Part shown: positions 1 to 64,000 of the stretch, in pieces
How positions within the stretch are numbered: position 1 is the first letter of the stretch
Layout of the letters: each line of letters starts with the position of its first letter
IMG/VR virus record: IMGVR_UViG_3300040801_001224
Span: 1-64,000 of that record
Strand: one strand, 5' to 3'
Length of the DNA: 64,000 bases
The notes under the pieces: model-generated
What the model saw: the letters and a program-made list of their open reading frames with translations, nothing else
Databases searched by the model: none
What the model was told of the DNA's origin: nothing
Made by a program: the position numbers and the translations under genes

Positions 1-34
1 AGGACAGTTTCCCGGCGTAGATGTACCATTTCTA

Positions 35-241
35 TTGATGATACACATAGATAAAGAACCTGCGCCATTTGCTCGTGTATACAAATACGTATTAACGGAT
101 CCAGTGACTCTAACTCTCACTCAGTGTGAAGATCAAGATCAACTAACTAAAGAAGAGCAGGTGTTTATAGCATTATCGTACGGTGATCTCAATAAGGTTG
201 ATGATGTAACAATCGATTATGAGATTAAATTGGAACTATGA
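35..241 (+). CDS. small hypothetical protein, C-terminal motif family A
   Basis: Motif EEQVFIALSYG; ATGA-coupled to the next gene. Confidence 0.7.
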   Translation: MMIHIDKEPAPFARVYKYVLTDPVTLTLTQCEDQDQLTKEEQVFIALSYGDLNKVDDVTIDYEIKLEL

Positions 242-405
242 TACACATTAATTTAGATAAACTGTATTGGCGTGAAGAGAACTACTTGTTGTGGGGTTCA
301 TTTGTTATTGCTGTTATGATGGATGGCGAACTGTTTTTCACCCATTCATATGGTTCACGATTAACTGACGAAGAAAGAGCATACATAAGGTTGAAATACC
401 TATGA
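238..405 (+). CDS. 55-aa hypothetical protein, family A (not in ORF track)
   Basis: Hand translation MIHINLDKLY...TDEERAYIRLKYL; ATGA overlaps on both sides. Confidence 0.75.
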   Translation: MIHINLDKLYWREENYLLWGSFVIAVMMDGELFFTHSYGSRLTDEERAYIRLKYL

Positions 406-632
406 TAGACATAGACGACACAAACACAGATTGGGCACTCATAGCAAAGCAACATTACTATATGAAAGGTGATGGCGTTATGGGATATCACCGTGTACAA
501 GGACCATTGTTATCTGAAACCGGACGGCCACTGTGGTATTGGCAGGGTAACCAGTATTCATTTGAACATTGGTGTATATTGTGCGGCCATAGTGATGAAG
601 AAGCAATGCTATTACGGATGAAATACTTGTGA
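402..632 (+). CDS. hypothetical protein, family A
   Basis: Ends SDEEAMLLRMKYL. Confidence 0.8.
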   Translation: MIDIDDTNTDWALIAKQHYYMKGDGVMGYHRVQGPLLSETGRPLWYWQGNQYSFEHWCILCGHSDEEAMLLRMKYL

Positions 633-820
633 TCAACGAAAGCAAATACGAATATATTGGTGCCTACCAAGATAAGTTAACACTCCAGGAAGGTGTTATA
701 CTTGAACACAACAATGGCGGGTGGTACGAAGTAATCATCCGGTATTGGACTGAAGAGTCAACTAAAAAAATGCCAATCGATCCAGAAACAGATCTATATC
801 TGAGGATGAAATACTTATGA
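629..820 (+). CDS. hypothetical protein, family A
   Basis: Ends ETDLYLRMKYL; GTGA overlap. Confidence 0.75.
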   Translation: MINESKYEYIGAYQDKLTLQEGVILEHNNGGWYEVIIRYWTEESTKKMPIDPETDLYLRMKYL

Positions 821-1038
821 TACGAATAAGGCCCAAATACGCAAAGGCAAACAAGACAATTACATTACAGGAATATAGGCATTACGTAAATACCATCACC
901 CAAATAAACAGTCTTGAATATGCTTGGGTAGAGGATAGCAATAGAACTATGGGTATAATCGAAATTGAATTTGACTGTGAAGACGATGCGGCCTTTTTCC
1001 TACTGTCATTTGACTTATCAGAGTTTAACGTGCTATGA
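817..1038 (+). CDS. hypothetical protein, family A
   Basis: FDCEDDAAFFLLSF; ATGA overlap. Confidence 0.8.
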   Translation: MIRIRPKYAKANKTITLQEYRHYVNTITQINSLEYAWVEDSNRTMGIIEIEFDCEDDAAFFLLSFDLSEFNVL

Positions 1039-1226
1039 GTATTGAGCTTATGGATTTAATCGACTTGGACGACATAGTACTTGAACTGAATGTATTCTGG
1101 TGGGGGTTAAACATGGTGGGTTATAAATCCCGGTCCGGTGAATGGCTATGGGATGATGTACTTGAAGAAGAAGACCGCTTATACCTACTCATAAAGCATG
1201 GGGAGGTTAGCCATGTTAGTGATTAA
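1035..1226 (+). CDS. hypothetical protein, family A
   Basis: EEEDRLYLLIKHG. Confidence 0.75.
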   Translation: MSIELMDLIDLDDIVLELNVFWWGLNMVGYKSRSGEWLWDDVLEEEDRLYLLIKHGEVSHVSD

Positions 1227-1422
1227 TATAGCACCCGACTTCATACGCATACCTATACTTGCGGCATTTGAACGTGAAGGAATAGAGTACGAATTTGTAG
1301 ACACCGCACACATAATGGTTGATGGTGAGGACGAACTAATGTTTAAGATGAAGTTTGATAAATCTAGCATATTCTATGCGGCTATTGTTCCCAGGACTAA
1401 CACAAAGTATTACGAAATATGA
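1213..1422 (+). CDS. hypothetical protein, family A
   Basis: EDELMFKMKF; start moved to the ATG after SD GGAGG. Confidence 0.75.
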   Translation: MLVINIAPDFIRIPILAAFEREGIEYEFVDTAHIMVDGEDELMFKMKFDKSSIFYAAIVPRTNTKYYEI

Positions 1423-1643
1423 TTAGAATTACGTGTAACAAACCAGGTGAAAAAGTATTATTTACCCGGGAACTAAAAAATAAGAATATCAATTATGGTA
1501 GGGGTGCCATATTTGATGCGTGGGGTACCATATTTGATACGTTCACGATAGCAAGAGATAGAGACATTTTCCTCTTTAAAATGACTTATGGAAGCGTGAG
1601 TGACTTCAAGCAAATGTGTAGGACTAATCATGAAAGAGAATGA
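1419..1643 (+). CDS. hypothetical protein, family A
   Basis: DRDIFLFKMTYG. Confidence 0.75.
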   Translation: MIRITCNKPGEKVLFTRELKNKNINYGRGAIFDAWGTIFDTFTIARDRDIFLFKMTYGSVSDFKQMCRTNHERE

Positions 1644-1893
1644 ACAAATATTTATAGAACGGAACCTTAAACGGATATTCGATGCCAACATACAGATACT
1701 GAGAACTCAGCACGATCCTGATAACGTATCCTTTATGCTGGATAGCCAGGATCAATTTAGACTACTCTTAACATTTGGGGATAAGGACACACTCGACCAA
1801 GCTATCGCTAAAGCAATAGTGAGCTTGGCTCTCACCTACGATTTATTTGAGGATCCACAACGAGTACTTGACCAAGTAGGATATTCAGTATGA
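1630..1893 (+). CDS. hypothetical protein, family A
   Basis: DSQDQFRLLLTFG; start at MKENEQ after AGGA. Confidence 0.75.
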   Translation: MKENEQIFIERNLKRIFDANIQILRTQHDPDNVSFMLDSQDQFRLLLTFGDKDTLDQAIAKAIVSLALTYDLFEDPQRVLDQVGYSV

Positions 1894-2138
1894 CAGACGA
1901 AGAATTCATGTATAAACTACTCATGGGATTAACCATTGAAGACATACCAGAACTTGTTATACGGGGGTACATCACTGAAGTGAACACCACACCTATACTT
2001 CAAGGCAAGGACAATTTACAGGTATGCCACTCCCTTAAAGAATTCATGCTTGAGGGAAAACACATACAAGAAGACGAAACCATCGCTTGGGTTGGTGATG
2101 ATCTCATACTTGATTTCGGTCAATTTGGAGACCACTAA
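1890..2138 (+). CDS. hypothetical protein, family A motif at N-terminus
   Basis: Starts MTDEEFMYKLLMG. Confidence 0.7.
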   Translation: MTDEEFMYKLLMGLTIEDIPELVIRGYITEVNTTPILQGKDNLQVCHSLKEFMLEGKHIQEDETIAWVGDDLILDFGQFGDH

Positions 2139-2338
2139 TGGACATCGTTATAGTAACCGATCACGCACCCATAGCTGAACTGTATTTTGAGGAGAGATCC
2201 ATTGAATACACAAAATGCCCACACGATCAATTCCCCTTAACCCTATACACTGTCCAGGGAGAGAACAGCCTTGCCTGGATACTTGCTGGCGGACCAGAAG
2301 AACTATACCAACGACTGGGGTATAATAGACGTGACTAA
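2138..2338 (+). CDS. hypothetical protein, family A
   Basis: ENSLAWILAGG; SD GGAG; TAATG overlap. Confidence 0.75.
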   Translation: MDIVIVTDHAPIAELYFEERSIEYTKCPHDQFPLTLYTVQGENSLAWILAGGPEELYQRLGYNRRD

Positions 2339-2540
2339 GAATCAATACGTGAGTGAACGACTCAGCGAATACTTTGACGTACACATAGATCTAGAAGAAC
2401 CCAATTTTGGCATAACTGATGAAGACCTATTCATACTTAAATTAAACTCAACCAGTGATGAATTCCTGGAACGTTATAGACTATACACGAACGAATATTT
2501 TGATACACACGGGGGCATAAGCCAATGGCTAGGACACTAA
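2331..2540 (+). CDS. hypothetical protein, family A
   Basis: TDEDLFILKLN; probable GTG start overlapping the previous gene. Confidence 0.65.
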   Translation: MTKNQYVSERLSEYFDVHIDLEEPNFGITDEDLFILKLNSTSDEFLERYRLYTNEYFDTHGGISQWLGH

Positions 2541-2541
2541 T

Positions 2542-2570
2542 TTGACACAACCACTTTTCCACTGTATAAT
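2542..2570 (+). promoter_or_regulatory. sigma70-type promoter giving a probably leaderless mRNA
   Basis: TTGACA-N17-TATAAT; ATG 6 nt after the -10 box. Confidence 0.85.
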
Positions 2571-2576
2571 ATAAGT

Positions 2577-2825
2577 ATGGATATTCCCGTACTCAATCTA
2601 TTTGAAATAAACTATGAAATAGCTGATAAGACGAAAGAAGACAGCTTAATTAAAACTGATCAAGCAGAACTATTCACTGGTATACTTGATCTAGAAGAAC
2701 AGTTGAATGGCAGAAGATATGCTCCCGTAGTTAATGGACGTATAGTAACAAAGGAAGTCTTAATAGAACATTTAAATCTCTCAGACGAAGACTTATTCAA
2801 GTATAGACTGGAAGGACTCTTATGA
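2577..2825 (+). CDS. hypothetical protein, family A
   Basis: Ends SDEDLFKYRLEGLL. Confidence 0.8.
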   Translation: MDIPVLNLFEINYEIADKTKEDSLIKTDQAELFTGILDLEEQLNGRRYAPVVNGRIVTKEVLIEHLNLSDEDLFKYRLEGLL

Positions 2826-3100
2826 AGTTCATATACGTGATAAGAGATACAGATATAAGTAAAGTCAATAACTTATTAGAAGAAGAACTGGGCCATATCC
2901 CATCGTACGAACGTTCCCCATATGATGAAGGTCAAATGTATATGCCATCCATATATAAAGTTACGTATATACTCGGGGAAGAAGAAGAACTATATCTAAG
3001 ACTTAGGTGGGGAAATATCAGTAACTTTGGCCCATATATAACATTTATGATGAGAAAGAACAGTATATATGCTTATGATAAACATAAATTCATTAAATGA
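2822..3100 (+). CDS. hypothetical protein, family A
   Basis: EEEELYLRLRWG. Confidence 0.8.
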   Translation: MKFIYVIRDTDISKVNNLLEEELGHIPSYERSPYDEGQMYMPSIYKVTYILGEEEELYLRLRWGNISNFGPYITFMMRKNSIYAYDKHKFIK

Positions 3101-3187
3101 TATCTATATAATGGGCAGAATCATTAGAAAATATCTTAACGATGCGATACTGGTAAAAATGGGCATGGCTCGGCTGGGGAGAAAAAG

Positions 3188-3412
3188 TTGAAAAAACTAT
3201 ATGTGACTGCGTCAGATCTAGAGTTAGCCGAGCTCTATCTATATAAGAATAACCTTGAATACGTGGTGGTAGAAGTTAAACCAATAGTAGCCGAGTCAAG
3301 AGTTCCCATATATGAAATAAACCTATTAGAAGATGAAGACGCAATGATGTTCGAAATACTCGGGGGAGAACCTGAGTTCAGAGACAATCTAATCAAATGG
3401 TGGGAATCATGA
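3188..3412 (+). CDS. hypothetical protein, family A
   Basis: EDEDAMMFEILGG; TTG start after GGGGAG. Confidence 0.75.
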   Translation: MKKLYVTASDLELAELYLYKNNLEYVVVEVKPIVAESRVPIYEINLLEDEDAMMFEILGGEPEFRDNLIKWWES

Positions 3413-3618
3413 GAGGAATTAAAGTTAAAGAGTGTAGATGCCCTGCCGCTGTAGAATATCTAAGAGATCACCTGGGTATAGAGTTCACTATACGATCTAG
3501 CGATGAATTCATTGATGAGTCTATAATAATAATTAAGGACCAACGTGATGAACTCATATGGCAATTAGCCGGGGGGATCGAAAGTATGGAAAGCTATATA
3601 TGGGAGAATGCTAAATGA
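3409..3618 (+). CDS. hypothetical protein, family A
   Basis: RDELIWQLAGG; ATGA overlap. Confidence 0.75.
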   Translation: MRGIKVKECRCPAAVEYLRDHLGIEFTIRSSDEFIDESIIIIKDQRDELIWQLAGGIESMESYIWENAK

Positions 3619-3857
3619 AGACATTCTATTGTGCGTATACCGACATCCCATATATAAGTAAGTTCTTCACTGATCGTGATATAGGATTCACGTACACAGA
3701 GCTTGATCACAGTTATGAGATCCAATTAACTGATGAAGAGTTCTTCTTATTGCGGATACATGGTGGTTGGGAAGCCGTAATAGACTATACTATAGAAGCC
3801 CGTAAACATAACGATCTAATCCGATCCACAATACCCAGAGTTACCACCACCAAATGA
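3615..3857 (+). CDS. hypothetical protein, family A
   Basis: TDEEFFLLRIHGG. Confidence 0.8.
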   Translation: MKTFYCAYTDIPYISKFFTDRDIGFTYTELDHSYEIQLTDEEFFLLRIHGGWEAVIDYTIEARKHNDLIRSTIPRVTTTK

Positions 3858-3992
3858 CCATAGCAGTACCGCCTGTTCATGGTTTAGTGATCGTGGGGTA
3901 ACTTCCTTATAGATAATCCACATGATCAGTTGTCTATTAGAAGATCAATACTATAGAGACTTTAATATACTGAGTCATGTATAAATACTTAT

Positions 3993-4259
3993 GTGACGGA
4001 ATCTTTTATAATACACAGTGGCAACATAGAGCTCATTCGAATAGCTGTTCACCGGGTATTGTCTGATTATGCCGTTGATTCCATAAACCTAGATCCAATC
4101 AGTGTCCCCCATCATTATAGTCGCACTCGAGTCACCGTATTGTTTAGTGATGCTGAATGCCACTTAGCTTATCGTATACGTTGGGATGATGCCAGTATAG
4201 CTACCCATACACAGAGTGTTATGTACCGTATGGTGTCTCAGAAGTATAACCTAGATTGA
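3993..4259 (+). CDS. hypothetical protein, family A
   Basis: FSDAECHLAYRIRW; GTG 5 nt after TATAAATA. Confidence 0.65.
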   Translation: MTESFIIHSGNIELIRIAVHRVLSDYAVDSINLDPISVPHHYSRTRVTVLFSDAECHLAYRIRWDDASIATHTQSVMYRMVSQKYNLD

Positions 4260-4358
4260 TTCACCTACCTGGATTAGCCAATCGGATTCACCTAGATGGA
4301 TCGTTCAGTCAGGTCATTTCGCTGGAATGAATCAGATGGATGGGCCAGTCGGTCAGTC

Positions 4359-4388
4359 TATCCTGTGGGATTATCCTGTGGGATTATC
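4359..4388. repeat. 13-bp tandem repeat TATCCTGTGGGAT x2 plus a partial copy
   Basis: Copies at 4359-4371 and 4372-4384, partial at 4385-4388. Confidence 0.8.
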
Positions 4389-4391
4389 TTA

Positions 4392-4420
4392 TTGACAAAA
4401 AAATTTGGTTGTGTTATAAT
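4392..4420 (+). promoter_or_regulatory. sigma70-type promoter, probably leaderless
   Basis: TTGACA-N17-TATAAT; ATG at 4427. Confidence 0.85.
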
Positions 4421-4426
4421 GTCTTT

Positions 4427-4768
4427 ATGGATGATTCAAATAAATTAATTTATGAGATAGATAATTTACAATGGTCGCCGTATGGATCCATACGACCTAT
4501 TGGTCATGATGGCGATTATAATAATAAGCGTTATGTATTCAATGGTGTTCGTCATATTATACGGGAAGTATTTAGTGAGCAAGGTTATGAAGTTGGTGAA
4601 ATCATTATACGGGAAATTGATACGAGTTTTAAGACCCAGTTCATAATATACCTGGAGAGTGCCGAAGACCAGTTTGCTTGGATCATGACAGATACTGATG
4701 TCATTAGTGAAAGAATAGATGATGAAGTCGAATCTTTTCTTGACATGATGGCCCTAAAGAGTATATAA
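4427..4768 (+). CDS. hypothetical protein, family A
   Basis: LESAEDQFAWIMT; the track start at 4340 runs through the promoter. Confidence 0.75.
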   Translation: MDDSNKLIYEIDNLQWSPYGSIRPIGHDGDYNNKRYVFNGVRHIIREVFSEQGYEVGEIIIREIDTSFKTQFIIYLESAEDQFAWIMTDTDVISERIDDEVESFLDMMALKSI

Positions 4769-4775
4769 TATACTT

Positions 4776-4856
4776 GTTCAGTTGTTTTTAAATTGAACTC
4801 CTTTTTTATTGGAACGAATTTTACCCCCAGTGTGAAAATGCCGGGGGTATTTTTTT
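4776..4856 (+). ncRNA. candidate sRNA 1 (hairpin, anti-SD CTCCTT, terminator)
   Basis: TTGACA 4740 / TATAAT 4764; stem GTTCAGTT/AATTGAAC; no ORF; intrinsic terminator. Confidence 0.55.
4822..4856 (+). terminator. intrinsic terminator
   Basis: TACCCCC...GGGGGTA followed by T7. Confidence 0.85.
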
Positions 4857-5011
4857 CAAGGACTTAGGGTCATTACTTATGTAATACTTTCAAGGACTTA
4901 GGCTCGTTGGAAACTCTATTAAAATCAAGGGCTTAGGCTCATCTCTTTCTTCAATGAAATCAAGGGTTTAGGTTCACAGTTACCTCAGAATAAAATCAAG
5001 GGTTTAGGGTC
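4852..5011. repeat. array of five ~20-bp repeats (core TCAAGGRYTTAGGNTC) with unique 14-16 bp spacers
   Basis: Cores start at 4856, 4890, 4925, 4960, 4996; partial inverted copy at 5037-5044. Confidence 0.9.
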
Positions 5012-5151
5012 GGTACCAGGAATGGTTCCTTAAAGTGAGCCTAAGTTGTACCGGTCCGTCGGAGTTCCGGTCTAGATCATTCAGGCAACCGGGGTGTTTG
5101 TCTCGTCCCACCCCCCGGGACCTCCTCAGCGTTATTCCTAACTATACCACT

Positions 5152-5180
5152 ATTATAGCGAATTGGCTGGTCAATGTCAA
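5152..5180 (-). promoter_or_regulatory. reverse-strand sigma70 promoter pointing into the repeat array
   Basis: Minus strand TTGACA-N17-TATAAT followed by AGTGGTATAGTTAGGAA. Confidence 0.85.
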
Positions 5181-5276
5181 GAAAAGATATAAAAAGATAT
5201 GTCTAGATATGCCTGGACCATAATAGTAATTCTGGTTTTCCAATGATAAATAAAAGTACAGGGGGGGATATATAGT

Positions 5277-5450
5277 ATGTTAACTGGTCCGAATGGAGTC
5301 AAGTATAATATTAGATTTGAAGATGAGACCAGTGATGTAATACTGATATTACCCAATCACTCTGGTAAGAATACCGAGTTGAGATTTAACAGTGTCCGTG
5401 ATGTATTGGATTTCATTGGGCAGAAGAGCATAGCACAAAGAACAGCATAA
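5277..5450 (+). CDS. 57-aa hypothetical protein (not in ORF track), paralogue of the next gene
   Basis: MLTGPNGVKY...FNSVRDVLDFIGQKS; GATAAATA at 5245 and G-rich SD. Confidence 0.7.
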   Translation: MLTGPNGVKYNIRFEDETSDVILILPNHSGKNTELRFNSVRDVLDFIGQKSIAQRTA

Positions 5451-5466
5451 ACACACCGGGGGATAT

Positions 5467-5652
5467 ATGTTTCGCACAAAGCAAGGTTTACCATACGAAT
5501 TAGAGTTTGAATCTAACAACAACATAACTCTAGTACTATACAGACCAAATGGCAGGGCCGCTCGCGTTACACACTTCAAATCAATTCCAGACGTTCTAGA
5601 TTTCCTGGGTGAGGAAAGTCTAAACGAAGTATCTTTAGACCAAGTATCATAG
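5467..5652 (+). CDS. hypothetical protein
   Basis: FKSIPDVLDFLGEES shared with the upstream paralogue. Confidence 0.7.
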   Translation: MFRTKQGLPYELEFESNNNITLVLYRPNGRAARVTHFKSIPDVLDFLGEESLNEVSLDQVS

Positions 5653-5867
5653 AAGACCTTCTTTTGAGGGTTAAGGATTTAAGGGTATACATAGGTATGC
5701 CTTTATTGTATAACGATTATCACTAAAATCCGTAAAATATTATACTGAAATAGGGCAGTTTCATAGTATAATATTAATCAAATCACATGTTTTTAATCAA
5801 TTTGTTTTAAGAAAAGGGTGTTTTTTAGCACAAAATATTGACGTGTCAGAAAAGAGTCATTTAAGGG

Positions 5868-6302
5868 TCATTTAATAATGAACTTAGGGCGTTTAGATTT
5901 CTCTCCAGGCGCCCGTATGTAATACTTATCGGGACGTTTTCCATATGTTTCGGTAAGCTTAGGACGGTCTTTAACTACAGTATTCTGTATATAGTCTTTA
6001 GATAATAAAACTTTCTCCATTATAACTGAGCCATACTTACCACCGGTCTTTAAGTTATATGTGTCTGGACGCAACACATAGTATTCGTCTACATAATACT
6101 CTTCACGCTCTTCAGCAGTTTCCCGATCAGTAAATACTTCTAGTATACGTTTAATAAAATATGGTCTATCATTGTTATAAGCCCATGTAACAAATGTCCC
6201 GCTACCCATATAGTCATCATTCTCTGGGTCTACTGCTGAGCGGACGCCGATGTATTCCATGTTTGTTTTAGTGTTTATTAGTTTATAAATATAATGTTTC
6301 AT
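5868..6302 (-). CDS. GIY-YIG (Seg-like) homing endonuclease
   Basis: HYIYKLIN...EYIGVR...YMGSG...YNLKTGG; start MKHYIYK. Confidence 0.85.
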   Translation of the reverse strand: MKHYIYKLINTKTNMEYIGVRSAVDPENDDYMGSGTFVTWAYNNDRPYFIKRILEVFTDRETAEEREEYYVDEYYVLRPDTYNLKTGGKYGSVIMEKVLLSKDYIQNTVVKDRPKLTETYGKRPDKYYIRAPGEKSKRPKFIIK

Positions 6303-6380
6303 AATAATACTTATCATATGTACGATCAGTTATGTAGAGTGAACGGTTGACTTCCGGTCTACCATTTGCTATAATGTGTT

Positions 6381-6671
6381 ATGGATCTAAAAGAAGAAAA
6401 CTTTAGTATATACGTTGCGCTAGTAAGCTTTACCCTATCTCTGGGTGCTATCGTGTGGCTTCACTGGTGGGTTGGCATTGTGACATTCATCTGTTGTGTG
6501 ATTGGCTTTGCCATATTCGTAGACCGTTACTACACTAAAGAGATTAAGATTATATCCCCATTCCCAGTTAAGCTTGAAGGCCAGTGGCGATTTGTGTTCT
6601 ACGTTATACGTGGTAGCTATATGGTAACACCCGAGCGGCTATTGATGGATAAAATTAAAAATAGTGGTTGA
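6381..6671 (+). CDS. membrane protein
   Basis: Two hydrophobic segments; TTGACT-N17-TATAAT ends 5 nt before the ATG. Confidence 0.75.
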   Translation: MDLKEENFSIYVALVSFTLSLGAIVWLHWWVGIVTFICCVIGFAIFVDRYYTKEIKIISPFPVKLEGQWRFVFYVIRGSYMVTPERLLMDKIKNSG

Positions 6672-6720
6672 CATCCACTATTAATGTTGTTATACTTCTG
6701 GAAATAGTTAGGAGAAACAC

Positions 6721-7005
6721 ATGAAATATTTTGCAGAGTTCTATAGGGCACCATTAAAATCATATCCACAGCGTAACCCAGAGACTGGCCGTTACGAAGT
6801 TATGCCTAATCCCGACCCAGAGTTGCCAGTACCAGTGTGTGGTACTAATGGCCATTTAATACTGGACGGTCGCAAGAGCAAGTATAGCCACATGTCACAG
6901 GCTCGTGCCGTTGCTGAAGCCAATGGTTGGGTGGCATATCAGATTGTGAAGGGTGAAACGTTTACCCGCAACACTCAGGCAGTCACACCAGTAATGTACA
7001 TTTAA
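6721..7005 (+). CDS. early hypothetical protein
   Basis: Own promoter and AGGAG SD. Confidence 0.85.
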   Translation: MKYFAEFYRAPLKSYPQRNPETGRYEVMPNPDPELPVPVCGTNGHLILDGRKSKYSHMSQARAVAEANGWVAYQIVKGETFTRNTQAVTPVMYI

Positions 7006-7069
7006 AAATAGTGGTTGACACGACCACTTCTTGATAGTATAATGGTTCTAAACAGTTAGGAGAACAATT

Positions 7070-7435
7070 ATGTTAGTATTTACAGAAAGCCCAGGTTTAA
7101 CTACAGACGGTACTGGTTTTTGGAGTACATCTGAACTTACAGTAACAGTAGAAAAGTTAGACCTATCCTCAAATATTAAACGTGACTTTGGTGAGTTGCG
7201 TGTTATATTTGACACTGATACTTGGGACGTACAGATGGAAGGTCTCATTTATACAGACAAAGGTTTTATGACCGAGCTTAAAGCGTTACTGGAAGCCAAT
7301 GGTTTAGACGCCAGTGATATTGGTTACAGTGAACAAGGTATGCAGGGCGAGAACTATGTTAGCCTGGATGTTGGTGAGAACTTTATTGGCTCATGGTTGG
7401 ATCGTGGCATTGACTTTGAGGAGTACAACTTCTAA
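7070..7435 (+). CDS. early hypothetical protein
   Basis: Own promoter and SD; LIYTD and YSEQGMQG segments. Confidence 0.85.
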   Translation: MLVFTESPGLTTDGTGFWSTSELTVTVEKLDLSSNIKRDFGELRVIFDTDTWDVQMEGLIYTDKGFMTELKALLEANGLDASDIGYSEQGMQGENYVSLDVGENFIGSWLDRGIDFEEYNF

Positions 7436-7668
7436 TGTTACAGTTATTTGCTGAACAACTTAACGCGGTTTACCTAGTAACAGGTAGGCCGCTCATTACA
7501 TTCCCCTTGAACGACGAGCAGTCTTACCTAATGGCTCTGGAGTTACGTAGAGCTCAACAAGGATTAACTGCCCAGGTTAGACAGTTTGGGGTTAATGAAG
7601 ACATGATAGAGCTTGCTGAGTTCTATCAGAACGTTTACGAAGAACTCGTGGAGTTAACTAATGAATAA
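7435..7668 (+). CDS. hypothetical protein
   Basis: TAATG coupling. Confidence 0.75.
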   Translation: MLQLFAEQLNAVYLVTGRPLITFPLNDEQSYLMALELRRAQQGLTAQVRQFGVNEDMIELAEFYQNVYEELVELTNE

Positions 7669-7762
7669 CAGAAAGAACTTTAAGGACGCATTGGTCATTG
7701 GCGTCATTGTTGTATTGGCGTTCACTTACTTTGGTGACATCTTTGCTACGGTGGTTATATGA
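7661..7762 (+). CDS. 33-aa membrane peptide (not in ORF track)
   Basis: SD GGAG; MNNRKNFKDALVIGVIVVLAF... Confidence 0.6.
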   Translation: MNNRKNFKDALVIGVIVVLAFTYFGDIFATVVI

Positions 7763-7929
7763 AGCCCGGCATGTTGTTTGTTGCCAGCTTAATGTTAATG
7801 TTCTGGCTGGGATTGGGCCTAGCCATTGCTATGCTGTTTGTGATTAACATCTTTGTTGGCCTAGCCATAGCACTTGGTTTAGGTATAGTAGCGGCATTTA
7901 TTTTATATTATATCGGACAAAGTGGTTGA
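7759..7929 (+). CDS. 56-aa membrane protein (not in ORF track)
   Basis: ATGA overlap; two hydrophobic helices; stop lies inside the next -35 box. Confidence 0.65.
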   Translation: MKPGMLFVASLMLMFWLGLGLAIAMLFVINIFVGLAIALGLGIVAAFILYYIGQSG

Positions 7930-7990
7930 CATAGTGGTCTGACTTTGTTATAATACGTCTATACTTAGTTAATAATGTACAGAGGTTATT

Positions 7991-8323
7991 ATGCAGGTCA
8001 CAAGAGATTGGATGATTAACTACATTGAGACTCGGGATCAAGCGCAAGTTAACCAGATGGTTGGTAGAGCATTAGTTCAAATATTTAAACGACAGACTGA
8101 TCACGAGCAGAGAGTTAACGACACTAATGTCTGGAATGACATTGGCTTCAGCGCAAGTGACGCATACTCTGGCAGTATCTGTGCTAAGACATTCATGAAG
8201 CGTGGTGCTCTAATTGACTTCCAGTTGGAGAAATGGTTAAAGCCCACACAACATGGCTACCCACGTATCACTAAATATTGGAAACAATTAAACGAAATCG
8301 CACAGAATAAAAAGAGTGGTTGA
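7991..8323 (+). CDS. early hypothetical protein
   Basis: Own promoter; SD GAGG. Confidence 0.85.
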   Translation: MQVTRDWMINYIETRDQAQVNQMVGRALVQIFKRQTDHEQRVNDTNVWNDIGFSASDAYSGSICAKTFMKRGALIDFQLEKWLKPTQHGYPRITKYWKQLNEIAQNKKSG

Positions 8324-8373
8324 CAAGTGGATACTATTTTGCTATACTGCTTATATACAGTTAGGAGAGTATC

Positions 8374-8583
8374 ATGAAATTTAATCATAGCGAATTAAGT
8401 AACGCATTAGAAACACACCTACTCAATGTAGAAGATTGTAATCTACTTGATTACGATGTGGACGGTGTACTGAACAATAAGGTTCTTGGTACAGTGGGAT
8501 TTGAAGCCATCGACGGACATAGCTCATGGGAGGCAGAGTTCGAATATAACATGGTTACAAAAAAAGTAGAATCAATTGGATAA
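8374..8583 (+). CDS. early hypothetical protein
   Basis: Own promoter and SD. Confidence 0.8.
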   Translation: MKFNHSELSNALETHLLNVEDCNLLDYDVDGVLNNKVLGTVGFEAIDGHSSWEAEFEYNMVTKKVESIG

Positions 8584-8650
8584 GTGGTTGACAGGACCAC
8601 TTTCTGATAGTATAATGTCGGTTATCAATTAAACAGTTAGGAATAATTAT

Positions 8651-9739
8651 ATGCCGTTAGTACGCATTATTTCCGGAACCTTCAAGCATGGTTCCAAAGT
8701 CACTCCAGTTAGCAACATCGTTGTAGAGCAAGCAAAAGCCTACAGTGTTGATGAGCGTAGTGGCCCACATGTCACTGTTATGGGTGATGCCAAGTATGGA
8801 CTTCCAAATCGTAAGTGTCGCATATGTGTTACAGGTCCTGAAGACTTTGTAGTACTTGATGATGGTGCTGAGGTGCCAGCAGTAGACACTCGCACAGCAC
8901 AAGAGAAGTTCTTCGCACAAGAGTCAGACGAAGCGGCTATGTCACGCATTGCCAAGAGCTTTGACATCCTCAATGAGATTACAGACGCGGCTGCCCAGGG
9001 TATTATTCGTGGCGTAGTTGTAAGCGGCCCACCAGGTATTGGTAAGTCGTATGGTGTTACTCGAACACTGGAGCAGGCTAACTTCACACGGTCTATTGCT
9101 AACCAGACTGAGAACTATGAGATTATATCAGGTAGCATGACCCCAATTGGTCTATACAAGAAGCTGTACTTGAACCGACATAAAGGTTTTGTTACTGTAC
9201 TTGACGACTGTGACACAGCACTCTTTGATGAGGCTAGCCTTAACTTACTCAAAGCGGCACTGGACACTACAGAGCGTCGTAGACTGTTCTGGTTGTCAGA
9301 GTCACATGCTCTGGCTAAAGAAGACATTCCAGACTGCTTTGACTTTGAGGGTTCCATCGTGTTCCTGACCAACCTGGACTTTGAAGATGTCAAGTCAAGC
9401 AAGCTCCAAGCACACTTGTCAGCGATACTGTCACGTTGTCACTACATGAACCTAGAGATTAGCACAGTACGTGACCAGCTCCTACGTATACGTCAGGTAG
9501 TTAAATTCGGTATGCTGGACAAGTATGCTCTTACTGGCGCACAGAAGCAAGAGGTTGTTGACTTTGTTATTGACAATGTAGACGACATGAAAGAATTAAG
9601 CTTACGTGCTGTGATCAAGATCGCTGACTTAGCTGAAGCTGACAGCAAGGGTTCACTCCAACGTAGCTGGAGAGAGTTAGCAGAGATGACCATGTTAACT
9701 AAAGAATCATACTACAAGCGGCAGTTAGCTAAAATATAG
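8651..9739 (+). CDS. AAA+-type P-loop ATPase
   Basis: Walker A GPPGIGKS, Walker B TVLDDCD, sensor-like FLTN, arginine-finger-like AILSRC. Confidence 0.9.
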   Translation: MPLVRIISGTFKHGSKVTPVSNIVVEQAKAYSVDERSGPHVTVMGDAKYGLPNRKCRICVTGPEDFVVLDDGAEVPAVDTRTAQEKFFAQESDEAAMSRIAKSFDILNEITDAAAQGIIRGVVVSGPPGIGKSYGVTRTLEQANFTRSIANQTENYEIISGSMTPIGLYKKLYLNRHKGFVTVLDDCDTALFDEASLNLLKAALDTTERRRLFWLSESHALAKEDIPDCFDFEGSIVFLTNLDFEDVKSSKLQAHLSAILSRCHYMNLEISTVRDQLLRIRQVVKFGMLDKYALTGAQKQEVVDFVIDNVDDMKELSLRAVIKIADLAEADSKGSLQRSWRELAEMTMLTKESYYKRQLAKI

Positions 9740-9802
9740 GTTGACAAGATGGTTAAAATACGCTATACTATATATAATGTAGAATCCCATAGGAAGAAGC
9801 CA

Positions 9803-9940
9803 ATGAAAGATTATGCAGACAGAAGCTGGACTACTAACGATAAACGTGAGAATTCACAGGGGAGTTGGATAGCTTTTGGTATACTAATGGTGCTCCTGGT
9901 AATCGGTAGTTCCGATATAGTAGAAAGACTGCTGTCCTGA
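9803..9940 (+). CDS. 45-aa single-TM protein
   Basis: SD AGGA; start MKDYADR; hydrophobic C-terminal half. Confidence 0.65.
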   Translation: MKDYADRSWTTNDKRENSQGSWIAFGILMVLLVIGSSDIVERLLS

Positions 9941-10020
9941 GTGAGACAATAAATCACTCTTCCTAACTGTACCCGACCAAGAGTCGGACTTAGCCCGGGT
10001 TAACCCCCGGGCATTTTTTT
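9939..10020 (+). ncRNA. candidate sRNA 2 / 3' UTR antisense to the early-gene RBS leader
   Basis: Unpaired TTCCTAACTGTA (9960-9971) between hairpins GAGTGA/TCACTC and CCGAC/GTCGG, then a terminator. Confidence 0.6.
9993..10020 (+). terminator. intrinsic terminator
   Basis: GCCCGGG-TTAACC-CCCGGGC-A-T7. Confidence 0.9.
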
Positions 10021-10109
10021 CTAAGTTACTGATTCCATTGACCTTTCATTTGTTGACATCCCCCGACCACTTTGCTATAATACACAGTATAAACAGTTAG
10101 GAGAGTAAG

Positions 10110-10325
10110 ATGGACACTGATAAAAGAAAACGTATATTAAGAGACCCTACTGGGTTTGTTCTTAGAACATGGCACGGTGGCCATCAAATTATGGCCAAGG
10201 GTGTAAAACGTTTGAGTGATCAGACCGTACAATTTGTCTATGACCCACTCTCTCCTAATCCAAAATATTATAATGTAAACATTGAACAAACAAACTTGTT
10301 GAATGATATAATAAAACGTAAATAA
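10110..10325 (+). CDS. early hypothetical protein
   Basis: Own promoter and SD. Confidence 0.8.
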   Translation: MDTDKRKRILRDPTGFVLRTWHGGHQIMAKGVKRLSDQTVQFVYDPLSPNPKYYNVNIEQTNLLNDIIKRK

Positions 10326-10389
10326 GTGGTTGACTTCATTACCACTTTCTTGCTATAATACACGTATAGTAAATAAACAGGTACACGTT

Positions 10390-10821
10390 GTGGAATACGA
10401 TCCATTATTAACAGTTAAAGGCACTCGGTCAAAGAAGCTCATAGACTATATTGGTCGCGTATACGATCACTTGGGCTTAGATGCTTTTGTTGAGGTTACA
10501 CTTGTTAAAGAACTACGTGGTGGTGCCCAGGGTTATGCTAACGGTGATGAAGAGACTGTTGACATAGACATTGCTCGCACAGCAGATGGTAGACGTCTAT
10601 CACGTGAGCGTGTTATGATCAACATAGCACATGAGATGATACATGCCCAGCAGTATAATCACGAGCGTATGATCAACGAAGGTATAAGTGTTAAGGATGG
10701 TATGCTTGTTTCAGTCGTTAACTGGGAAGGTACACAGTACATTGGCACACCATATGAAGAGCAACCCTGGGAATTGGAAGCATATACCAACGAAGAACGA
10801 GTATACGAGGCCTGCAAGTGA
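10390..10821 (+). CDS. putative zinc metallopeptidase (HExxH)
   Basis: IAHEMIHAQQY plus downstream PWELEAY; likely GTG start after the promoter. Confidence 0.75.
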   Translation: MEYDPLLTVKGTRSKKLIDYIGRVYDHLGLDAFVEVTLVKELRGGAQGYANGDEETVDIDIARTADGRRLSRERVMINIAHEMIHAQQYNHERMINEGISVKDGMLVSVVNWEGTQYIGTPYEEQPWELEAYTNEERVYEACK

Positions 10822-11063
10822 AAAATGTCCTGGGCATATTGGGTATAGCTATTGCGAGCGTTGCTCTCTTAGCCAGTGTCCTGATCATGTTCGAACAGCC
10901 CGAGCCTAAAGTTATTATTAAAGAGGTTCCCGTAGAGGTGATCAGAGAGCGTCTTGTAAACCCATGTGAACAGCATGGTATGACAGTATCCTACGTCAAG
11001 GAAGTCAAGTACTTTACTGGTGAAGTTCGAATTGGTATTGTTTGTAAGAAGGTTGACACATAA
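10818..11063 (+). CDS. membrane-anchored or secreted small protein
   Basis: N-terminal hydrophobic helix; Cys pair. Confidence 0.75.
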   Translation: MKNVLGILGIAIASVALLASVLIMFEQPEPKVIIKEVPVEVIRERLVNPCEQHGMTVSYVKEVKYFTGEVRIGIVCKKVDT

Positions 11064-11109
11064 TACCCACTTATGTTAAACTATATTTTTATTTAATGAG
11101 GTGAATAAA

Positions 11110-11310
11110 ATGGATAAAGTATCAGTGTTCCTTGGAATCGTAGTAGTTGTATTACTTGTTATGGCATTGGTAACCTACCCCTTCATGTGGGCTTGGAACT
11201 ATGGCATGGTTGTAGCTTTCCCAATGTTAGGAACACTTGAACCACTGCAAGCTTTCTCGGTATTGGTTGTGTTTGCGTTCATGAAGTCAAATACCAGCAA
11301 CTCCAAGTAA
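11110..11310 (+). CDS. membrane protein
   Basis: SD GAGGTG; YPFMWAWN segment; two TM segments. Confidence 0.75.
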   Translation: MDKVSVFLGIVVVVLLVMALVTYPFMWAWNYGMVVAFPMLGTLEPLQAFSVLVVFAFMKSNTSNSK

Positions 11311-11378
11311 TCAAAAAAAAGTGGTTGACATTACCACTTACCTATTATATAATATAGGAAATAGTTAGGAGAATAATT

Positions 11379-11708
11379 ATGTTAATATTCAGTAAAGATG
11401 GTTACACAGTAGAAAAGATCTGGGGTGGCCCAGCTGGTGACCGTATTGAATTCAGTCACCCTGACACTGCTATCCCTGAAGAGTATATCGACAACATCTC
11501 AGCTGGTATACGTGTAGCACAAGACCAAGAGCTTATTGAAGAGCTCAAGCGAGAAGTCGCTAGTGAGTTACAGTTAACAAACTATGAAGAGATTGTTGCT
11601 ATTGACTTCTTTGAAGTTATTTGGGAAGAGCGTATTAAAGGCGTCGTTGACATTGAATGTACGACAACTGGCCGAGTAATTGATCAAGAGTTTGATATTA
11701 AACTATGA
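11379..11708 (+). CDS. early hypothetical protein
   Basis: Own promoter and SD. Confidence 0.8.
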   Translation: MLIFSKDGYTVEKIWGGPAGDRIEFSHPDTAIPEEYIDNISAGIRVAQDQELIEELKREVASELQLTNYEEIVAIDFFEVIWEERIKGVVDIECTTTGRVIDQEFDIKL

Positions 11709-11909
11709 TATCCTGGATAGCAAACAATGAGAGAGTCTATGCCCCCACAAGGGACATAGCTCTCAGCCTGTTTAGTCTAAAAGGGTATACGGTCAATATA
11801 GATGACATCAAGTACTGTGGCCCAGAGAGACGCAAAAAGAAACGCAAATAGTGGTTGACATGTGGACCTAGTGATGTTATCATGTGGTAAATAGTTAGGA
11901 GTTAACACA

Positions 11910-12026
11910 ATGAAAAAAGTAAAAACCAACAACCCAGTTGCTAAATACGATTTCAATCGTGGTGGCTTCCATACCCCTAGCAAGTTCACCCGCAAAATCA
12001 AACACAAAGGTAAAAGATATGAATAG
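11910..12026 (+). CDS. 38-aa basic peptide, ArfA-like (not in ORF track)
   Basis: MKKVKTNNPVAKYDFNRGGFHTPSKFTRKIKHKGKRYE; own promoter and AGGAG SD. The ORF is well supported; the function is tentative. Confidence 0.55.
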   Translation: MKKVKTNNPVAKYDFNRGGFHTPSKFTRKIKHKGKRYE

Positions 12027-12210
12027 TAATTTAATGCGTCTCATCAAGACTGACGTGTATGCAGTTGTGACAGACGGTGCTAACGTATACGTTTACGAGA
12101 GTATCGACTGTGACAGCAACTATAATGAATTAGTCGGCGTATACGAAAGCATTGATAAGTTTATTGAAGCAGGTCTCCCCTGGGAAAAACCTACAGAAAA
12201 AGTAGCATAA
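12019..12210 (+). CDS. hypothetical protein
   Basis: Start MNSNLMR overlapping the previous peptide. Confidence 0.7.
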   Translation: MNSNLMRLIKTDVYAVVTDGANVYVYESIDCDSNYNELVGVYESIDKFIEAGLPWEKPTEKVA

Positions 12211-12280
12211 AGTGGTTGACAAGTGGATACCACTTTGCTATAATACACTTATACAGTAAACAAACAGTTAGGAAAAAGTT

Positions 12281-12838
12281 ATGTCAACGAACGCAACCAT
12301 TTCAGTTATTACCCCTGAAGGCAAAGTATTATCAGTATACAACCATTGGGATGGCTATCCTGATTATTTACTTGATATGCTGACCAAGCACTACAACACA
12401 CTAACCGACGCAATGGCACTGGTTAAGCCAGGCAACATTAGCTCGGTACGTGAGCGTTGTGATGGTGATGTAGGGCACACATTTAACAACCCAATCCCTG
12501 ACCAAACCATTTATTATGGTCGTGACCGTGGTGAGAAAAACCAGGAACCAATGGTACAGGATTTAGCTACATTCGATATTAGCAAGCACCTATTTGGTGG
12601 GCGCCAGGAATATAACTACATCTTTGCTAACGGCCAGTGGATGCACCTACATGAATGGGAGGCTGAGCAGGAGGCTACTAATGAAGTTGAAGACTTTGTT
12701 GGTGATGTTGTTGAGCAAATCCGGGATGACCTAAAGCGGGATGAAACCGGTGCTGTATACGAGTTAATCGAATACTTACACTGCCTGGCTAACCCAGCTG
12801 TTGACGATATCCTTAAGAACTACTTACCCCAGGACTAG
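12281..12838 (+). CDS. conserved phage hypothetical protein
   Basis: MSTNATI...YNHWDGYP...EYNYIF motifs; own promoter. Confidence 0.85.
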   Translation: MSTNATISVITPEGKVLSVYNHWDGYPDYLLDMLTKHYNTLTDAMALVKPGNISSVRERCDGDVGHTFNNPIPDQTIYYGRDRGEKNQEPMVQDLATFDISKHLFGGRQEYNYIFANGQWMHLHEWEAEQEATNEVEDFVGDVVEQIRDDLKRDETGAVYELIEYLHCLANPAVDDILKNYLPQD

Positions 12839-12997
12839 GAGTAACCATGTTATTGTATATTACGTTCACATTATTCTTCGGTAGTGTTATTGGTTTAGTC
12901 ACTAACGAATCCCTAAATTAATTTAAGAAAGTGGTTGACAAGGCCACTTTCTTTTGTTATAATACAGGCATAAGTTAAACAGTTAGGAGTAAAACTT

Positions 12998-13345
12998 ATG
13001 GAAAACTTAATAGACATTTACGCAGAAGCCCGTCAAGCGGCGATTGATGCCTCCAACAACGAAGAGATGGCTTGGAGACTGGCTGGTCGTATGGATGCTT
13101 GTGGCTTTGCTAGTGTTAAGATCTACAAGTACAACGACAAGACCATCCGTTCTAACTCAAAGCTTGGCAAAGCCCTGGAGCAGTTAGGCATCAAGAAATC
13201 ATCTTATGAACGTTGCTATTCATGGTGGAACCCAAGCGAGAATCCCACGCAAGAGATTTCTGTTAAAGAAGCTGGCGCCCGTGCGGCGGCGGAAGTCCTA
13301 AAGAAGTATGGCTTCACAGCATATCTCGACAGTCGCTTAGACTAA
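12998..13345 (+). CDS. conserved phage hypothetical protein
   Basis: CGFA...KEAGARA...SRLD motifs; own promoter. Confidence 0.85.
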   Translation: MENLIDIYAEARQAAIDASNNEEMAWRLAGRMDACGFASVKIYKYNDKTIRSNSKLGKALEQLGIKKSSYERCYSWWNPSENPTQEISVKEAGARAAAEVLKKYGFTAYLDSRLD

Positions 13346-13421
13346 AAAATAACTGTTGAAAGTGGTTGACATCTGTTGACCACTTTGCTATAATAGCTCT
13401 ACAAACAGTTAGGAGATTAAC

Positions 13422-13688
13422 ATGAAATTAACAGGTGAAGCTTACAACAAAGTCCGTGCTGACATTTACATCACAATGGAAGACCAGGGCCTGGGTACCG
13501 ACCTCTTAAACATTATGGACATGAAAGAAGTGCGTCCTAATGTATACGTTGCTATCACAGAAGATTGCTATGATGACACCTACGTTGTGAGCGAGTTCGA
13601 TATGTCTCAGAAGCAGATCAACTTATCACAGCCTTATGCTGTTCGCAACAACTATCCAGAAGCACAACATTTTTTCAACAATTGTTAG
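13422..13688 (+). CDS. early hypothetical protein
   Basis: Own promoter and SD. Confidence 0.8.
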   Translation: MKLTGEAYNKVRADIYITMEDQGLGTDLLNIMDMKEVRPNVYVAITEDCYDDTYVVSEFDMSQKQINLSQPYAVRNNYPEAQHFFNNC

Positions 13689-13697
13689 GAGCTAATC

Positions 13698-13916
13698 ATG
13701 TCACAGTTTGCAGATTTAGTTAGAGATTTTAAGACCCGCGTGGATTCAGGTAAAATAGAACTTGATGCCGCCGCTGATTTATTTGTTGATGTTATTCAAT
13801 CATTGGAGTGGGATTTGGAAGATTATATGACTGGTGACTTTGACAGTTTCGATAACTATGCTGAGTATCGTGAAGAAGAGATTAAGATTGCCACTCGTTT
13901 AATTAAAGGAAAATAG
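13698..13916 (+). CDS. acidic hypothetical protein
   Basis: SD TTAGGAG. Confidence 0.8.
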   Translation: MSQFADLVRDFKTRVDSGKIELDAAADLFVDVIQSLEWDLEDYMTGDFDSFDNYAEYREEEIKIATRLIKGK

Positions 13917-13982
13917 TGGTTGACAACGGTTAACCACTTTGCTATAATACGGTTATAAGTTAAACAGTTAGGAGTAAAACTT

Positions 13983-14324
13983 ATGCAGGACCAAATTCAA
14001 GAATTAGTAGAAGCAATCGTTGAAGACTTCCGCCAGTGGAGTGGACGTTCTAAAACACTTAACGGTTTTGGTTATGACCTGGACGAGCATGTACAGGAAT
14101 TTGCTGACGAGATTAGAGTTAAGCCTGGTCGCAAGTATATCAAGATCATTAAAGAAAATTGTGTTTGGGGTTTCATCGTTAACACTGACACTGACAAGAA
14201 GTTCCGCAAGGGAGACATCCTTAAAGCGGCTGGTTATAACGCACCGGCACGTAACCAAGCACGTGGTAACATCCTGGACGGTGGTTACGAAATTAACTGG
14301 ACTGGACCTTCATACCTTCGTTAA
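13983..14324 (+). CDS. conserved phage hypothetical protein
   Basis: GRKYIKI...GDILKAAGYNAPA..ARGN motif; own promoter. Confidence 0.85.
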   Translation: MQDQIQELVEAIVEDFRQWSGRSKTLNGFGYDLDEHVQEFADEIRVKPGRKYIKIIKENCVWGFIVNTDTDKKFRKGDILKAAGYNAPARNQARGNILDGGYEINWTGPSYLR

Positions 14325-14327
14325 CAT

Positions 14328-14346
14328 AAGGGGGCTTAGCCCCCTT
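14328..14346. terminator. hairpin terminator between convergent genes
   Basis: AAGGGGGC-TTA-GCCCCCTT. Confidence 0.75.
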
Positions 14347-15043
14347 TACACTTTCCGCCTTTATGATATTTGGTCCACATAGATGGATTTATTTCATCTT
14401 TACCACACACAGGACACCATCGCTTAACTTTCCATCTATTAGCTTCTTTCATTTTGGCTATGTCTTCTGGAGTTCTTGCCACACCTTTCTTTAAATCACT
14501 AAGTATTTTCTTCTGATGATCAGGACATGGTTTCATAACCTGTTTGGCTCTTGCATCTTTTATCTTGGCGCGAGCTTCTGGTGAATGGGTCTTGCCGTAG
14601 AAGTGATTGTTCTCACCTTTACTCATTTCTGATATACGAGTTTTATGTTCTTCAGTATGCTTCTTGCCATAAAACGGATTGTTTTTGCCACCGTTCTGTT
14701 TAGAAATGACCTTGGCTAGTTCAACTTTATTATGTTCGTATACTCTGGCAGTTATAGGTGTTTCGTAGTTGATCTTGAGAGTCGACATACGCATAGCATT
14801 AAGAGCTGTAACCATCTTCGCTCTGTCCTTACCAGTAGTCATATATTTAAGTAACCAATGACAGATAAAGTGTTCTCTTGGTGTTAGCAGTACTAGATTA
14901 TCTTTGCTGTTATCTCCACCTAATGACTTTGGGATTATATGGTGACTCTCGTAGTACTCGCCATTGCCTTTGGATCTTTTCTCTTGACTTCGAGAGTTGA
15001 TGATGTTATAATAGGTGGTAGTGTATTTGTTTTGTATAAACAT
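14336..15043 (-). CDS. HNH homing endonuclease with NUMOD3 repeats
   Basis: ESHHIIPKSLGG...NLVLLTPREHFICH; NPFYGKKHTEE and NHFYGKTHSPE. Confidence 0.9.
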   Translation of the reverse strand: MFIQNKYTTTYYNIINSRSQEKRSKGNGEYYESHHIIPKSLGGDNSKDNLVLLTPREHFICHWLLKYMTTGKDRAKMVTALNAMRMSTLKINYETPITARVYEHNKVELAKVISKQNGGKNNPFYGKKHTEEHKTRISEMSKGENNHFYGKTHSPEARAKIKDARAKQVMKPCPDHQKKILSDLKKGVARTPEDIAKMKEANRWKVKRWCPVCGKDEINPSMWTKYHKGGKCKGG

Positions 15044-15113
15044 AATTGCTGATACTCCTTGTTAGTATTAGAGTAGTCGGGACTGCCATCCGCGGACTAC
15101 ACCCTTATTTATC
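15044..15113 (-). promoter_or_regulatory. late-type promoter and structured 5' leader of the HNH gene
   Basis: GATAAATA; hairpin GTAGTC...GACTAC; hairpin ATACT...AGTAT over SD AAGGAG. Confidence 0.6.
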
Positions 15114-15125
15114 AGGAATGTATTT

Positions 15126-15359
15126 ATGATAGCAGAGGTACTGGGATATGTGGCGTTGGCATTCTTGCTATACGCCTACACCCACTCAGATATGTGGAAG
15201 CTCAGGATATTTGGATTCCTGGGCTCCGTTGTCTTCACAATTCAAGCAGGCATGGTGGAGCTACATAGTTTAGTGGTAGCTAATATAATCTTTGCCACCA
15301 TTCATTTATACCACCTAAGAAAACTACATTTAGATAAAAAAGTGGTTGACAATGGTTAA
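15126..15359 (+). CDS. small multi-TM protein (YgjV-like)
   Basis: Three hydrophobic segments; MWKLRIFGFLGSVVF. Confidence 0.65.
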   Translation: MIAEVLGYVALAFLLYAYTHSDMWKLRIFGFLGSVVFTIQAGMVELHSLVVANIIFATIHLYHLRKLHLDKKVVDNG

Positions 15360-15404
15360 CCACTTTGCTATAATAGTGGTATAGTTAGTTAGGAGTTAAA
15401 CAAA

Positions 15405-15593
15405 ATGAGATTTGTAGATTACAACGGTAAAGAACGCATTATAGTCCCACACAACGAGGACTATGATTGCTTAACCCGCACTCGTATCCTACACAATGTA
15501 CGTGGTACGCAGTTTGAAGTTAACGAGCATGGCGGTGTTTACAGAGTCCACCCATGCAGTGGTAAGCGCATTAAGATAGGTAACTTGTTATGA
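15405..15593 (+). CDS. early hypothetical protein
   Basis: Own promoter and SD. Confidence 0.8.
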   Translation: MRFVDYNGKERIIVPHNEDYDCLTRTRILHNVRGTQFEVNEHGGVYRVHPCSGKRIKIGNLL

Positions 15594-15868
15594 GACCATT
15601 AGCAGAGTTTTGCGAATACATGGTAAAGTCAGCGACTGATGCCAAGCAGTACTTCACAGCTGAAACATACGCAGACCTTAACGCACGATTTGGTCACATG
15701 AAGAACGATGTTGCTCACAGCCACTTGCTCAAGTTAGAGCGAGAGTTAACAGAAGTTATGAACAACACAACAACTTCTATTGACCCTGAGCATGGTGTTG
15801 CGTGGACTCAACGTTGCGATGTACAGCAAGCTATTCGCTGGATGGAAGGCAAAGTTAATCTAAAGTAG
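15590..15868 (+). CDS. hypothetical protein
   Basis: ATGA overlap. Confidence 0.75.
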   Translation: MRPLAEFCEYMVKSATDAKQYFTAETYADLNARFGHMKNDVAHSHLLKLERELTEVMNNTTTSIDPEHGVAWTQRCDVQQAIRWMEGKVNLK

Positions 15869-15877
15869 AAAACGATT

Positions 15878-16060
15878 ATGAAACTTCAAGAAGACATTAA
15901 GAGACACGTAAAAGACGAGAAGTATTTGAGTATTGTTAAACTGACTGATATATTTGACGCAGTAGTTGAACAGGCACATGCTAACTTTGGTAATTTTGAT
16001 GAGTACACCAACAACTTCTTACGCCAAGCATTAGAGGAATCTATTAAAGAAAAAGGCTAA
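15878..16060 (+). CDS. hypothetical protein
   Basis: Fills the gap in the operon. Confidence 0.7.
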   Translation: MKLQEDIKRHVKDEKYLSIVKLTDIFDAVVEQAHANFGNFDEYTNNFLRQALEESIKEKG

Positions 16061-16131
16061 AATAGTGGTTGACATCCCAACCACTTATTGCTATAATAGT
16101 GGCATAAGTTAATAAACAGTTAGGAAAAACG

Positions 16132-16416
16132 ATGGAACTATTAGACAAAATTGCACTCATATTAGGATACCTTGTAATGGTAGGCGTGGGTGTATTAATT
16201 GTAGCAATTGTACTGGAACAGATCGTTAGTTACCGTAATGACCATGAGTTCTTTACGTTAACTATATTTAAATTTGGTGTTGTGTACGCTCGCAGTGAGC
16301 AAGCACAATGGAAGATTGAAGCATACAGACCATCAGCTAAGGGTAAGCGAGTACACTTCTCAGCACCCATGTGGTTTAACAAGATTTTTAATAACGTTGG
16401 TGGACGTGAAGTATAG
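16132..16416 (+). CDS. membrane-anchored hypothetical protein
   Basis: Own promoter; N-terminal TM segment. Confidence 0.8.
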   Translation: MELLDKIALILGYLVMVGVGVLIVAIVLEQIVSYRNDHEFFTLTIFKFGVVYARSEQAQWKIEAYRPSAKGKRVHFSAPMWFNKIFNNVGGREV

Positions 16417-16447
16417 TCCACTCAGTATCTAAACCGAGGAAAAGAAA

Positions 16448-16816
16448 ATGAACCTGGCACAAGAATTAGTAGCAAACCGAAAAACAATCGCTGAAGCAAA
16501 TAACGCTGAGAAGAGATCTTATGGCGTTAAAGTAGAAGCGGCAGTTGGCGACTTAAAAGTTAAAAAGAACCTACGTACACGAGAAGTACCACAGGAACTG
16601 GCTCGTAAGTCTCCAGAACTCCCCGGACTGGGTAAAGTATCACGACGTAAGACAGACAACCCACTGGTTAAAGAGTTACTGGCTAACGGTGAAGTCATTG
16701 GTGAAGCAGTAGACACTCGTAAAGAGAAGCGTTGCTGGACTATTACTATCAATGGTAAGACAATTGAATGTCACACAATCAGCAAAGGCATTCGTCAGTA
16801 TGGAGCGCAATCATAA
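16448..16816 (+). CDS. basic hypothetical protein
   Basis: SD GAGGA. Confidence 0.8.
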   Translation: MNLAQELVANRKTIAEANNAEKRSYGVKVEAAVGDLKVKKNLRTREVPQELARKSPELPGLGKVSRRKTDNPLVKELLANGEVIGEAVDTRKEKRCWTITINGKTIECHTISKGIRQYGAQS

Positions 16817-17061
16817 TGGATAAGAAAACTGGATTCCTATTTGTAAGACTGGTACTGATTACCTGGGCATTTAGTGTGGCACTGTTTCTAACATTTGCTG
16901 GTCCTGGTAAAGACCTACAGTTCTACACCACTATTATTGTACTCATGGGTGTAATCAGTATAACACTTGCTCCATTCATGGCACAGATCAATGACATGGC
17001 ACAGAGTGCTATTGATCGGATGTTGAACAATGAAGATAGTAAACAGTCTAAAGAGTCTTAA
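16816..17061 (+). CDS. membrane protein
   Basis: TAATG coupling; two TM segments. Confidence 0.75.
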
Positions 17062-17152
17062 GAACCGTCCCGGCTGTAAAATAGTACGCAGACGTGGCAA
17101 GGTATTTGTAATCAACAAAGAGAACCCAAAGTTCAAAGCGAGACAACGATGA
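17030..17152 (+). CDS. rpmJ: 50S ribosomal protein bL36, zinc-independent (YkgO/RpmJ2-like) type; not in ORF track
   Basis: [40 protein letters not shown] matches bL36 end to end; ATGA-coupled to the next gene. Confidence 0.92.
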
Positions 17153-17400
17153 AATACGTAGAAGCAATCAACCAGTACCAACTATGCGGATGTAAGAACA
17201 TTGTTGTTCGCACACGATCCGGTAAAGAGTATGAGTTGAACCGAGACGTAGTTGAGAACGCACATGAAGAAAACGGTGACCTATATGTATATGGTGGTTA
17301 CTGGAAGAAAGTTCGCACAGCATTGAGACCCAAGTACCACCACAAATGGTTCTGGTTATCAAATGTAGAGTTTGTCCGACAGGGAGGACTGACACAGTGA
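17149..17400 (+). CDS. hypothetical protein
   Basis: ATGA overlap with bL36. Confidence 0.75.
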
Positions 17401-17618
17401 TAAACAACAAAGCAACATATGTCTGTTCTAAAAGCCATCTGGTTATAGAGCGAAATGAACATAAGCTATTCCTAAATCTGGGTGAGCTTGATGAACGACA
17501 GATAGTTCCACTGGATGCTGGTACACAGTACCTCAGAGGTGAAACCATTACTGGTGACCAACTGGAAAAGATCTGGGGGTTTTATTCTGACGTTGAAACT
17601 TATTGGTATGAAGCATGA
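17397..17618 (+). CDS. hypothetical protein
   Basis: GTGA overlap; SD GGAGG. Confidence 0.7.
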   Translation: MINNKATYVCSKSHLVIERNEHKLFLNLGELDERQIVPLDAGTQYLRGETITGDQLEKIWGFYSDVETYWYEA

Positions 17619-17857
17619 AACTATTAGCTGAAAATTATAACACCAAAGTCTACCAGAAAGACAACGATAAGCCTGGTCTCCTGATCATTCATCAGGGTGA
17701 ACCAGGTGACACTCGTGACACTCTCGTAGCCAACCTATCAGGTATATGGCCAAACACTGGTAAGTACTTACTAACCAGAGTGACTAAACGTGATGGCGCA
17801 TTCGACAGCCATTGGACTGGTTTTATTCCCTCCTATAAAATGCCCGATTTATCTTAA
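17615..17857 (+). CDS. hypothetical protein
   Basis: ATGA overlap. Confidence 0.75.
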   Translation: MKLLAENYNTKVYQKDNDKPGLLIIHQGEPGDTRDTLVANLSGIWPNTGKYLLTRVTKRDGAFDSHWTGFIPSYKMPDLS

Positions 17858-17921
17858 AAAAGTGGTTGACATGTGGTCCTAGCTTTGCTATAATGTGTTT
17901 ATACAAAGTTAGGAGTTAACC

Positions 17922-18212
17922 ATGTTAAGCAAAAAACAACTATTCATCTCACTGGACGAGTTCTATAACGATCGTTATGGATACGGTGAGTCAGCTTACC
18001 AGCTACAAGAGTTAAGCCATCCTTTTATCAGCAATGAGACTTATGGTCGCAAGAGCATGATATACATTCACACTGGTGACCTAGACATTCGCAAGAAGTT
18101 AGAGAGCTGGTTAGATGCTGATGGCTTTCGAGTAAACCGTAATTATGCTAAAGGCAACCCAGTAACTGAAGTTCAAGTTAGTTACTTCAAGGGTTGGCAC
18201 TGGGCGGAGTAA
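17922..18212 (+). CDS. early hypothetical protein
   Basis: Own promoter and SD. Confidence 0.85.
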   Translation: MLSKKQLFISLDEFYNDRYGYGESAYQLQELSHPFISNETYGRKSMIYIHTGDLDIRKKLESWLDADGFRVNRNYAKGNPVTEVQVSYFKGWHWAE

Positions 18213-18216
18213 GAAC

Positions 18217-18399
18217 ATGAATAATTATATAGTGACAGGTGAGTATGGCAACCAAGTGGGTGACCGTATCGAACTAGCACTAACTGCCAAGAACGAAACT
18301 AACGCCAGTAAGAACTTTGTTAAGCGTGTTAAGTCTGGTGAGTTTGGTTACATCGACACTAACTACATGACAGTAAACGTAGAGAAGGTATCAAAATGA
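18217..18399 (+). CDS. hypothetical protein
   Basis: SD GGAG. Confidence 0.75.
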   Translation: MNNYIVTGEYGNQVGDRIELALTAKNETNASKNFVKRVKSGEFGYIDTNYMTVNVEKVSK

Positions 18400-18626
18400 G
18401 ATATGTAAAGACTATCAACTTATGGGCTGAAGGAGTACAAGACAAACTCCGTTCAGGTGAACTTAAACCTCAGCGTGGTCAGTGGATGATCTGTGGTGAA
18501 GACAACCAATACAAGTGTCGCTTTGTTAAAGCTGACGAGCGTAGCATTTGGGTAATCCATAAGAAGCCAGGTTGTGGTAAAGCATTTATAGAACTGTGCC
18601 GTAACTGGAGGGAGCAAACAGCATGA
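18396..18626 (+). CDS. hypothetical protein
   Basis: ATGA overlap. Confidence 0.75.
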   Translation: MRYVKTINLWAEGVQDKLRSGELKPQRGQWMICGEDNQYKCRFVKADERSIWVIHKKPGCGKAFIELCRNWREQTA

Positions 18627-18868
18627 ATATACTAAACCCATCCTTATCCCTGCAAGAGATAATTGATGCGACTACAAGAATCATTATTTATGTTGCGACC
18701 GGATTTAGCCTTGCCAGTGGTATTTCGTTCTCAAGTTTGGTGCCTGACTATATGTTCTTATTGCCCATTATGGTTATGGCACTGATGATCGGCAGTCTTC
18801 TAGGCGCAGTGATTGCTGATCATATATTTGATGTGTGGGAAAAGAAGTATTACAAGTACCGAAAATAG
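18623..18868 (+). CDS. membrane protein
   Basis: ATGA overlap; two TM segments. Confidence 0.75.
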   Translation: MNILNPSLSLQEIIDATTRIIIYVATGFSLASGISFSSLVPDYMFLLPIMVMALMIGSLLGAVIADHIFDVWEKKYYKYRK

Positions 18869-18929
18869 TGGTTGACATGTGGTCAACCCTTTGCTATAAT
18901 AGTGGCATAAACAGTTAGGAGAAACAATT

Positions 18930-19586
18930 ATGTTTACTAGATCAACTATCAAAGTCCAAGACATACTTCGTGGTTATGCTCGCATTAACTACCAGGTAGA
19001 TGGCTACTGGAGTCGTGAAACAATCACTATATATGTTGACCGCAGGATGGACTGGGAAACCAAGAAAGCTATCTGGGTAGCCAATGTTAATCATTCAACA
19101 GGTGGTCGCGATACAGAGCAGGTTGCTGATGACAACCAAGCCACTCGCAACTTTGCTACTGCTCTTATGGATGCCGCTTATCAAGCAGACCTAATCATGG
19201 CACAGTCAGAAGGTTTAGAGCTTGCTTACAGGGCTAGTCAGAAAGCACAAGAGTTGAAAGAGCTGTATGCCGAAGCTGAGTTCCAGGCTAAGTTGGAACA
19301 GGATCTACCAATAGGAATGGATATGGCTACCAAGATCATCGACGACTTGCGTAACGAAGTTAAAGTTGGTCTCGAGAAGGATCCCTGGTTATGTCAGAGT
19401 AAACGCATAACATTGCGCTCACGTGTTACAAACTACGAGAACGAGATCTGTGCGTACACTACTAACAGTGCTAATCCAAAAATACGGTTTAGAGTTAATG
19501 GTGAATCAGTAGGCATTATCTGGGCCAAAGAGTTTGTTGCCAACATGAGCGCGAACAACAGCATGGCGGCCAAATTGGTCGCTTAG
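18930..19586 (+). CDS. early hypothetical protein
   Basis: Own promoter and SD; 218 aa. Confidence 0.85.
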   Translation: MFTRSTIKVQDILRGYARINYQVDGYWSRETITIYVDRRMDWETKKAIWVANVNHSTGGRDTEQVADDNQATRNFATALMDAAYQADLIMAQSEGLELAYRASQKAQELKELYAEAEFQAKLEQDLPIGMDMATKIIDDLRNEVKVGLEKDPWLCQSKRITLRSRVTNYENEICAYTTNSANPKIRFRVNGESVGIIWAKEFVANMSANNSMAAKLVA

Positions 19587-19597
19587 GAGTTAAGACA

Positions 19598-19834
19598 ATG
19601 ACAACTCGTAACACAAGAGAAGAACTTGAAAACTCAGTACACCAATATGGTGCTGAAGTAACTCGCTTACAAGCCAGACTGGATGAGCTTGAAGGTACTA
19701 TGAACTTTGGTGAAAGGGTTAAGCTCAGAGGTAATGGTGAGATCGTTGGTGAAGATACCAACACTCTTTTCGCAACATTTAACTATTATGCTGACGCCAA
19801 AGCATTCGTAGAATTAATCAATAATATGCGATAA
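19598..19834 (+). CDS. hypothetical protein
   Basis: SD TTAGGAG. Confidence 0.8.
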   Translation: MTTRNTREELENSVHQYGAEVTRLQARLDELEGTMNFGERVKLRGNGEIVGEDTNTLFATFNYYADAKAFVELINNMR

Positions 19835-19903
19835 AGTGGTTGACAACCACTCTTCCAGGCTGTATAATCCAGATATAAGTTAAACAGTTAAGGAATAAAC
19901 ATT

Positions 19904-20179
19904 ATGAACTCTCGTCACAAGCAAGCAATTGAATCAGTACTTAAAGAAATGAACTGGTATGCCAACATATTTGGTAAGGGTGAAGTTGTACCATTCCCAA
20001 CCAACGCTGAAGAGTGTGGTCGTATCCGTAGTTTCATTGAAGGACAACTGAGTCCAGAGAACTTACATTGTGATGGTGAAGCTGACCCAATGTACGTTAG
20101 ACAACGTTACAATGAACTGAACACTGCCTGGGATGCCCTGGCATTAATCGATGGCAACCAAGCTGAACCAATGGTATAA
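19904..20179 (+). CDS. conserved phage hypothetical protein
   Basis: LSPENLHCDGE motif; own promoter. Confidence 0.85.
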   Translation: MNSRHKQAIESVLKEMNWYANIFGKGEVVPFPTNAEECGRIRSFIEGQLSPENLHCDGEADPMYVRQRYNELNTAWDALALIDGNQAEPMV

Positions 20180-20189
20180 GGAGAGGAAC

Positions 20190-20354
20190 ATGAGCATGGA
20201 ACCCACCGACAAAGAAATCGAAAAGTATATGAAAGAGCATAATGAGAACTATTATGCCGCTCGAGAAGTTCTTCGTGAACGAGCGTATGGCAAGAAGTAT
20301 GGCAATGATAAGCCAGCACATCAAAGCTGGGGTGATTACTGGAAAGGATATTAG
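20190..20354 (+). CDS. hypothetical protein
   Basis: SD AAGGAG; start MSMEPTD. Confidence 0.75.
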   Translation: MSMEPTDKEIEKYMKEHNENYYAAREVLRERAYGKKYGNDKPAHQSWGDYWKGY

Positions 20355-20417
20355 TGGTTGACATGTGGTCTTAATGGATGTATAATCACGATATAAGTTA
20401 AACAGTAAGGAATAAAG

Positions 20418-20684
20418 ATGGCCCAGTTACTAAACACAGTCAACGTAATAGACTACAACACTCGTTATGAACGTGAGCTAACAATAGCAAGCGCACATAT
20501 TGAAATGAAACTACGTGATGAACTTGTAGGTAAGTTTGTAGAGTTTGTTGGCTTTGAGAATAGACCAGGTCCTACCAAATGGTTCCTGTTCCAAGAAGTA
20601 GCCCGCACAGTAGAGTTCACAAGTGCTGGTGGAATAGAAATCAACGGTCACACAGTATTAGACGGCAAGGTGGAAGTAGCATGA
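20418..20684 (+). CDS. early hypothetical protein
   Basis: Own promoter and SD. Confidence 0.8.
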   Translation: MAQLLNTVNVIDYNTRYERELTIASAHIEMKLRDELVGKFVEFVGFENRPGPTKWFLFQEVARTVEFTSAGGIEINGHTVLDGKVEVA

Positions 20685-20854
20685 ACTTAGTGACATTATT
20701 TTTTGTTGGCGTAATTGGCGTCCTTATACTCAAAGCAATCGCTACCTACTTTGGCTTTATTGGTCTTATGGTAGCACTGGTGGGCACAGCAGTAATATTT
20801 GGTGCTATTGTAGCATGGGATAAGATCAAGTACCCCAACTTCACACAGGAGTAG
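20681..20854 (+). CDS. small membrane protein
   Basis: ATGA overlap; two TM segments. Confidence 0.7.
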   Translation: MNLVTLFFVGVIGVLILKAIATYFGFIGLMVALVGTAVIFGAIVAWDKIKYPNFTQE

Positions 20855-20857
20855 TCC

Positions 20858-21220
20858 ATGAACGTATATGTAGTCGTAGCTGGTTTCCATTATGAAGGTG
20901 AGCAAGCACTTTTAGTGCTTGCTCACTTTGAGCAAGCACTCGCCTCATTCACAGACTCCAAGCAAGCAGAACAGTTCCGTGATTATCTAGAGATGTCACA
21001 GAAGCTGGGTCAAGCAGTTGCTGGTACTGATGGCTATGATTACTTCTGGGTTAACACTGTTCCAGTCAGCAACACCTGGGAAGATGCCGTTAATCGTTTA
21101 GAGCAGGAACGGGAAGACTATAACCAGATGCTTGAGGATGAACGTCAGGAACGTTTCCAGGAACTACAGGATCAACAACCCACACAACCAACTCTGGCAG
21201 ACGTATTCCCCACACAATAG
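20858..21220 (+). CDS. hypothetical protein
   Basis: SD AGGAG. Confidence 0.8.
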   Translation: MNVYVVVAGFHYEGEQALLVLAHFEQALASFTDSKQAEQFRDYLEMSQKLGQAVAGTDGYDYFWVNTVPVSNTWEDAVNRLEQEREDYNQMLEDERQERFQELQDQQPTQPTLADVFPTQ

Positions 21221-21230
21221 GATAGACATT

Positions 21231-21563
21231 ATGAATTACGAACAAGCACTAAAAGATATCAAGCGTAAGCGCAAAGAGCTGGCTAAAGCAGAAGCCGCCT
21301 TCAGAAAGATTGAAGCGGAGCATATGTTTACAGTTGGCAAGACCAACAACAAAGGTCTGAACACCAGGGTAAAGGTACTCAAGAACAATGAGAAGTTTAT
21401 CTTCACCAACACTAACACCGGTCACACTGTGACTACATTAAGGTATCCTAACAGTTACGGTGAGCGTAAGGTATACGAGATCGTGAACGGTAAACAACAA
21501 CTGGTTATGGGTGGTACTCGGGTATCCATCAACCAAATAAAAGAATACACCATGTCTAAATAA
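21231..21563 (+). CDS. basic hypothetical protein
   Basis: SD AGGA; start MNYEQAL. Confidence 0.75.
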   Translation: MNYEQALKDIKRKRKELAKAEAAFRKIEAEHMFTVGKTNNKGLNTRVKVLKNNEKFIFTNTNTGHTVTTLRYPNSYGERKVYEIVNGKQQLVMGGTRVSINQIKEYTMSK

Positions 21564-21631
21564 GTGGTTGACAACCACATTCCTTTCCTGTATAATCACG
21601 GTATAAGTTAAACAGTTAAGGAATAAACATT

Positions 21632-22375
21632 ATGAACCTAGAACAATACGCCCGTCAAGTATTCAACAAGTGTGTACAGGATTTCCAGGAAGCACGTTCA
21701 ATGCCAGTTGCTCTTATTCCAATGGAGTTCAGCAACCGTTTAAATAGTACTGGCGGCTATTTCCGTTATGATCGTTTCGGTCCAATCAAGATTGTTATTA
21801 ACAAGCGCATGATGGAAGCCAACGGTAAAGAGTTTGTTGATCAAGTAGTCCCTCATGAAGTTGCTCACTGGTTTACACATCTGGTACATGGTTCCAACCA
21901 CCAAGCACATGGTCGGGAATGGAAAGCAATGATGCGTTTACTTGGTCAGGAACCAAAAAGAACTCACAGCTTTAAACGTGCTGAACCAAAGAAAGGTTTC
22001 ACTTACGTTGTTAATGGCAACGAAATTCAAGTTGGTCCAATTAGACACAAGAAGATCCAAAACGGTACTGGCTCATACAGAGTTAGAGGTGGCGGTGCTA
22101 TTAAAGCAAGTGACTGGGAAGGCTACAAAGCTGAGAGAACAACAGAACTTCCAAATGGTTTTGTAAGCATCCGCCCACCAGTAACTAAAAAGAAGTCAGT
22201 ACGTAAGGGCAAGACTAAAGCGAACACAGTGAGAGCTCTTATTAACGATTACAAAGCGGCTGGCTTTACATCAGAAAGAGCACGTAAGAATAAGACAGTA
22301 GTAGAAGAAGTTATGGCAGTAGCCAATTTATCAGAGACTATGGCCAAACGTTACTTAAAGAACTTGTGGAGTTAA
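21632..22375 (+). CDS. SprT-like zinc metalloprotease with a basic C-terminal domain
   Basis: VVPHEVAH...HGREWKAMM. Confidence 0.85.
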   Translation: MNLEQYARQVFNKCVQDFQEARSMPVALIPMEFSNRLNSTGGYFRYDRFGPIKIVINKRMMEANGKEFVDQVVPHEVAHWFTHLVHGSNHQAHGREWKAMMRLLGQEPKRTHSFKRAEPKKGFTYVVNGNEIQVGPIRHKKIQNGTGSYRVRGGGAIKASDWEGYKAERTTELPNGFVSIRPPVTKKKSVRKGKTKANTVRALINDYKAAGFTSERARKNKTVVEEVMAVANLSETMAKRYLKNLWS

Positions 22376-22377
22376 TC

Positions 22378-22548
22378 ATGTTAGTATCAGAACTTATTGA
22401 ACATTTAGAAAAACTAAAGGAACAAGCAGGAGATGTTCCTGTAGAAGTTAACGACGAGGTGGGTACACTAACAGAGTTTACTGAACAATCAGTGTACACG
22501 TACAACTATAATGGTGGAAGCCATACCCGTATCATATTTGATGTATAG
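22378..22548 (+). CDS. hypothetical protein (MLVxELIExL family)
   Basis: SD GGAG; MLVSELIEHLEKL. Confidence 0.75.
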   Translation: MLVSELIEHLEKLKEQAGDVPVEVNDEVGTLTEFTEQSVYTYNYNGGSHTRIIFDV

Positions 22549-22557
22549 GATGTTATT

Positions 22558-22737
22558 ATGTTAGTTAAAGAACTTATAGAAATATTAGAAGGCCTCAATC
22601 CCAACCAGGAGTTAGAGATTAGAGCTGGCAAGTATCTAAAAGAGCTGAACATGTTACACACAGAACAGTATGAGTTCCGGGATGTATATGTTAGAGATGA
22701 TAAACGAGCCGTCATAGTATTTGAGGAGGCCCGATAA
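22558..22737 (+). CDS. 59-aa paralogue of the previous gene (not in ORF track)
   Basis: MLVKELIEILEGL...AVIVFEEAR; SD AGGA. Confidence 0.7.
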   Translation: MLVKELIEILEGLNPNQELEIRAGKYLKELNMLHTEQYEFRDVYVRDDKRAVIVFEEAR

Positions 22738-22745
22738 ATATATGT

Positions 22746-22955
22746 ATGTATATAGTGAGTAAGGATAAAGAGTATATAGAGAGGCTTGGGCTAGAGTACC
22801 AAGTCCTCTTTGATTATGCCATAGCCAGAGTTTCCGGCAGTGACGCAGTACACTATAACATGCAATTCCCAACACTGTTTCTCAGTGTACAAAAAGAAGC
22901 CAGATCGGCAGCCGTAGAATATAACAAATATTTAAGAAAAATTGGAAAAAACTGA
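22746..22955 (+). CDS. hypothetical protein
   Basis: ATG 5 nt after ATAAATA. Confidence 0.65.
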   Translation: MYIVSKDKEYIERLGLEYQVLFDYAIARVSGSDAVHYNMQFPTLFLSVQKEARSAAVEYNKYLRKIGKN

Positions 22956-23066
22956 CCCAAGGGGACTGTGTGCCGAAAAGGGGTATCGGGCGGAAAGGGA
23001 GCTACAAAACGACGCGAAATTTTTACCTACATCGAAGAGTCTTCAAACTCCCCGGTAAATATGCGT

Positions 23067-23234
23067 ATGTCCACTATACTATTCATTTTTCTATTCACCT
23101 GTATAATATACTCCACTATACTCTTCTCTATGGAACCGGACACCATACAACCAAAGTCTCTATATTCTCTTTCATTATTACTGGGCTTAACACTTGTCTT
23201 ATCTGTAAAAATAATATTTGGAATTCTTCTCTAA
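23067..23234 (+). CDS. small membrane protein
   Basis: ATG 5 nt after GTAAATA; two TM segments. Confidence 0.5.
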   Translation: MSTILFIFLFTCIIYSTILFSMEPDTIQPKSLYSLSLLLGLTLVLSVKIIFGILL

Positions 23235-23388
23235 TAACAGTATACAGAAAAAAATTTTTTCAAATTTTCTAAGAGCATCGAAGGAACAAATAGTGTAATA
23301 GAGTGGTCTTCGGAGAAACCACGAATATTAGGGTGAGCTTTGCGACCCCTGCCAGATGTTAGGGCGACAGCCCTACCCTTCCGGAACC

Positions 23389-23417
23389 TTGACATCACCA
23401 CTTTTCTGTGTTATAAT
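23389..23417 (+). promoter_or_regulatory. sigma70-type promoter with CCACT box
   Basis: TTGACA-N17-TATAAT. Confidence 0.85.
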
Positions 23418-23440
23418 ATGGACATTGTAAATTATATCGT

Positions 23441-23752
23441 GTGGTAACTGTGACTGTATTCTTAATATTAATGTGCCTAAACTATTTAGTGGCGGACGTA
23501 TATGTGAAAGCATTGAACTTTATTCGGGACTCTGGTGATGATCCCTCGATGCTCTTATTAGTTATTGCGTTAACACTATTATTAAATGTTTTTATGAGTA
23601 TGGCTATATACGCTATACTTAATGAAGCATTGGAACAAGGGTATATGGGCGTTATTTATATGATGCTCAGTATCCTAGCTGTGGGCATATTTATTAAACG
23701 TATTGAAACCCTCTGGGGTCAGCAAGAACTATATAACCGATTGGAGAACTAA
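23441..23752 (+). CDS. 3-TM membrane protein, family B
   Basis: Ends ELYNRLEN. Confidence 0.75.
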   Translation: MVTVTVFLILMCLNYLVADVYVKALNFIRDSGDDPSMLLLVIALTLLLNVFMSMAIYAILNEALEQGYMGVIYMMLSILAVGIFIKRIETLWGQQELYNRLEN

Positions 23753-23754
23753 TC

Positions 23755-24087
23755 ATGTTAATGGATTTTTTAAGCAACTATATGAATTCGCTAACTGCGT
23801 TCATACTGGTTGCTATCTGTTGTTATGTTTTTCTTCAAGTGATCTTTATCAGGAATTGGCATCGTCTACGTAAAGTATTTAAGGGCGATGATATGTATAT
23901 ACAGTATATAGCTGTTTCGATTCCCCTGGCCTTTCTGGCTTGTCTTATGGCGTTTATAGTAATTAACTTTGCGATTAATGCGTTAACTGGAGCGTTACTG
24001 GTAATGATATTAATGATTGGTTGGGGTATGTCACGGATAGCTGAATACGAACGTAACGAACGTCTAAAGGATAAATTGGAATCATGA
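23755..24087 (+). CDS. 3-TM membrane protein, family B
   Basis: Ends ERLKDKLES. Confidence 0.8.
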   Translation: MLMDFLSNYMNSLTAFILVAICCYVFLQVIFIRNWHRLRKVFKGDDMYIQYIAVSIPLAFLACLMAFIVINFAINALTGALLVMILMIGWGMSRIAEYERNERLKDKLES

Positions 24088-24292
24088 TTGCTTTTGGATT
24101 AGGTTATACTGGGTATTGGTATGGGTCTTAAAGATCCTACTGAACGCTGGATGTTCTTATTGTCCGGTTGTTTGTTTGTGGTCGCTGGAGTGGTGTTGTG
24201 AGAAAAGGCCTACATCTGGGGCTCTTCAGCCTCCGGGTTTGGTTTCAATCGGCGCTGAAGTCAGGGTCAGAAAGTGGTCCGGGGTATTGGTG

Positions 24293-24628
24293 ATGGATTT
24301 ATTGTTTGGATGGTTAATGGCAGTTAGCGTGGCGTATTTACATGTTGATCTGGTGGTGGCTCGTTGGTGGGAACGTTCTTCTCAGTATTGGCACAGTACT
24401 GGCGAACCAAAGTTTACTATGTCGGAAAAAGCTGGTTTCTGTTTTACCCTGCTGGTTGCGTTCTGTATTGTGTTCTTTATTTCAGCGGCAATGGCGCACC
24501 TAGCGTTAGACAGAGGCTTATTTGGTCTGGGAGCTCTAGCCATAATCGTATTGTCACTAGTGTTGTTACGTCAACGAATCATTAACGTTAGTGGTGAACT
24601 TGAATTTAAAAAGAAGTTGGAGAGTTAA
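24293..24628 (+). CDS. 3-TM membrane protein, family B
   Basis: Start MDLLFGW; ends LEFKKKLES. Confidence 0.75.
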   Translation: MDLLFGWLMAVSVAYLHVDLVVARWWERSSQYWHSTGEPKFTMSEKAGFCFTLLVAFCIVFFISAAMAHLALDRGLFGLGALAIIVLSLVLLRQRIINVSGELEFKKKLES

Positions 24629-24982
24629 ATGGAAGATCTAATATTCAAATACGTTATAGTGGGAATCTATCTAACCTATGTTTTCCTCATTGCTTTTTTC
24701 TGGGAACGCATACGTAACGACAAAGACCTAACTATCGGCAATATATTGGATAGTGGTAAGACTTCGGATATACTGGGGATGGCCATGTTAACATTATTCG
24801 TGGTCTTACCTATTACCACTTTAATGACTGCAATTTTCGTTATGTTAGTATTTATAATAACCATTGAGCTGATTCAGATGCCATCGTGGCTGTGGGTGCC
24901 AGTTATATTGACACTAATCGCAGTGGGCCGCATTGTTTTGTTTGAACGAGTACAAAAATTTAGAAACAAATTGGAGAGTTAA
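24629..24982 (+). CDS. 3-TM membrane protein, family B
   Basis: Ends QKFRNKLES. Confidence 0.8.
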   Translation: MEDLIFKYVIVGIYLTYVFLIAFFWERIRNDKDLTIGNILDSGKTSDILGMAMLTLFVVLPITTLMTAIFVMLVFIITIELIQMPSWLWVPVILTLIAVGRIVLFERVQKFRNKLES

Positions 24983-25186
24983 ATGACTAGATTTGAAGCA
25001 TATTATATTGGGGCTTGTGTGCCAGTATTCATCGTATTCCTACTATCGATCCTATCGGGTATCCCAGGTTGGAATATATGGATGACATTTGGTGTATGGG
25101 TTATAATGTTAGCATCAGTTGGTTACTGGGTTAAGGCAAAGGACGAAGCTGGTGAGCCAATTATAACGGAGAAAGACGATGATTAA
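24983..25186 (+). CDS. small membrane protein
   Basis: Two TM segments. Confidence 0.75.
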   Translation: MTRFEAYYIGACVPVFIVFLLSILSGIPGWNIWMTFGVWVIMLASVGYWVKAKDEAGEPIITEKDDD

Positions 25187-25550
25187 GCAAGTCATAATGT
25201 ATTTTGTTATTAATAGTGTGTTCCTATACTGTACTGTTATGGGGTTAGCTTACGATGTTGAAGGTGCGCTAAACATAAGTCTGTTTATTGCGTGGGCTAT
25301 TTCCCTCCTATCACTTGTGTTTTTGAGTGAAGAGTTTCAGAAGAAAGTATTCGAGGAACAGCCAAAGTCAGCTGTGCCAGCATGGTTCGATACGTGCTTT
25401 GATTTGGTTATTATCGGCATGTTTGTGTGGTATGGTGCCATTTTCACAGCAATCGCATACAGCATTCATTTAATACTTGTGATTGGGTACCGTAAAAATC
25501 GTGAAGACTATTTCTTAAAGAAATTAAAAGGCGAAGAGGTTGAAGTGTAA
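25179..25550 (+). CDS. membrane protein, family B-like
   Basis: DYFLKKLKG near the C-terminus. Confidence 0.8.
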   Translation: MIKQVIMYFVINSVFLYCTVMGLAYDVEGALNISLFIAWAISLLSLVFLSEEFQKKVFEEQPKSAVPAWFDTCFDLVIIGMFVWYGAIFTAIAYSIHLILVIGYRKNREDYFLKKLKGEEVEV

Positions 25551-25864
25551 TGTATTACTTGATGTTACTTATGCTATTGTGGGTGTTTCTCATGTTTGCG
25601 TGGGCACATTCCGTTTACCCACGTTTAATCGAATGGGATTCAGATGCTGACCAACTCGGCGGCTTCTGGCCAACCGTGCTCGTATCTCTCGTGAATTGTA
25701 TAATAGCAATGGTCTTATTCCTTGTTGTCTCTAAGTGGATATGGAGTATAAATTCCATGGTGCTAGTGGGTACAGTAGTTTTCTTGTTTGGATTTGGTAT
25801 GACACTCAGGATAACCGGACATCATAAACAGCTAAATAGAACTATGGAGACTTTAAAGTCATGA
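25550..25864 (+). CDS. 3-TM membrane protein, family B
   Basis: Ends NRTMETLKS. Confidence 0.8.
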   Translation: MYYLMLLMLLWVFLMFAWAHSVYPRLIEWDSDADQLGGFWPTVLVSLVNCIIAMVLFLVVSKWIWSINSMVLVGTVVFLFGFGMTLRITGHHKQLNRTMETLKS

Positions 25865-25952
25865 AACTTAAAGATGTTATTACTGGAATCGTAATGCTCA
25901 TAGCGTTGGGTGTTGCCCTATACTATATGGCATGGGAGTCGGGTTTAATCTA

Positions 25953-26147
25953 ATGCCTTACGTACCAGAGCTTGACGAATACCTACATGTTATCGAATCG
26001 CCCAAACGTTCTGATAAACTAAAGGCGAGAGAACTTGTTGCGGCTGGTAAGGCACTTGGATACAGCGTTCATCATACCGGTGATGGACATCTAGACATAT
26101 GGTTCGACAGTGAAGAAGATGCCCTGAGGTATATGCTTGTATGGTAG
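25953..26147 (+). CDS. hypothetical protein, family A
   Basis: Ends WFDSEEDALRYMLVW. Confidence 0.75.
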   Translation: MPYVPELDEYLHVIESPKRSDKLKARELVAAGKALGYSVHHTGDGHLDIWFDSEEDALRYMLVW

Positions 26148-26536
26148 ATGAAAATGTAACACTAATACACAGTGACGATTATTGTGTGATAATGCAGAGT
26201 AATGATCCACGTGAACAGTACTTGGGTAATCCCGTACAGCTCATGGAGCAGGTATGGTGCAATCAACCCAATGACTGTAATGAGTATCGCACAAACCTGC
26301 GTTCAGAACATTATGGCAAGCGTGTGTTCTATGTGTATTGTATGTCCGATCAGATCGTGGAATTTAAAGTTGTTGACTTAGCCGTAAAAGACAGAGCGTA
26401 TGATCCAAATGACATAAGATGTAGCCACCCGTTATTGGTTGATGGCGGTATTGTGATGACGCCACTAAAGAACAAACATGAGATTTTGGAATATGTTTTA
26501 TTTGATGAACTAGTTGGAAAAAGAGATGAAGAGTGA
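26141..26536 (+). CDS. hypothetical protein
   Basis: SD GAGG; overlap coupling. Confidence 0.75.
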   Translation: MVDENVTLIHSDDYCVIMQSNDPREQYLGNPVQLMEQVWCNQPNDCNEYRTNLRSEHYGKRVFYVYCMSDQIVEFKVVDLAVKDRAYDPNDIRCSHPLLVDGGIVMTPLKNKHEILEYVLFDELVGKRDEE

Positions 26537-26650
26537 AGAAATTATTTACAGGTTATTGATTGGCGGTATGCTAATACTGTTGATGCTGAGTATCGATCCA
26601 GTGATGTCACTGCTCAGTGGCATCGGCTTATACATTATGGGAACGCTGAG

Positions 26651-27055
26651 TTGATAGCAATTATTAATCCAGAATACACTGGTAGATTTTCAGGCAGAGT
26701 AATCGGCTATGTTTGTCGTGTGAGTGAACGAGCTCACTGGCCTGAGGAAGAACAGTGGGATGGACAAGGTGCTCCATACGCAGGTATGATCTACATAAAG
26801 TTCGGAGTCAAGGGTGAGGAAATCATGGAGGATCGTCTAGTGAATGGTGACGACTCTATGTATACTGGACACGCCACTGACAGCGATGTGGGCGGCCTAA
26901 TACGTGAGTTTGTGGAAGATTATCTGGATCGGGATAGGCGATTACTCAGTTTTCGTCAGGTTCCCGGCTGTAGAATCAAAGGCCAACTATATTATAGAAC
27001 TAGCGTAGAAGCAGACAAATACCGGGGAATCCCCTGCCTAATGTATGGACGATAA
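26651..27055 (+). CDS. hypothetical protein, start uncertain
   Basis: The frame is open from 26537. Confidence 0.6.
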   Translation: MIAIINPEYTGRFSGRVIGYVCRVSERAHWPEEEQWDGQGAPYAGMIYIKFGVKGEEIMEDRLVNGDDSMYTGHATDSDVGGLIREFVEDYLDRDRRLLSFRQVPGCRIKGQLYYRTSVEADKYRGIPCLMYGR

Positions 27056-27132
27056 ATAATACTAGAGGTACACACATATGAAAATAAAATTCCACCCAAT
27101 TTACATAGGCCCAATCCCACCTGGAAAATAAC

Positions 27133-27540
27133 ATGGACAAGAAAGATCGCACTATTGAAGAGATTAAGGGTCATTACGACAATGGCCAGTTAGCTGAACA
27201 CTACTTTGCTGACATACAGCACGACCAATATTTTGGAAAGTTTAGGCGTTGGTATAAAGACGGCACACCACAATGTGACTGTGAGTTTAACGATGACAAT
27301 CGACTAGTAGGGATTGCCAGGTGGTGGTGGCCCAACGGACAATTACAGATGATCAGTGAGAGTGTTGGTGGCGGTGATTGTGGCTTCTTTGCGGAATTCG
27401 AACAAGACGGCACACTTGTAGAAGCAGATTATACTACTGAATCGGAAACATATGACATTCAAAAAGAAGTGGAAGCTGTTGGGTCTGATGGAATTACTGA
27501 CGAATTTATAATGATGTTGAGGTTAAAGTATTACGAATGA
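27133..27540 (+). CDS. MORN-variant (YwqK-like) repeat protein with family A tail
   Basis: HYDNGQL, WYKDGTP, WWPNGQL repeats; ends TDEFIMMLRLKYYE. Confidence 0.8.
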   Translation: MDKKDRTIEEIKGHYDNGQLAEHYFADIQHDQYFGKFRRWYKDGTPQCDCEFNDDNRLVGIARWWWPNGQLQMISESVGGGDCGFFAEFEQDGTLVEADYTTESETYDIQKEVEAVGSDGITDEFIMMLRLKYYE

Positions 27541-27731
27541 GTTATTACCGTAGGGTTCACGTTAAAAACAAATATAAGATAGACCCGAACATTGCTAACT
27601 TCATGTTTGAGAGTTGGTTAGTTAATAACAATATAGGTTTTGAGAAGTTCAAAATTATAGACCTCAACACCGTTGACGTCTGGTTTCGCAGTAAGCAAGA
27701 TTATTTTATATACGAAATGCTTAAGCCTTAG
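27537..27731 (+). CDS. hypothetical protein, family A
   Basis: WFRSKQDYFIYEML. Confidence 0.7.
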   Translation: MSYYRRVHVKNKYKIDPNIANFMFESWLVNNNIGFEKFKIIDLNTVDVWFRSKQDYFIYEMLKP

Positions 27732-28473
27732 GGTCCTTGCGCTCTATATCATCCTCGCGAGTTTCTTCACCGTACTGTATTTCAATGATGTGGCATGGCT
27801 TCTTGCTGTTATTAATTAGTTGATGCCATTCTCGCTTCTGTATCTGATGAGTGTCATGCTTACGTAAGTTCACACTATACCCTTCACGACGAACAGTACA
27901 CTCTCCCTTACTGACAAACCATAATTCACTGCGTAGTTGGTGTCGTTGGTAGCTCAATGATTTGCCTGGCTCTACTATTAGTTCCTTTACCTTAACTTCA
28001 CTATCAACAAAGTAATTATAAAACCTACCCCACTGCCGTGTTTCAAAGTCTTCACTTGCCGCATTGCGTATTAACCAGCTTGACGAGTTTAATTTATCTT
28101 CACCGCCTACTCCAAACTCAAACTCAACACCACTAACACTCATTTCAGGAATGTTTTCTGATGTACGGTCACCGCCATTACAGAATACAATGTCATTATG
28201 TGGGTAGTCACGCTTTACGTCTTCAATTAACGAACAACATGATTTGTCATCAGCCATTGGCACTATACGTACTTCGTCTACCATTTCTAGATGCTTAACG
28301 ATATTGACACGTTCACTCTCAGACATAAACGTTTTGCCTTTCTTGTCCATGATCCACTCGTTAGAATTAACACCAACAATCAAGTAGTCACCAAGCTTTT
28401 TTGCGGCCTTTAGGTAACTCAAGTGTCCTTCGTGAAGGGGATCAAATCCGCCAGTACATATAGTAATCTTCAT
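27721..28473 (-). CDS. cytidylyltransferase-like domain fused to a mannose-6-phosphate isomerase type II cupin
   Basis: TGGFDPLHEGH (HxGH); RQWG, LSYQRHQLRSELW, IIEIQYG, EDDIER. Confidence 0.9.
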   Translation of the reverse strand: MKITICTGGFDPLHEGHLSYLKAAKKLGDYLIVGVNSNEWIMDKKGKTFMSESERVNIVKHLEMVDEVRIVPMADDKSCCSLIEDVKRDYPHNDIVFCNGGDRTSENIPEMSVSGVEFEFGVGGEDKLNSSSWLIRNAASEDFETRQWGRFYNYFVDSEVKVKELIVEPGKSLSYQRHQLRSELWFVSKGECTVRREGYSVNLRKHDTHQIQKREWHQLINNSKKPCHIIEIQYGEETREDDIERKDPKA

Positions 28474-28505
28474 ACCCATATTTATGCCAGTAGGTAAATA
28501 ATACT

Positions 28506-28865
28506 ATGATGAAATGGATTATAGCACTTCTTTTATTAGTGTCCACTAATGTTCTTGCTGAAGATTGTTTATACGAGTATGACATAGACACACGAAAAAA
28601 ATTCCTCAAATGGTATCCTGTACTCAGCATTAACTACTGGCCCTACTGGTATATGATGTACAACAATGACTCCGGATTAGAAAACACAATATGGGATAAT
28701 GATGTTGGTGGTGGCCTACAGTTCGGTGTACGGTATGATTTTGATGATGACCGGGGTTATTTAGAATTCAAACAAGAGTATGCCACCATGCCTATCAGTA
28801 GTTACGAATTTATAATCTCTGACGAAGAACCCATCATAATTTTTGAATTTCATAGATCATTTTAA
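28506..28865 (+). CDS. secreted, possibly outer-membrane protein
   Basis: Signal peptide ending VLA; aromatic beta-rich sequence; C-terminal FEFHRSF. Confidence 0.65.
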   Translation: MMKWIIALLLLVSTNVLAEDCLYEYDIDTRKKFLKWYPVLSINYWPYWYMMYNNDSGLENTIWDNDVGGGLQFGVRYDFDDDRGYLEFKQEYATMPISSYEFIISDEEPIIIFEFHRSF

Positions 28866-28886
28866 CACCGACCGGTAAATAATATT

Positions 28887-29066
28887 ATGCTTACTAATAT
28901 TAAATATTATAGAAAGTCCAAGGGTGGCGTCTGGTATAGGGACGGTGCCAACAAATGGACTCACGCTAAAACCAAAGAAAAAGCACAAGCTGAACTAGAG
29001 CAACTACGTGCCCTAGAACCATTTGGCCACGCTTTCCTAATCGAAGAAATCGAACACTACGTTTGA
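28887..29066 (+). CDS. 59-aa hypothetical protein (not in ORF track)
   Basis: MLTNIKYYRKSKGGVWY...; ATG 5 nt after GTAAATA. Confidence 0.65.
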   Translation: MLTNIKYYRKSKGGVWYRDGANKWTHAKTKEKAQAELEQLRALEPFGHAFLIEEIEHYV

Positions 29067-29123
29067 CAACGCCACTTTTTTGTGCTACTATAAGTAGTAC
29101 ATGTTCACTAGGTAAATATCTAT

Positions 29124-29333
29124 ATGAAGAAAATCGGGTTGGGGTATTTTATTCATGCGTTATTCTGGTTTTCCATGGGTGCCTTATTATTAGGACAACC
29201 CTGGAAGGAGAAGAGAGAACCTGTTACTATAGGCCATGAAATGTGCCTAACAGAAGATAGAGACCTAGAAGCAGTTGTTCACGTCAAGAAGATAGACTTA
29301 ATCAAAGTCGTATGTAAACCTCAGAAAGATTGA
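29124..29333 (+). CDS. membrane-anchored small protein
   Basis: N-terminal TM; Cys pair; sigma70 promoter at 29063 and GTAAATA at 29112. Confidence 0.7.
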   Translation: MKKIGLGYFIHALFWFSMGALLLGQPWKEKREPVTIGHEMCLTEDRDLEAVVHVKKIDLIKVVCKPQKD

Positions 29334-29414
29334 CAAGACCACTTTTTTATTATATAATAATGATAGTTAGAAACTATGACTAACTATTCTTTTAACCTTA
29401 ATTGGAGAGGACCA

Positions 29415-30587
29415 ATGAAAAAACTTTTATTCACATTATTAACTGTGTTCGCACTATCAGCCTGTGGTGGCGGTGGTGGCGGTGGTGGCAGTGAACCTGC
29501 ACCTACACCAACAAACCGTGCGCCTACTGTTAGTTTCACAGTGGCATGTACTGATTTAGAATGTGTGTTTGACGCAACTGCCAGAGATACTGACGGCACA
29601 GTCACATCATATGCCTGGGACTTTGGTGATGGCAATACCAGTACTACTGAAGATCCGAGCCACACTTATTCTAGTTATGGCGAATACAATGTTCGTGTAA
29701 CTGTCACAGATGATGACAATGCTACTGGCACCAGTGTTAAGCCGCTGACTGTTGCTATTGACATTCACGCTCAGACGGCAACTATTGATATGTTTGATAG
29801 CTCAATTATCTTCAAACAAGACTTTGACCATAGAGTTGATGGTGAGTACACGACTAATGACCTTAGTGACGACTTTGAATGTCTTGTCGGTTCCCTAGCA
29901 ACAATGGCTGGTGCCTGTTCAAGCCCAAGTATTAACTTAGAAGAGCTTGCTATTGAGAACGGGCAAATGAAAGTCACCTTTAAAGAAGGCATGGTTGGTA
30001 CTAACTTAGGCTTTGAGAAAAATTTAGGACAAGAGCATGATGAATTATATCTAACTTTCCAAGTTCGCTTTGATGATAACTACGATCAGTCTACTAACGG
30101 CGGTAAATTAATGGGCTTGGGTGGTAATGCAGACGGACGTAAAGATGGGTTTGTGCCAAGTGGCTGTGATGCTGTGGGTCCTAATGAAGGGTTTAGTACA
30201 AGATTTCAATATCGACAAGAAGGCAGGCTCGCGCACTACGTCTATCATCAGAACAAAACAGTTGATTGCGGCGATCAAAGATATATTGAAGACTTTGCTG
30301 AAGATGACAACTATTTTAGCTTCCGTAAAGAGCAGACTTATACTTTAGAAATGCGTGTAAAAATGAATGATGTTGGCCAAGCAAATGGCACAATGGAATC
30401 ATACATCAATGGTGTTAAGACACGTACTGATGAGTTTGTATTTAGTGAAGACGGCACAATTGGTATTAACAGATTCCTATTCGTACTTTATATAGGCGGT
30501 GGCCCAAATCAAGGATTTGAATTACTTAACCCAAGCACACTATACTTAGACAACTTTGTTCTAAGTACTGAGCGTGTAGTTCAGTGA
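29415..30587 (+). CDS. lipoprotein with PKD domain and polysaccharide lyase (PL14-like) domain
   Basis: Lipobox LSAC plus poly-Gly; YAWDFGDG...PSHTY PKD motif; GGKLMGLGG, GFSTRF, YVYH, YIGGG; promoter at 29330-29358. Confidence 0.8.
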   Translation: MKKLLFTLLTVFALSACGGGGGGGGSEPAPTPTNRAPTVSFTVACTDLECVFDATARDTDGTVTSYAWDFGDGNTSTTEDPSHTYSSYGEYNVRVTVTDDDNATGTSVKPLTVAIDIHAQTATIDMFDSSIIFKQDFDHRVDGEYTTNDLSDDFECLVGSLATMAGACSSPSINLEELAIENGQMKVTFKEGMVGTNLGFEKNLGQEHDELYLTFQVRFDDNYDQSTNGGKLMGLGGNADGRKDGFVPSGCDAVGPNEGFSTRFQYRQEGRLAHYVYHQNKTVDCGDQRYIEDFAEDDNYFSFRKEQTYTLEMRVKMNDVGQANGTMESYINGVKTRTDEFVFSEDGTIGINRFLFVLYIGGGPNQGFELLNPSTLYLDNFVLSTERVVQ

Positions 30588-30593
30588 TAAATA

Positions 30594-30837
30594 AGATGTA
30601 AGTTTGGTGGATTGTGATTGTTATAATAGTGGCGTCTAAATATTATAATGTATTGTAGTTACAATCCTCCGGCTCTTTACCTTTGTGTATATATTTTGGT
30701 TATATACACTATCAGCCGTCCTAGCAATACTAGAGGTACTGAAAATAGGTGTATGGGGCTTTTGTTTTTGAAGACACCTATGACAGCATATCAAAATGTC
30801 ATACAAAAACAACGAAGGGCTGATTAATTCAGCCCTT
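30594..30837 (+). ncRNA. candidate ~240-nt structured ncRNA
   Basis: GATAAATA upstream; several consecutive stems; terminator at the end. Confidence 0.5.
30815..30837. terminator. hairpin terminator between convergent units
   Basis: AAGGGCTGA-TTAAT-TCAGCCCTT. Confidence 0.8.
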
Positions 30838-30843
30838 TCCTAT

Positions 30844-31119
30844 CTACATTAAATTAACTGTATCGTCAGAACGACAATAAGACTGATAGTGTTGTGTGAC
30901 GTTGCCATCAATATCCCATACCATCGTTTCAGTAGGGCTGATGCCTTGCTCTACATAATGTAGATTGCCATTATCGTAAGTCTTATACATGATGGCTTTT
31001 TTATCCTTCTCATTAACTGCCATCATAGCGCCACGCAATAGCCCAATGTCTTCAAAGCCATTGGCTGTTAGTACATCACGCCAATTGTCTTTTGTTATTG
31101 TATATAAATCCATAATCAC
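30844..31119 (-). CDS. hypothetical protein
   Basis: ATAAATA at 31139-31145 and AGGTG SD upstream; exact start uncertain. Confidence 0.7.
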   Translation of the reverse strand: MIMDLYTITKDNWRDVLTANGFEDIGLLRGAMMAVNEKDKKAIMYKTYDNGNLHYVEQGISPTETMVWDIDGNVTQHYQSYCRSDDTVNLM

Positions 31120-31162
31120 CTATTCTCGTTTATATATGTATTTATTAAGAAGTTGAGTTCGG

Positions 31163-31351
31163 ATGAGATTAACTGAAAAAATTGTAATGGAAGTAATAAA
31201 TGAATTGAAACCATGCCAATATACAGAAGTAATTGGGCAGTTAATTGGTAGGGGTTATGATAGTTCTGAAGTTCACGCTATGCTGGATAAAATGGACAAA
31301 GAAGAAAAATTTGATGTTGATACTGACAGCATTGTGCCGCGCATCATTTAG
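31163..31351 (+). CDS. small hypothetical protein, possibly winged-helix-like
   Basis: Helix-turn-helix-like pattern YTEVIGQL..RGYDSSEVHAMLDKM. Confidence 0.6.
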   Translation: MRLTEKIVMEVINELKPCQYTEVIGQLIGRGYDSSEVHAMLDKMDKEEKFDVDTDSIVPRII

Positions 31352-31430
31352 CAACCCAAGCACACTATACTTAGACAACTTTGTTCTAAGTACTGAGCGT
31401 GTAGTTCAGTAACATCAATAACGACGTTAC

Positions 31431-31451
31431 GAAGGGCTGAATCAGCCCTTC
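31431..31451. terminator. hairpin terminator ending the late minus-strand operon
   Basis: GAAGGGCTGA-A-TCAGCCCTTC, a near copy of 30815-30837. Confidence 0.75.
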
Positions 31452-32029
31452 TTATCTTTTTCCAACACCGCGTAAATGTTTTTTTGCACTGACTTAGTTC
31501 TGGGCATAAACGAAATTTTTAAATTATTGTGATTGGCGTATTCATCAACTGCTTTCTTTACACCATCTCTAATAAAATAATCATCACAGACAATACTGCC
31601 TGTGACCATACTCCCCCAAATTTCTAAGTCACTTTTAACGTCTTCATAAAGGTGTGAGCCATCAATATGCAATAAATCAATTGGCTTCTTAAATTGAAAG
31701 TTGATATTTTTGGACATTACTGGGGTGTATGCACGAATTAATTCAAAATTTTCAATACTTTGTGTGAATTGGTTAAAATGGTGGATGCTATACGGTATGT
31801 CTCGCATGCCGTATCCATAATCAGTATCATGGGGGAAACTTGGAACTGGATCTATAGCAGTTAATAACACAGACGGATGTTTGTTCATACCCAACGAATA
31901 AGCACTCCTGCCGTAAAAAGATCCAATTTCTACTATCCAACCATTTTTCGGAATAGCCTTAGCAAGTGATGCCAAAAATAATAATTTATCAGGATGTGAC
32001 CATCCAGGTATGTCATTGTTTATTATCAT
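31442..32029 (-). CDS. class I SAM methyltransferase (Methyltransf_24-like)
   Basis: IVEIGSFYGRS, LLHIDGSHLYE, VCDDY. Confidence 0.9.
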   Translation of the reverse strand: MIINNDIPGWSHPDKLLFLASLAKAIPKNGWIVEIGSFYGRSAYSLGMNKHPSVLLTAIDPVPSFPHDTDYGYGMRDIPYSIHHFNQFTQSIENFELIRAYTPVMSKNINFQFKKPIDLLHIDGSHLYEDVKSDLEIWGSMVTGSIVCDDYFIRDGVKKAVDEYANHNNLKISFMPRTKSVQKNIYAVLEKDKKG

Positions 32030-33360
32030 TTCTTTATAATAATCGCCAGGTCGTCACACCCATAACGCTCGCCCGTATTCAGCGTAAGCCCATTCTCTTC
32101 AGCATATTCATCCACAGCTCTAGAAGCATCTGGAAAATCATGGTTGTTATAATCGTCAACAACAATGATGCCGCCCTTCTTCATTCTCGAATGCATCGTG
32201 TCTAGATACTTCTTGGTATCTTCATAGGTGTGGCCAGCATCCGCAAACAAAGCATCAACACTATCTTCTTCAATGTCTAGTATTTGCTCATCTAAATCAC
32301 CAGTATAGATCTCCATATTTTCATGCTCGCCTACATGACGCTTAAATAACTTCAATCCATAGCGATCAGTTTTCCTAAACTTGCCTTCAAATGGATTTTC
32401 AGCCATTATTTCAGATAACAATGTCCCACCCTTCTTCGGTAAGAAGTCATAACATTTCAGTTTAACTGACGAATCTCTGCGGTTATTAGCAAGTACATAT
32501 GTACTTCTTCCAACCCACGTACCTAATTCAACTATTGTAGAATTTCTAGGTAAGAATCTTGCTACTACTGCCAGGTAATACAATTTGTCAAGACTAGTCC
32601 ATCCAGGAATATCTTCGTTAATATCAAAATGCTTTGTGATTGGGCTCGCATATATTGGCTCATTAGATTTCCCAATGGCATGTTTAATGCCATATCTATT
32701 TAACAACTCATGAACCATTGTGTATGCCTTAGGTGTCACTGGCATCTGTTTTTTAATTAATTCTGCATCTACAGATAAAGTGACATCGACATCATCAGCA
32801 AATAACCTAATCAACGTAAACGGATCTTCAGATAACTCGTCATATGTTATACTTGGGTAGTCGTTGTTGATCGTATACGCTTGTTTGAAAAACTTAAACA
32901 TTAAGTGATAATCAATTTCAGAAAGTTTAACGCCGTCAAGTGCTGTGAATGTGTTGATAGTATGTAAGTTAATAATGACTACATTATACTTCCTTTTTAA
33001 CTCACCCAGCAAATCATGTGCTGTTTTGTGAAACAAACCAGGGTATAAGTAAAAAGCAAATGATTTTTTCTCTTTAATAATCTGTTCGTTGATGTGCCAT
33101 AGTCTTGAACCCACCTCGTTGTGTGGGTCTTCAAATCTTTCATGATCAATATATGTCATTACACCATCCATCATTTTGACACGTCGATCATCTTTATCAG
33201 CATCTATTTCAAATAATCCACGGCAGTCAGATTTTTGAAATTTATCTCCGTAGATTTCTTTTAAGTATGACTGAACAACCGCCACTGCGTATTCGGCACC
33301 TGAATTTGGTGCCGACTCAATACATACGACTGTTGGTTTCTTTGGATTAATTTTTTTCAT
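32026..33360 (-). CDS. sulfotransferase-like N-terminal domain fused to a Methyltransf_24-like domain
   Basis: SAPNSGAE and ITYDELSEDP; IVELGTWVGRST, LFADAGHTYE, IVVDDY; start MKKINPK. Confidence 0.8.
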   Translation of the reverse strand: MKKINPKKPTVVCIESAPNSGAEYAVAVVQSYLKEIYGDKFQKSDCRGLFEIDADKDDRRVKMMDGVMTYIDHERFEDPHNEVGSRLWHINEQIIKEKKSFAFYLYPGLFHKTAHDLLGELKRKYNVVIINLHTINTFTALDGVKLSEIDYHLMFKFFKQAYTINNDYPSITYDELSEDPFTLIRLFADDVDVTLSVDAELIKKQMPVTPKAYTMVHELLNRYGIKHAIGKSNEPIYASPITKHFDINEDIPGWTSLDKLYYLAVVARFLPRNSTIVELGTWVGRSTYVLANNRRDSSVKLKCYDFLPKKGGTLLSEIMAENPFEGKFRKTDRYGLKLFKRHVGEHENMEIYTGDLDEQILDIEEDSVDALFADAGHTYEDTKKYLDTMHSRMKKGGIIVVDDYNNHDFPDASRAVDEYAEENGLTLNTGERYGCDDLAIIIKK

Positions 33361-33361
33361 T

Positions 33362-34585
33362 TTATTTCCTTGTGTTACCGTAGTGAACAACCTTGACACC
33401 TTCAATATCTTCTTGACGTCTCCAAGGGTCAATAATCACACTGCCTTCAACTGGCGAGAAGTCTGATTCAGCTTCACTCTTACTCACACCTGCTTCTTGC
33501 TTAAAGTATGTTACGTCATAGTTATGTGCTAACAAGTATACTGCTGGACCTAGGTCTGCTGGTGGTGTGTCACCTGTCATTGGATCCAAATAATATAATG
33601 GTTGCTTGCCTTCGATAAACGCACCTGTTAGAATGCTTGGTGAACCGAACTCATAATCTACACCTGGTTTAAATGCTTTGCCAACAATAACGCAAGGCAT
33701 GTCGTATTTTAACATTGCCTCTGCCATATTCTTGGCTTGCTTTTCACGTGCGTCCATAATAGCGTGGAACAAGTCATAGCCTAAGTTCTGTTCTTGTGCC
33801 ATCCAACGTAGGGCAATGTTGTCACGTGGGTGACATGAACCGCCATCTCCCATACCTGCTGTCATATACTTTGGTCCCATAATACGCTGGTCACTCATTG
33901 CTAGTGCGTTAGTCACTACATCTACATTCATGTTACCCAAACGTTCCGCAACGTCCTGTATCATATTTACTAGGCCTAGTTTAGCACTAATGAACGTATT
34001 GTAAAATACTTTTGTGGCTTCCATCTCTTCCCAAGTACCTACAACATAACGTGGATCGTTACGCATAATAGTTCTGTAGAACTCAATAAGCTCCTTTGCG
34101 TCACCAGTTTCGCTACCATCTTCAGTACCAATCATTACCATTTCTGGATGAATCATATCCCATGCCACTGTGCCTTGTGCGATTAGATACGGATTGTAAA
34201 TGAAACGTGCGTTTGTAATTAGCTCAACAAATTCACGTCGAGTTGTGCCTGGCATTACAGTACTGATAAGAACAACTAACTGTTCTGGATTGGCATGTTT
34301 GTTGATTTCTTTTAGTACTTCCTCAACAATATGATAGCTGAAATCTTTTGGCTCTAAGTGGCTTGTGGGATCTCTACCATCATACGCAGGATCATGTGGG
34401 GTTGGTACAGCGATAAAGATCATATCACGATCCTTAACTGCTTCTTCAATAGTTGGTACCATGTCGAAGTTCTCTGGAGTACGTTCCTCCAAGTCATAGC
34501 CCAATACGTGATGGCCGCCACGTGCCATCTCTTGAGCGCATTCTAGTCCTAGTTGGCCACAGCCAATCATTGCTACTTTAGTCAT
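33362..34585 (-). CDS. ugd: UDP-glucose/GDP-mannose 6-dehydrogenase family
   Basis: GCGQLG, IAVPTP, STVMPGTT, GGSCHPRD with catalytic Cys; start MTKVAMIG after SD AAGGAG. Confidence 0.92.
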   Translation of the reverse strand: MTKVAMIGCGQLGLECAQEMARGGHHVLGYDLEERTPENFDMVPTIEEAVKDRDMIFIAVPTPHDPAYDGRDPTSHLEPKDFSYHIVEEVLKEINKHANPEQLVVLISTVMPGTTRREFVELITNARFIYNPYLIAQGTVAWDMIHPEMVMIGTEDGSETGDAKELIEFYRTIMRNDPRYVVGTWEEMEATKVFYNTFISAKLGLVNMIQDVAERLGNMNVDVVTNALAMSDQRIMGPKYMTAGMGDGGSCHPRDNIALRWMAQEQNLGYDLFHAIMDAREKQAKNMAEAMLKYDMPCVIVGKAFKPGVDYEFGSPSILTGAFIEGKQPLYYLDPMTGDTPPADLGPAVYLLAHNYDVTYFKQEAGVSKSEAESDFSPVEGSVIIDPWRRQEDIEGVKVVHYGNTRK

Positions 34586-37283
34586 TGTTTTTCTCCTTAA
34601 ATATTTCAATTTGTCTACGTAGTTCTTCTACGAATAATTCTAATCTTTTCCATTCATTAGGCTCATTGTCGTACGTTGAATGGTCGACCCAGTTTATATA
34701 TTCATTCCATTCTTCTTTTCGCCATGTCTCTTTGTGAGTTATTGACGAAAACAATTTCTGTGTGTAACCTTTTTGACCTAACGTCATAACTTTCTTTCTC
34801 ATATTCAATGCTTTAATTGGCTTTTCCGTTATAAAGGGTTCTGGAAATGTTTCGCCAAACTCTGTCTCTACAGCAACGACAAAATCACATGCGTTGTAGT
34901 ATGTTGGGTCGTATTCAGTAGTGTGTGCTTGATAAGGCTTGAACTCGCTAACGTCCAGTGTTAGTGGAAGTGTCAATTTATCCATTCCTTCTTTTATTTT
35001 TCGTTTTAGCTCTTCCGGCAATGTATATATATTGTATAAATCGGCAACTTTGTGATGAGAAAAATTGTTATCAATTAAGTCACCGAAATAAGACACATGG
35101 CCGTACTCTAGTAGATTGTAATAAGAAAGTAGGCCGATTAATGCTGTTCTGTGTGGACGAGTTTTGCCTGTAAACAATGTGTAGACTTTATGTTCTACAT
35201 TTTTCACTTGGGGCGTTGGCTGATATACTTGCTTGTTATCAACAAAATGATCTTTGTAATCTATTACCAAGCCTTTCATTAGGCATATTTCTTCACTAAC
35301 CGCGTTGTGTCCAGATTTGTGGCCGATTACCATTACATTAGACAAATCATCATAATCTTTTAATTCATCATATATTTTGTCATAAACAATTTCTTTAGAA
35401 AAATCAATAATAATTTTCTTAAAAGGATTTGTCTTAATAATGTGATGTAACTTGGCTATATCGGATTCTTGGTATAAGTTGCTAATAACATCGCACTCGT
35501 CGTTGTCCAAAGATAGATCTAATATAAAGCTAATCTTAGGCTCATATGTCAATACATAAGAAAATTGATCATCAAGTAAATTCTTTAGTGATGTGAAATT
35601 ACTATTTCTTTTAATGAACTTTTTGTCAAGAAATACTTTTCTATTATGCTCGAGTACATCCTGCATCTCAGTAATCATTTGACACTTTTCTTCATGTGGC
35701 AATTTTGTTAATCTTTCCACCTCATCCATAATAGCCTGTATACGTTGATGGCCATCTTTAACATCATCGTATGATTCATTAATCCAAGGACTAAATGTTT
35801 TAAATCCCATGTCACGTAACATCCTTAGGAACCCATGACAGCCCGTCACAATAAACGGATGCTTATATAATATTGGTTTAAATATTTTTTCTGTTGGGAA
35901 TTCGTCGTCATGGAAAAAGAATGTTTCGTTCACTAAGCTGAAGAATGACTTTTCATAAAAATCAACAGGCGTGAATGTGGTGGCTTGATTTTGGGTTGGA
36001 TCAATTTCATCTATGTATATACTGTCGATATCCTTGAGAATGTCGTAGTACTCATCAGCCACTTCCTTGCTCCACATAGGATCAGGCTCTGCGTACTTAT
36101 CCTTATAATTCAATGTTCTCATTAAGTGATTTTGTCTGTTTTCGTGTAAATTAAAATAACTTACATAGTTGTCATCTATTATATCACGCTTAATCATTTC
36201 AGCAACAATCGCCGCTCTATGACTACGTAATACCCTGTTAAACGATAAAAATGTTTTCTCCTTTTTGTCTAACCTAGAACAATCAGGAGTGTCTTCTCTG
36301 CCTTCAACACCCTGTGTCCAGTCAGCAATATATGGGCCATAAGAATAGCATTTTCTTAATTTTGATTTTTCAATTAATCGCTTACACACACTTCCAGTGA
36401 CAATAACTAAATCTTCCTCGATGTTCTTACCCATGTCCTCAAACACTTCAATTAAAAAGTCTTCTGCTCTTCCCATGTGATAAAAACCTTCTGGATAAGC
36501 GTTTAGAATAATTTTTTTATTTAGTCTTAGATTTTCACGCAACTCTTCTTCATAGCGTGGAATAGCACAAGCAATCATTGACTCGAATATTTTTACACCC
36601 GGTATCACTCGATCGTTTCTTTTGCCGACGATATATTCAACAGGATCCCACCTAAACTTTTCGATATGATCGTAATCTTCTTGTAAATCAGATTTGAATA
36701 AATGGAATATCAAGTTCATAAACTGATCTTCAATTGCTTGCTGAGCTTCTTCTAAATTGTTGTGTACCGAGTAAAAGCCTGCGTATATTGCCATCGCAAC
36801 GCTAGTTCCTGATATTTTGTAGCCGTCAACATTAATGTTGGTTCCTGGAGCATAAACATCGATATTCCCAACGCTATTGTGGCTCGCTATCTCATGACTC
36901 TTGTTGTATGACCCAACAGTTATTACATCAGGATGACATGCCGGAGATAGAGTATTGATATCTAATCCTGCGTTACCTGCGGCCACTATAAATGTAAACT
37001 TATCTTTTAACGAATCTATTTTTTCATCGATGTCTTTATTGCGATAAACAGTTAGTGATATGGTAATTATTCCACTATCATAAGTATCACGCAAATAGTC
37101 TAGAGCTGTCAATATTGTGTTATTATCAGGATGATATCCTAACTCAATTAATTTGATATTAGCATTCGGGTTTATAGAGCTAATAATTGTATGTAAGTTT
37201 TTGCCGTGATTACTCCCGTTATCTTGGCCAAAAGACTTTTCAACATCTAGATTAGTAAACCCTGTATCTAAAATAAATATCAC
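34578..37283 (-). CDS. S8 subtilisin-like peptidase fused to two glycosyltransferase-like domains
   Basis: ILDTG, NHG, AAGN, SGTSVA; two repeats of R.HR...VxET...TEK..K. Confidence 0.75.
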   Translation of the reverse strand: MIFILDTGFTNLDVEKSFGQDNGSNHGKNLHTIISSINPNANIKLIELGYHPDNNTILTALDYLRDTYDSGIITISLTVYRNKDIDEKIDSLKDKFTFIVAAGNAGLDINTLSPACHPDVITVGSYNKSHEIASHNSVGNIDVYAPGTNINVDGYKISGTSVAMAIYAGFYSVHNNLEEAQQAIEDQFMNLIFHLFKSDLQEDYDHIEKFRWDPVEYIVGKRNDRVIPGVKIFESMIACAIPRYEEELRENLRLNKKIILNAYPEGFYHMGRAEDFLIEVFEDMGKNIEEDLVIVTGSVCKRLIEKSKLRKCYSYGPYIADWTQGVEGREDTPDCSRLDKKEKTFLSFNRVLRSHRAAIVAEMIKRDIIDDNYVSYFNLHENRQNHLMRTLNYKDKYAEPDPMWSKEVADEYYDILKDIDSIYIDEIDPTQNQATTFTPVDFYEKSFFSLVNETFFFHDDEFPTEKIFKPILYKHPFIVTGCHGFLRMLRDMGFKTFSPWINESYDDVKDGHQRIQAIMDEVERLTKLPHEEKCQMITEMQDVLEHNRKVFLDKKFIKRNSNFTSLKNLLDDQFSYVLTYEPKISFILDLSLDNDECDVISNLYQESDIAKLHHIIKTNPFKKIIIDFSKEIVYDKIYDELKDYDDLSNVMVIGHKSGHNAVSEEICLMKGLVIDYKDHFVDNKQVYQPTPQVKNVEHKVYTLFTGKTRPHRTALIGLLSYYNLLEYGHVSYFGDLIDNNFSHHKVADLYNIYTLPEELKRKIKEGMDKLTLPLTLDVSEFKPYQAHTTEYDPTYYNACDFVVAVETEFGETFPEPFITEKPIKALNMRKKVMTLGQKGYTQKLFSSITHKETWRKEEWNEYINWVDHSTYDNEPNEWKRLELFVEELRRQIEIFKEKNND

Positions 37284-38281
37284 TTATTAATCTCTCTCAA
37301 CTCATTTAATTCTGCTTCAGTAACATACTTGCCGGTGCGTGGCAAGCCAGTATATGTTGCCTTAAAAAATTTGCTGGCGTCTTCATTAAACTCAGCAATT
37401 TCCATATCCAATCCTTTACGTAAACGTCTACCTAAATCAGCAATCTCGTTTAGTAATAGATTATTATCCCATGCGTAACCGGTCTTATAACACTTGTGTT
37501 CTGAACTTGACAAAGCAAACTTTTCTTCTATGTTTTCTTTCCAGTATGTATTCAAGTATTCAAAGTCACGTACTTGGACAAAGTCCCAGTCTGTTAATGT
37601 TGTTAGGTAACAACCTAAACGTGTTCCGTAAATAGCCCATAAACCATTTGGCACATCAGCACCCACAGTTGCCCAAACCAATAGGCGTGTGTAGTTACCG
37701 TGCCAGATCTGTTTGCGGAAATTTTCTGGTTCTACCCTGTCACCGCGATCCAAGCTCATCTTCACGCCTTCACGGAAGCCTGCTCGAAACGCCTGAAGTG
37801 GTGACCCGTTGTTGTATGTAGTGCAAAAACAATTGTTCATCTGTACGTATGTGTCTGCCCAACAAAAATCCACTTGGCCGTTGGGGTCGTTGGGGTCGGC
37901 AGCCTCGTGGGTTCTCATATTCATTACATACTCAACGGGCCAGCACTTCAAACCTCCATTGCCATACTCTAATGCGTTTATGGCGTTTGTTGCTGACCAT
38001 GAGATAACTTTATCCTTAAATTTCTCATGTTCGAAATTTATTTCCTGATCAAAGAATTTGACGTCTACAATGTTGTCTGCATCGACACCAATGAAGCGAT
38101 CAGTTTCTGATAATTGTGCGGCCGCTTTATGTGCCGCATCACTACCCTCGACACCATGTACACGTTTGGCCCATGGCACCTTGGCCAGTAAGTCTGCGTA
38201 GTTTTCTTCACAATTTGGCTCATCATAAGATATGAATATCACATCAAGATCAGAAATCAAAGTTTTATTTTCTTTATCCAT
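37280..38281 (-). CDS. putative glycosyltransferase (GT-A fold)
   Basis: DVIFISYDEPN, AHKAAA, VDADN (DxD), AFRAGFREGVK. Confidence 0.8.
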   Translation of the reverse strand: MDKENKTLISDLDVIFISYDEPNCEENYADLLAKVPWAKRVHGVEGSDAAHKAAAQLSETDRFIGVDADNIVDVKFFDQEINFEHEKFKDKVISWSATNAINALEYGNGGLKCWPVEYVMNMRTHEAADPNDPNGQVDFCWADTYVQMNNCFCTTYNNGSPLQAFRAGFREGVKMSLDRGDRVEPENFRKQIWHGNYTRLLVWATVGADVPNGLWAIYGTRLGCYLTTLTDWDFVQVRDFEYLNTYWKENIEEKFALSSSEHKCYKTGYAWDNNLLLNEIADLGRRLRKGLDMEIAEFNEDASKFFKATYTGLPRTGKYVTEAELNELREINK

Positions 38282-39104
38282 TATGCTCTCCTCTGAGAAA
38301 TCTGGTCCATTCGGGGAAATTTTCAGAAATACATCTTTTGACCACAGTGTCTCTATGTATGTTATACTTTTCAGCTATTTCAGTAAGAAAAAGTTCTTTG
38401 TCTTCAATAATGTATATAAATTTTGACGCTTTTCCTAGCGAGCTTTTTTTCATTTTTTCTTTTGTATTCTCGCTGTGTTTTTTTCCTAACATGGGAGGCT
38501 GTCTATTTTTGTTAGACTCAGATCTACTTTTACGTAACTCTCGTGCCTTTTCTTCACCGTACGCTTCTTCGTATGTTTTACCCTTGGTGGGATGATTATT
38601 TCTCACTGCTTCTGATATTTTCTTTCTAGACTCATTAGTATGTGATCTCCCCTCCATGCCTATATTAATTTGCTTTTTTCTCTTTTCTTTTATTTTGTCT
38701 ATTGTTTCTTCACTATGTGTCTTTCCATACATGCCATTTTTTGTTCCCTCGACTTTGTGGCCTTGGCCATACATACCATTTTTATCCCCAACTTGCCTAC
38801 CTTTCATAAATACACTCATTGTTTTTGATAATTTTGTCCTTAGCCAACCATATACCTTATTGCTACGCCGATAGCCTCCAGTCATTTTGATTACCGCACA
38901 GATTAGTCCGTGATGTCCAGGATATATTTTTACTAACAGTTGGTGTGCCACAAAATGTTCTTCTGGAGTCAACCTTACTAAGTTATCGGGATCATCACTA
39001 CCACCCATACACCGTGGTACAATGTGATGCCTTTCACTATACCCTTCTAATAATCTGCTTTTTGCTCTTTCAATCAATAAGTTATAGTGTTTTTGGTAAT
39101 CCAT
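38274..39104 (-). CDS. HNH homing endonuclease with NUMOD3 repeats
   Basis: ERHHIVPRCMGG..NLVRLTPEEHFVAH; GKTHSEET and GKKHSENT. Confidence 0.9.
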   Translation of the reverse strand: MDYQKHYNLLIERAKSRLLEGYSERHHIVPRCMGGSDDPDNLVRLTPEEHFVAHQLLVKIYPGHHGLICAVIKMTGGYRRSNKVYGWLRTKLSKTMSVFMKGRQVGDKNGMYGQGHKVEGTKNGMYGKTHSEETIDKIKEKRKKQINIGMEGRSHTNESRKKISEAVRNNHPTKGKTYEEAYGEEKARELRKSRSESNKNRQPPMLGKKHSENTKEKMKKSSLGKASKFIYIIEDKELFLTEIAEKYNIHRDTVVKRCISENFPEWTRFLRGEHNG

Positions 39105-39107
39105 ATA

Positions 39108-39767
39108 TTATTCCCCAATAATTTTATACCCATAGCGGTTTAGTACTCTGCGAGTGAATATACTGTAGTCCTTAATGTCAACTGTATAATCCATCACAAC
39201 TTCACCGTCACTTAACATTTTATTCACTGGTACATTGAATGATTCTATTAGCATAGATGGATCATTCCGTGTAGTACAGTAAAATTTTAAAATCTTTAAT
39301 CCATGTATTGTCGCCTGATGTATGTCATCTACTGATTCAAGTATGTTTTCACGCACACCATCAACAAATCTAAATGTTATTGATTTATTTTTCTCATCAG
39401 CAACAATCTCTAATTCATAATCTGCCTCGTAGCCTTCTGGCACTTCAGTTAAGAAACGATCCATAGTTCTCACATAGGATATTTCACTATTACGTTTCTT
39501 AACATAGTACTCGTTAACTTTGCCTTCCCGCTTTTCTATCTTGTATTTGTTTGGCGCAAGCTCGCCTGTAATAAACTTGTATACTTCTGCTATTGGCAGT
39601 TTAGTACTCATAAACTTTTCATGATGATCACTGTCCTGTATTGGCGATATACATTTAATATTTCCAGCATCGTCAAAGTAAACATACATTAACTTCTTGG
39701 CTTCTTCTTCGTGCTGTTGACGAAACTGCTCCACTGCTTCCTGGAAGGCATTATCTTTGTTAGCCAT
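39108..39767 (-). CDS. hypothetical protein of the glycosylation operon
   Basis: Start MANKDNAF; operon context. Confidence 0.8.
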   Translation of the reverse strand: MANKDNAFQEAVEQFRQQHEEEAKKLMYVYFDDAGNIKCISPIQDSDHHEKFMSTKLPIAEVYKFITGELAPNKYKIEKREGKVNEYYVKKRNSEISYVRTMDRFLTEVPEGYEADYELEIVADEKNKSITFRFVDGVRENILESVDDIHQATIHGLKILKFYCTTRNDPSMLIESFNVPVNKMLSDGEVVMDYTVDIKDYSIFTRRVLNRYGYKIIGE

Positions 39768-40608
39768 TATAACGTTCCTCCAATTTAGCAATGATATCGT
39801 CTGTTAGCCATGACTTAATGTGGTAATGGAATGGCAGTAATTGTTTATAGTTGCCTACCTTTAGAACACCGTCTGGACGATAATACGTTGGTATGTTTTC
39901 AACCCAGTTTTCTGTAATCTGGTTCTTGGGGATGTTCATCATCTGACTTTTCATATGAACAAATGATGGGAAATTTAAATCATTCATTGTGTCCTCAGTA
40001 CCCAGAATATGTTGTGCTAAACTAAACACAATGTCGCCTGACACGTTCTTTGGACGATATGTTGGGATGAATTCAAAGTAAAACTTCTCCCAATTCTGAT
40101 ATATGATTCTCGCCATTTCAAACATCTCTTCAGCTTCTTTGCTCTTGTTGAAATACATGAAAGCTGTGTAGACATTTGGTAAATTATTTTCACTGATTGC
40201 TCGTCTGTAATGATCTGACGTAGCAACTAAACCCTTGTAGTTATGTACTGATGTCGTGAAATATACATTCTTTGTGCTTAAGAAATCCCACCAGTGATCA
40301 ACACTTGATGTGAATATCATGTCTGAATCTAGAACAACTGTTTCATCAAATGGAGACATCTCAAAGTACTTCCATTTGTTTTGAATCTTCCATGTCTCAT
40401 CTTTAGCATCATCATTGCCTGGAATTTCTATAATATGATCAAATGCGTATTCCCATTCTCTAGGAACGTCTTTTTTATTGGTGACACAAACCGCAAAATC
40501 TTGTACCTCACTCTGCGAGTTCTTGATGCTGAGTGCTAGTGCGTATGCTTGGCGAACATAGTCAATGCCTGGCGTGTTCTGTGCGATGGTTATATATCCC
40601 TTAGACAT
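39760..40608 (-). CDS. putative glycosyltransferase (GT8-like, GT-A fold)
   Basis: SPFDETVVLDSDM (DxD); FVHMK. Confidence 0.85.
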   Translation of the reverse strand: MSKGYITIAQNTPGIDYVRQAYALALSIKNSQSEVQDFAVCVTNKKDVPREWEYAFDHIIEIPGNDDAKDETWKIQNKWKYFEMSPFDETVVLDSDMIFTSSVDHWWDFLSTKNVYFTTSVHNYKGLVATSDHYRRAISENNLPNVYTAFMYFNKSKEAEEMFEMARIIYQNWEKFYFEFIPTYRPKNVSGDIVFSLAQHILGTEDTMNDLNFPSFVHMKSQMMNIPKNQITENWVENIPTYYRPDGVLKVGNYKQLLPFHYHIKSWLTDDIIAKLEERYNG

Positions 40609-41488
40609 CGTATATCTCCAACAGTTTATCCGCGTGACGTAAAATACTCCACTTGTTCATAACGTGAAGGTCAATGTCCTTGACTCTTGATAATAGGAAT
40701 TTTGTCTTCTGATCTGGCTTCTGCATCAATACTGTTAGATCGTTCTCACCATTAACACTAACAAAGTCGTCATTATCAAATAGTTTTAGAAGTGACGGCA
40801 CTGGCATACGTGGCACTGATTTCATGTCCTGGTAGTCGTTTAGTTGGTGTACAGCAATAGCAAAAGCCCAGTCATTTCTAAACATTCTGTTCGGGAAATT
40901 ATATTGCTGGTTATAGAACTCATAATTGTCGAATACATGCTTGACTGTTTTGAATGTCATCTCTGCTTCTAATGACTTGCGAAAATATATAGCAGTTGCC
41001 CAGTATAAACGAATGCTGAAAGGGTCAATCCAGGGATCCATCATCTGGCGTGAATACAGTGCTTCCTGTGTATTATCTGATATCATGAAGTCATGTACTG
41101 ATCCCCAACAATGATTTAGAGCGTCACTCATTATTAGATAGTCAGCATCAATAAACAGTGTTTCTTCATATGGGCTTAACTCATATGCCGCCCAGTGGTT
41201 ACAGTTATAGAAGGAAAGTTTTGATGTCTTGCTTGATGTGTCTCTGTAAATACGCTTATTGTTGCGGTGGAAGTCGTAATCTTGTTCTACTGGAATGATA
41301 TTTTCAAAAGCACGATCAAGCATTTCTTGCCCGTTGTCTTTGATTGCCCATTCCAGTGTGCCTGGGTCTGTAATTAGAGTTGTACCAACGCCCAAGTTCT
41401 TTTTAACCATGAAGGCGTTAATGATCGCTATCTTTATATAGTCAATCTCTTTGTTGTTATGTGCGAACATGATTACGCCGCGTGACAT
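40601..41488 (-). CDS. putative glycosyltransferase (GT8-like, GT-A fold)
   Basis: SPYEETLFIDADY; RNDWAFAIA; paralogue of its neighbour. Confidence 0.85.
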   Translation of the reverse strand: MSRGVIMFAHNNKEIDYIKIAIINAFMVKKNLGVGTTLITDPGTLEWAIKDNGQEMLDRAFENIIPVEQDYDFHRNNKRIYRDTSSKTSKLSFYNCNHWAAYELSPYEETLFIDADYLIMSDALNHCWGSVHDFMISDNTQEALYSRQMMDPWIDPFSIRLYWATAIYFRKSLEAEMTFKTVKHVFDNYEFYNQQYNFPNRMFRNDWAFAIAVHQLNDYQDMKSVPRMPVPSLLKLFDNDDFVSVNGENDLTVLMQKPDQKTKFLLSRVKDIDLHVMNKWSILRHADKLLEIYDV

Positions 41489-41489
41489 A

Positions 41490-41852
41490 CTACTCTCCTA
41501 AATCAAGGTCTAAAACTGATTTAACAGAACGTGACTTACGAATCTTCATTACTTCTTCGTGTACATCCTGGGTAACATTCGTGTAGCGATCTAAAATTGT
41601 ATCTAAGAATTCTTTTAAATCAGTGACAAGAATTGGTGTATTATTTTTGTCTAATATAACAGCTTCATTTCGTTCTTTGCGGATTAATAAATCAACAAAG
41701 TTAATTAACTCCATGGTAATTGGAAATGTGCCACCGTTAACTGAATGTAATAATTCAACTTCCATGCGATGTTGCGCTTGGTCAAGTTGATTATTTAGAG
41801 TTGTCCTGTAGTTGGCAAATTTAATTGCCTCTTCTATTCTTATATCTTCCAT
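41490..41852 (-). CDS. hypothetical protein, first gene of the glycosylation operon
   Basis: GGTFPIT...ILDKNNTPI; late promoter upstream. Confidence 0.85.
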   Translation of the reverse strand: MEDIRIEEAIKFANYRTTLNNQLDQAQHRMEVELLHSVNGGTFPITMELINFVDLLIRKERNEAVILDKNNTPILVTDLKEFLDTILDRYTNVTQDVHEEVMKIRKSRSVKSVLDLDLGE

Positions 41853-41855
41853 GTC

Positions 41856-41905
41856 GACCCCTATGTCTGTATGTACGTATATTTATACAGAAAAATGTAG
41901 GGGTC
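41856..41905 (-). promoter_or_regulatory. late promoter TATAAATA inside an RBS-sequestering hairpin
   Basis: GACCCCTA...TAGGGGTC inverted repeat; TATAAATA at 41880-41887 on the minus strand. Confidence 0.75.
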
Positions 41906-41921
41906 TATGAAATATTGAGTA

Positions 41922-42863
41922 TTAACTACCTGTGAATACTGTTGTAGCGTATGTTGGGTCAGTTAGGGTGATAGCACCTGATGTAATTCTCTGGTCCACG
42001 TAGCTATTTAGTGTTCCATCTAATATACGATCTGGAGCTGGGTCAGTTGTAAATTCAACTTGGAACTCTAGGATGTTTCTCTGTGCGTCAGTAAATCTAG
42101 CACTCACTGTGATAGCTTCTGAACTATAATAAACCCCACCGCCAGCATCTACGTTCTTTTGTGCTAATTCCTGGAATGTAGTTGACAGTTCATAATAGCC
42201 GATTGGATTAGTAGAACCACTACTAGAACTAGTAGTCTCCCAATCAAATATCACTGTACCCATATCTGATAGGGCTTGTTGCCAATCCGTTTCTTCACCG
42301 TCTGGATTACTTGCGCCTGGCGTATATTCTCCACTCCAGCGTATCTCACCACCAGAGTTAAAGAAATAACGTGCTTCGTTGCCGTTAGCAAATGTTACCT
42401 GGAATGTATGTGTAACACTTGTTGTCCAAGGATCAGTTCGTGTTTCAGACAGTTTGCCACCACCCGCTGTGGTAGTCGTCTGTCCTGCGTCAACAGCTAG
42501 GCGTCCCGCACGTACTTGGTTGATTAGAGTATGTAGGTTTGAGTTTCCGTTAGTTCCGTCAAAAGCCTCAATTAAGTCTCCAACAGAAACGCTTGTAGGA
42601 ATGTTGCCGGTTGCGTTGCCTATGTGTGTAGCACAATCGTGAAATGCTTCAAACAAAGCAGTCCATTGTGCCGCAGTAACTACGTCACCAGGTGATACAG
42701 TAGCAATGGCTGGTGTCTGGCCGTAACCATATGTGCCATTTGTTAGGGTGAAGTCCCCTGAGTTTGTATCATTGTATACTTCGTTTAATAGCGCAACTAA
42801 CTCGTTAAAATCATCATTCGACGGGTTAGAAGCTTCGATTATGCCTGATGACTGATAAGCCAT
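41922..42863 (-). CDS. virion structural protein (tail/baseplate associated)
   Basis: T/S/G-rich; GYGQ, VTAAQW, ARYFFNSGGEI; late module context. Confidence 0.75.
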   Translation of the reverse strand: MAYQSSGIIEASNPSNDDFNELVALLNEVYNDTNSGDFTLTNGTYGYGQTPAIATVSPGDVVTAAQWTALFEAFHDCATHIGNATGNIPTSVSVGDLIEAFDGTNGNSNLHTLINQVRAGRLAVDAGQTTTTAGGGKLSETRTDPWTTSVTHTFQVTFANGNEARYFFNSGGEIRWSGEYTPGASNPDGEETDWQQALSDMGTVIFDWETTSSSSGSTNPIGYYELSTTFQELAQKNVDAGGGVYYSSEAITVSARFTDAQRNILEFQVEFTTDPAPDRILDGTLNSYVDQRITSGAITLTDPTYATTVFTGS

Positions 42864-42864
42864 A

Positions 42865-43647
42865 TTACTTTGCTCCTACGACTGCCTCTACTAAGTCTAC
42901 TTTCTTAGTTGTCTTGTTCTTTAATGCTCTACCAATAACTGCGAGAACGCTAACCATTCCTTCTGCCGCCATTGCGACACCTGGTTCGTCACTAGCTACT
43001 AGTCGCTGGCCTTTTTTAACTGGACCTTTAACTTTAACTGGTACACGACCTGCTAGAGCAACATACGGGTGAGTATTGTCGTCACCTGCGTCACTGTTTA
43101 GCATTAGGCCTGGTTCTGTTGAAACAACACCAAATACGTCTGGAGTGTTAGCTTCTTTAGTTTTAGTAATCTCTTTCGTGCCGCCGATCATAACAACGTC
43201 ACCTGGTTCCATAGCTTTGTCAGCGTGATAACGCTCTGCCAAGTCAGCGTACTGAGCTCTTGTGGCAGTACCGTTGAATGTGTTGGCGTAAACGTTGTTC
43301 CACTGTGCCGTTGTGCTACCGATGTCATATACTAGGTTGTCAGCTGGTAATATATTACCAAAACCGTTAGCATCTGCGCCAGTTAATACTGGTCTCCATT
43401 CAGTACCATCGTAAACAAATAAACCGTCAACGCTACTGTTATACCATATCTGGCCTTCAGTTGGGTTGGCTGGCTCACCGCTATTGGCAAAGTTTTCAAG
43501 CATATGGATAAAAGATTGCGCTATTTCCTCACCATATCCCTGGTGATTCTTACCAACTAGTGGAATACTTAATTGGCTAGTGTCGCTTACACCGTCATTA
43601 ATTGTGATAACGTCGACACCGTTTGATAATGTAATATTATATGGCAT
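42865..43647 (-). CDS. fibre/baseplate protein with a C-terminal peptidase-G2-like chaperone domain
   Basis: LVGKN..GYGE..MLENFA..GQIWYN; YADLAERY; VALAGRVPVKV. Confidence 0.8.
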   Translation of the reverse strand: MPYNITLSNGVDVITINDGVSDTSQLSIPLVGKNHQGYGEEIAQSFIHMLENFANSGEPANPTEGQIWYNSSVDGLFVYDGTEWRPVLTGADANGFGNILPADNLVYDIGSTTAQWNNVYANTFNGTATRAQYADLAERYHADKAMEPGDVVMIGGTKEITKTKEANTPDVFGVVSTEPGLMLNSDAGDDNTHPYVALAGRVPVKVKGPVKKGQRLVASDEPGVAMAAEGMVSVLAVIGRALKNKTTKKVDLVEAVVGAK

Positions 43648-43664
43648 AATAATTTATCCTTTGT

Positions 43665-43931
43665 TTATAAATTTGCTACAGCTTCGTCACCAGCCAATTT
43701 GGCTGCTTCTTCAACTGCTTTCTTCACTTTTGTTTCAGCACGTAGACGAACTACTTTCTCAAGCTGTGATGACCAAAGCTGAATAAAGCCTTCGCATTTT
43801 TGCTCGTCAGTTAGGTTCATCTCCGACTGGTAATTTGTAATTGTATCGATAAGCTCAACAAATTTTTCGTCTGTATAAGTCTTATCTAATAAAGACTCGA
43901 TAATAGTCTTTGCTCTTGAATAACTACTCAT
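43665..43931 (-). CDS. hypothetical protein (possible fibre accessory)
   Basis: Lies between fibre genes; overlap coupling. Confidence 0.7.
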   Translation of the reverse strand: MSSYSRAKTIIESLLDKTYTDEKFVELIDTITNYQSEMNLTDEQKCEGFIQLWSSQLEKVVRLRAETKVKKAVEEAAKLAGDEAVANL

Positions 43932-45426
43932 TTATTTTTTTCTCCAATTCGTTGATCATATCCATCATCTTATTCATTTTTACTTCTTGACTTGATAGTC
44001 TTCTGCGTAAATTCTCATTCTCTTTTGATAATTCTTTCACTGCGTTTATTAGTGGCAGAACAAACATTTCACGACTAACACCCTGTGTTTTATCCTTGTC
44101 GCTGTTTACTATGTGTCCGCCAAAAGTATCACAACCTGCGTCGTCTAATGACTTCTTAACGTCCTGCGCGATTAAGCCGTGCATCACAGTTTTTGTATCA
44201 ATCTGGTAATCTTCACGTTCTTTCCAAGTATAAGTTACTGGTCGTAAGCTATTAATGAAGTCTAAACCTAGATTATCATCTTGAATGTTTGTCTTAAAAC
44301 GTTCGTCTGAAGTACTAATCCAAGAACCAGACGTTAGGAAGTTTGCGTATATATGGCCACTTGCGTTACCAATATGTACACGGCCGTCTGCTGTGCCGTC
44401 AAGGCCGTGACCAATAACAATCTGATCAGAACCATTGATACTTGAATCTGCACTGTTACCAATAATAATGTTGTCGCTTAAACTATTGCTTAAACCCGCA
44501 AAGTGACCAATGGCAATGACATCATCAGCTGATACTAAGTTACTTCCTGCTCGTGTACCTATGGCAGTATTATCGTTGCCCGACACTGAAGCAGATAGTG
44601 CTTGCGCTCCGATGCCAACATTGTCTTTGCCCTGTGAATTCGCCATTGAAAACGCACCGATAGCAACAGACCCTGAATGATCAAAGTTTTCTGGGTTGGC
44701 TTGTTCCATTGACTTGTAGCCAATGGCAACGTTTAGATATGAATCAGTCATCTCTTCAGCCGCTTGTGAGCCAATGACTGTGTTTTTATTTCTTCTAAAA
44801 GTTAGGCCTGGGTTACCCCAAGCAGGGAATCCACCAACTAGGTTACGTCCTGCTCTAAATCCTACTGCCACCGTATTGTCATTTGCTACAGTATTCACTA
44901 ATGATTCTGCACCAATTGCCACACACGCCCATGTATCTGCTATTGCCGGATTGCCCAGAGCATTCCAGCCCACCGCTGTATTAGATGTTTCAATGTTTAC
45001 GGTAACGTCAGCCGGTTGGTGACCCGGAATACCAAGGCCTGAATATTTAACACCACCTGACGTCCATTCTGTACCATCATTAATGTATAGTAGATCTGTG
45101 TCAGGGTTATACCATAATGAGCCCGCATCGCCTGTTGGTTCAGTTGTTGATACTGAAGCATCACCACCGATTGGAATAAACGCTGAGCCGTTATATACCT
45201 GTAAGCTTTCTGTCGCAGTATTGTACCACAGCTGACCCAATGTCGCACCTGATGGTGGAACATTGTGGGCAAAGTTTTCAAGCTGATGGAAGAATGCTGT
45301 GGCAACTTCATCGCCATAGCCAATGTAATTCTGTCCTACCAATGGTATACTGAAATCAGTATTTACAGTATTGTCTTGAATACTGAAGTTTGATACGCCA
45401 TCGCTCTTTGTAATAATATATGCCAT
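43924..45426 (-). CDS. tail fibre with C-terminal intramolecular chaperone (peptidase S74)
   Basis: N-terminus paralogous to the 42865 gene; N.A(I/V)G repeats; SDERFKTNI...LRPVTY...GLIAQDV and a coiled coil. Confidence 0.88.
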   Translation of the reverse strand: MAYIITKSDGVSNFSIQDNTVNTDFSIPLVGQNYIGYGDEVATAFFHQLENFAHNVPPSGATLGQLWYNTATESLQVYNGSAFIPIGGDASVSTTEPTGDAGSLWYNPDTDLLYINDGTEWTSGGVKYSGLGIPGHQPADVTVNIETSNTAVGWNALGNPAIADTWACVAIGAESLVNTVANDNTVAVGFRAGRNLVGGFPAWGNPGLTFRRNKNTVIGSQAAEEMTDSYLNVAIGYKSMEQANPENFDHSGSVAIGAFSMANSQGKDNVGIGAQALSASVSGNDNTAIGTRAGSNLVSADDVIAIGHFAGLSNSLSDNIIIGNSADSSINGSDQIVIGHGLDGTADGRVHIGNASGHIYANFLTSGSWISTSDERFKTNIQDDNLGLDFINSLRPVTYTWKEREDYQIDTKTVMHGLIAQDVKKSLDDAGCDTFGGHIVNSDKDKTQGVSREMFVLPLINAVKELSKENENLRRRLSSQEVKMNKMMDMINELEKKINE

Positions 45427-46025
45427 TAGTTAACTTGAATCCTTAATGAATATTCAATTTCAATCTCACGGTTTGCCGCTTTTTTAACTGGGTGGAATAG
45501 TACATGCGTTAACATTAGTCCATATGGACTTCCCACTTCACCTGCTGAGTAAAGAGCAATTTCGTCAAATACGTAGTCACTATCGAAGCTCGCTGGATTA
45601 GTATCCGAACCGTCTGAAGCGTCTTGGTCTGCTGGCTCACCGTATGTCAATGTGCAGGTAACAACAATGTCAGTGTAGTTAGATGTGCTTTCTACAACTT
45701 CAATGAAGTTTTCTGCATCGTTTACGCTTACGTCTTTCTTATATGTTTCGTTATATAGTGCCGCAGTTTCGTCTTTAATATCAGAAACGTTAGCTGGCTT
45801 ATACGCAATAGCACCTGTAGCGTCAATTTGTGTGCCACCGTTACCAAATACCATGTACTTAAGATGTGCTGTGGTAAGTCCTGCTAATGACTCCGCTAGA
45901 GCGTTAGCCATGTTGCCGTTGTGTATAGCATTTGGTGAGTCTGCTAGAATTTGACCCGTATGCTTATCTCTTATAATAAGATGACCTTTTACAAAAGGAT
46001 TTACATTATCTTTTGGCATTGCCAT
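45426..46025 (-). CDS. virion structural protein (baseplate associated)
   Basis: NAIH, FGNGGT, VFDEIAL, LTHVLFHPVKK..NR..EIEYSLRI. Confidence 0.75.
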   Translation of the reverse strand: MAMPKDNVNPFVKGHLIIRDKHTGQILADSPNAIHNGNMANALAESLAGLTTAHLKYMVFGNGGTQIDATGAIAYKPANVSDIKDETAALYNETYKKDVSVNDAENFIEVVESTSNYTDIVVTCTLTYGEPADQDASDGSDTNPASFDSDYVFDEIALYSAGEVGSPYGLMLTHVLFHPVKKAANREIEIEYSLRIQVN

Positions 46026-46678
46026 CCTCCGCTATTCTGATATATGTATGAATATCTATGTCCATTTTCTTTGCACCATTTAGTTAGGTTGAAAACAACA
46101 AACGTTTCACCATCGGGGTTAGTGACTTGCCATGTTTTCGACGACCTTTTAATTCTTCTCTTTATTTCTTCCTGCGAATGTTTAAAACCAGTCACTGGGT
46201 GTTCTTTACCAAATTTGCCAGTATATGGGTTCGATCTAGATTCTTTCCATTTTTCTTTAGTAGAATCCTTGACCTTTTTACCAAACATCGGGTTGCCTTC
46301 ACCCATTCTCGATTCACTCAAATTTCGAACAAATTCCTTAGAACGCTTTCTCCCTTTATGGCTTGGTGGCCTGGCATCCTTACACAAGTTAGTGAGTATT
46401 CCGCCTTCGTTTCTTATCCCATATTTTTCAATAAGCGATGTTTCATAGTCATACGCTTCTTTTTCGCTATTAAATTCTGCAACAATTCTACTCTCAGGCC
46501 ACTGGGATGTTTCATTAAATATTTGATTTATGACATTCTCTTTATATTTATTTCCAGTATCCATTCCTAATTGAGTTAAATACACATGTCTATCTTTTCT
46601 ATCACCACATCCTTTGCCCACATAAAAGGGTTCGCCTGTCCTGTGATCTATTAGTTCATAAACATAATATAAATTCAT
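46001..46678 (-). CDS. GIY-YIG homing endonuclease with NUMOD3-like tail
   Basis: YYVYELID...PFYVGKG; start MNLYYVY after SD GAGGA. Confidence 0.88.
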   Translation of the reverse strand: MNLYYVYELIDHRTGEPFYVGKGCGDRKDRHVYLTQLGMDTGNKYKENVINQIFNETSQWPESRIVAEFNSEKEAYDYETSLIEKYGIRNEGGILTNLCKDARPPSHKGRKRSKEFVRNLSESRMGEGNPMFGKKVKDSTKEKWKESRSNPYTGKFGKEHPVTGFKHSQEEIKRRIKRSSKTWQVTNPDGETFVVFNLTKWCKENGHRYSYIYQNSGGWQCQKIM

Positions 46679-46679
46679 T

Positions 46680-46796
46680 CTATCCTCGTTTTTCCAGTAT
46701 AGTTTTATTCTTGGTCTTGTCCTTGATAACGATTTTATCAATAACTTTGCCATCAATTAGTAGAGTATTCTTGTTGTCTTTTTTATTTGTAATCAT
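46680..46796 (-). CDS. 38-aa protein (not in ORF track)
   Basis: MITNKKDNKNTLLIDGKVIDKIVIKDKTKNKTILEKRG; ATG 6 nt after ATAAATA; resembles the N-terminal strand of the 45426 gene. Confidence 0.6.
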   Translation of the reverse strand: MITNKKDNKNTLLIDGKVIDKIVIKDKTKNKTILEKRG

Positions 46797-46822
46797 TGCT
46801 ATTATTTATCACTCTTTTCCTT

Positions 46823-49800
46823 CTATGGGCATCCGCGGAGGAATGTGCCAATATTTGTGCCTGATAGTGCTAATGTGTTAGGTAATCCATACACAATGCT
46901 CGCAAAATTGTCTGTCCATAATGCCTGTTCACCGCCAATAATCATTTCACTCTCACCGCCAATCCAGACATCTGTTCCTGCTGGGCGTATTGAAATCTCC
47001 GCCGTATTACGTTCTGCTCTGTTGACACCAACCAGTGTGTTTCCATCAATGCCACGGTATGTAATCTTTTCCTGTCCAATCCAGGCAACCTGCGGTGTTG
47101 CTACAGTTGCTTCAGGCATTACAGACGCATCAGTTAATTCTACTTCAATGTCACCCTGGGCAAAGTCTGCGGCTAATGTCGTATTACAGCGTGATTTGCG
47201 TTCATAAGTCATTAACCCTGACATGTTTACATGCTGGCGATAATTAACCTCTGGGTAGTCAATCTCCACTGTTGATCCTGTCTGATCTGGTTCTCCGTCA
47301 AACTGGATTGCTAGGAAACTGTTATCCCAATCCTCTGAGCCACTGTCCCAGGCTTCCTGATCCCAGGCTTCTGGTTCTTCAAAAGTATAATCAGTGCGTG
47401 GAACACCGTCTACACGTACTTCTGTGAAGCCACGTACTACAGGGTATTCACCAATATTTGAACCCGGCAATGTAACCGTTACCCCCTGTGTCCTAACGTC
47501 TAACACGACGCCTTCGTGCATCTTCATTGGTACGAGCTCTTGTGGATTACCCGCCCTGTATAATGGGTCTAGGAAGAAATCGCCTTCAGGAAGTATAACT
47601 TCATATATGTCAATGACATCTGTTGGCAGTAGATCTTCAGCCATAATATAAACAGTTGAGTTGTAGATATAGTAGTTTAGTAACTGTTCACCATTTAAGT
47701 AAACACCCATAACACTGTAATCAATATCCTGTGTGGCCGTTTCAGTTGACAGATCAAACTCAACAGTGCCTGGAGATATGCTATCAACAAACTGATCACC
47801 AGTTAAACTTAATAGTGGTGCTCCTGGTTCAAATGTGTCTGGCACTAGGCCGGCTGCTTCATAATAAACTACAGGTGCGTCACCATCCCAATCTTCTTCG
47901 TCAAATGGAAGTATGTCCCATGGAATGCTTGGCGTAATGAAGTCATCAGCGTTAATGTAGTTGATCCATTCCTGGCATTCGTACCCTGGCAGTTCATCTT
48001 CAGCAAGCTCTGGGCATTCAACTCTGTTGAATCTCATCTTAACAAGTTTGTTGTCAAATTCAGTAACAGTTGCTTCCACTAGATCAAGTGTCTTAAATGC
48101 GTTCTTGTAATCACGCACTTTGGATTGGTAAGGTTTAACTTCATTAACATATTCAAGTAAACTTTCAAATGGATCATTAACTAGCGTAGGAGCCTGCTCT
48201 AAAGGTATAGCTTCCTGGTTTAGTGTAACATATGTTGTTTTAAACACCCAATCCACATCCTTCTGTTCTGACAGCACATAGTTGATCATAGCAAACATTA
48301 GCTCGTTCTGCTTGACAAAGTCATCACCAATAAATACGTGATTACGCATTGCGTCTAATATTTCACGTAACTCAGAGCGTAAGTCTTCCAGTATATAATC
48401 AGTATAAAGTGTTGACAAGATCTCCACATTACCTTCGTCATTGATAATCCAGTAATTGCTTGTTGAAACCCAGTTACTAAAATCAGTAGCATCGAATGAT
48501 TCCATGTTAGCAAATAAATCGTTTGCTTTTTGTGTGAATACTTTTCTTGCCGCTTGCTTGTCAATGAACCATGACTGACGTGGCCTGTTTTCAGTACCAT
48601 ATTTTTCAGCAACACTTAACGCCGGGTTAGGCACTGCTAATTGATATAGTGTTTCACCTGGGTTGTCATCGTCAGTACCCAGTAGGTAAGCCCCTGGCAG
48701 ATTAACAATGTATGGCATATCTGCTGTTGATATAGTCTTAGTAAACCCAACCAAAGAGTCAGTCATCTTGTCCCAGTGTATGTCTTTAACCGGTGAGTTT
48801 CTGTTACCATCACCCATTAGATACCACTCAACGTGTAAGTTAGTATCTTTATCAGTATCTTTATAGTTGATCTGGAATACTGCCTCGTTATTCTCGAACA
48901 AATCTTCTAAGTTAGCAAACACAAACTTGTCTGTGTCAATTGGTGAGAACCATTGGTAACCCTGTGCTTTAGGATTATTCATTAGCTGTTCTATATTAGC
49001 AATACTTAATGTACGGTTCTTGTCGTTTTCTGGACGAGTAGCCAAACCACGAACCCAGAAGTAATAGTAATTAACTTCAAAACCTGCGTCATCATTAAAC
49101 ACAGACTCAACAGTATAATCAGTCGTGTTTCTTGGTGTTCCAGCGCCATCATAGCTTGCTGGTGGATTTAAACTTTCAACCCATTCGTAAACAGATAGAT
49201 CACTTCCTGGAACTTGCTTGCCCCAACGTTCCCTTCTGTAACGCATGTCATCTTGTTCATAATCGTAATAAGCAAACGAGCTTAAGTCTAACCATGTCTT
49301 GCCCACGTCACGTTTTGTAAAGCGTAGTGACTCGTTTATTCTCGACTCGTTGTCTGAGTTTGTATAACGTGCTGGGTCAGTATATGACTTGATGTCAATG
49401 TTTTGTTCTGCTATACCTGGAATAAATCCTTTGACAGGGTCATATATATTGACTAGCGCAAGCGTGTCTTTTGTATCTGCTTCATATACAAATGCGTTCT
49501 TAATGATTTTTGTGTTGACACGTTGGTTATCCCAACGTCTAACCGCTGTAAACTCAGTTGCTGTGGCAGTATATACAGTAGAGTCATCCTCAACATATAG
49601 TATGTCGCCTTCAAAGCCAGGGTCAAATGCTGGCAGTACTGTAAATCTTCTGCTAGAAAATACTTTAACTTCGTCAGTTAACTCAAAGTCTGTAAGTTGT
49701 ACCTCTTCGCCTGTTGCGTCAAATAATTTTAATGGGCCTAGAGAATCTGACTGTCTTTCATAACGGTAAACGATGTCATTAACAACAACGTAACCATAAT

Positions 49801-52800
49801 TTATAATTTGTCCTGAACCAGCAGTATCATCAACATAAAAACCAAAGTCATTGTTGTTCTCAATTGTTGGTGCGAACAGTATTGTGTTGCCATCATTTAA
49901 TTGTGATATAGACATTGTTCCATTGCCATAATCAGTGACAAGGTTATATATGTCCCATGTATCGTTAAGTGTGCGGGCTATACCAACATTAACGTAATCT
50001 GTTACATTAGTGCTTACTAATGAATCACCGCTAAATGTTAGTTCACTTAAGTCTTTAGTGTTCAGTGGACCTGCTGTTGGCATTACTGCCATTGGTTCGA
50101 TCATGCTCCATAGCCCAGTCTTATCACAGCCACGTGTTGGTTTTGTTAACCAACTTTCAGTGTCATCCTTGTCGATTAATACTAGATCATCTGCTGGATC
50201 ATCTTCAGTGACTTCATATCCTAAAATAGCAATAGCACGGTCTACACCACCATCCCAGGGTAGTGCTGACCAACCATCAGGTTCAACTGACGGATCCCAC
50301 TCCACTAAAGGAATGTAAACGTTAGGTTCCTGTGTATAGCCTGAACCTGGATGTGTTACTTCAATACTTGCCACTTTGCCGTCATCACCCAGTATAGCAA
50401 CGGCTTGGGCGTGATCTGTAATTGGATTAGTTTCATTAATGGAAGGTCTTATTTCAATTAATGGTGGCTCGCTGTATGTTGATTCAACATTAACTAGCAC
50501 AACTTCCTTAACAAAACCAGATGTTTCTGGGTTAATATCTAGCTGAACAATCTGTGGATTTGTTTTAATTTGTCTAGGATCAATAGCTAGGTCTAACTGC
50601 TGTGTTGTACACGTAGCGCCTGAATGGCCTAAACGTAACGCAAATTCTTCAAACACCTCAATAGTCTGATCAGTGCCATCTACAATGTTTGTAGAGCGTA
50701 GGATTTTATTAATCGCATCCTCTGTACCCTTCTGTCTCACAACGCCCTGGTAGAACTGATACTGCGTATCCTGGCGGATGTCTAGATCAACTAAGTAATC
50801 TCTATTCTCAAAGCCAATAATGTGACGTGCTGTATCCTCAACTTCCTGTCTGTCTAAACGTGATTCTGTATCGTGGAATCTACGGATGGATTCAGCAAGT
50901 GTATCCAAGTTTGGAATTAAGCGGTTGTCATCTGTGATAACATAACCAGGTGCTTCACGCTTACCACTCCAGTCTAGGGTACGTGGACCAATGAAACGTA
51001 GGCGGTTTTGTCTAACACCTAGCAATGGATCGTAAATAATGTCTGCGAATGATGTCTTGTTATCAAATGTCACACGATGTTCTGTTTCAGTAGCGTACAC
51101 ACGTAATAGGTATATGCCACGCTGATCTTGGTTCAATGGCTTAACATTTACCGTAAAGTCATCACGCTCAACAACTAGGTCTTTGGCTTTAATCTCAAAT
51201 CCATTTTCGTCTAATATACTGTATACACCGTTGTATTGTATTTTCAAGTCACCTGCGTATCCACGTGCTAGGTCTAGTTTTGTGTAACGACTCGATGGGC
51301 TCAGACGTATTGCTTGACCTGGTGCCCAGTTTGCTGTTACCCAGAATAAGTATTCCTTGGCAGACTCTAGCCAATTCTGTAAGCGGTAATTTATGTTATC
51401 TGTTTCATCAAATTTCCATCCAACAGCTTCTAAATAGTCACCATAACCGATTAAGAAATCAAATACTTCTTGTTCTGTTTGGAAAATTGTACCATAAGGG
51501 ACTGTCTGTATTACGCCCTGCTGGCCACGCTTTGTGTATGAAACTTCAATACCACCTGTTGATGGCAACTTGCTTAATCTATTCCAGTTGTCATCATCGA
51601 AACTTCCAGGTGCTAGGTCTTCTTTAGCAGAATAATAGACACCATTGTATTTTACAATGTCGCCTTTCTGGTACGCGACACCTCGGTCGAATAATGTAAA
51701 TGGTGCTTCGTCATTGCCCACTCTTACTTCTTGTTTAGGAGCAAACTGATCACGTGGAATAATCTTAAAGTTATTGCTGATGATGTCGTAACCGAAGACT
51801 CTGTAAGAGCCATCTTCTTGAGCCAACACAACAACGCCTGAATATGTGTATTCATCAATAGCAGGTGATGTGTGTATGTTTGTCTCAACGTTTTCTTTTG
51901 GAATTAATAATCCGTTTGTAGTTGACTCAGCACTTGTTCCTTCTAGGAATGTTTCAATAGTATCTGGGTTAGTGAAGCCGCCCATCTTATGCCCTAGCTT
52001 AACGCCTAAACGTCTTACTTTGTCGCCTAGTTCTGATTTAATTGTGCGAGCGTTGAAGAATAGACCATCAGCAATCCATTGTTGATAACCTTCTCTGTAT
52101 ACTAATTCGCCATCAATTAATTCACCATGTACTGATAGTGAACTGTACTTTCTTCTGTCCAAAGTTTCTGCGCTGATATGTTGCGACGGTTGCGCTAATG
52201 ATGTTGCGTTGTCGTTCGTATCCCAGAATCTGTAACCAAATTGTGCTGGACGCATAAGGAATAAGAATTCCATTACTGCGAACGGATAAACTTCTGTGTT
52301 CATCCAACCTGATTCGGTAGGAGCTTGGTCACCAATTAACCAACTGTTATCGCTGTTAGTCGTTAGAACGTAGTCAATATCAATTTCATCTGGTGATAAC
52401 AGATCACCACTGGCGTCAACAGGTATTACCATTCCTGGACGAGCAAAGCGTGAGTCAACGCCTTGGCGTGAGCCCATTCGTATGATGCCAGCTTCTAAAT
52501 CGGACCACATGCCAGTATTAGTACTTGTGTAATTTCCTAGATACTGAACGTCCCACCAGTCCGGCTTCTTAGCAAAGCCTAGCATCTCCCATGGGTGAGT
52601 GTGAGGGCGGAATGTATCATAGAAGTATTGGTATAACCCTTTCCAGTGTCCAGGTACGCCATGCTCACTGTAGTTCCAGGTCTTCCAATCACCTGCGTCA
52701 AACGTTGTGTTGTCTTGCCATTGGGCGTTAACATTGTTCGACCATTTGCTGAATGACTGACTATAAACAGAAACATATTCACCATAGCTGTATTGCGTAT

Positions 52801-55579
52801 CACGGAATGCGCCTGGCTTGATATCTTCTTTTGTTAGTGGCGGGATATAGTCACCTAGGAATTTTTCATTAATTCCATTATAAATTCTTGTTTCAAATTC
52901 TAATATTAGATCGTCAATAAAATCACTACCAGTTGATGGTGTGCGTGAGCCATCGTGGCCCACGATGACATCCATTGGAGTAACAAAAGATGTGTCAGTT
53001 GTTTTCTCTGGAGTATATGTTTGGTACATCCCTAACTTAGACGGTGTGGCTGGAACAAATGCTGGCTCAACATTTTCATAAATATAAAATTCAGCCGTTT
53101 CGCCAGCCAATACACTGAAATCAAACACAAGTTGGTCGCCAGTCACAGTAAATAACTCTTGTTCTATATGATTGCCGTTAATGTAGGCATAAACTTGGTT
53201 GCTTCTATCCGTTAAATCAACATTCTTGGATAGTGTGAACGTGTCTGTATCTGCTAGGGGCGTTTCACTATCAATAGTTGGTGTGCCCCAGGCAAACATA
53301 TATGAATACTGAAATGCTTCGTCAAATTGTGTGCCGTTTGTTAGGCGTGTAATTACTTCATCAAAGTTTGAACGTGCTGTGCCAAAGCCTGCTGTTTCTA
53401 TTTCTAGTTGACGTGCTTCCTTAATGAATCTATTCTTATAGCGTGTATATTCTTGTGACGCAAATCGTATGGCAGTCACAACATCTAGCTCTTTACTTGA
53501 GCTTGATAGCATTGCTAATGGCAATGGATCACGTGTTTGTAACATATATGTGCCAAGACTGTTGTCCTGACAAGTATCACGGAAGTTATTGCTCGCACCT
53601 AATGCTTGGCCAGTGAATCCTGGTTGATTCTCAATAATACTTACAAAGTGTTTGTACATATCATTCTGTGAGTATTCAACTACTTCACTGTTGCCTGCGT
53701 TATTTTCTAATGCGTCTGGAATCTCATAATAACCACGCGATCCTAAATCTTTATTTCCATTTTTATAAGAGTAAAACTCAATAACATCATTAGCTTTGGT
53801 TGATGTGCCGATTGTTACTGATGTGCCATTTACAGAGAATGTATCCTCTAGGACACCGTTTACTCTTACAGTTAGATCATCTGGAGTTTGACTAATAACA
53901 AACGTGTCGTTGCCATCCTGTGTTACAACATAACGATCAATAACATTTTGTTCTGTCTGGCCTAACACTAGAGAACTTTCAGTGTCAGCAGTGTCAAATG
54001 ATTCCTGAGCCGCCCACGTAGTTTTTAGTTCATCATTTATTTTGTAGTAGTAGAAGCCTGGGATTTCTGTTGGGTTGTCTTCCACTGATTCCTGAGTAGT
54101 TGCTCTAACAGCTTCTAAATCATGTTCAAATACAATGTCACCCACCTGACCCAGTCCAGTGAATTCTAACGGGAAACCTAACTCAGTGTCGTCTACAATG
54201 CTGTATTCGTTTACCTTATAAGAGAATATTTCGTTGCCAACAAACGATGGAAAGCTATATGTATTTTCGTCATCCAACGCCACACCATTGCTGTCATATA
54301 AACTGTATAAAGGTGCTTGGTTAATGCTGAACTTTTGATTGGCAACTTGTAGCCAACGTCCACCTGACACGTAATCAACACCTTCGAAGTAGTAGGTGTA
54401 CCCAGCGTAATTCTCACCGCTTTCAACAATAACAATATTGTCTTCACCTAGTAATGTACTCAGTGTTAGATTAATGATACCACCGGTTGTATCTACGTCA
54501 TATATTCTACCATTAGCTTCAATTAAAATCTTGTCACCAGTCACAAGGTTTGAGTTGTCAACTGTGACATCGCCGACTATGGCGCCTTCTAGTTCAGAAA
54601 ACGTCAGGGTATCTTCCACATAATCAATATAGTCTAGGAAGTTTCTGCCAGATTTATATAGTTCAATGTTTTTCTTAAATTCTATAATTGGGCGTGACGC
54701 AACTACGTATGCGCCAATTTCTTCTTCAAGGAACGCTAGAACACCAAACACTAAATCTCTATGATACCAACGGTTAGTGCGTGACCAAGCATTGTTGTCT
54801 TGTGCGCCACGTTCAATAGTAATGTAATCAAATGGTAAACTTGTTTTAATAGCATCCCAGGGTAGCTGATCCCAGAATCCATTTTCTGTAGAAACGTTTT
54901 GCCCACTCAACTCTGCTCCACCATCCCATGGTAAGAATTCAAATTGGTCGAATGCCGTTAATGGATTTGGCAGAGGGACAAGCTCAATGCCACAACCAAC
55001 GCCTTCAAGAATATATTCTTCACCTGCGTTAGCTGGGTTATTAAATGTAACGTGTATACCTGAACTTGCTTCAATCGTTTTGCTGTCAACTGTAATTGTA
55101 TAGTTTAGTTGGCCTTCGATGTCAGCAGGCGTCACAGTAGGGTCTAACTGAATAGTAGGCAAGTCATTTGTCATCCACAAATAGTTCTGATAGTTAATGA
55201 ACTTGTCAGCATCAATTGGCGGAGCGAAACTATAAGGTGTTGTTTTAAATAAGCGGTCGTGGTTGTTAATTAAACCGTTATGTTGTTTAATGTAGTTTAG
55301 GAAGTCCTCATAGAACATCACATTAGTTTCTTCTAATGTATCCGGATCACGTGAGAACGCAATAGGCTCTAATTGATAATCCACACGATTAAACGAACCT
55401 TCACTCAGAAAATAATCATTCTGTGGATCATAACGGCCGCCTACTCGACGTCCAATCCAACCAATTTCAGTATCAGCTTGCTTCTTCTGAAATAGTTGCT
55501 CAAATGTTGCTTCAAAGAATTTCTTCTGTGTGTCAGTTTGTAATACAACCGGTAATTGGCTTATTATTGTATTCTTCAT
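46823..55579 (-). CDS. very large baseplate wedge/structural protein (gp7-like position)
   Basis: 2918 aa; follows the gp6-like gene; YVNEVKPYQSKVR motif; PWD repeats. Confidence 0.8.
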   Translation of the reverse strand: MKNTIISQLPVVLQTDTQKKFFEATFEQLFQKKQADTEIGWIGRRVGGRYDPQNDYFLSEGSFNRVDYQLEPIAFSRDPDTLEETNVMFYEDFLNYIKQHNGLINNHDRLFKTTPYSFAPPIDADKFINYQNYLWMTNDLPTIQLDPTVTPADIEGQLNYTITVDSKTIEASSGIHVTFNNPANAGEEYILEGVGCGIELVPLPNPLTAFDQFEFLPWDGGAELSGQNVSTENGFWDQLPWDAIKTSLPFDYITIERGAQDNNAWSRTNRWYHRDLVFGVLAFLEEEIGAYVVASRPIIEFKKNIELYKSGRNFLDYIDYVEDTLTFSELEGAIVGDVTVDNSNLVTGDKILIEANGRIYDVDTTGGIINLTLSTLLGEDNIVIVESGENYAGYTYYFEGVDYVSGGRWLQVANQKFSINQAPLYSLYDSNGVALDDENTYSFPSFVGNEIFSYKVNEYSIVDDTELGFPLEFTGLGQVGDIVFEHDLEAVRATTQESVEDNPTEIPGFYYYKINDELKTTWAAQESFDTADTESSLVLGQTEQNVIDRYVVTQDGNDTFVISQTPDDLTVRVNGVLEDTFSVNGTSVTIGTSTKANDVIEFYSYKNGNKDLGSRGYYEIPDALENNAGNSEVVEYSQNDMYKHFVSIIENQPGFTGQALGASNNFRDTCQDNSLGTYMLQTRDPLPLAMLSSSSKELDVVTAIRFASQEYTRYKNRFIKEARQLEIETAGFGTARSNFDEVITRLTNGTQFDEAFQYSYMFAWGTPTIDSETPLADTDTFTLSKNVDLTDRSNQVYAYINGNHIEQELFTVTGDQLVFDFSVLAGETAEFYIYENVEPAFVPATPSKLGMYQTYTPEKTTDTSFVTPMDVIVGHDGSRTPSTGSDFIDDLILEFETRIYNGINEKFLGDYIPPLTKEDIKPGAFRDTQYSYGEYVSVYSQSFSKWSNNVNAQWQDNTTFDAGDWKTWNYSEHGVPGHWKGLYQYFYDTFRPHTHPWEMLGFAKKPDWWDVQYLGNYTSTNTGMWSDLEAGIIRMGSRQGVDSRFARPGMVIPVDASGDLLSPDEIDIDYVLTTNSDNSWLIGDQAPTESGWMNTEVYPFAVMEFLFLMRPAQFGYRFWDTNDNATSLAQPSQHISAETLDRRKYSSLSVHGELIDGELVYREGYQQWIADGLFFNARTIKSELGDKVRRLGVKLGHKMGGFTNPDTIETFLEGTSAESTTNGLLIPKENVETNIHTSPAIDEYTYSGVVVLAQEDGSYRVFGYDIISNNFKIIPRDQFAPKQEVRVGNDEAPFTLFDRGVAYQKGDIVKYNGVYYSAKEDLAPGSFDDDNWNRLSKLPSTGGIEVSYTKRGQQGVIQTVPYGTIFQTEQEVFDFLIGYGDYLEAVGWKFDETDNINYRLQNWLESAKEYLFWVTANWAPGQAIRLSPSSRYTKLDLARGYAGDLKIQYNGVYSILDENGFEIKAKDLVVERDDFTVNVKPLNQDQRGIYLLRVYATETEHRVTFDNKTSFADIIYDPLLGVRQNRLRFIGPRTLDWSGKREAPGYVITDDNRLIPNLDTLAESIRRFHDTESRLDRQEVEDTARHIIGFENRDYLVDLDIRQDTQYQFYQGVVRQKGTEDAINKILRSTNIVDGTDQTIEVFEEFALRLGHSGATCTTQQLDLAIDPRQIKTNPQIVQLDINPETSGFVKEVVLVNVESTYSEPPLIEIRPSINETNPITDHAQAVAILGDDGKVASIEVTHPGSGYTQEPNVYIPLVEWDPSVEPDGWSALPWDGGVDRAIAILGYEVTEDDPADDLVLIDKDDTESWLTKPTRGCDKTGLWSMIEPMAVMPTAGPLNTKDLSELTFSGDSLVSTNVTDYVNVGIARTLNDTWDIYNLVTDYGNGTMSISQLNDGNTILFAPTIENNNDFGFYVDDTAGSGQIINYGYVVVNDIVYRYERQSDSLGPLKLFDATGEEVQLTDFELTDEVKVFSSRRFTVLPAFDPGFEGDILYVEDDSTVYTATATEFTAVRRWDNQRVNTKIIKNAFVYEADTKDTLALVNIYDPVKGFIPGIAEQNIDIKSYTDPARYTNSDNESRINESLRFTKRDVGKTWLDLSSFAYYDYEQDDMRYRRERWGKQVPGSDLSVYEWVESLNPPASYDGAGTPRNTTDYTVESVFNDDAGFEVNYYYFWVRGLATRPENDKNRTLSIANIEQLMNNPKAQGYQWFSPIDTDKFVFANLEDLFENNEAVFQINYKDTDKDTNLHVEWYLMGDGNRNSPVKDIHWDKMTDSLVGFTKTISTADMPYIVNLPGAYLLGTDDDNPGETLYQLAVPNPALSVAEKYGTENRPRQSWFIDKQAARKVFTQKANDLFANMESFDATDFSNWVSTSNYWIINDEGNVEILSTLYTDYILEDLRSELREILDAMRNHVFIGDDFVKQNELMFAMINYVLSEQKDVDWVFKTTYVTLNQEAIPLEQAPTLVNDPFESLLEYVNEVKPYQSKVRDYKNAFKTLDLVEATVTEFDNKLVKMRFNRVECPELAEDELPGYECQEWINYINADDFITPSIPWDILPFDEEDWDGDAPVVYYEAAGLVPDTFEPGAPLLSLTGDQFVDSISPGTVEFDLSTETATQDIDYSVMGVYLNGEQLLNYYIYNSTVYIMAEDLLPTDVIDIYEVILPEGDFFLDPLYRAGNPQELVPMKMHEGVVLDVRTQGVTVTLPGSNIGEYPVVRGFTEVRVDGVPRTDYTFEEPEAWDQEAWDSGSEDWDNSFLAIQFDGEPDQTGSTVEIDYPEVNYRQHVNMSGLMTYERKSRCNTTLAADFAQGDIEVELTDASVMPEATVATPQVAWIGQEKITYRGIDGNTLVGVNRAERNTAEISIRPAGTDVWIGGESEMIIGGEQALWTDNFASIVYGLPNTLALSGTNIGTFLRGCP

Positions 55580-55583
55580 TTAG

Positions 55584-58500
55584 TTACCTAATTCTTAAAT
55601 TTGTATCAGTTAAGCTCTTAACAATATCAATGTTATTTACTGTCGCAGTTGACAGGAATAATTCGTTTACTTCTGCGCGGATTTGGAATAAGTTACCAAA
55701 TTCTGACTCCGCATCAGTTGGGACAATAACAACAGACGCTACAGACTTCTGTAACTGCTGGTGTATGTATGCCGCCAATTCAGTGTAATAGAATGCTTCG
55801 CCAAAGTCCCAGTTGGCAATGTTAAAGAACTCGTCAATCGCGTCTACAACACTCGACTTGATTTCATTATCACTCAATGTTGCGTTTGGAAGTTTAACAA
55901 CTTTAAAGTTGGCACGTAACTGTTCATCAGCATTATCACCAAACAACAATTTAAACTTCGCACTTTCAAATACAATCTGGTCCGAAAGCATCTTAAAGTT
56001 ATTCAAATCGCTGAACTGTACACGTAGCTCTTCTGTTGTTGGTGGCTCTGGTTGATCCGCAAGAGCTCCTGATTCCTTCTTCCAAACAAGCGTGTCATCA
56101 TAAAACGTTTGTGTTAGTATTAGCATATCCTGTATGTTTGATATGCTTGGATCAATTCTATTTTCAGCTGGCGCATAGTGTAGCCACTTGTAGAAGAATG
56201 GATCTTGCTCGCCATTGTCAGCGTAGTGATCACGTCCAATACGTGTGTAATGGTCTATGTCATCCTGGCTCGCAAAGTTGTTTTCAACACCAGGGTTAGT
56301 GTTTACGCTACCAACGATATCATAGAACGCACCGTTTTCATCAATCACAACCTTTCCTGCGATACCACCGTCTTCTTCTAAGTTGGTATATGAATTTAAT
56401 TCATCAACAAAGTCTGTAATTGTAACACCTGCTGGCAGTTCAATTAAGTCTACGTCACCAAATAGTTGGTTGCCATCAGCAGTTAATATCTCAAGTCTAA
56501 CAGCGAGTGTAACGTCAGTCGTTACTGCGTCACTCGCGTCATAGGCTGTAATGACACCAATGGCCTTTCTCGCTCCCCAAACTCTGAAATATTCATATTC
56601 ATCAAAGTCTGTAAATCTCTCAAAATAGACGATGTCAGTTTGTTGATTCACCAGTTCATCAAATGCCATCGGATTGTCTGGAACACCGTCTTCATCTGAA
56701 TCAACAGGAACAATCTTAACCTTGCGTTGATCAACATATCCATCGGCCATAATAAATGTATCGCTGATATTCCAGCGTACTGGCTCAGATAATTTTTCTG
56801 GATTTTCATATGCTATTGTGATCACGTCACCATTAGCTGGTGTAGCAGTAATGCCTACGATGCCGTTTGCTAGATTATATGTCAGTGTTCCTGCGTCAAT
56901 AGTTGGTGTTGCGTCACGTTCACGTAATGTAATGTAACCGGTCTGAGCGCCACCACCGTTGCCTGGGAAACTAAGTCCCAGTGTTTCTTCTTCCCAACGT
57001 CCTGACAATGAGTTGTAAATGTATTCTTCAACATACGTAGATTTGTTATTTAAATCTAATAATACAATCTCATCTTGTAGGGCTTTGCCCGTTTCAATAT
57101 CAAGTATTTGCTGTTCTGGCTCAAAGAAGAAACGTATTTCTTCACTTGACTCAAACACATATGCTAGACCACGTGTTGTGACATTATAGACTGGGAATAC
57201 AAGAGCTTCATTTACAGTGTAATCAGCTTCTAATAACCAACTCGCATCCTGACCACCATTTGTATCACCAGCAGTACTCAAATCAAATGCCGCGCCAAGT
57301 GCTATGTTATCATTAGCAATAACAAACCATTGGTCACCTGCGCCTGAAATATCATAGCGTAAACCAAATGGTTGTTCAGTTGCTATAGCCGCCGCAATTG
57401 AATCTGGATTATTTACTGATCCAAACTTTTCTTCGTCTGATAATTCTGTTCTAAAGAATGGAATAACTTCAACTAAATCCCAGCCAGTCTCAACTTCAGC
57501 TGATAGTGTGAAAGGACCTGTTGGTGACACGTTACTCACTATGCCGAAGTCATCCAATGTTCTAACGGTTACCCATTTCTGATTAGTTGAGTCACTTGGA
57601 TCAACAAATTTTAATTTTGCTCCCTGGCGTATAAATTTATAATCGCTTGTGGTTACCGTGATGTATCCAAGTGTGTTGCCTGGATCTACTGACGCTGGCG
57701 ATGAAAGATAACCAGTGTCGTTTTGTGATGTACCTGGCAGGGTAACCCATGTTACATCACGTTCATCGCCTGAGCCAGGTGTGTAGGAAAATTCTGAATC
57801 ACCATATATTGTCTTGTATTGCTTCAAGTATTCGTCATAAAAGAATGTACGCAACTTAACGCTCTCCAGTTGTGCCTGTAAGTCGTCTATAATTTCTTCA
57901 GTTGTGATTGTATCAGGGATATCAATGGATGTTCTTGAGTTATCCTCTTCACGGTAAATGCTGCCATCTTCTGCGAATAGAACAATATCCGAATGTTGTC
58001 CAGTTGGATCCTGGATATCAATAAAGCGACTGTGTCCTGAATGCGTTCTGTTTACTACACGAGTTTTAGCAATTTCATTACCACGTGTTAGTGGGAAAAC
58101 ATTATAGTCTTCATTGTTAACCATGCGGTCTTGCGTGTAGAATACCTGTGGTGCGTTTTCACGAATGTCGTCAGTTGTTTCGCTTAATGCTTGGTTGGAT
58201 ACAGTTGTCTCTAATGTGAACTGAATTGTAAGTAAATGCTCACGTCCTGACTTAGCAATGTAGGGCATTGATACTGTTTTAACGCCTACGTCAGCTGGAC
58301 GGAATACTGCGTTAGTATTAGCACTCGTTCTTGCCCACACCCTCATACTATCCTTTGGAACTTCACCAAAGTTACCGTCTGAATACTTAATAGTAATTGA
58401 ATCGTTAAAGCCACTAATTACTGAGTACACAGTTTTAACGTCAAGTGCGATATTGTTGTATGCTATGTTGCTACCGACCACACTTGGAACTTGGGTCCAT

Positions 58501-59414
58501 TCTTCCAACACTGATCCATTATCATTTACTTTTTGTACATAGACATCATCATTGTTGATGTTAGATGCTGGAATTTCTTCTGTTCTATTTTCTAATGGAA
58601 ATGCGTATTGGTAATCGTAATTATTTAATGTTCCTTGTTTGAAATGTAAGAAGAAACCAGTGTCAGCTGAACCTAATCCATTATTGTCATTTCTATATAA
58701 AATGTGCATCGGGTTTTCTGGATTTGGATGACGCTCAAAAAATGTTTCACCATCTGTGAAATCAGTATTGACAATATCAACTGGGTATGACTCGCCTTCA
58801 GAAGAAATCGTTACAGGGTAAGTAACTGTTGAGAATGGTGTCGTATTAACTCTATAAAGATGCGTCTTAATGCCACCAACTGTGCCTTTCTTAAATGGTT
58901 TACCAAATGTATTCGTTTCTGAAAAAGCCGCGTTCATTATTGCGATAATTTGTTCATATGAATTTGGGTTATTGGCATCGTTCCAGATAATTGTTCGTCC
59001 AGTTAGGTCAACACCTAAACTGTCAGTTAATGTTTCTGTAGTTGACACTGAATATAGTTTGAAGAGACCTTCTGCTGGTATGTTACGCTTAGGCTGATAA
59101 CTAACCATACGTGCTAAACGTATGATACTTTCACGTCTTTGTGCTGTGTCTAAAAAGTTCTCACGACTGTTAAGGTCTGTTCTGAACGCAAGTGACGTAC
59201 CTAAGTACGCAAGCAATTCAATTACCGCTATAAATTCCGAGCTTTCGATATAATCGTTAAAGTCTTCTGGGAAGTTTTCTCTGATATACTCAACTAAAGA
59301 GTCCTTAATTGTGTCAAAGTCATAGGCTTGGAAGTCTACATTTTTAAAACTCTGATAGATTTTAGTAAAGTCTTCTGCGGCAAATAAATTGGACTGTCTA
59401 ACTGACTGACTCAT
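55584..59414 (-). CDS. baseplate wedge subunit (T4 gp6-like)
   Basis: YDFDTIK...FNDYIESS..IELLAY...RENFLDTAQRRESI; QDRMVNNEDY. Confidence 0.9.
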   Translation of the reverse strand: MSQSVRQSNLFAAEDFTKIYQSFKNVDFQAYDFDTIKDSLVEYIRENFPEDFNDYIESSEFIAVIELLAYLGTSLAFRTDLNSRENFLDTAQRRESIIRLARMVSYQPKRNIPAEGLFKLYSVSTTETLTDSLGVDLTGRTIIWNDANNPNSYEQIIAIMNAAFSETNTFGKPFKKGTVGGIKTHLYRVNTTPFSTVTYPVTISSEGESYPVDIVNTDFTDGETFFERHPNPENPMHILYRNDNNGLGSADTGFFLHFKQGTLNNYDYQYAFPLENRTEEIPASNINNDDVYVQKVNDNGSVLEEWTQVPSVVGSNIAYNNIALDVKTVYSVISGFNDSITIKYSDGNFGEVPKDSMRVWARTSANTNAVFRPADVGVKTVSMPYIAKSGREHLLTIQFTLETTVSNQALSETTDDIRENAPQVFYTQDRMVNNEDYNVFPLTRGNEIAKTRVVNRTHSGHSRFIDIQDPTGQHSDIVLFAEDGSIYREEDNSRTSIDIPDTITTEEIIDDLQAQLESVKLRTFFYDEYLKQYKTIYGDSEFSYTPGSGDERDVTWVTLPGTSQNDTGYLSSPASVDPGNTLGYITVTTSDYKFIRQGAKLKFVDPSDSTNQKWVTVRTLDDFGIVSNVSPTGPFTLSAEVETGWDLVEVIPFFRTELSDEEKFGSVNNPDSIAAAIATEQPFGLRYDISGAGDQWFVIANDNIALGAAFDLSTAGDTNGGQDASWLLEADYTVNEALVFPVYNVTTRGLAYVFESSEEIRFFFEPEQQILDIETGKALQDEIVLLDLNNKSTYVEEYIYNSLSGRWEEETLGLSFPGNGGGAQTGYITLRERDATPTIDAGTLTYNLANGIVGITATPANGDVITIAYENPEKLSEPVRWNISDTFIMADGYVDQRKVKIVPVDSDEDGVPDNPMAFDELVNQQTDIVYFERFTDFDEYEYFRVWGARKAIGVITAYDASDAVTTDVTLAVRLEILTADGNQLFGDVDLIELPAGVTITDFVDELNSYTNLEEDGGIAGKVVIDENGAFYDIVGSVNTNPGVENNFASQDDIDHYTRIGRDHYADNGEQDPFFYKWLHYAPAENRIDPSISNIQDMLILTQTFYDDTLVWKKESGALADQPEPPTTEELRVQFSDLNNFKMLSDQIVFESAKFKLLFGDNADEQLRANFKVVKLPNATLSDNEIKSSVVDAIDEFFNIANWDFGEAFYYTELAAYIHQQLQKSVASVVIVPTDAESEFGNLFQIRAEVNELFLSTATVNNIDIVKSLTDTNLRIR

Positions 59415-59777
59415 TTATGATTCCTCTGTAAAATTTAAGTAAAGGACGTCTGATATGTCACCAGGAACGTATTGTAACTCAACTACTAGTTCAACTAAAT
59501 GTTCTTTTTCATTAACGTTCATGCCAATAAATTCTACCCTTGGATCTGCATCAAATACTTCAAGCAATTCTGACTCAATAGTTTCTAATAACCCTTGAGT
59601 TTTTGGCTCGAATATGTAAAGCGGGATGTTAGTTCCGAATGTAGGCATCATCACTCTCTCACCACGTCTCGTATGAATATGGTTTGTTAGGTCACGCTTG
59701 ACAAGTTCTAAGTCACGTAATGTAAACGGTGGCTTAATTTGATCAACTGTGTTAAAACCTTTGAATGTTGCTGACAT
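59415..59777 (-). CDS. baseplate wedge subunit (T4 gp25/GPW-like)
   Basis: TRRGERVMMPTFGT...DPRV; GATAAATA promoter at ~59805-59812. Confidence 0.92.
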   Translation of the reverse strand: MSATFKGFNTVDQIKPPFTLRDLELVKRDLTNHIHTRRGERVMMPTFGTNIPLYIFEPKTQGLLETIESELLEVFDADPRVEFIGMNVNEKEHLVELVVELQYVPGDISDVLYLNFTEES

Positions 59778-59839
59778 CTTATTATCCTTTGTTATATATT
59801 AACTTATTTATCAACCAAATTAACCACTGTTATAATAGG

Positions 59840-60173
59840 TTGACAAGACCACATTATATCCAGTATAATAGTGTTATGTTTACATATAGCGGCATTGTTG
59901 TTCCAGATCTTTATGAAATAGAAAAGCGTTTGCTGGATAATGGATTAGTTTTTCAGGAAGGAAATACCTTCCATTGCTTCTCTGAGTATCTGGATGAAGA
60001 TAGATTTGCCATGATCCTAAAAGATAAAAAGCCAGTATTGTTTGAAAACGAGTCTGCTATTATAAGAGCATTGGGCGGGCATTCGGACAGGCCAGTCTAC
60101 AGCATATCTGTAAAAAACTTTCAGATAATAGCTGAAGAAGTAGGTTGACAAGACCACTTATAATTGCTATAAT
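59840..60173 (+). promoter_or_regulatory. two early-type promoters inside the late module
   Basis: TTGACAAGACCAC..TATAAT at 59840-59869 and 60145-60173. Confidence 0.85.
59876..60148 (+). CDS. hypothetical protein (family A-like motif)
   Basis: ATG 6 nt after TATAAT; DEDRFAMILK. Confidence 0.7.
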   Translation: MFTYSGIVVPDLYEIEKRLLDNGLVFQEGNTFHCFSEYLDEDRFAMILKDKKPVLFENESAIIRALGGHSDRPVYSISVKNFQIIAEEVG

Positions 60174-60204
60174 ACACGTATAAATTAACACAAAGGGTTA
60201 CAAA

Positions 60205-60450
60205 ATGATTAAAGAAGTTAAGTACAACCTTTCATTTGCGAACGAGCAGTTTGCGGCAGAATTCAACGATGCGCTATTAACCGATGATCGACTCAACCAA
60301 ACACCCATTAACTTTACGGGTACTGAAATCTCTTTTACAGTTCCACGTAACCTTGTTCGTGCTTTTGAGAACGTTCGAAAGCGTGTTTACCCACTACAGT
60401 ATAAACAACAACTTGTTCCGATGACGACGGTGTCGGAATACGTTGCCTAA
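60205..60450 (+). CDS. hypothetical protein
   Basis: Own promoter. Confidence 0.75.
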   Translation: MIKEVKYNLSFANEQFAAEFNDALLTDDRLNQTPINFTGTEISFTVPRNLVRAFENVRKRVYPLQYKQQLVPMTTVSEYVA

Positions 60451-60486
60451 TAACTACCGTCGAAAACAACATAAGGAATTAAACTT

Positions 60487-60753
60487 ATGAATCGTAAAGA
60501 GGCTGAAGCCAAATTTCGAGAACTCGTCCGTCAGGCCGAGGAGTTTAATGCCCGACCAGGTACTGACAAGCGGTTCTTCCCAATGTCAGACGTCCGTCGG
60601 GGTCGTTTAATTACTGTCGGCATGTACGACGACAAGAGCAAGAAGTACGCATTGGGCGATCTTTTAGCTCACAACATCGAACAGGTGCTTGGTGATATTG
60701 AAGATATGATCACTAACCCTGGTCCTACAAAGCGTTTTCCAAACGTAGCGTAA
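60487..60753 (+). CDS. hypothetical protein
   Basis: SD AAGGA. Confidence 0.8.
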   Translation: MNRKEAEAKFRELVRQAEEFNARPGTDKRFFPMSDVRRGRLITVGMYDDKSKKYALGDLLAHNIEQVLGDIEDMITNPGPTKRFPNVA

Positions 60754-60770
60754 GGGTAGCGGTGATTTAG

Positions 60771-60799
60771 GAAAGGGACTTTTTAGTCCCTTTTCTTTT
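60771..60799. terminator. terminator between convergent units
   Basis: AAAGGGACT-TTTT-AGTCCCTTT followed by T-rich sequence. Confidence 0.8.
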
Positions 60800-62420
60800 C
60801 TGGACAAGGTTCCCTAGTAATCCATCTCTTTAGAAGTGTTGTAATATCTGACTCACGAACTTTGCCTACGATCTTTTCAATAGCACTTTTAATATTATTA
60901 TTTTTGCCGTCATATTCTAATCCTAAGTCTTGATGCTCAATATTCTTTTTAGTTTCTAATGGTTCTTTTGTGACTTCCTGTGCTGTACCCGCACCAGGTC
61001 CTGAGGCTGAAGTTGTTGAGCCACCTTGTCCAAATGGAGCTGTGTTGCCAGGACCACTTTGAATGCCACCGTGAGTGTGATTGAATAGGGCATTGAGTGA
61101 CTGTTGTGACGAAACTACGTCTCCACCAGCACTTAAGGCGCCGCCTGATCTGAAGGTGCCTGAAACTTGGGTGTTACCTCCCGACTCTACATTCAGGTTA
61201 CCACTTGTCATTGCGATTGTTGATGCTTCTAATTGATAAGCACCTGATGCCTTGATATCAGTAGTGCCACCAGAATTAAATGTAATATTCCCAGTCAATA
61301 TGTTGACATCAAGGTTTCCAGTTTCATTTGTAATCCAAGTGTTATTCTTAACTCTGGCCAATAAGTCATTACGTGCCTCAATATAAATGTCACCGCCTGT
61401 GCCAGCTTCTTCACCCTTTGGATGCTTGCCTGTTTCACCATAATCCTTAGCGGCTTTCATATAAATGTTTTGGCCTGCTTCCATCGTAATGTTTCGGTCT
61501 GCTCTAATATTAAAATCTTCTTCAGATCGCATTGTGATTGATTTAGAACTAAATACGTCAACGTTGCCTTCAGCGTCCATTTCAAACCATGCTGTGCCAT
61601 CTCTATTCACCATGTAAACTAATCCATTAGATTCGTCTAATATAAGTTGACTACCTGAACGTGTGCGTAAACGTATTTTCTCTTCACCGTCTTGATCATC
61701 CATGATGAATGATGAGCCACCTTTACGTTTTGCGTTGTCCTTGCCTTCTTCGCCTTCAACCACAGGCCCAGGAGTAGATATGCCATAGACATTACTTGGT
61801 GCTCCACGCCTTGCGCTTGCGGTTGTGGTGCCACGGATTGGGTCTTCAACTAATCCTTGGCGTACTAGGCCGTCAGCTACATACTTTGAGTAAGGGCGTA
61901 AACGATCTAAATCCTGCCCATCCTGTACTGCGGCGTGTGGTGGGTTGTCGTCCAATGTTCTATTTGTTTCTGCAACTGGAACCTTTTCAGTTATTTTATC
62001 TGATTTGCCTGCATTTGTGTGTGCTGTTCCAGATGCATTACCCGGTATCATTACATCACTAAATGCTTGTGGATAAGATCCTAACCAAAAACAATTGGTA
62101 ATATCACCATTAATAAAGCCGACAATAACTTTTGTGCCGATATCTGGCGGTACCATCCACATGCCATATGAGGTTTGTGTTGCTTCAAATGTTTCTTTTT
62201 TGTCTAGACCGTATATACTTGTAGCTCCCATAAATGGTGAGCAATATTGCGCCATAACCCAATTACGTGGATTCTTTCTTTCTGCCACTGAGCCACCTGA
62301 AATGTCAGCAATGAAAACTTGTAGACGTCCTGCTCCTTGGCCATCAACGATGTCCATGATTTCTGCTACATACAGTCCATAATATTTCTTTGATGGATCT
62401 TTAGTACGACCGTAACTCAT
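60783..62420 (-). CDS. baseplate central spike (gp5/VgrG-like OB-fold plus beta-helix)
   Basis: GRLQVFI, GMWMVPPDIGTKVIVGF..FWLG; IRLRTRSG; HTHGG apex motif. Confidence 0.88.
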   Translation of the reverse strand: MSYGRTKDPSKKYYGLYVAEIMDIVDGQGAGRLQVFIADISGGSVAERKNPRNWVMAQYCSPFMGATSIYGLDKKETFEATQTSYGMWMVPPDIGTKVIVGFINGDITNCFWLGSYPQAFSDVMIPGNASGTAHTNAGKSDKITEKVPVAETNRTLDDNPPHAAVQDGQDLDRLRPYSKYVADGLVRQGLVEDPIRGTTTASARRGAPSNVYGISTPGPVVEGEEGKDNAKRKGGSSFIMDDQDGEEKIRLRTRSGSQLILDESNGLVYMVNRDGTAWFEMDAEGNVDVFSSKSITMRSEEDFNIRADRNITMEAGQNIYMKAAKDYGETGKHPKGEEAGTGGDIYIEARNDLLARVKNNTWITNETGNLDVNILTGNITFNSGGTTDIKASGAYQLEASTIAMTSGNLNVESGGNTQVSGTFRSGGALSAGGDVVSSQQSLNALFNHTHGGIQSGPGNTAPFGQGGSTTSASGPGAGTAQEVTKEPLETKKNIEHQDLGLEYDGKNNNIKSAIEKIVGKVRESDITTLLKRWITREPCPEKKRD

Positions 62421-64000
62421 TAACTACTCCCCAAGTTTTCTTCAATTTGATCAGGAAATACTCTGACTTCCTTAACACAATTTAATAGCTGTACAAATTT
62501 GCCACCTTGGAATTTACTTGTAAGGGACAATACGTAGTAAAGTCCATTTATAACATTACCTTTAGCATTTTCATTTACATTATAAAGACCCGTGTTTTCG
62601 TCATAAAGACCAGGTGGCAGTAGTCTGAACGCAACCATTGGCGGACTGTCAACAAATTGTATTTCCCTTCCACTTGTATCGTCAGCAGTTGGGCCATTGT
62701 CAGCAAGTCCTTGGAAAGCAAATGGGTTTGATAGTCTTTCTTTTGATTGCCCAGCAAGCTCTAGTCTATTGAAATCAACAGTGTCAGTTGAGAATCCCTT
62801 GCCCAACCAATCTGGATCACCTTTAATGTCCAATTCAATTTTAATTAGGTCACCGCTTTGCATTGATTGTGACAGCAACGAGTTAAAGAATGATCTATCC
62901 CCAGTTGATGTTGATTCTAAGTTATGCATCATACCATCTGGATTTTTTCCTGTTGATGCGAGTATTTCTGTTTCAGTCCCGCCATTTTCTAAACAACTAG
63001 CGATGAGTTTTTCTGTTCTCTTCTTATCCCTTTCCTGTTCGTCAGCAATGTTGATGTTTTCTGCCCCTTGTGCATTTTGGGCATCTTTATTCCTAAGTGT
63101 AGATGTAAATGGAATTAGGAATGCTGTATTAAAGTTTAAATCAAAGTCATTCACTTGATCGTTTCGTCCAGTGAAAATGTAATCATATCTTTTTCTGACT
63201 AGATCTTGTATTTCATCCATCCTTTCTTTTGATGTTTGCTTCGTCACAATGTTCTGGTTGTCGATATATAATTTTGGTGTATCGTGTTTCATAATATAAT
63301 ACACGATTAATTTGCTGTAGTCTCCCGATTCAGTATTTATGTCAACTGGGTCAGATAATTCTCCACTCTCAAGTATTTCAGGTTTTAGTACATTTAAATT
63401 TGATTGCGGTGGAAATCCATTTTCCGGATTTATAGGGACCACTTTAGTGAGTACCTTAAACATTGGCACCTTAGTGACCTTATCACATCCCTTTTTGTCG
63501 TTTATGCGAACTATTTCCCTAACTTCTTCAAATAATCCCGTAACTGACATGACATTGTTTATCACATCAATGACTGGTGTCCCTAATGCCCAAGATAAAG
63601 TCTTCTTACCACCGGCAGAACCGTCACTAAACCTATCGGTATTAGTGGGTGTGTTTGGTTCAATTTTTTTAGTATTGAAGTCTAAATTTTTTAAATTTGG
63701 ATCCACATGTATGTAGTATTTGTTTTTGTAAATCCTCTTGTTAGCGTTTGACTTATTTGTGTTTACGTTAGGATCAGCACCCACGTTCATCAACTTCTCT
63801 AACTCGTTGAACACAGCACCGGCACTGTCAATATCTCCTTCAGGTTGGAAGTCCTGCGGTAGTGTGCCGTGTGAATCCGAGTATCCAAGGTCGTCATAAA
63901 TCAATGCTTCAAAGTCATATGATGCACCACTTGAATTAACATTCAGTGAAACATTTTTAACAATGATTGGATAGATCCATCTGCGATCAAGCCTTGTTGG
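62420..64000 (-). CDS. baseplate hub-like protein, 5' end beyond the window
   Basis: Frame open to 64000; IKGDPDWLG and GLYYVLSLTSKFQGGKFVQ; upstream of the spike gene. Confidence 0.7.
   Translation of the reverse strand, partial: PTRLDRRWIYPIIVKNVSLNVNSSGASYDFEALIYDDLGYSDSHGTLPQDFQPEGDIDSAGAVFNELEKLMNVGADPNVNTNKSNANKRIYKNKYYIHVDPNLKNLDFNTKKIEPNTPTNTDRFSDGSAGGKKTLSWALGTPVIDVINNVMSVTGLFEEVREIVRINDKKGCDKVTKVPMFKVLTKVVPINPENGFPPQSNLNVLKPEILESGELSDPVDINTESGDYSKLIVYYIMKHDTPKLYIDNQNIVTKQTSKERMDEIQDLVRKRYDYIFTGRNDQVNDFDLNFNTAFLIPFTSTLRNKDAQNAQGAENINIADEQERDKKRTEKLIASCLENGGTETEILASTGKNPDGMMHNLESTSTGDRSFFNSLLSQSMQSGDLIKIELDIKGDPDWLGKGFSTDTVDFNRLELAGQSKERLSNPFAFQGLADNGPTADDTSGREIQFVDSPPMVAFRLLPPGLYDENTGLYNVNENAKGNVINGLYYVLSLTSKFQGGKFVQLLNCVKEVRVFPDQIEENLGSS

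What the first reader, a model, noticed from the sequence alone, without database searches (positions are those of the whole stretch)
30586..30837. Candidate novel ~240-nt structured RNA with a possible pseudoknot or switch
Seen between GATAAATA and a terminator: GGATTGTGATTG (30609-20) pairs with TAGTTACAATCC (30656-67, with G-U pairs) and encloses TTATAATA/TATTATAA. CGGCT/AGCCG encloses GTGTATATA/TATATACAC. TAGGTGT (30746-52) pairs with ACACCTA (30774-80), and its loop TTGTTTTTG (30762-70) is complementary to CAAAAACAA (30804-12), which flanks TATGACA/TGTCATA. Most of the segment is paired. Inference: a late ncRNA, perhaps a decoy or antitoxin-like RNA, or a partner of the adjacent small proteins.
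Basis: partly seen in the sequence, partly recalled or inferred. Interest (0 to 1): 0.65.

Follow-up and report, generated by a model that had tools for sequence, protein, structure and literature searches.

The report
Hairpin-rich non-coding spacer in phage cassette
The hairpins are real and this is the most palindrome-dense non-coding stretch of a 328-kb T4-like jumbo phage, but it sits inside a recently inserted 825-bp two-gene cassette and has no relatives or RNA data, so a functional small RNA is possible but unproven.

Summary
The fold beats dinucleotide shuffles on both strands (z -4.3 on +, -5.1 on -). The segment holds seven perfect stems of 7 bp or more, against 0.9 in shuffles. Only one other window of the genome is as hairpin-dense.

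No ORF in it looks coding, and there is no Rfam match or tandem repeat.
- The stems are almost all Watson-Crick palindromes and show no strand preference.
- The 'terminator' is mainly the minus-strand terminator of the neighbouring ORF91.
- No homologue exists in any collection searched, and no RNA run holds the locus. Covariation and expression are therefore untestable.

New context: the segment is the left end of an 825-bp insertion flanked by the genome's longest exact repeat (58 nt). The insertion carries two orphan genes and splits a junction that related phages keep intact. GATAAATA is a real 99-copy late-type promoter motif in this phage, and one copy sits at the insert's left edge.

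Best reading: a plus-strand-transcribed cis-acting spacer, serving as 3' UTR and transcription insulator. It may also be a discrete ~240-nt late RNA.

The parts
29376..30587 (+). PKD + polysaccharide lyase 14 lipoprotein gene (PL14). Its perfect sigma70 promoter lies at 29330-29358. Its transcript runs into the structured segment.
   Evidence: Pfam PF21294 6e-21 and PKD 8.5e-19; 12/12 promoter match
30528..30585 (+). Copy 1 of the 58-nt exact direct repeat, which is the last codons of PL14
   Evidence: longest exact repeat in the 328-kb genome
30586..30593 (+). GATAAATA late-type promoter-like motif. It overlaps the PL14 stop codon and sits at the exact left edge of the unique insert. Predicted start is about 30599-30600.
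30609..30667 (+). Hairpin H1: outer stem with 3 G-U pairs and an inner 8-bp perfect stem. It contains TGtTATAAT (30619-27), which resembles the -10 half of the phage's sigma70 promoter family but lacks a -35.
30670..30718 (+). Hairpin H2: 5-bp outer helix plus a 9-bp perfect inner stem at 30685-30709
30745..30781 (+). Hairpin H4: 8-bp perfect stem. Its loop holds TTGTTTTTG (30762-70).
30779..30803 (+). Hairpin H5: 7-bp perfect stem. It overlaps H4 by 3 nt.
30804..30812 (.). CAAAAACAA. On the minus strand this is the U-tract of terminator T1. On the plus strand it is complementary to 30762-70.
30815..30837 (.). Terminator hairpin T1. It meets terminator criteria on the minus strand (for ORF91) and has a weak U-tract on the plus strand. 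Its stem is the same as that of T2.
30844..31119 (-). ORF91: an orphan gene with gene-like codon usage. It has weak similarity to a repeat in large proteins.
31163..31351 (+). ORF62: an orphan gene predicted as a three-helix bundle, weakly winged-helix-like
31353..31410 (+). Copy 2 of the 58-nt direct repeat, a non-coding remnant of the PL14 3' end
31431..31451 (+). Terminator T2, 18 nt after the repeat. This is the ancestral type of PL14 terminator. It overlaps the last codons of the methyltransferase gene.
31442..32029 (-). 195-aa methyltransferase gene (MT195), convergent with PL14. In relatives it lies directly after PL14.

Best explanation
The segment 30588-30814 plus hairpin T1 is a non-coding, palindrome-dense spacer. 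It forms the left end of an 825-bp cassette (structured spacer, T1, ORF91 on minus, ORF62 on plus). The cassette was inserted into the convergent junction between the PL14 lyase gene and a methyltransferase gene of a T4-like jumbo phage. The insertion duplicated that junction.

Shown:
- The hairpins are real and non-coding.
- The insertion is real and is flanked by 58-nt exact repeats.
- Relatives have only a short spacer plus one terminator at this position.
- T1 with its U-tract terminates ORF91 on the minus strand.

Inferred:
- The spacer is transcribed on the plus strand, certainly by read-through from the early sigma70-driven PL14 gene and possibly also from the GATAAATA late-type motif at its left edge.
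- It acts in cis. The stack of stable hairpins and the shared terminator would stop or slow converging polymerases and protect RNA 3' ends, keeping PL14 and ORF91 transcription apart.
- The cassette arrived by recombination through the duplicated junction, as regulatory cassettes do in T4-type phages.

A trans-acting role is not required by any evidence found.
For: - Hairpins and statistics.
- Non-coding status.
- The 58-nt repeat is the longest exact repeat in the genome.
- Junction copy 1 equals copy 2 plus a ~210-nt indel, with the same terminator stem.
- In relatives, PL14 is followed by 25-37 nt and one terminator (L041, L046) or directly by the convergent gene (L042, L047).
- T1 scores as a minus-strand terminator 6 nt after the ORF91 stop.
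- PL14 has a 12/12 sigma70 promoter.
- The integrated arrangement appears in two further assemblies: L040 is 100% identical and L051 is 99.9% identical across the right junction.
- The phage is T4-like by capsid.
- Junction-mediated cassette shuffling and mini-circles are documented in T4-type phages (PMC2839356; PMC4122927).
Against: - No transcript data exist, so even plus-strand transcription is inferred.
- H1-H5 lack U-tracts, so they are not classical intrinsic terminators. An insulating or stabilising effect is assumed, not shown.
- Relatives manage with a single terminator, so five extra hairpins are not obviously needed.
- A GATAAATA motif followed by about 250 nt without an ORF and then a terminator occurs nowhere else in this genome. 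That arrangement fits a dedicated RNA gene at least as well.
Confidence: 0.45

Rival explanations
1. It is an independent late small RNA gene. The GATAAATA motif at 30586 starts a ~240-nt structured RNA that ends at T1. This RNA acts in trans as a decoy, a regulator of ORF91 or ORF62, or an anti-defence RNA. This is essentially the first reader's idea.
For: - GATAAATA occurs 99 times (78 on plus), where I estimate about 14 per strand by chance from base composition. Sixty copies are intergenic, and they precede the tail sheath, fibre and virion genes and a tRNA.
- With spacing slack the local copy ranks 42 of 99, and only 7% of random sites score as well.
- This is the only motif copy followed by a long ORF-less stretch and then a terminator hairpin.
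- The segment is strongly structured and non-coding.
Against: - The strict flank score ranks 90 of 99 and equals random.
- The plus-strand U-tract of T1 is weak.
- The stems are symmetric palindromes with no strand bias beyond composition.
- No homologues were found, so there is no covariation.
- No complementary target of 13 nt or more was found apart from promoter-like words.
- There is no Rfam hit and no RNA run.
Confidence: 0.25
2. It is a DNA-level by-product: a recombination scar or patchwork of regulatory fragments. The pieces would be the -10 half of a sigma70 promoter module, a 5'UTR-like word and terminator-like palindromes. It would have been carried along with the cassette and have no function of its own, or act only as a recombination-prone site.
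For: - It is a discrete ~210-nt indel relative to the second junction copy and to relatives.
- The stems are perfect Watson-Crick palindromes that score equally on both strands.
- It shares 14-17-nt words with the phage's promoter -10 regions and with a GATAAATA-proximal leader at 27058-71.
- The phage is rich in repeated promoter/stem-loop modules and homing endonucleases.
Against: - Each shared word has E 0.25-0.9 on its own.
- A random patchwork would not be expected to yield seven perfect stems.
- Its right end supplies the U-tract that ORF91's terminator needs.
Confidence: 0.22
3. It encodes a small protein. Candidates are the 59-aa ORF (30648-30827, plus), the 58-aa ORF (minus), or the hydrophobic 28-aa GTG ORF (30685-30771). 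The last could be a type I toxin-like peptide whose structured mRNA masks its start.
For: - The ORFs are open.
- The 28-aa peptide is hydrophobic, and its codon score of 0.14 is borderline.
Against: - Codon scores of -0.14 and -0.25 match spurious ORFs.
- None has a Shine-Dalgarno at a usable distance, although this phage uses strong TAGGAG-type sites.
- There was no gene call and no family hits.
- T-rich sequence yields hydrophobic peptides by chance.
Confidence: 0.05

Closest known systems
PeSL regulatory cassettes and PeSL-mediated modular shuffling or mini-circles in T4-type phages (Arbiol et al. 2010, PMC2839356; Comeau et al. 2014, PMC4122927)
   Same: - It is a T4-like phage.
- Short repeated regulatory junctions flank an ORFan insertion in a plastic region.
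- Stem-loops act as terminators or attenuators between units.
- The phage carries about 80 sigma70 promoter plus stem-loop modules of PeSL type.
- Recombination between the 58-nt repeats would release an 825-bp circle.
   Different: - The repeats here are a gene 3' end plus a terminator, not a promoter/stem-loop module.
- The structured spacer holds only the -10 half of such a promoter.
- No circle or empty site was observed.
T4 late promoters (TATAAATA at -10, no -35, gp55-dependent). This comparison rests on my own knowledge.
   Same: An 8-nt AT-rich core, with no conserved upstream element, lies upstream of virion genes. Start codons at a fixed +13 to +16 in 28 cases imply a start about 6 nt downstream of the core.
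   Different: - The first base is G, not T.
- The recognition factor was not identified (no Sigma70_r2 hit).
- Activity of the copy at 30586 is untested.
Bidirectional intrinsic terminators at convergent genes
   Same: T1 is a GC-rich 9-bp hairpin with an A-tract on one side and a T-rich tail on the other. It sits between converging genes.
   Different: Only the minus orientation meets the U-tract rule. It is preceded by about 210 nt of extra hairpins that ordinary junctions, including those of relatives, lack.
Phage-encoded small RNAs such as T4 species 1/2 (RNA C/D) or cyanophage S-PM2 CfrI (recalled from memory, not tested)
   Same: It is a short ORF-less unit in a T4-like genome, bounded by a promoter-like motif and a hairpin.
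   Different: There is no sequence or Rfam similarity, no expression evidence and no antisense partner gene.
Type I toxin-antitoxin loci with convergent RNAs sharing a terminator, such as Bacillus prophage txpA/ratA and bsrG/SR4 (recalled from memory)
   Same: A roughly 200-nt structured RNA candidate converges on a small gene and shares its terminator.
   Different: ORF91 is 89-91 aa and not a hydrophobic peptide. The overlap would cover only the terminator. No toxin-like ORF has coding signal.

Membership tests
Any Rfam RNA family | Covariance-model score at or above the family's gathering threshold | tested here: not met
   Best hit was sraA at 25 bits against a threshold of 56 (E 0.62). 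The whole window had zero hits at gathering threshold.
Structured functional RNA (general) | Fold more stable than dinucleotide shuffles | tested here: met
   z -4.29 on plus and -5.10 on minus. It is equal on both strands, so it is not RNA-specific.
Structured functional RNA (general) | Compensatory base changes among homologues | not testable with these tools
   No homologue was found in phage records, IMG/VR, metagenome contigs, species genomes or relatives' loci. The only other copies are 100% identical.
Structured functional RNA (general) | A discrete transcript | not testable with these tools
   Only three DNA runs, all from one microbial-mat sample, hold the locus. None is an RNA run.
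Intrinsic terminator (T1, 30815-37) | GC-rich hairpin followed by a U-tract | tested here: met
   Met on the minus strand (tail CGTTGTTTTT). Not met on the plus strand by the scan's rule.
T4-type late promoter | Core -10-like octamer of the phage's own late family | tested here: met
   There is an exact GATAAATA at 30586-93. The family has 99 copies and precedes virion genes.
T4-type late promoter | Family-typical flanks and start region | tested here: inconclusive
   The strict PWM ranks it 90 of 99, equal to random. The shift-tolerant PWM ranks it 42 of 99, reached by 7% of random sites.
PeSL (promoter-early stem-loop) | Sigma70 -35 and -10 boxes with an associated stem-loop | tested here: not met
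   Only TGtTATAAT and the downstream AGTGGC match the family. The -35 position reads TAAGTT.
PeSL-type modular shuffling | Indel of ORFan genes bounded by repeated regulatory sequence | tested here: met
   An 825-bp insert with two orphan genes lies between 58-nt exact repeats plus similar terminators. It is absent from relatives.
Protein-coding gene | Codon usage like the genome's genes, a ribosome-binding site, and homologues | tested here: not met
   Scores were -0.14 and -0.25 against 0.39 for genes. There was no gene call and no Pfam or PHROG hit.
Type III toxin-antitoxin RNA (ToxI-like) | Tandem direct repeats next to a toxin gene | tested here: not met
   No tandem repeats in 30400-31500.
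MITE or IS-derived miniature element | Multiple copies, terminal inverted repeats and a short target duplication | tested here: not met
   It is single-copy in the genome. Its ends do not pair (my reading of the indel ends in the alignment).

The most novel reading that the evidence does not exclude
The 825-bp unit is a self-contained mobile cassette of a T4-like jumbo phage. It would move as a mini-circle through the 58-nt junction repeat. It would carry its own late-promoter-driven ~240-nt structured RNA gene of a new family, acting in trans with the two orphan proteins, for example as a decoy or anti-defence RNA bound by the winged-helix-like ORF62.
Probability: 0.1. Interest if true: 0.7.

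Novelty: new member of a known kind. Interest (0 to 1): 0.35.

Why it matters
If the segment is only a cis-acting spacer, it is a clear example of how ORFan cassettes enter T4-like jumbo phages. Here the entry was by duplication of a gene-end/terminator junction rather than a promoter module, and the cassette brought its own transcription boundaries.

If a discrete late RNA is made, it would be an orphan phage small-RNA family on a potentially mobile cassette and would be worth testing.

The work also gives this uncultured phage a usable regulatory map: about 80 sigma70 early promoters and about 70-85 GATAAATA late promoters, some of them leaderless-like.

Tried and rejected
- **Homologue searches, all empty.**
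  - blastn of 29300-32100 against phage records.
  - An exact hairpin word in IMG/VR.
  - A degenerate PL14 C-terminal word in IMG/VR and in metagenome contigs. The 17 metagenome loci were unrelated.
  - A hairpin pattern in species genomes gave 120 chance hits with no extended similarity.
  - blastn and nhmmer of the insert against relatives' loci.
  - ORF91 and ORF62 are orphans in 5.8 billion proteins. HMMER over 1.8 billion representatives matched ORF91 only weakly to a repeat in large proteins, and none of the three of those hits I scanned has a Pfam family.
  - The search for related loci with PL14 found only PKD domains.
  - Relatives' full records could not be searched.
- **Expression.** No RNA run was found. 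Laying the three DNA runs showed only identical low-depth unitigs, with no empty-site or circle joint.
- **Structure of neighbouring proteins.** The ORF91 model was unusable (pLDDT 46). The ORF62 model (pLDDT 78.5) matched winged-helix/HTH domains only at E about 1.
- **Antisense target search.** Only 12-14-nt words were found, mostly promoter -10 regions.
- **Late sigma factor.** No Sigma70_r2 domain hit and no gp45 clamp C-terminal domain hit.
- **Considered and dropped without a formal test.**
  - Integron attC: no GTTRRRY core or integrase.
  - IS200/605-type hairpin ends: single copy, no transposase.
  - Replication origin: genes and GC skew converge here, which is terminus-like.
  - CRISPR-repeat mimic: no resemblance to repeats I recall.

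Full report
**Setting.** The window is the first 64 kb of a 328,096-bp viral contig with terminal repeats.
- It comes from a microbial-mat metagenome.
- It encodes a T4 gp23-family capsid protein (PF07068, E 2.4e-81) and 26 tRNAs.
- The finding lies where plus-strand genes on the left meet minus-strand genes on the right.
- On its left is a PKD + polysaccharide lyase 14 lipoprotein gene (29376-30587, +). On its right is a 91-codon ORF (30844-31119, -).

**Observation.**
- The 252-nt stretch folds at -71.3 kcal/mol against -52.5 +/- 4.4 for dinucleotide shuffles (z -4.29). The reverse strand gives z -5.10.
- It holds seven perfect stems of at least 7 bp, against 0.86 +/- 0.90 in 1000 shuffles (maximum 5).
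- Only 2 of 5204 genome windows contain five perfect hairpins, and this is one.
- Among 46 non-coding gaps of at least 180 nt it has the most hairpins.
- By GC-adjusted MFE alone it ranks 37th of 2851 windows, and the top window is inside a coding ORF. Stability alone would therefore not single it out; the density of perfect palindromes in non-coding DNA does.

**Not coding, not a known RNA.**
- The 59-aa (+) and 58-aa (-) ORFs score -0.14 and -0.25 on a codon log-odds trained on this genome. Spurious ORFs score -0.16 +/- 0.19 and genes 0.39 +/- 0.15.
- The neighbours ORF91 and ORF62 score 0.455 and 0.436.
- JGI called no gene here, and Pfam and PHROGs are silent.
- No Shine-Dalgarno lies at a usable distance, although this phage's genes carry strong TAGGAG-type sites.
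- Rfam gives nothing: the best hit is 25 bits against a threshold of 56.
- There are no tRNAs and no tandem repeats.

**The segment is part of an insertion.**
- The last 58 nt of the lyase gene (30528-30585) recur exactly at 31353-31410. This is the longest exact repeat in the whole genome.
- After the second copy come 18 nt and a terminator, T2 (31431-51), with the same stem as T1 (30815-37).
- An alignment shows that junction copy 1 equals copy 2 plus a ~210-nt indel, which is the structured segment. Similarity resumes at the terminator and runs about 10 nt beyond it.
- Between the copies lie ORF91 (-) and ORF62 (+). Both are orphans in 5.8 billion proteins.
- ORF91 matches only a repeat in a few large proteins.
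- ORF62 is a predicted three-helix bundle with weak winged-helix resemblance.
- In related phages (lyase 45-57% identical), the lyase stop is followed by 25-37 nt and one terminator (L041, L046), or directly by the convergent gene (L042, L047). In L042 that convergent gene is the 195-aa methyltransferase homologue.
- The short junction is therefore ancestral, and the 825-bp unit, including the structured piece, is derived.
- Two other assemblies from the same study carry the integrated form. L040 spans the lyase body, the repeat, the insert and the second repeat at 100% identity. L051 spans ORF62, the repeat, T2 and the methyltransferase at 99.9%.
- This rules out an assembly loop around a free circle.

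**Promoters.**
- The phage has about 80 perfect TTGACA-17-TATAAT promoters. Many are repeated modules with a stem-loop around the -35. They resemble the PeSL cassettes of T4-type phages (PMC2839356; PMC4122927). The lyase gene has one, at 29330-58.
It has 99 copies (78 on +), against about 14 per strand that I estimate from base composition.
- Sixty copies are intergenic, and a conserved TA lies at +12/+13.
- Twenty-eight copies have a start codon at +13 to +16.
- Copies lie upstream of the tail sheath (E 8e-253), a tail-fibre-like protein, virion proteins and a tRNA.
- This matches what I know of T4 late promoters (TATAAATA, no -35).
- One copy sits at 30586-93, overlapping the lyase stop and marking the exact left edge of the unique insert.
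- Its flanks score like random sequence under a strict matrix (rank 90 of 99). They look typical if 1-2 nt of spacing slack is allowed (rank 42 of 99, reached by 7% of random sites).
- It is the only copy followed by about 250 ORF-less bases and then a terminator hairpin.

**Terminator and 'pseudoknot'.**
- T1 meets terminator rules only on the minus strand (tail CGTTGTTTTT) and lies 6 nt past the ORF91 stop.
- On the plus strand, the helix 30762-70/30804-12 around H5 (-27.0 kcal/mol) and H4 plus an inner H5 (-26.2 kcal/mol) are about equal. A switch or knot is possible but untested.

**Strand.** H1 has three G-U pairs on plus. However, the 10 kcal/mol advantage of the plus strand equals the difference between the shuffle means. 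There is no strand-specific signal.

**What could not be tested.**
- No homologue was found anywhere, so covariation is impossible.
- Only DNA runs from one sample hold the locus, so expression is unknown.
- No antisense target stands out.

**Verdict.**
- My best reading (0.45) is a cis-acting, plus-strand-transcribed spacer of a recently acquired cassette. It would serve as a 3' UTR and insulator between converging units, and its right end supplies ORF91's terminator tail.
- A discrete late small RNA (0.25) and a functionless recombination patchwork (0.22) remain open. A small protein is unlikely (0.05).
No positive evidence for function exists either.

Noticed in passing
window 7015-21596 (+), and genome-wide: About 80 perfect sigma70 promoters (TTGACA-17-TATAAT). 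Many are repeated modules with AAAGTGG...CCACTTT stems around the -35 and a shared leader ending in AGTTAGGAG. They resemble the PeSL cassettes of T4-type phages.
   Followed up: partly
genome-wide; in window 5245, 22733, 27051, 30586 (+) and 15113, 46810, 59812 (-): GATAAATA occurs 99 times (78 on +), mostly 13-50 nt before start codons. It precedes the tail sheath, fibre and virion genes and a tRNA. Twenty-eight copies have the start codon at +13 to +16, suggesting leaderless late mRNAs.
   Followed up: partly
window 15043-15113 (-); genome 125138-125164 (-) and 230370-230439 (-): Three minus-strand genes share GATAAATA plus a conserved two-hairpin leader. The first stem has a variable, compensating inner part, and the second covers the Shine-Dalgarno. 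The gene in the window is an HNH + NUMOD3 homing endonuclease. This recalls the late-transcript control of T4-type homing endonuclease genes.
   Followed up: partly
genome 81881-83548 (+): A 555-aa HNH homing endonuclease gene with its own GATAAATA lies directly after the gp23-family capsid gene (my ORF call 80606-81784; Pfam match 80771-81751).
   Followed up: partly
window 29464-29493: Three 9-nt tandem units encode the poly-glycine linker after the lipobox cysteine of the PL14 lipoprotein.
   Followed up: no
window 27051-27135: GATAAATA is followed by a 17-codon mini-ORF with its own Shine-Dalgarno, ending 1 nt before the start of a 135-aa MORN-like gene. The 14-nt word AATACTAGAGGTAC of this leader recurs at 30726-39 inside the structured segment.
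   Followed up: partly
genome 73389/73431, 98775/98799, 132490-132526, 135303/135310: Several GATAAATA copies occur as close inverted pairs forming palindromes. These could be divergent or convergent promoters, or binding sites of a dimeric factor.
   Followed up: no
L046:2616-3253: In one relative the lyase gene is followed by two short methyltransferase-like fragments (48 and 50 aa) before the intact methyltransferase. The same junction is therefore unstable there too.
   Followed up: no
window 30847-31119 (-): ORF91 matches a short motif that recurs 4-7 times in a few large metagenomic proteins (best E 2e-13). It may be a single unit of an uncharacterised repeat.
   Followed up: partly

What the first reader, a model, noticed from the sequence alone, without database searches (positions are those of the whole stretch)
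31442..41852. Late glycan synthesis and decoration operon directly behind the fibre genes
Seen: two GT8-like and one other GT-A glycosyltransferase, a double GT-like domain protein, a nucleotide-sugar dehydrogenase, two Methyltransf_24-like domains and a sulfotransferase-like domain. All are co-oriented with the tail genes and headed by a late promoter. Inference: late timing and position favour glycosylation of virion proteins with a methylated, uronic-acid-containing glycan over DNA modification; host-surface remodelling is the alternative.
Basis: partly seen in the sequence, partly recalled or inferred. Interest (0 to 1): 0.6.

Follow-up and report, generated by a model that had tools for sequence, protein, structure and literature searches.

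The report
Jumbo-phage glycosylation operon behind fibre genes
A 328-kb uncultured T4-like jumbo phage carries, right after its tail-fibre genes, a late-promoter operon of sugar-transferring and sugar-decorating enzymes; its five-gene core is conserved in thousands of environmental phage contigs but has never been characterised, and what it glycosylates is still open.

Summary
On the minus strand, 41852 to 31442, ten tightly packed genes (junctions -8 to +3 nt) follow the fibre genes.

- Structure models confirm two paralogous GT8-like retaining GT-A enzymes (p2, p3) and a third GT-A enzyme (p6).
- Family scans confirm a UDP-glucose-dehydrogenase-type enzyme (p8) and two Methyltransf_24/TylF-like domains (p9 C-terminus, p10).
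- The 901-aa protein (p7) does hold a duplicated domain. That domain belongs to a very large family with no Pfam model, linked to UDP-glucuronate supply by fusion and co-occurrence.
- The sulfotransferase claim found no support.
- One gene (p5) is an HNH homing endonuclease, not a sugar enzyme.
- TATAAATA 28 nt before p1 fits this phage's late promoter class, [G/T]ATAAATA.

New finding: P1-GT8-GT8-P4-P6 is a fixed module behind the fibre genes in about 70 of 80 related loci and in Ralstonia phage RsoM2USA, followed by a variable tailoring island. In most relatives the module has a sigma70-type promoter, so late timing is not general. DNA glycosylation is unlikely here: no hydroxymethylase, ThyX or TGT was found. 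Virion-protein glycosylation is the best guess (about 0.4); host-envelope remodelling remains a serious rival.

The parts
41880..41887 (-). Late-class promoter element TATAAATA, 28 nt upstream of the p1 ATG
   Evidence: Genome-wide, GATAAATA occurs 99 times with 65% within 60 nt upstream of a start, and TATAAATA 32 times with 34%; control 8-mers give 10-14%. The motif heads the portal/capsid operons and the gp25-like baseplate gene.
41856..41905 (-). Leader hairpin. The arms enclose the promoter and the 3' arm covers the Shine-Dalgarno sequence
   Evidence: RNA fold gives -20.8 kcal/mol, z -4.3, with 0 of 200 shuffles as stable. In 62 distinct relatives the SD window is paired in 76%, against 45% for fibre-gene leaders. 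The regulatory meaning is inferred.
41490..41852 (-). p1 (P1 family), 120 aa, conserved small helical protein of unknown role
   Evidence: Found in 73 of 81 loci, always first in the module. Alignment A4. No Pfam, PHROG or PDB match.
40601..41488 (-). p2, GT8-like retaining GT-A glycosyltransferase (first paralogue)
   Evidence: Paralogue of p3 at E 1e-12. DxD kept in 69 of 72 orthologues. 35-49% identical to RsoM2USA ORF353 and metagenome orthologues.
39760..40608 (-). p3, GT8-like retaining GT-A glycosyltransferase (second paralogue)
   Evidence: AF2 pLDDT 93.7. Foldseek and VIA top hits are glycogenin, GlyE, LARGE1 and LgtC. Profile against PDB gives glycogenin at E 0.03. Invariant D94xD96 and H218. 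1643 homologues, none with a Pfam domain.
39108..39767 (-). p4 (P4 family), about 219 aa from the ATG at 39767, unknown fold and role
   Evidence: Found in 68 of 81 loci between the second GT8 and P6. No family or PDB match.
38274..39104 (-). p5, HNH + NUMOD3 homing endonuclease. A selfish insert, not part of the pathway
   Evidence: NUMOD3 1.7e-14 and phrog_655 3.8e-60. Absent from all 80 related loci.
37280..38281 (-). p6 (P6 family): N-terminal GT-A domain (residues 5-177) plus a helical C-terminal domain. The most conserved gene of the module
   Evidence: AF2 pLDDT 83.6. VIA Z 10.7-8.7 to GT-A transferases. Foldseek hits HAS, TarP and RmlT. Invariant D67xD69. At least 8000 homologues at about 63% identity with no Pfam.
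36759..37283 (-). p7 residues 1-175: compact subtilase (Peptidase_S8) domain with the Asp, His, Asn and Ser motifs present
   Evidence: Pfam 1.5e-7, 31.5 bits against a cut-off of 21.8. phrog_3677 protease. 46% identical to the N-terminus of P0124, where it is fused to a radical SAM enzyme. Catalytic motifs were read from the sequence.
35604..36566 (-). p7 first copy of the 'fam9' domain, a candidate UDP-GlcA-linked glycosyltransferase-like domain
   Evidence: 9312 representative proteins at E<=1e-3. No Pfam hit in 32 members and no PDB hit. Profile match 4.8e-106. Linked to UGDH by fusion, by co-occurrence in 12 of 12 loci and by adjacency in a bacterium.
34614..35426 (-). p7 second, divergent copy of the fam9 domain
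   Evidence: BLASTP 6e-8 to the first copy. hhalign to family profile A3 gives 98.9%, E 1.4e-17, over 257 columns.
33362..34585 (-). p8, nucleotide-sugar 6-dehydrogenase (UDP-glucose dehydrogenase type)
   Evidence: PF03721 2.1e-19, PF00984 1.9e-17 and phrog_9148 2.8e-92. 62.6% identical to Synechococcus phage Bellamy gp227 and 51% to HTVC008M. TIGR03026 scores 158 bits, below its 189.8 cut-off.
32548..33360 (-). p9 N-terminal half, unassigned.
   Evidence: No Pfam family at E<=10, and only chance-level PDB hits.
32149..32532 (-). p9 C-terminal Methyltransf_24 / TylF-like SAM-dependent O-methyltransferase domain
   Evidence: PF13578 1.2e-15 and PF05711 2.5e-5.
31442..32029 (-). p10, stand-alone Methyltransf_24 / TylF-like methyltransferase
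   Evidence: PF13578 9e-12 and PF05711 2e-3. 32% identical to a gene in the same position in L010.
31431..31451 (.). GC-rich hairpin at the convergence with the plus-strand early block. It marks the operon end
   Evidence: The T-run lies on the plus-strand side only.
41922..42863 (-). F313, an S/T-rich fibre-associated protein immediately upstream. Candidate acceptor
   Evidence: Present in 70 of 81 loci directly before P1. Homologue of PA5oct gp360, which is annotated as found in virions by ESI-MS/MS. 22.7% S+T.

Best explanation
This is a late-transcribed operon that builds and decorates a glycan in the cytoplasm of the infected cell.

The conserved core is P1, two GT8-like retaining transferases, P4, and the GT-A/helical protein P6. 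It most likely installs and extends a short glycan on a phage-encoded acceptor. The best candidate acceptor is a virion protein of the adjacent fibre block, such as F313 or the fibre proteins.

The genome-specific tail of the operon supplies and adds the decorations:
- p8 oxidises UDP-glucose to UDP-glucuronate.
- The two fam9 domains of p7 probably transfer or handle that uronic acid.
- p9 and p10 O-methylate sugars.
- The mini-subtilase on p7 is a shared N-terminal module of tailoring enzymes in this lineage. Its role, processing or docking on a protein substrate, is unknown.

Shown: folds, motifs, operon structure, promoter class, synteny, and the link between fam9 and UGDH.
Inferred: sugar donors, order of steps, and above all the acceptor.
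For: - Enzyme identities.
- Catalytic DxD motifs conserved.
- All ten proteins lack TM helices, and junctions are -8 to +3 nt, so this is one soluble cytoplasmic operon.
- The promoter is of the [G/T]ATAAATA class that also heads the baseplate, portal and capsid operons.
- The order F199-FIB-F313-P1-GT8-GT8-P4-P6 is fixed in about 70 of 80 related loci, in RsoM2USA and in 300+ kb metagenome contigs.
- The core is highly conserved in contigs whose IMG/VR record numbers differ, and in a soil phage of Ralstonia: P6 about 55-65% identical and GT8 about 50%. This fits a phage-encoded, constant acceptor better than variable host glycans.
- The F313 homologue in PA5oct is an MS-detected virion protein.
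- The best structural neighbours of p3 include enzymes that act on proteins or protein-linked glycans: glycogenin, GlyE, LARGE1, the Skp1 galactosyltransferase and UGGT.
- fam9 is tied to UDP-GlcA supply by a UGDH-fam9 fusion, by 12 of 12 co-occurrence with Fisher 4e-9, and by adjacency to UGDH, GT9 and GT2 genes in a bacterial contig.
- No ThyA/hydroxymethylase, ThyX or TGT was found in the genome.
- Precedent from the literature: mycobacteriophage virion glycosylation (Freeman et al. 2023, as cited in PMC12619734).
Against: - There is no direct evidence for any acceptor.
- In 47 of 72 relatives the module has a sigma70-type promoter, unlike the neighbouring fibre genes. Timing may be early or dual in most of the lineage.
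- GT8 and GT-A folds also serve LPS and capsule synthesis (LgtC Z 14.2, within about 1.5 of the top hit).
- The bacterial fam9 homologue sits in an LPS-like context.
- Some relatives carry LpxO-family hydroxylase, desaturase-like and AMP-ligase genes.
- F313 S/T-richness is the same in PA5oct, which lacks the module.
- The GT nature of fam9 is inferred from context only. There is no fold model and no Pfam or PDB match.
- A complex prediction of P6 with F313 could not be run.
Confidence: 0.4

Rival explanations
1. Host-envelope remodelling. The soluble transferases act at the cytoplasmic face on LPS core, O-unit or capsule precursors. They add GlcA and methylated sugars so that infected cells or debris no longer adsorb phage (superinfection exclusion, protection of progeny), or so that the envelope changes in some other way.
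For: - GT8 is the fold of LPS/LOS transferases such as LgtC.
- A bacterial fam9 homologue lies beside Glyco_transf_9, Glycos_transf_2 and UGDH genes.
- Related UGDH-containing clusters of cyanophages and pelagiphages are treated in the literature as cell-wall/LPS genes (PMC12801897).
- Most relatives have a sigma70-type promoter.
- Relatives carry LpxO-family hydroxylase, desaturase-like and AMP-ligase genes.
Against: - The core is strongly conserved across phages from many different metagenome samples and from soil, whereas host outer glycans vary.
- There is no flippase, polymerase, initiating transferase or any membrane protein in the operon.
- The position behind the fibre genes is fixed, and in this genome the promoter is of the late class.
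- A lytic jumbo phage gains little from late LPS change.
Confidence: 0.3
2. RiPP-like or protein hypermodification system in which sugars are only one of several modifications. A phage protein or peptide (P1, P4, or a fibre protein) is processed by the subtilase, glycosylated, and in relatives also modified by radical SAM enzymes and hydroxylases.
For: - A mini-subtilase is fused to different tailoring enzymes: p7, and P0124 where it is fused to radical SAM.
- Relatives carry tandem arrays of NF033640 twitch radical SAM genes, plus other radical SAM families (SPASM was seen only in an unrelated fam9-bearing contig) and an Asp/Asn hydroxylase.
- The p6 GT-A domain resembles the SunS/ThuS peptide S-glycosyltransferases among others (Z 9.3) and carries a helical C-terminal domain.
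- P1 is a small, conserved first gene.
Against: - The window genome has no radical SAM gene at all.
- P1 shows no leader/core-like hypervariable region.
- Radical SAM, hydroxylase and aminotransferase genes also occur in ordinary sugar-nucleotide pathways.
- SunS is only one of many tied GT-A matches.
Confidence: 0.15
3. DNA hypermodification. The transferases glycosylate modified bases in phage DNA to evade restriction, as in T-even phages or SP-15.
For: - UDP-glucose dehydrogenase also occurs in Bacillus phage SP-15. From my own knowledge, SP-15 DNA carries a glucuronolactone-containing hypermodification.
- Phage GTs are known to build diverse glycans on DNA (Pyle et al. 2024, cited in PMC12619734).
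- ThyX lies just past the island in many relatives.
- Relatives have sigma70-type promoters.
Against: - The window genome has no ThyA/dCMP- or dUMP-hydroxymethylase family gene, no ThyX and no TGT/DpdA.
- No T4 alpha- or beta-glucosyltransferase family match was found, but the controls did not ring, so this is weak.
- The promoter is of the late class and the operon sits in the structural block.
- The GT8 neighbours of p3 found in the fold searches all act on proteins, protein-linked glycans or LOS; I know of no DNA-acting GT8 (own knowledge).
Confidence: 0.05

Closest known systems
Mycobacteriophage virion glycosylation cassettes (Freeman et al. 2023, Cell Host Microbe; cited in PMC12619734)
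   Same: The glycosyltransferase genes are phage-encoded, lie next to structural genes, and act in the cytoplasm. The proposed acceptors are virion proteins.
   Different: The hosts and phage lineage are unrelated. This module holds five conserved genes, including two unknown proteins, plus a variable tailoring island. Glycans on virions are shown there and not here.
GT8 retaining glycosyltransferases (glycogenin, LgtC, GlyE, LARGE1 xylosyltransferase domain)
   Same: p3, and by paralogy p2, share the GT-A fold over the whole chain (Z 14-15.7). Both have a DxD motif and p3 has a conserved downstream His.
   Different: Sequence identity is 9-14%. No Pfam PF01501 match is found, and the profile E-value to glycogenin is only 0.03. 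Donor and acceptor are unknown.
UGDH-containing sugar clusters of T4-like cyanophages and pelagiphages (Synechococcus phage Bellamy gp212-228, Pelagibacter phage HTVC008M gp156-162)
   Same: p8 is 62.6% and 51% identical to their UDP-glucose dehydrogenases. Methyltransferase and glycosyltransferase genes lie nearby.
   Different: No other operon protein has a homologue in those clusters. Those clusters carry carbamoyltransferase, NadE-like and epimerase genes and are not placed behind the fibre genes.
Ralstonia phage RsoM2USA ORFs 350-354 (annotated as hypothetical proteins)
   Same: They are true orthologues of p6, p3, p2 and p1 in the same order behind the giant structural protein and fibre genes. 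ORF351 sits in the p4 slot but gave no tblastn match to p4.
   Different: The RsoM2USA tailoring genes differ: it has a second P6 paralogue and no p7-p10 homologues. Nothing is known about their function (PMC8504454).
Chlorovirus PBCV-1 A64R and giant-virus capsid or fibril glycosylation enzymes
   Same: They are virus-encoded GT-A enzymes that glycosylate virion proteins independently of host machinery. A64R is among the p6 structural matches (Z 8.7). From my own knowledge, methylated sugars occur in those glycans.
   Different: They are eukaryotic viruses. The match is at fold level only and ties with many other GT-A enzymes and nucleotidyltransferases.

Membership tests
CAZy GT8 / Pfam Glyco_transf_8 (p2, p3) | GT-A Rossmann-like fold closest to GT8 structures | tested here: met
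   p3 model has pLDDT 93.7. VIA gives Z 15.7 to glycogenin (214 residues, rmsd 4.0), 15.4 to GlyE and 14.2 to LgtC. Foldseek gives E 2e-7.
CAZy GT8 / Pfam Glyco_transf_8 (p2, p3) | DxD metal/nucleotide-sugar motif, and a downstream His as third metal ligand | tested here: met
   D94xD96 and H218 are invariant in 32 p3 homologues. DxD is kept in 69 of 72 p2-like and 64 of 72 p3-like proteins. That H218 is the metal ligand is inferred, not shown.
CAZy GT8 / Pfam Glyco_transf_8 (p2, p3) | Significant match to the family's sequence model (PF01501) | tested here: not met
   No Pfam hit at E<=10 except Mannosyl_trans3 at 0.11. The profile against PDB gives glycogenin at only E 0.03. I therefore write 'GT8-like', not a GT8 member.
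GT-A (GT2-type) glycosyltransferase (p6) | GT-A fold with DxD | tested here: met
   Residues 5-177 give Z 10.7-8 to B4GALNT1, chondroitin synthase, STIV A197, SunS, SpsA and PBCV-1 A64R. D67xD69 is invariant. Nucleotidyltransferases of the same fold score within 1-2 Z units, so the transferase type rests on the DxD.
GT-A (GT2-type) glycosyltransferase (p6) | Match to Pfam Glycos_transf_2 or another GT model | tested here: not met
   No Pfam, PHROG or NCBIfam hit. The profile against PDB finds nothing.
UDP-glucose/GDP-mannose dehydrogenase family (p8) | N-terminal NAD-binding domain and central domain with the catalytic Cys | tested here: met
   PF03721 2.1e-19 and PF00984 1.9e-17, both above cut-off. 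A GGSCHPRD motif is seen in the sequence.
UDP-glucose/GDP-mannose dehydrogenase family (p8) | C-terminal UDP-binding domain, and a full-length score above the curated cut-off that would fix substrate specificity | tested here: inconclusive
   No PF03720 hit was listed. TIGR03026 scores 158 bits, below its 189.8 cut-off. phrog_9148 'UDP-glucose dehydrogenase' matches at 2.8e-92.
Methyltransf_24 / TylF-type sugar O-methyltransferases (p9 C-terminus, p10) | Match above the Pfam gathering score | tested here: met
   PF13578 scores 58.7 and 46.2 bits against a cut-off of 26.3. PF05711 TylF scores 24.1 (above 23) for p9 and 17.8 (below) for p10. The substrate is not testable here. PHROG labels the same family 'DNA methyltransferase'.
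Sulfotransferase (p9 N-terminus) | Match to any sulfotransferase model or structure | tested here: not met
   No Pfam family at E<=10 for residues 25-295, and only chance-level PDB hits.
Peptidase S8 subtilases (p7 residues 1-175) | Family model match and the Asp-His-Ser triad with the oxyanion Asn | tested here: met
   PF00082 scores 31.5 bits against a cut-off of 21.8. The DTG, HG, AAGN and GTS motifs are visible at residues 6, 26, 104 and 160. The domain is unusually short and its activity is untested.
Phage virion-glycosylation systems | Glycan covalently attached to virion proteins | not testable with these tools
   This needs glycoprotein staining or glycoproteomics. Only gene position and promoter class could be examined.
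T-even-type DNA glycosylation | A base-hydroxymethylating enzyme (ThyA-family) that supplies the acceptor base | tested here: not met
   PF00303 is absent from the complete 328-kb genome, and the controls rang. There is also no ThyX or TGT.
T4-like late transcription unit | The TATAAATA-type element upstream is enriched before late genes of the same genome | tested here: met
   On its own, TATAAATA in the window is at chance frequency (6 found, 6.0 expected). The evidence is the position and the genome-wide [G/T]ATAAATA pattern.

The most novel reading that the evidence does not exclude
The five-gene core plus its variable island may be a dedicated post-translational hypermodification system for tail-fibre or virion proteins of a large, almost uncultured jumbo-phage lineage. 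It would combine glycosylation with, in relatives, radical-SAM chemistry, hydroxylation and proteolysis. The fam9 domain duplicated in p7 would be a previously unrecognised family of UDP-glucuronate-dependent glycosyltransferases, with more than 9000 representative clusters and no Pfam model.
Probability: 0.2. Interest if true: 0.8.

Novelty: new variant of a known kind. Interest (0 to 1): 0.55.

Why it matters
Phage-encoded glycosylation is known for DNA (T-even phages), for host O-antigen (seroconversion) and, recently, for mycobacteriophage virions.

This is a different cassette. It has a fixed position and is very widespread: at least 8000 P6 clusters at 90% identity and about 600 IMG/VR stretches. 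None of its five core proteins, nor the fam9 domain, has a Pfam family or a described function. One cultured carrier exists, Ralstonia phage RsoM2USA, so the acceptor question can be tested directly.

If virion proteins are the target, surface glycans would be a common feature of environmental jumbo phages, with consequences for adsorption, stability and recognition. If the host envelope is the target, this would be a widespread late or early host-remodelling function. Either way the work defines several new enzyme families.

Tried and rejected
- Megablast of the operon against 50,697 phage records found no match.
- tblastn of p7 against phages found no match.
- p3 and p6 hit only RsoM2USA among cultured phages.
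- Single-sequence PDB searches for p3 and p6 found nothing. The P6 profile against PDB gave only a chance hit.
- P1 and P4 profiles against PDB gave only chance-level hits.
- The fam9 profile found nothing in Pfam or PDB. Against plasmids it hit one hypothetical protein. Cluster look-ups gave no names.
- The Bellamy and HTVC008M clusters share only the dehydrogenase with this operon.
- The 'moraphage' paper (PMC12619734) describes a different lineage, outside the T4 group with genomes up to 307 kb. I rejected it as the source of this module.
- S/T-richness of F313 as a mark of being the acceptor was rejected. Fibre proteins in general, and PA5oct gp360, which has no module, are equally S/T-rich.
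- TATAAATA frequency alone is at chance. I replaced it with the positional, genome-wide analysis.
- No RNA runs hold the locus. The DNA holders are microbial-mat metagenome runs from one study.

Full report
**Where the window comes from.** The window is the first 64 kb of a complete 328,096-bp virus record with direct terminal repeats. The DNA is held by microbial-mat metagenome runs from one study. The minus strand from about 64 kb down to 41.9 kb encodes T4-like baseplate proteins (gp6-, gp25- and gp5-like), a 2918-aa protein, and fibre or spike proteins. The genome also holds T4-type Gp23 capsid and portal genes.

**The operon.** From 41852 down to 31442 lie ten ORFs on the same strand. Using the most plausible start codons, the junctions are -8 to +3 nt, and no protein has a predicted transmembrane helix. 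The block ends at a GC-rich hairpin, where it converges with a plus-strand block of small genes.

**Checking the gene content.** Pfam recognises only part of the operon:
- p8 is a UDP-glucose/GDP-mannose dehydrogenase.
- p9 C-terminus and p10 are Methyltransf_24 domains with TylF similarity.
- p5 has HNH and NUMOD3 domains.
- The first 175 residues of p7 are a Peptidase_S8 domain.

- **p3.** It was modelled with 31 homologues at pLDDT 93.7. It aligns over its full length with GT8-clan enzymes: glycogenin Z 15.7, GlyE 15.4, LARGE1 15.2, the Skp1 galactosyltransferase 15.0, and LgtC 14.2. Foldseek gives E 2e-7. Its family profile also reaches glycogenin weakly (E 0.03). D94xD96 and H218 are invariant.
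- **p2.** It is a paralogue of p3 (E 1e-12). The DxD motif is kept in nearly all orthologues of both proteins.
- **p6.** It was modelled at pLDDT 83.6. Residues 5-177 form a nucleotide-diphospho-sugar transferase domain, with Z 10.7 to B4GALNT1 and many GT2-type enzymes including the viral A197 and A64R. It has an invariant DxD and a helical C-terminal half that finds no match.

So 'two GT8-like and one other GT-A' holds at the level of fold and motif. It does not hold as membership of the sequence families.

**p7.** Residues about 330-525 and 688-890 are similar to each other (E 6e-8). The first copy belongs to a very large family of mostly single-domain proteins of 350-450 aa, with 9312 representatives at E<=1e-3. 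That family, which I call fam9, has no Pfam model in any of 32 members tested and no PDB relative by profile search. The second copy is a divergent member (hhalign 98.9%, E 1.4e-17).

The inference rests on three independent links to UDP-glucuronate supply and on sugar-pathway contexts:
- P0125 is a natural fusion of a UDP-glucose dehydrogenase with this domain.
- Among 81 related loci, all 12 that carry the dehydrogenase also carry fam9, against 9 of 69 without it. Fisher gives 4e-9, uncorrected for relatedness, and the loci span 48-96% P6 identity.
- In a 936-kb bacterial contig, the fam9 gene lies next to a dehydrogenase, a Glyco_transf_9 gene and a Glycos_transf_2 gene.
- In a T4-like marine phage it lies among NDP-sugar epimerase, dehydratase and isomerase genes.

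The N-terminal mini-subtilase of p7 keeps the Asp, His, Asn and Ser motifs. It recurs at 46% identity fused to a radical SAM enzyme in a relative. It therefore behaves as a portable module of tailoring enzymes in this lineage.

**Claims that failed or were missed.** p5 is a homing endonuclease that is present in none of the 80 related loci. It is an insert, not a pathway gene.

**Promoter.** TATAAATA lies 28 nt before the p1 start codon. On its own the octamer is at chance frequency in the window (6 found, 6.0 expected) and in the genome (32 copies). The genome does, however, show two clear promoter classes.
- About 65 near-consensus TTGACA-N17-TATAAT sites lie almost all on the plus strand before small genes.
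- GATAAATA occurs 99 times, with 65% lying within 60 nt upstream of a start codon. Control octamers give 10-14% and TATAAATA gives 34%.

The second class heads the gp25-like baseplate gene, also at 28 nt, and the portal/capsid region operons. This matches the T4 late-promoter type, which I know from the T4 literature. The operon's promoter belongs to this late class.

The promoter sits in the loop of a stable hairpin (-20.8 kcal/mol, z -4.3) whose 3' arm covers the ribosome-binding site. This recalls T4 genes whose read-through transcripts are translationally silent. That reading is an inference. A similar pairing of the SD region recurs in 76% of 62 distinct related leaders, against 45% for fibre-gene leaders.

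**Comparative genomics.** This part changes the picture.
- p3 has 1643 homologues, and p6 has at least 8000 at about 63% identity. None has a Pfam domain, and many lie on 300-385-kb contigs.
- The only cultured carrier among 50,697 phage records is Ralstonia phage RsoM2USA. Its ORFs 354, 353, 352 and 350 are orthologues of p1, p2, p3 and p6, in the same order behind the giant structural protein and fibre genes. ORF351 occupies the p4 position, but tblastn found no similarity to p4. All are annotated as hypothetical (PMC8504454).
- In 80 IMG/VR loci fetched around P6 homologues, the order F199 - fibre (1-3 genes) - F313 (1-2 genes) - P1 - GT8 - GT8 - P4 - P6 is almost invariant. It is followed by a variable island and then a strand switch.

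The window's p7-p10 are one version of that island. Other versions hold:
- tandem arrays of NF033640 'twitch' radical SAM genes, up to 6-7 copies, and two further radical SAM families;
- an Asp/Asn-hydroxylase-family gene, a desaturase-like gene and an AMP-ligase;
- extra P6 paralogues, fam9 genes and the dehydrogenase;
- in other metagenome contigs, HAD, NTP-transferase and Methyltransf_24 genes.

The window genome itself has no radical SAM gene. PA5oct-like Pseudomonas phages have the same structural block ending with the F313 homologue gp360, which is annotated as detected in virions by ESI-MS/MS. They have no module.

**Timing in relatives.** Upstream of P1, 47 of 72 relatives carry a sigma70-type promoter and 15 carry an ATAAATA-type motif. 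The fibre genes mostly carry the ATAAATA type (18 of 28) and rarely the sigma70 type (2 of 28). The module is therefore its own transcription unit. Late timing is supported for this genome only.

**What is glycosylated?**
- *DNA is unlikely here.* The complete genome lacks any ThyA-family hydroxymethylase, ThyX or TGT/DpdA, and the controls rang for all three. The T4 alpha/beta-glucosyltransferase searches were uninformative.
- *For a phage-encoded, probably virion, acceptor.* The position is fixed at the end of the fibre block. This genome uses a late-class promoter. The core is highly conserved in contigs from many different samples and in a soil phage of Ralstonia. p3 is close to enzymes that work on proteins or protein-linked glycans. 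There is a fused protease domain. There are precedents for virion glycosylation.
- *For the host envelope.* LPS transferases share the GT8 fold. The bacterial fam9 gene sits in an LPS-like context. Most relatives have sigma70 promoters. Some islands carry lipid-type tailoring genes.

I put virion-protein glycosylation at about 0.4, host-envelope remodelling at 0.3, a broader RiPP-like protein hypermodification at 0.15, and DNA at 0.05. That the operon makes a decorated glycan at all I hold at about 0.8.

**Novelty and limits.** The kind of system, a phage glycosylation cassette, is known. This cassette is not: none of its five core families, nor fam9, has a Pfam family or a described function. 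The limits are these:
- No fold model for fam9, P1, P4 or the p9 N-terminus.
- No expression data, because no RNA run holds the locus.
- Gene calls in related loci are my own simple ORF calls.
- The co-occurrence statistics ignore phylogeny.

Noticed in passing
window 38274-39104 (-) and 46001-46756 (-): Two homing-endonuclease-type ORFs are inserted in the late block. An HNH+NUMOD3 gene lies between p4 and p6 and is unique among 81 loci. A second gene (phrog_314-like) lies between F199 and the 2918-aa protein.
   Followed up: partly
window 2500-30600 (+) and genome-wide: There are about 65 near-consensus TTGACA-N17-TATAAT promoters, nearly all on the plus strand before small genes. Many carry a conserved ACCACTTT in the spacer, which may be a regulatory or UP-like element of the early class.
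   Followed up: partly
genome-wide, e.g. window 59778-59812 (-): GATAAATA, rather than TATAAATA, is the dominant late-type promoter octamer of this phage. It occurs 99 times, with 65% lying just upstream of start codons.
   Followed up: yes
window 41856-41905 (-): A stable leader hairpin has the promoter in its loop and the Shine-Dalgarno sequence in its 3' arm. Comparable SD-pairing hairpins, some followed by a T-run, recur before P1 in relatives.
   Followed up: partly
L010-L089, downstream of P6 (e.g. L068:10912-12282): Tandem arrays of up to 6-7 paralogous NF033640 'twitch domain' radical SAM genes follow the module in 51 of 80 related loci. Their substrate is unknown.
   Followed up: partly
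window 46823-55579 (-): A 2918-aa protein has patchy similarity to RsoM2USA ORF361, which is over 288 kDa and was assigned to a virion protein band in PMC8504454. It sits at the same place as PA5oct gp355. It always lies upstream of the fibre/GT block.
   Followed up: no
window 43924-45426 (-): The 500-aa fibre/spike protein ends with a sequence that, read by eye, resembles the self-cleaving intramolecular chaperone (Peptidase_S74-type) of tail spikes. No family scan was run for this.
   Followed up: no
L014, L017-L021 etc., just past the island: In many relatives a ThyX gene lies immediately after the module, mostly on the opposite strand. The window genome has neither ThyX nor ThyA.
   Followed up: partly
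window 31442-33360 (-): PHROGs labels the Methyltransf_24 family of p9 and p10 (phrog_2675) 'DNA methyltransferase'. Pfam places them with TylF-type sugar O-methyltransferases. The label may be an annotation error worth checking.
   Followed up: no
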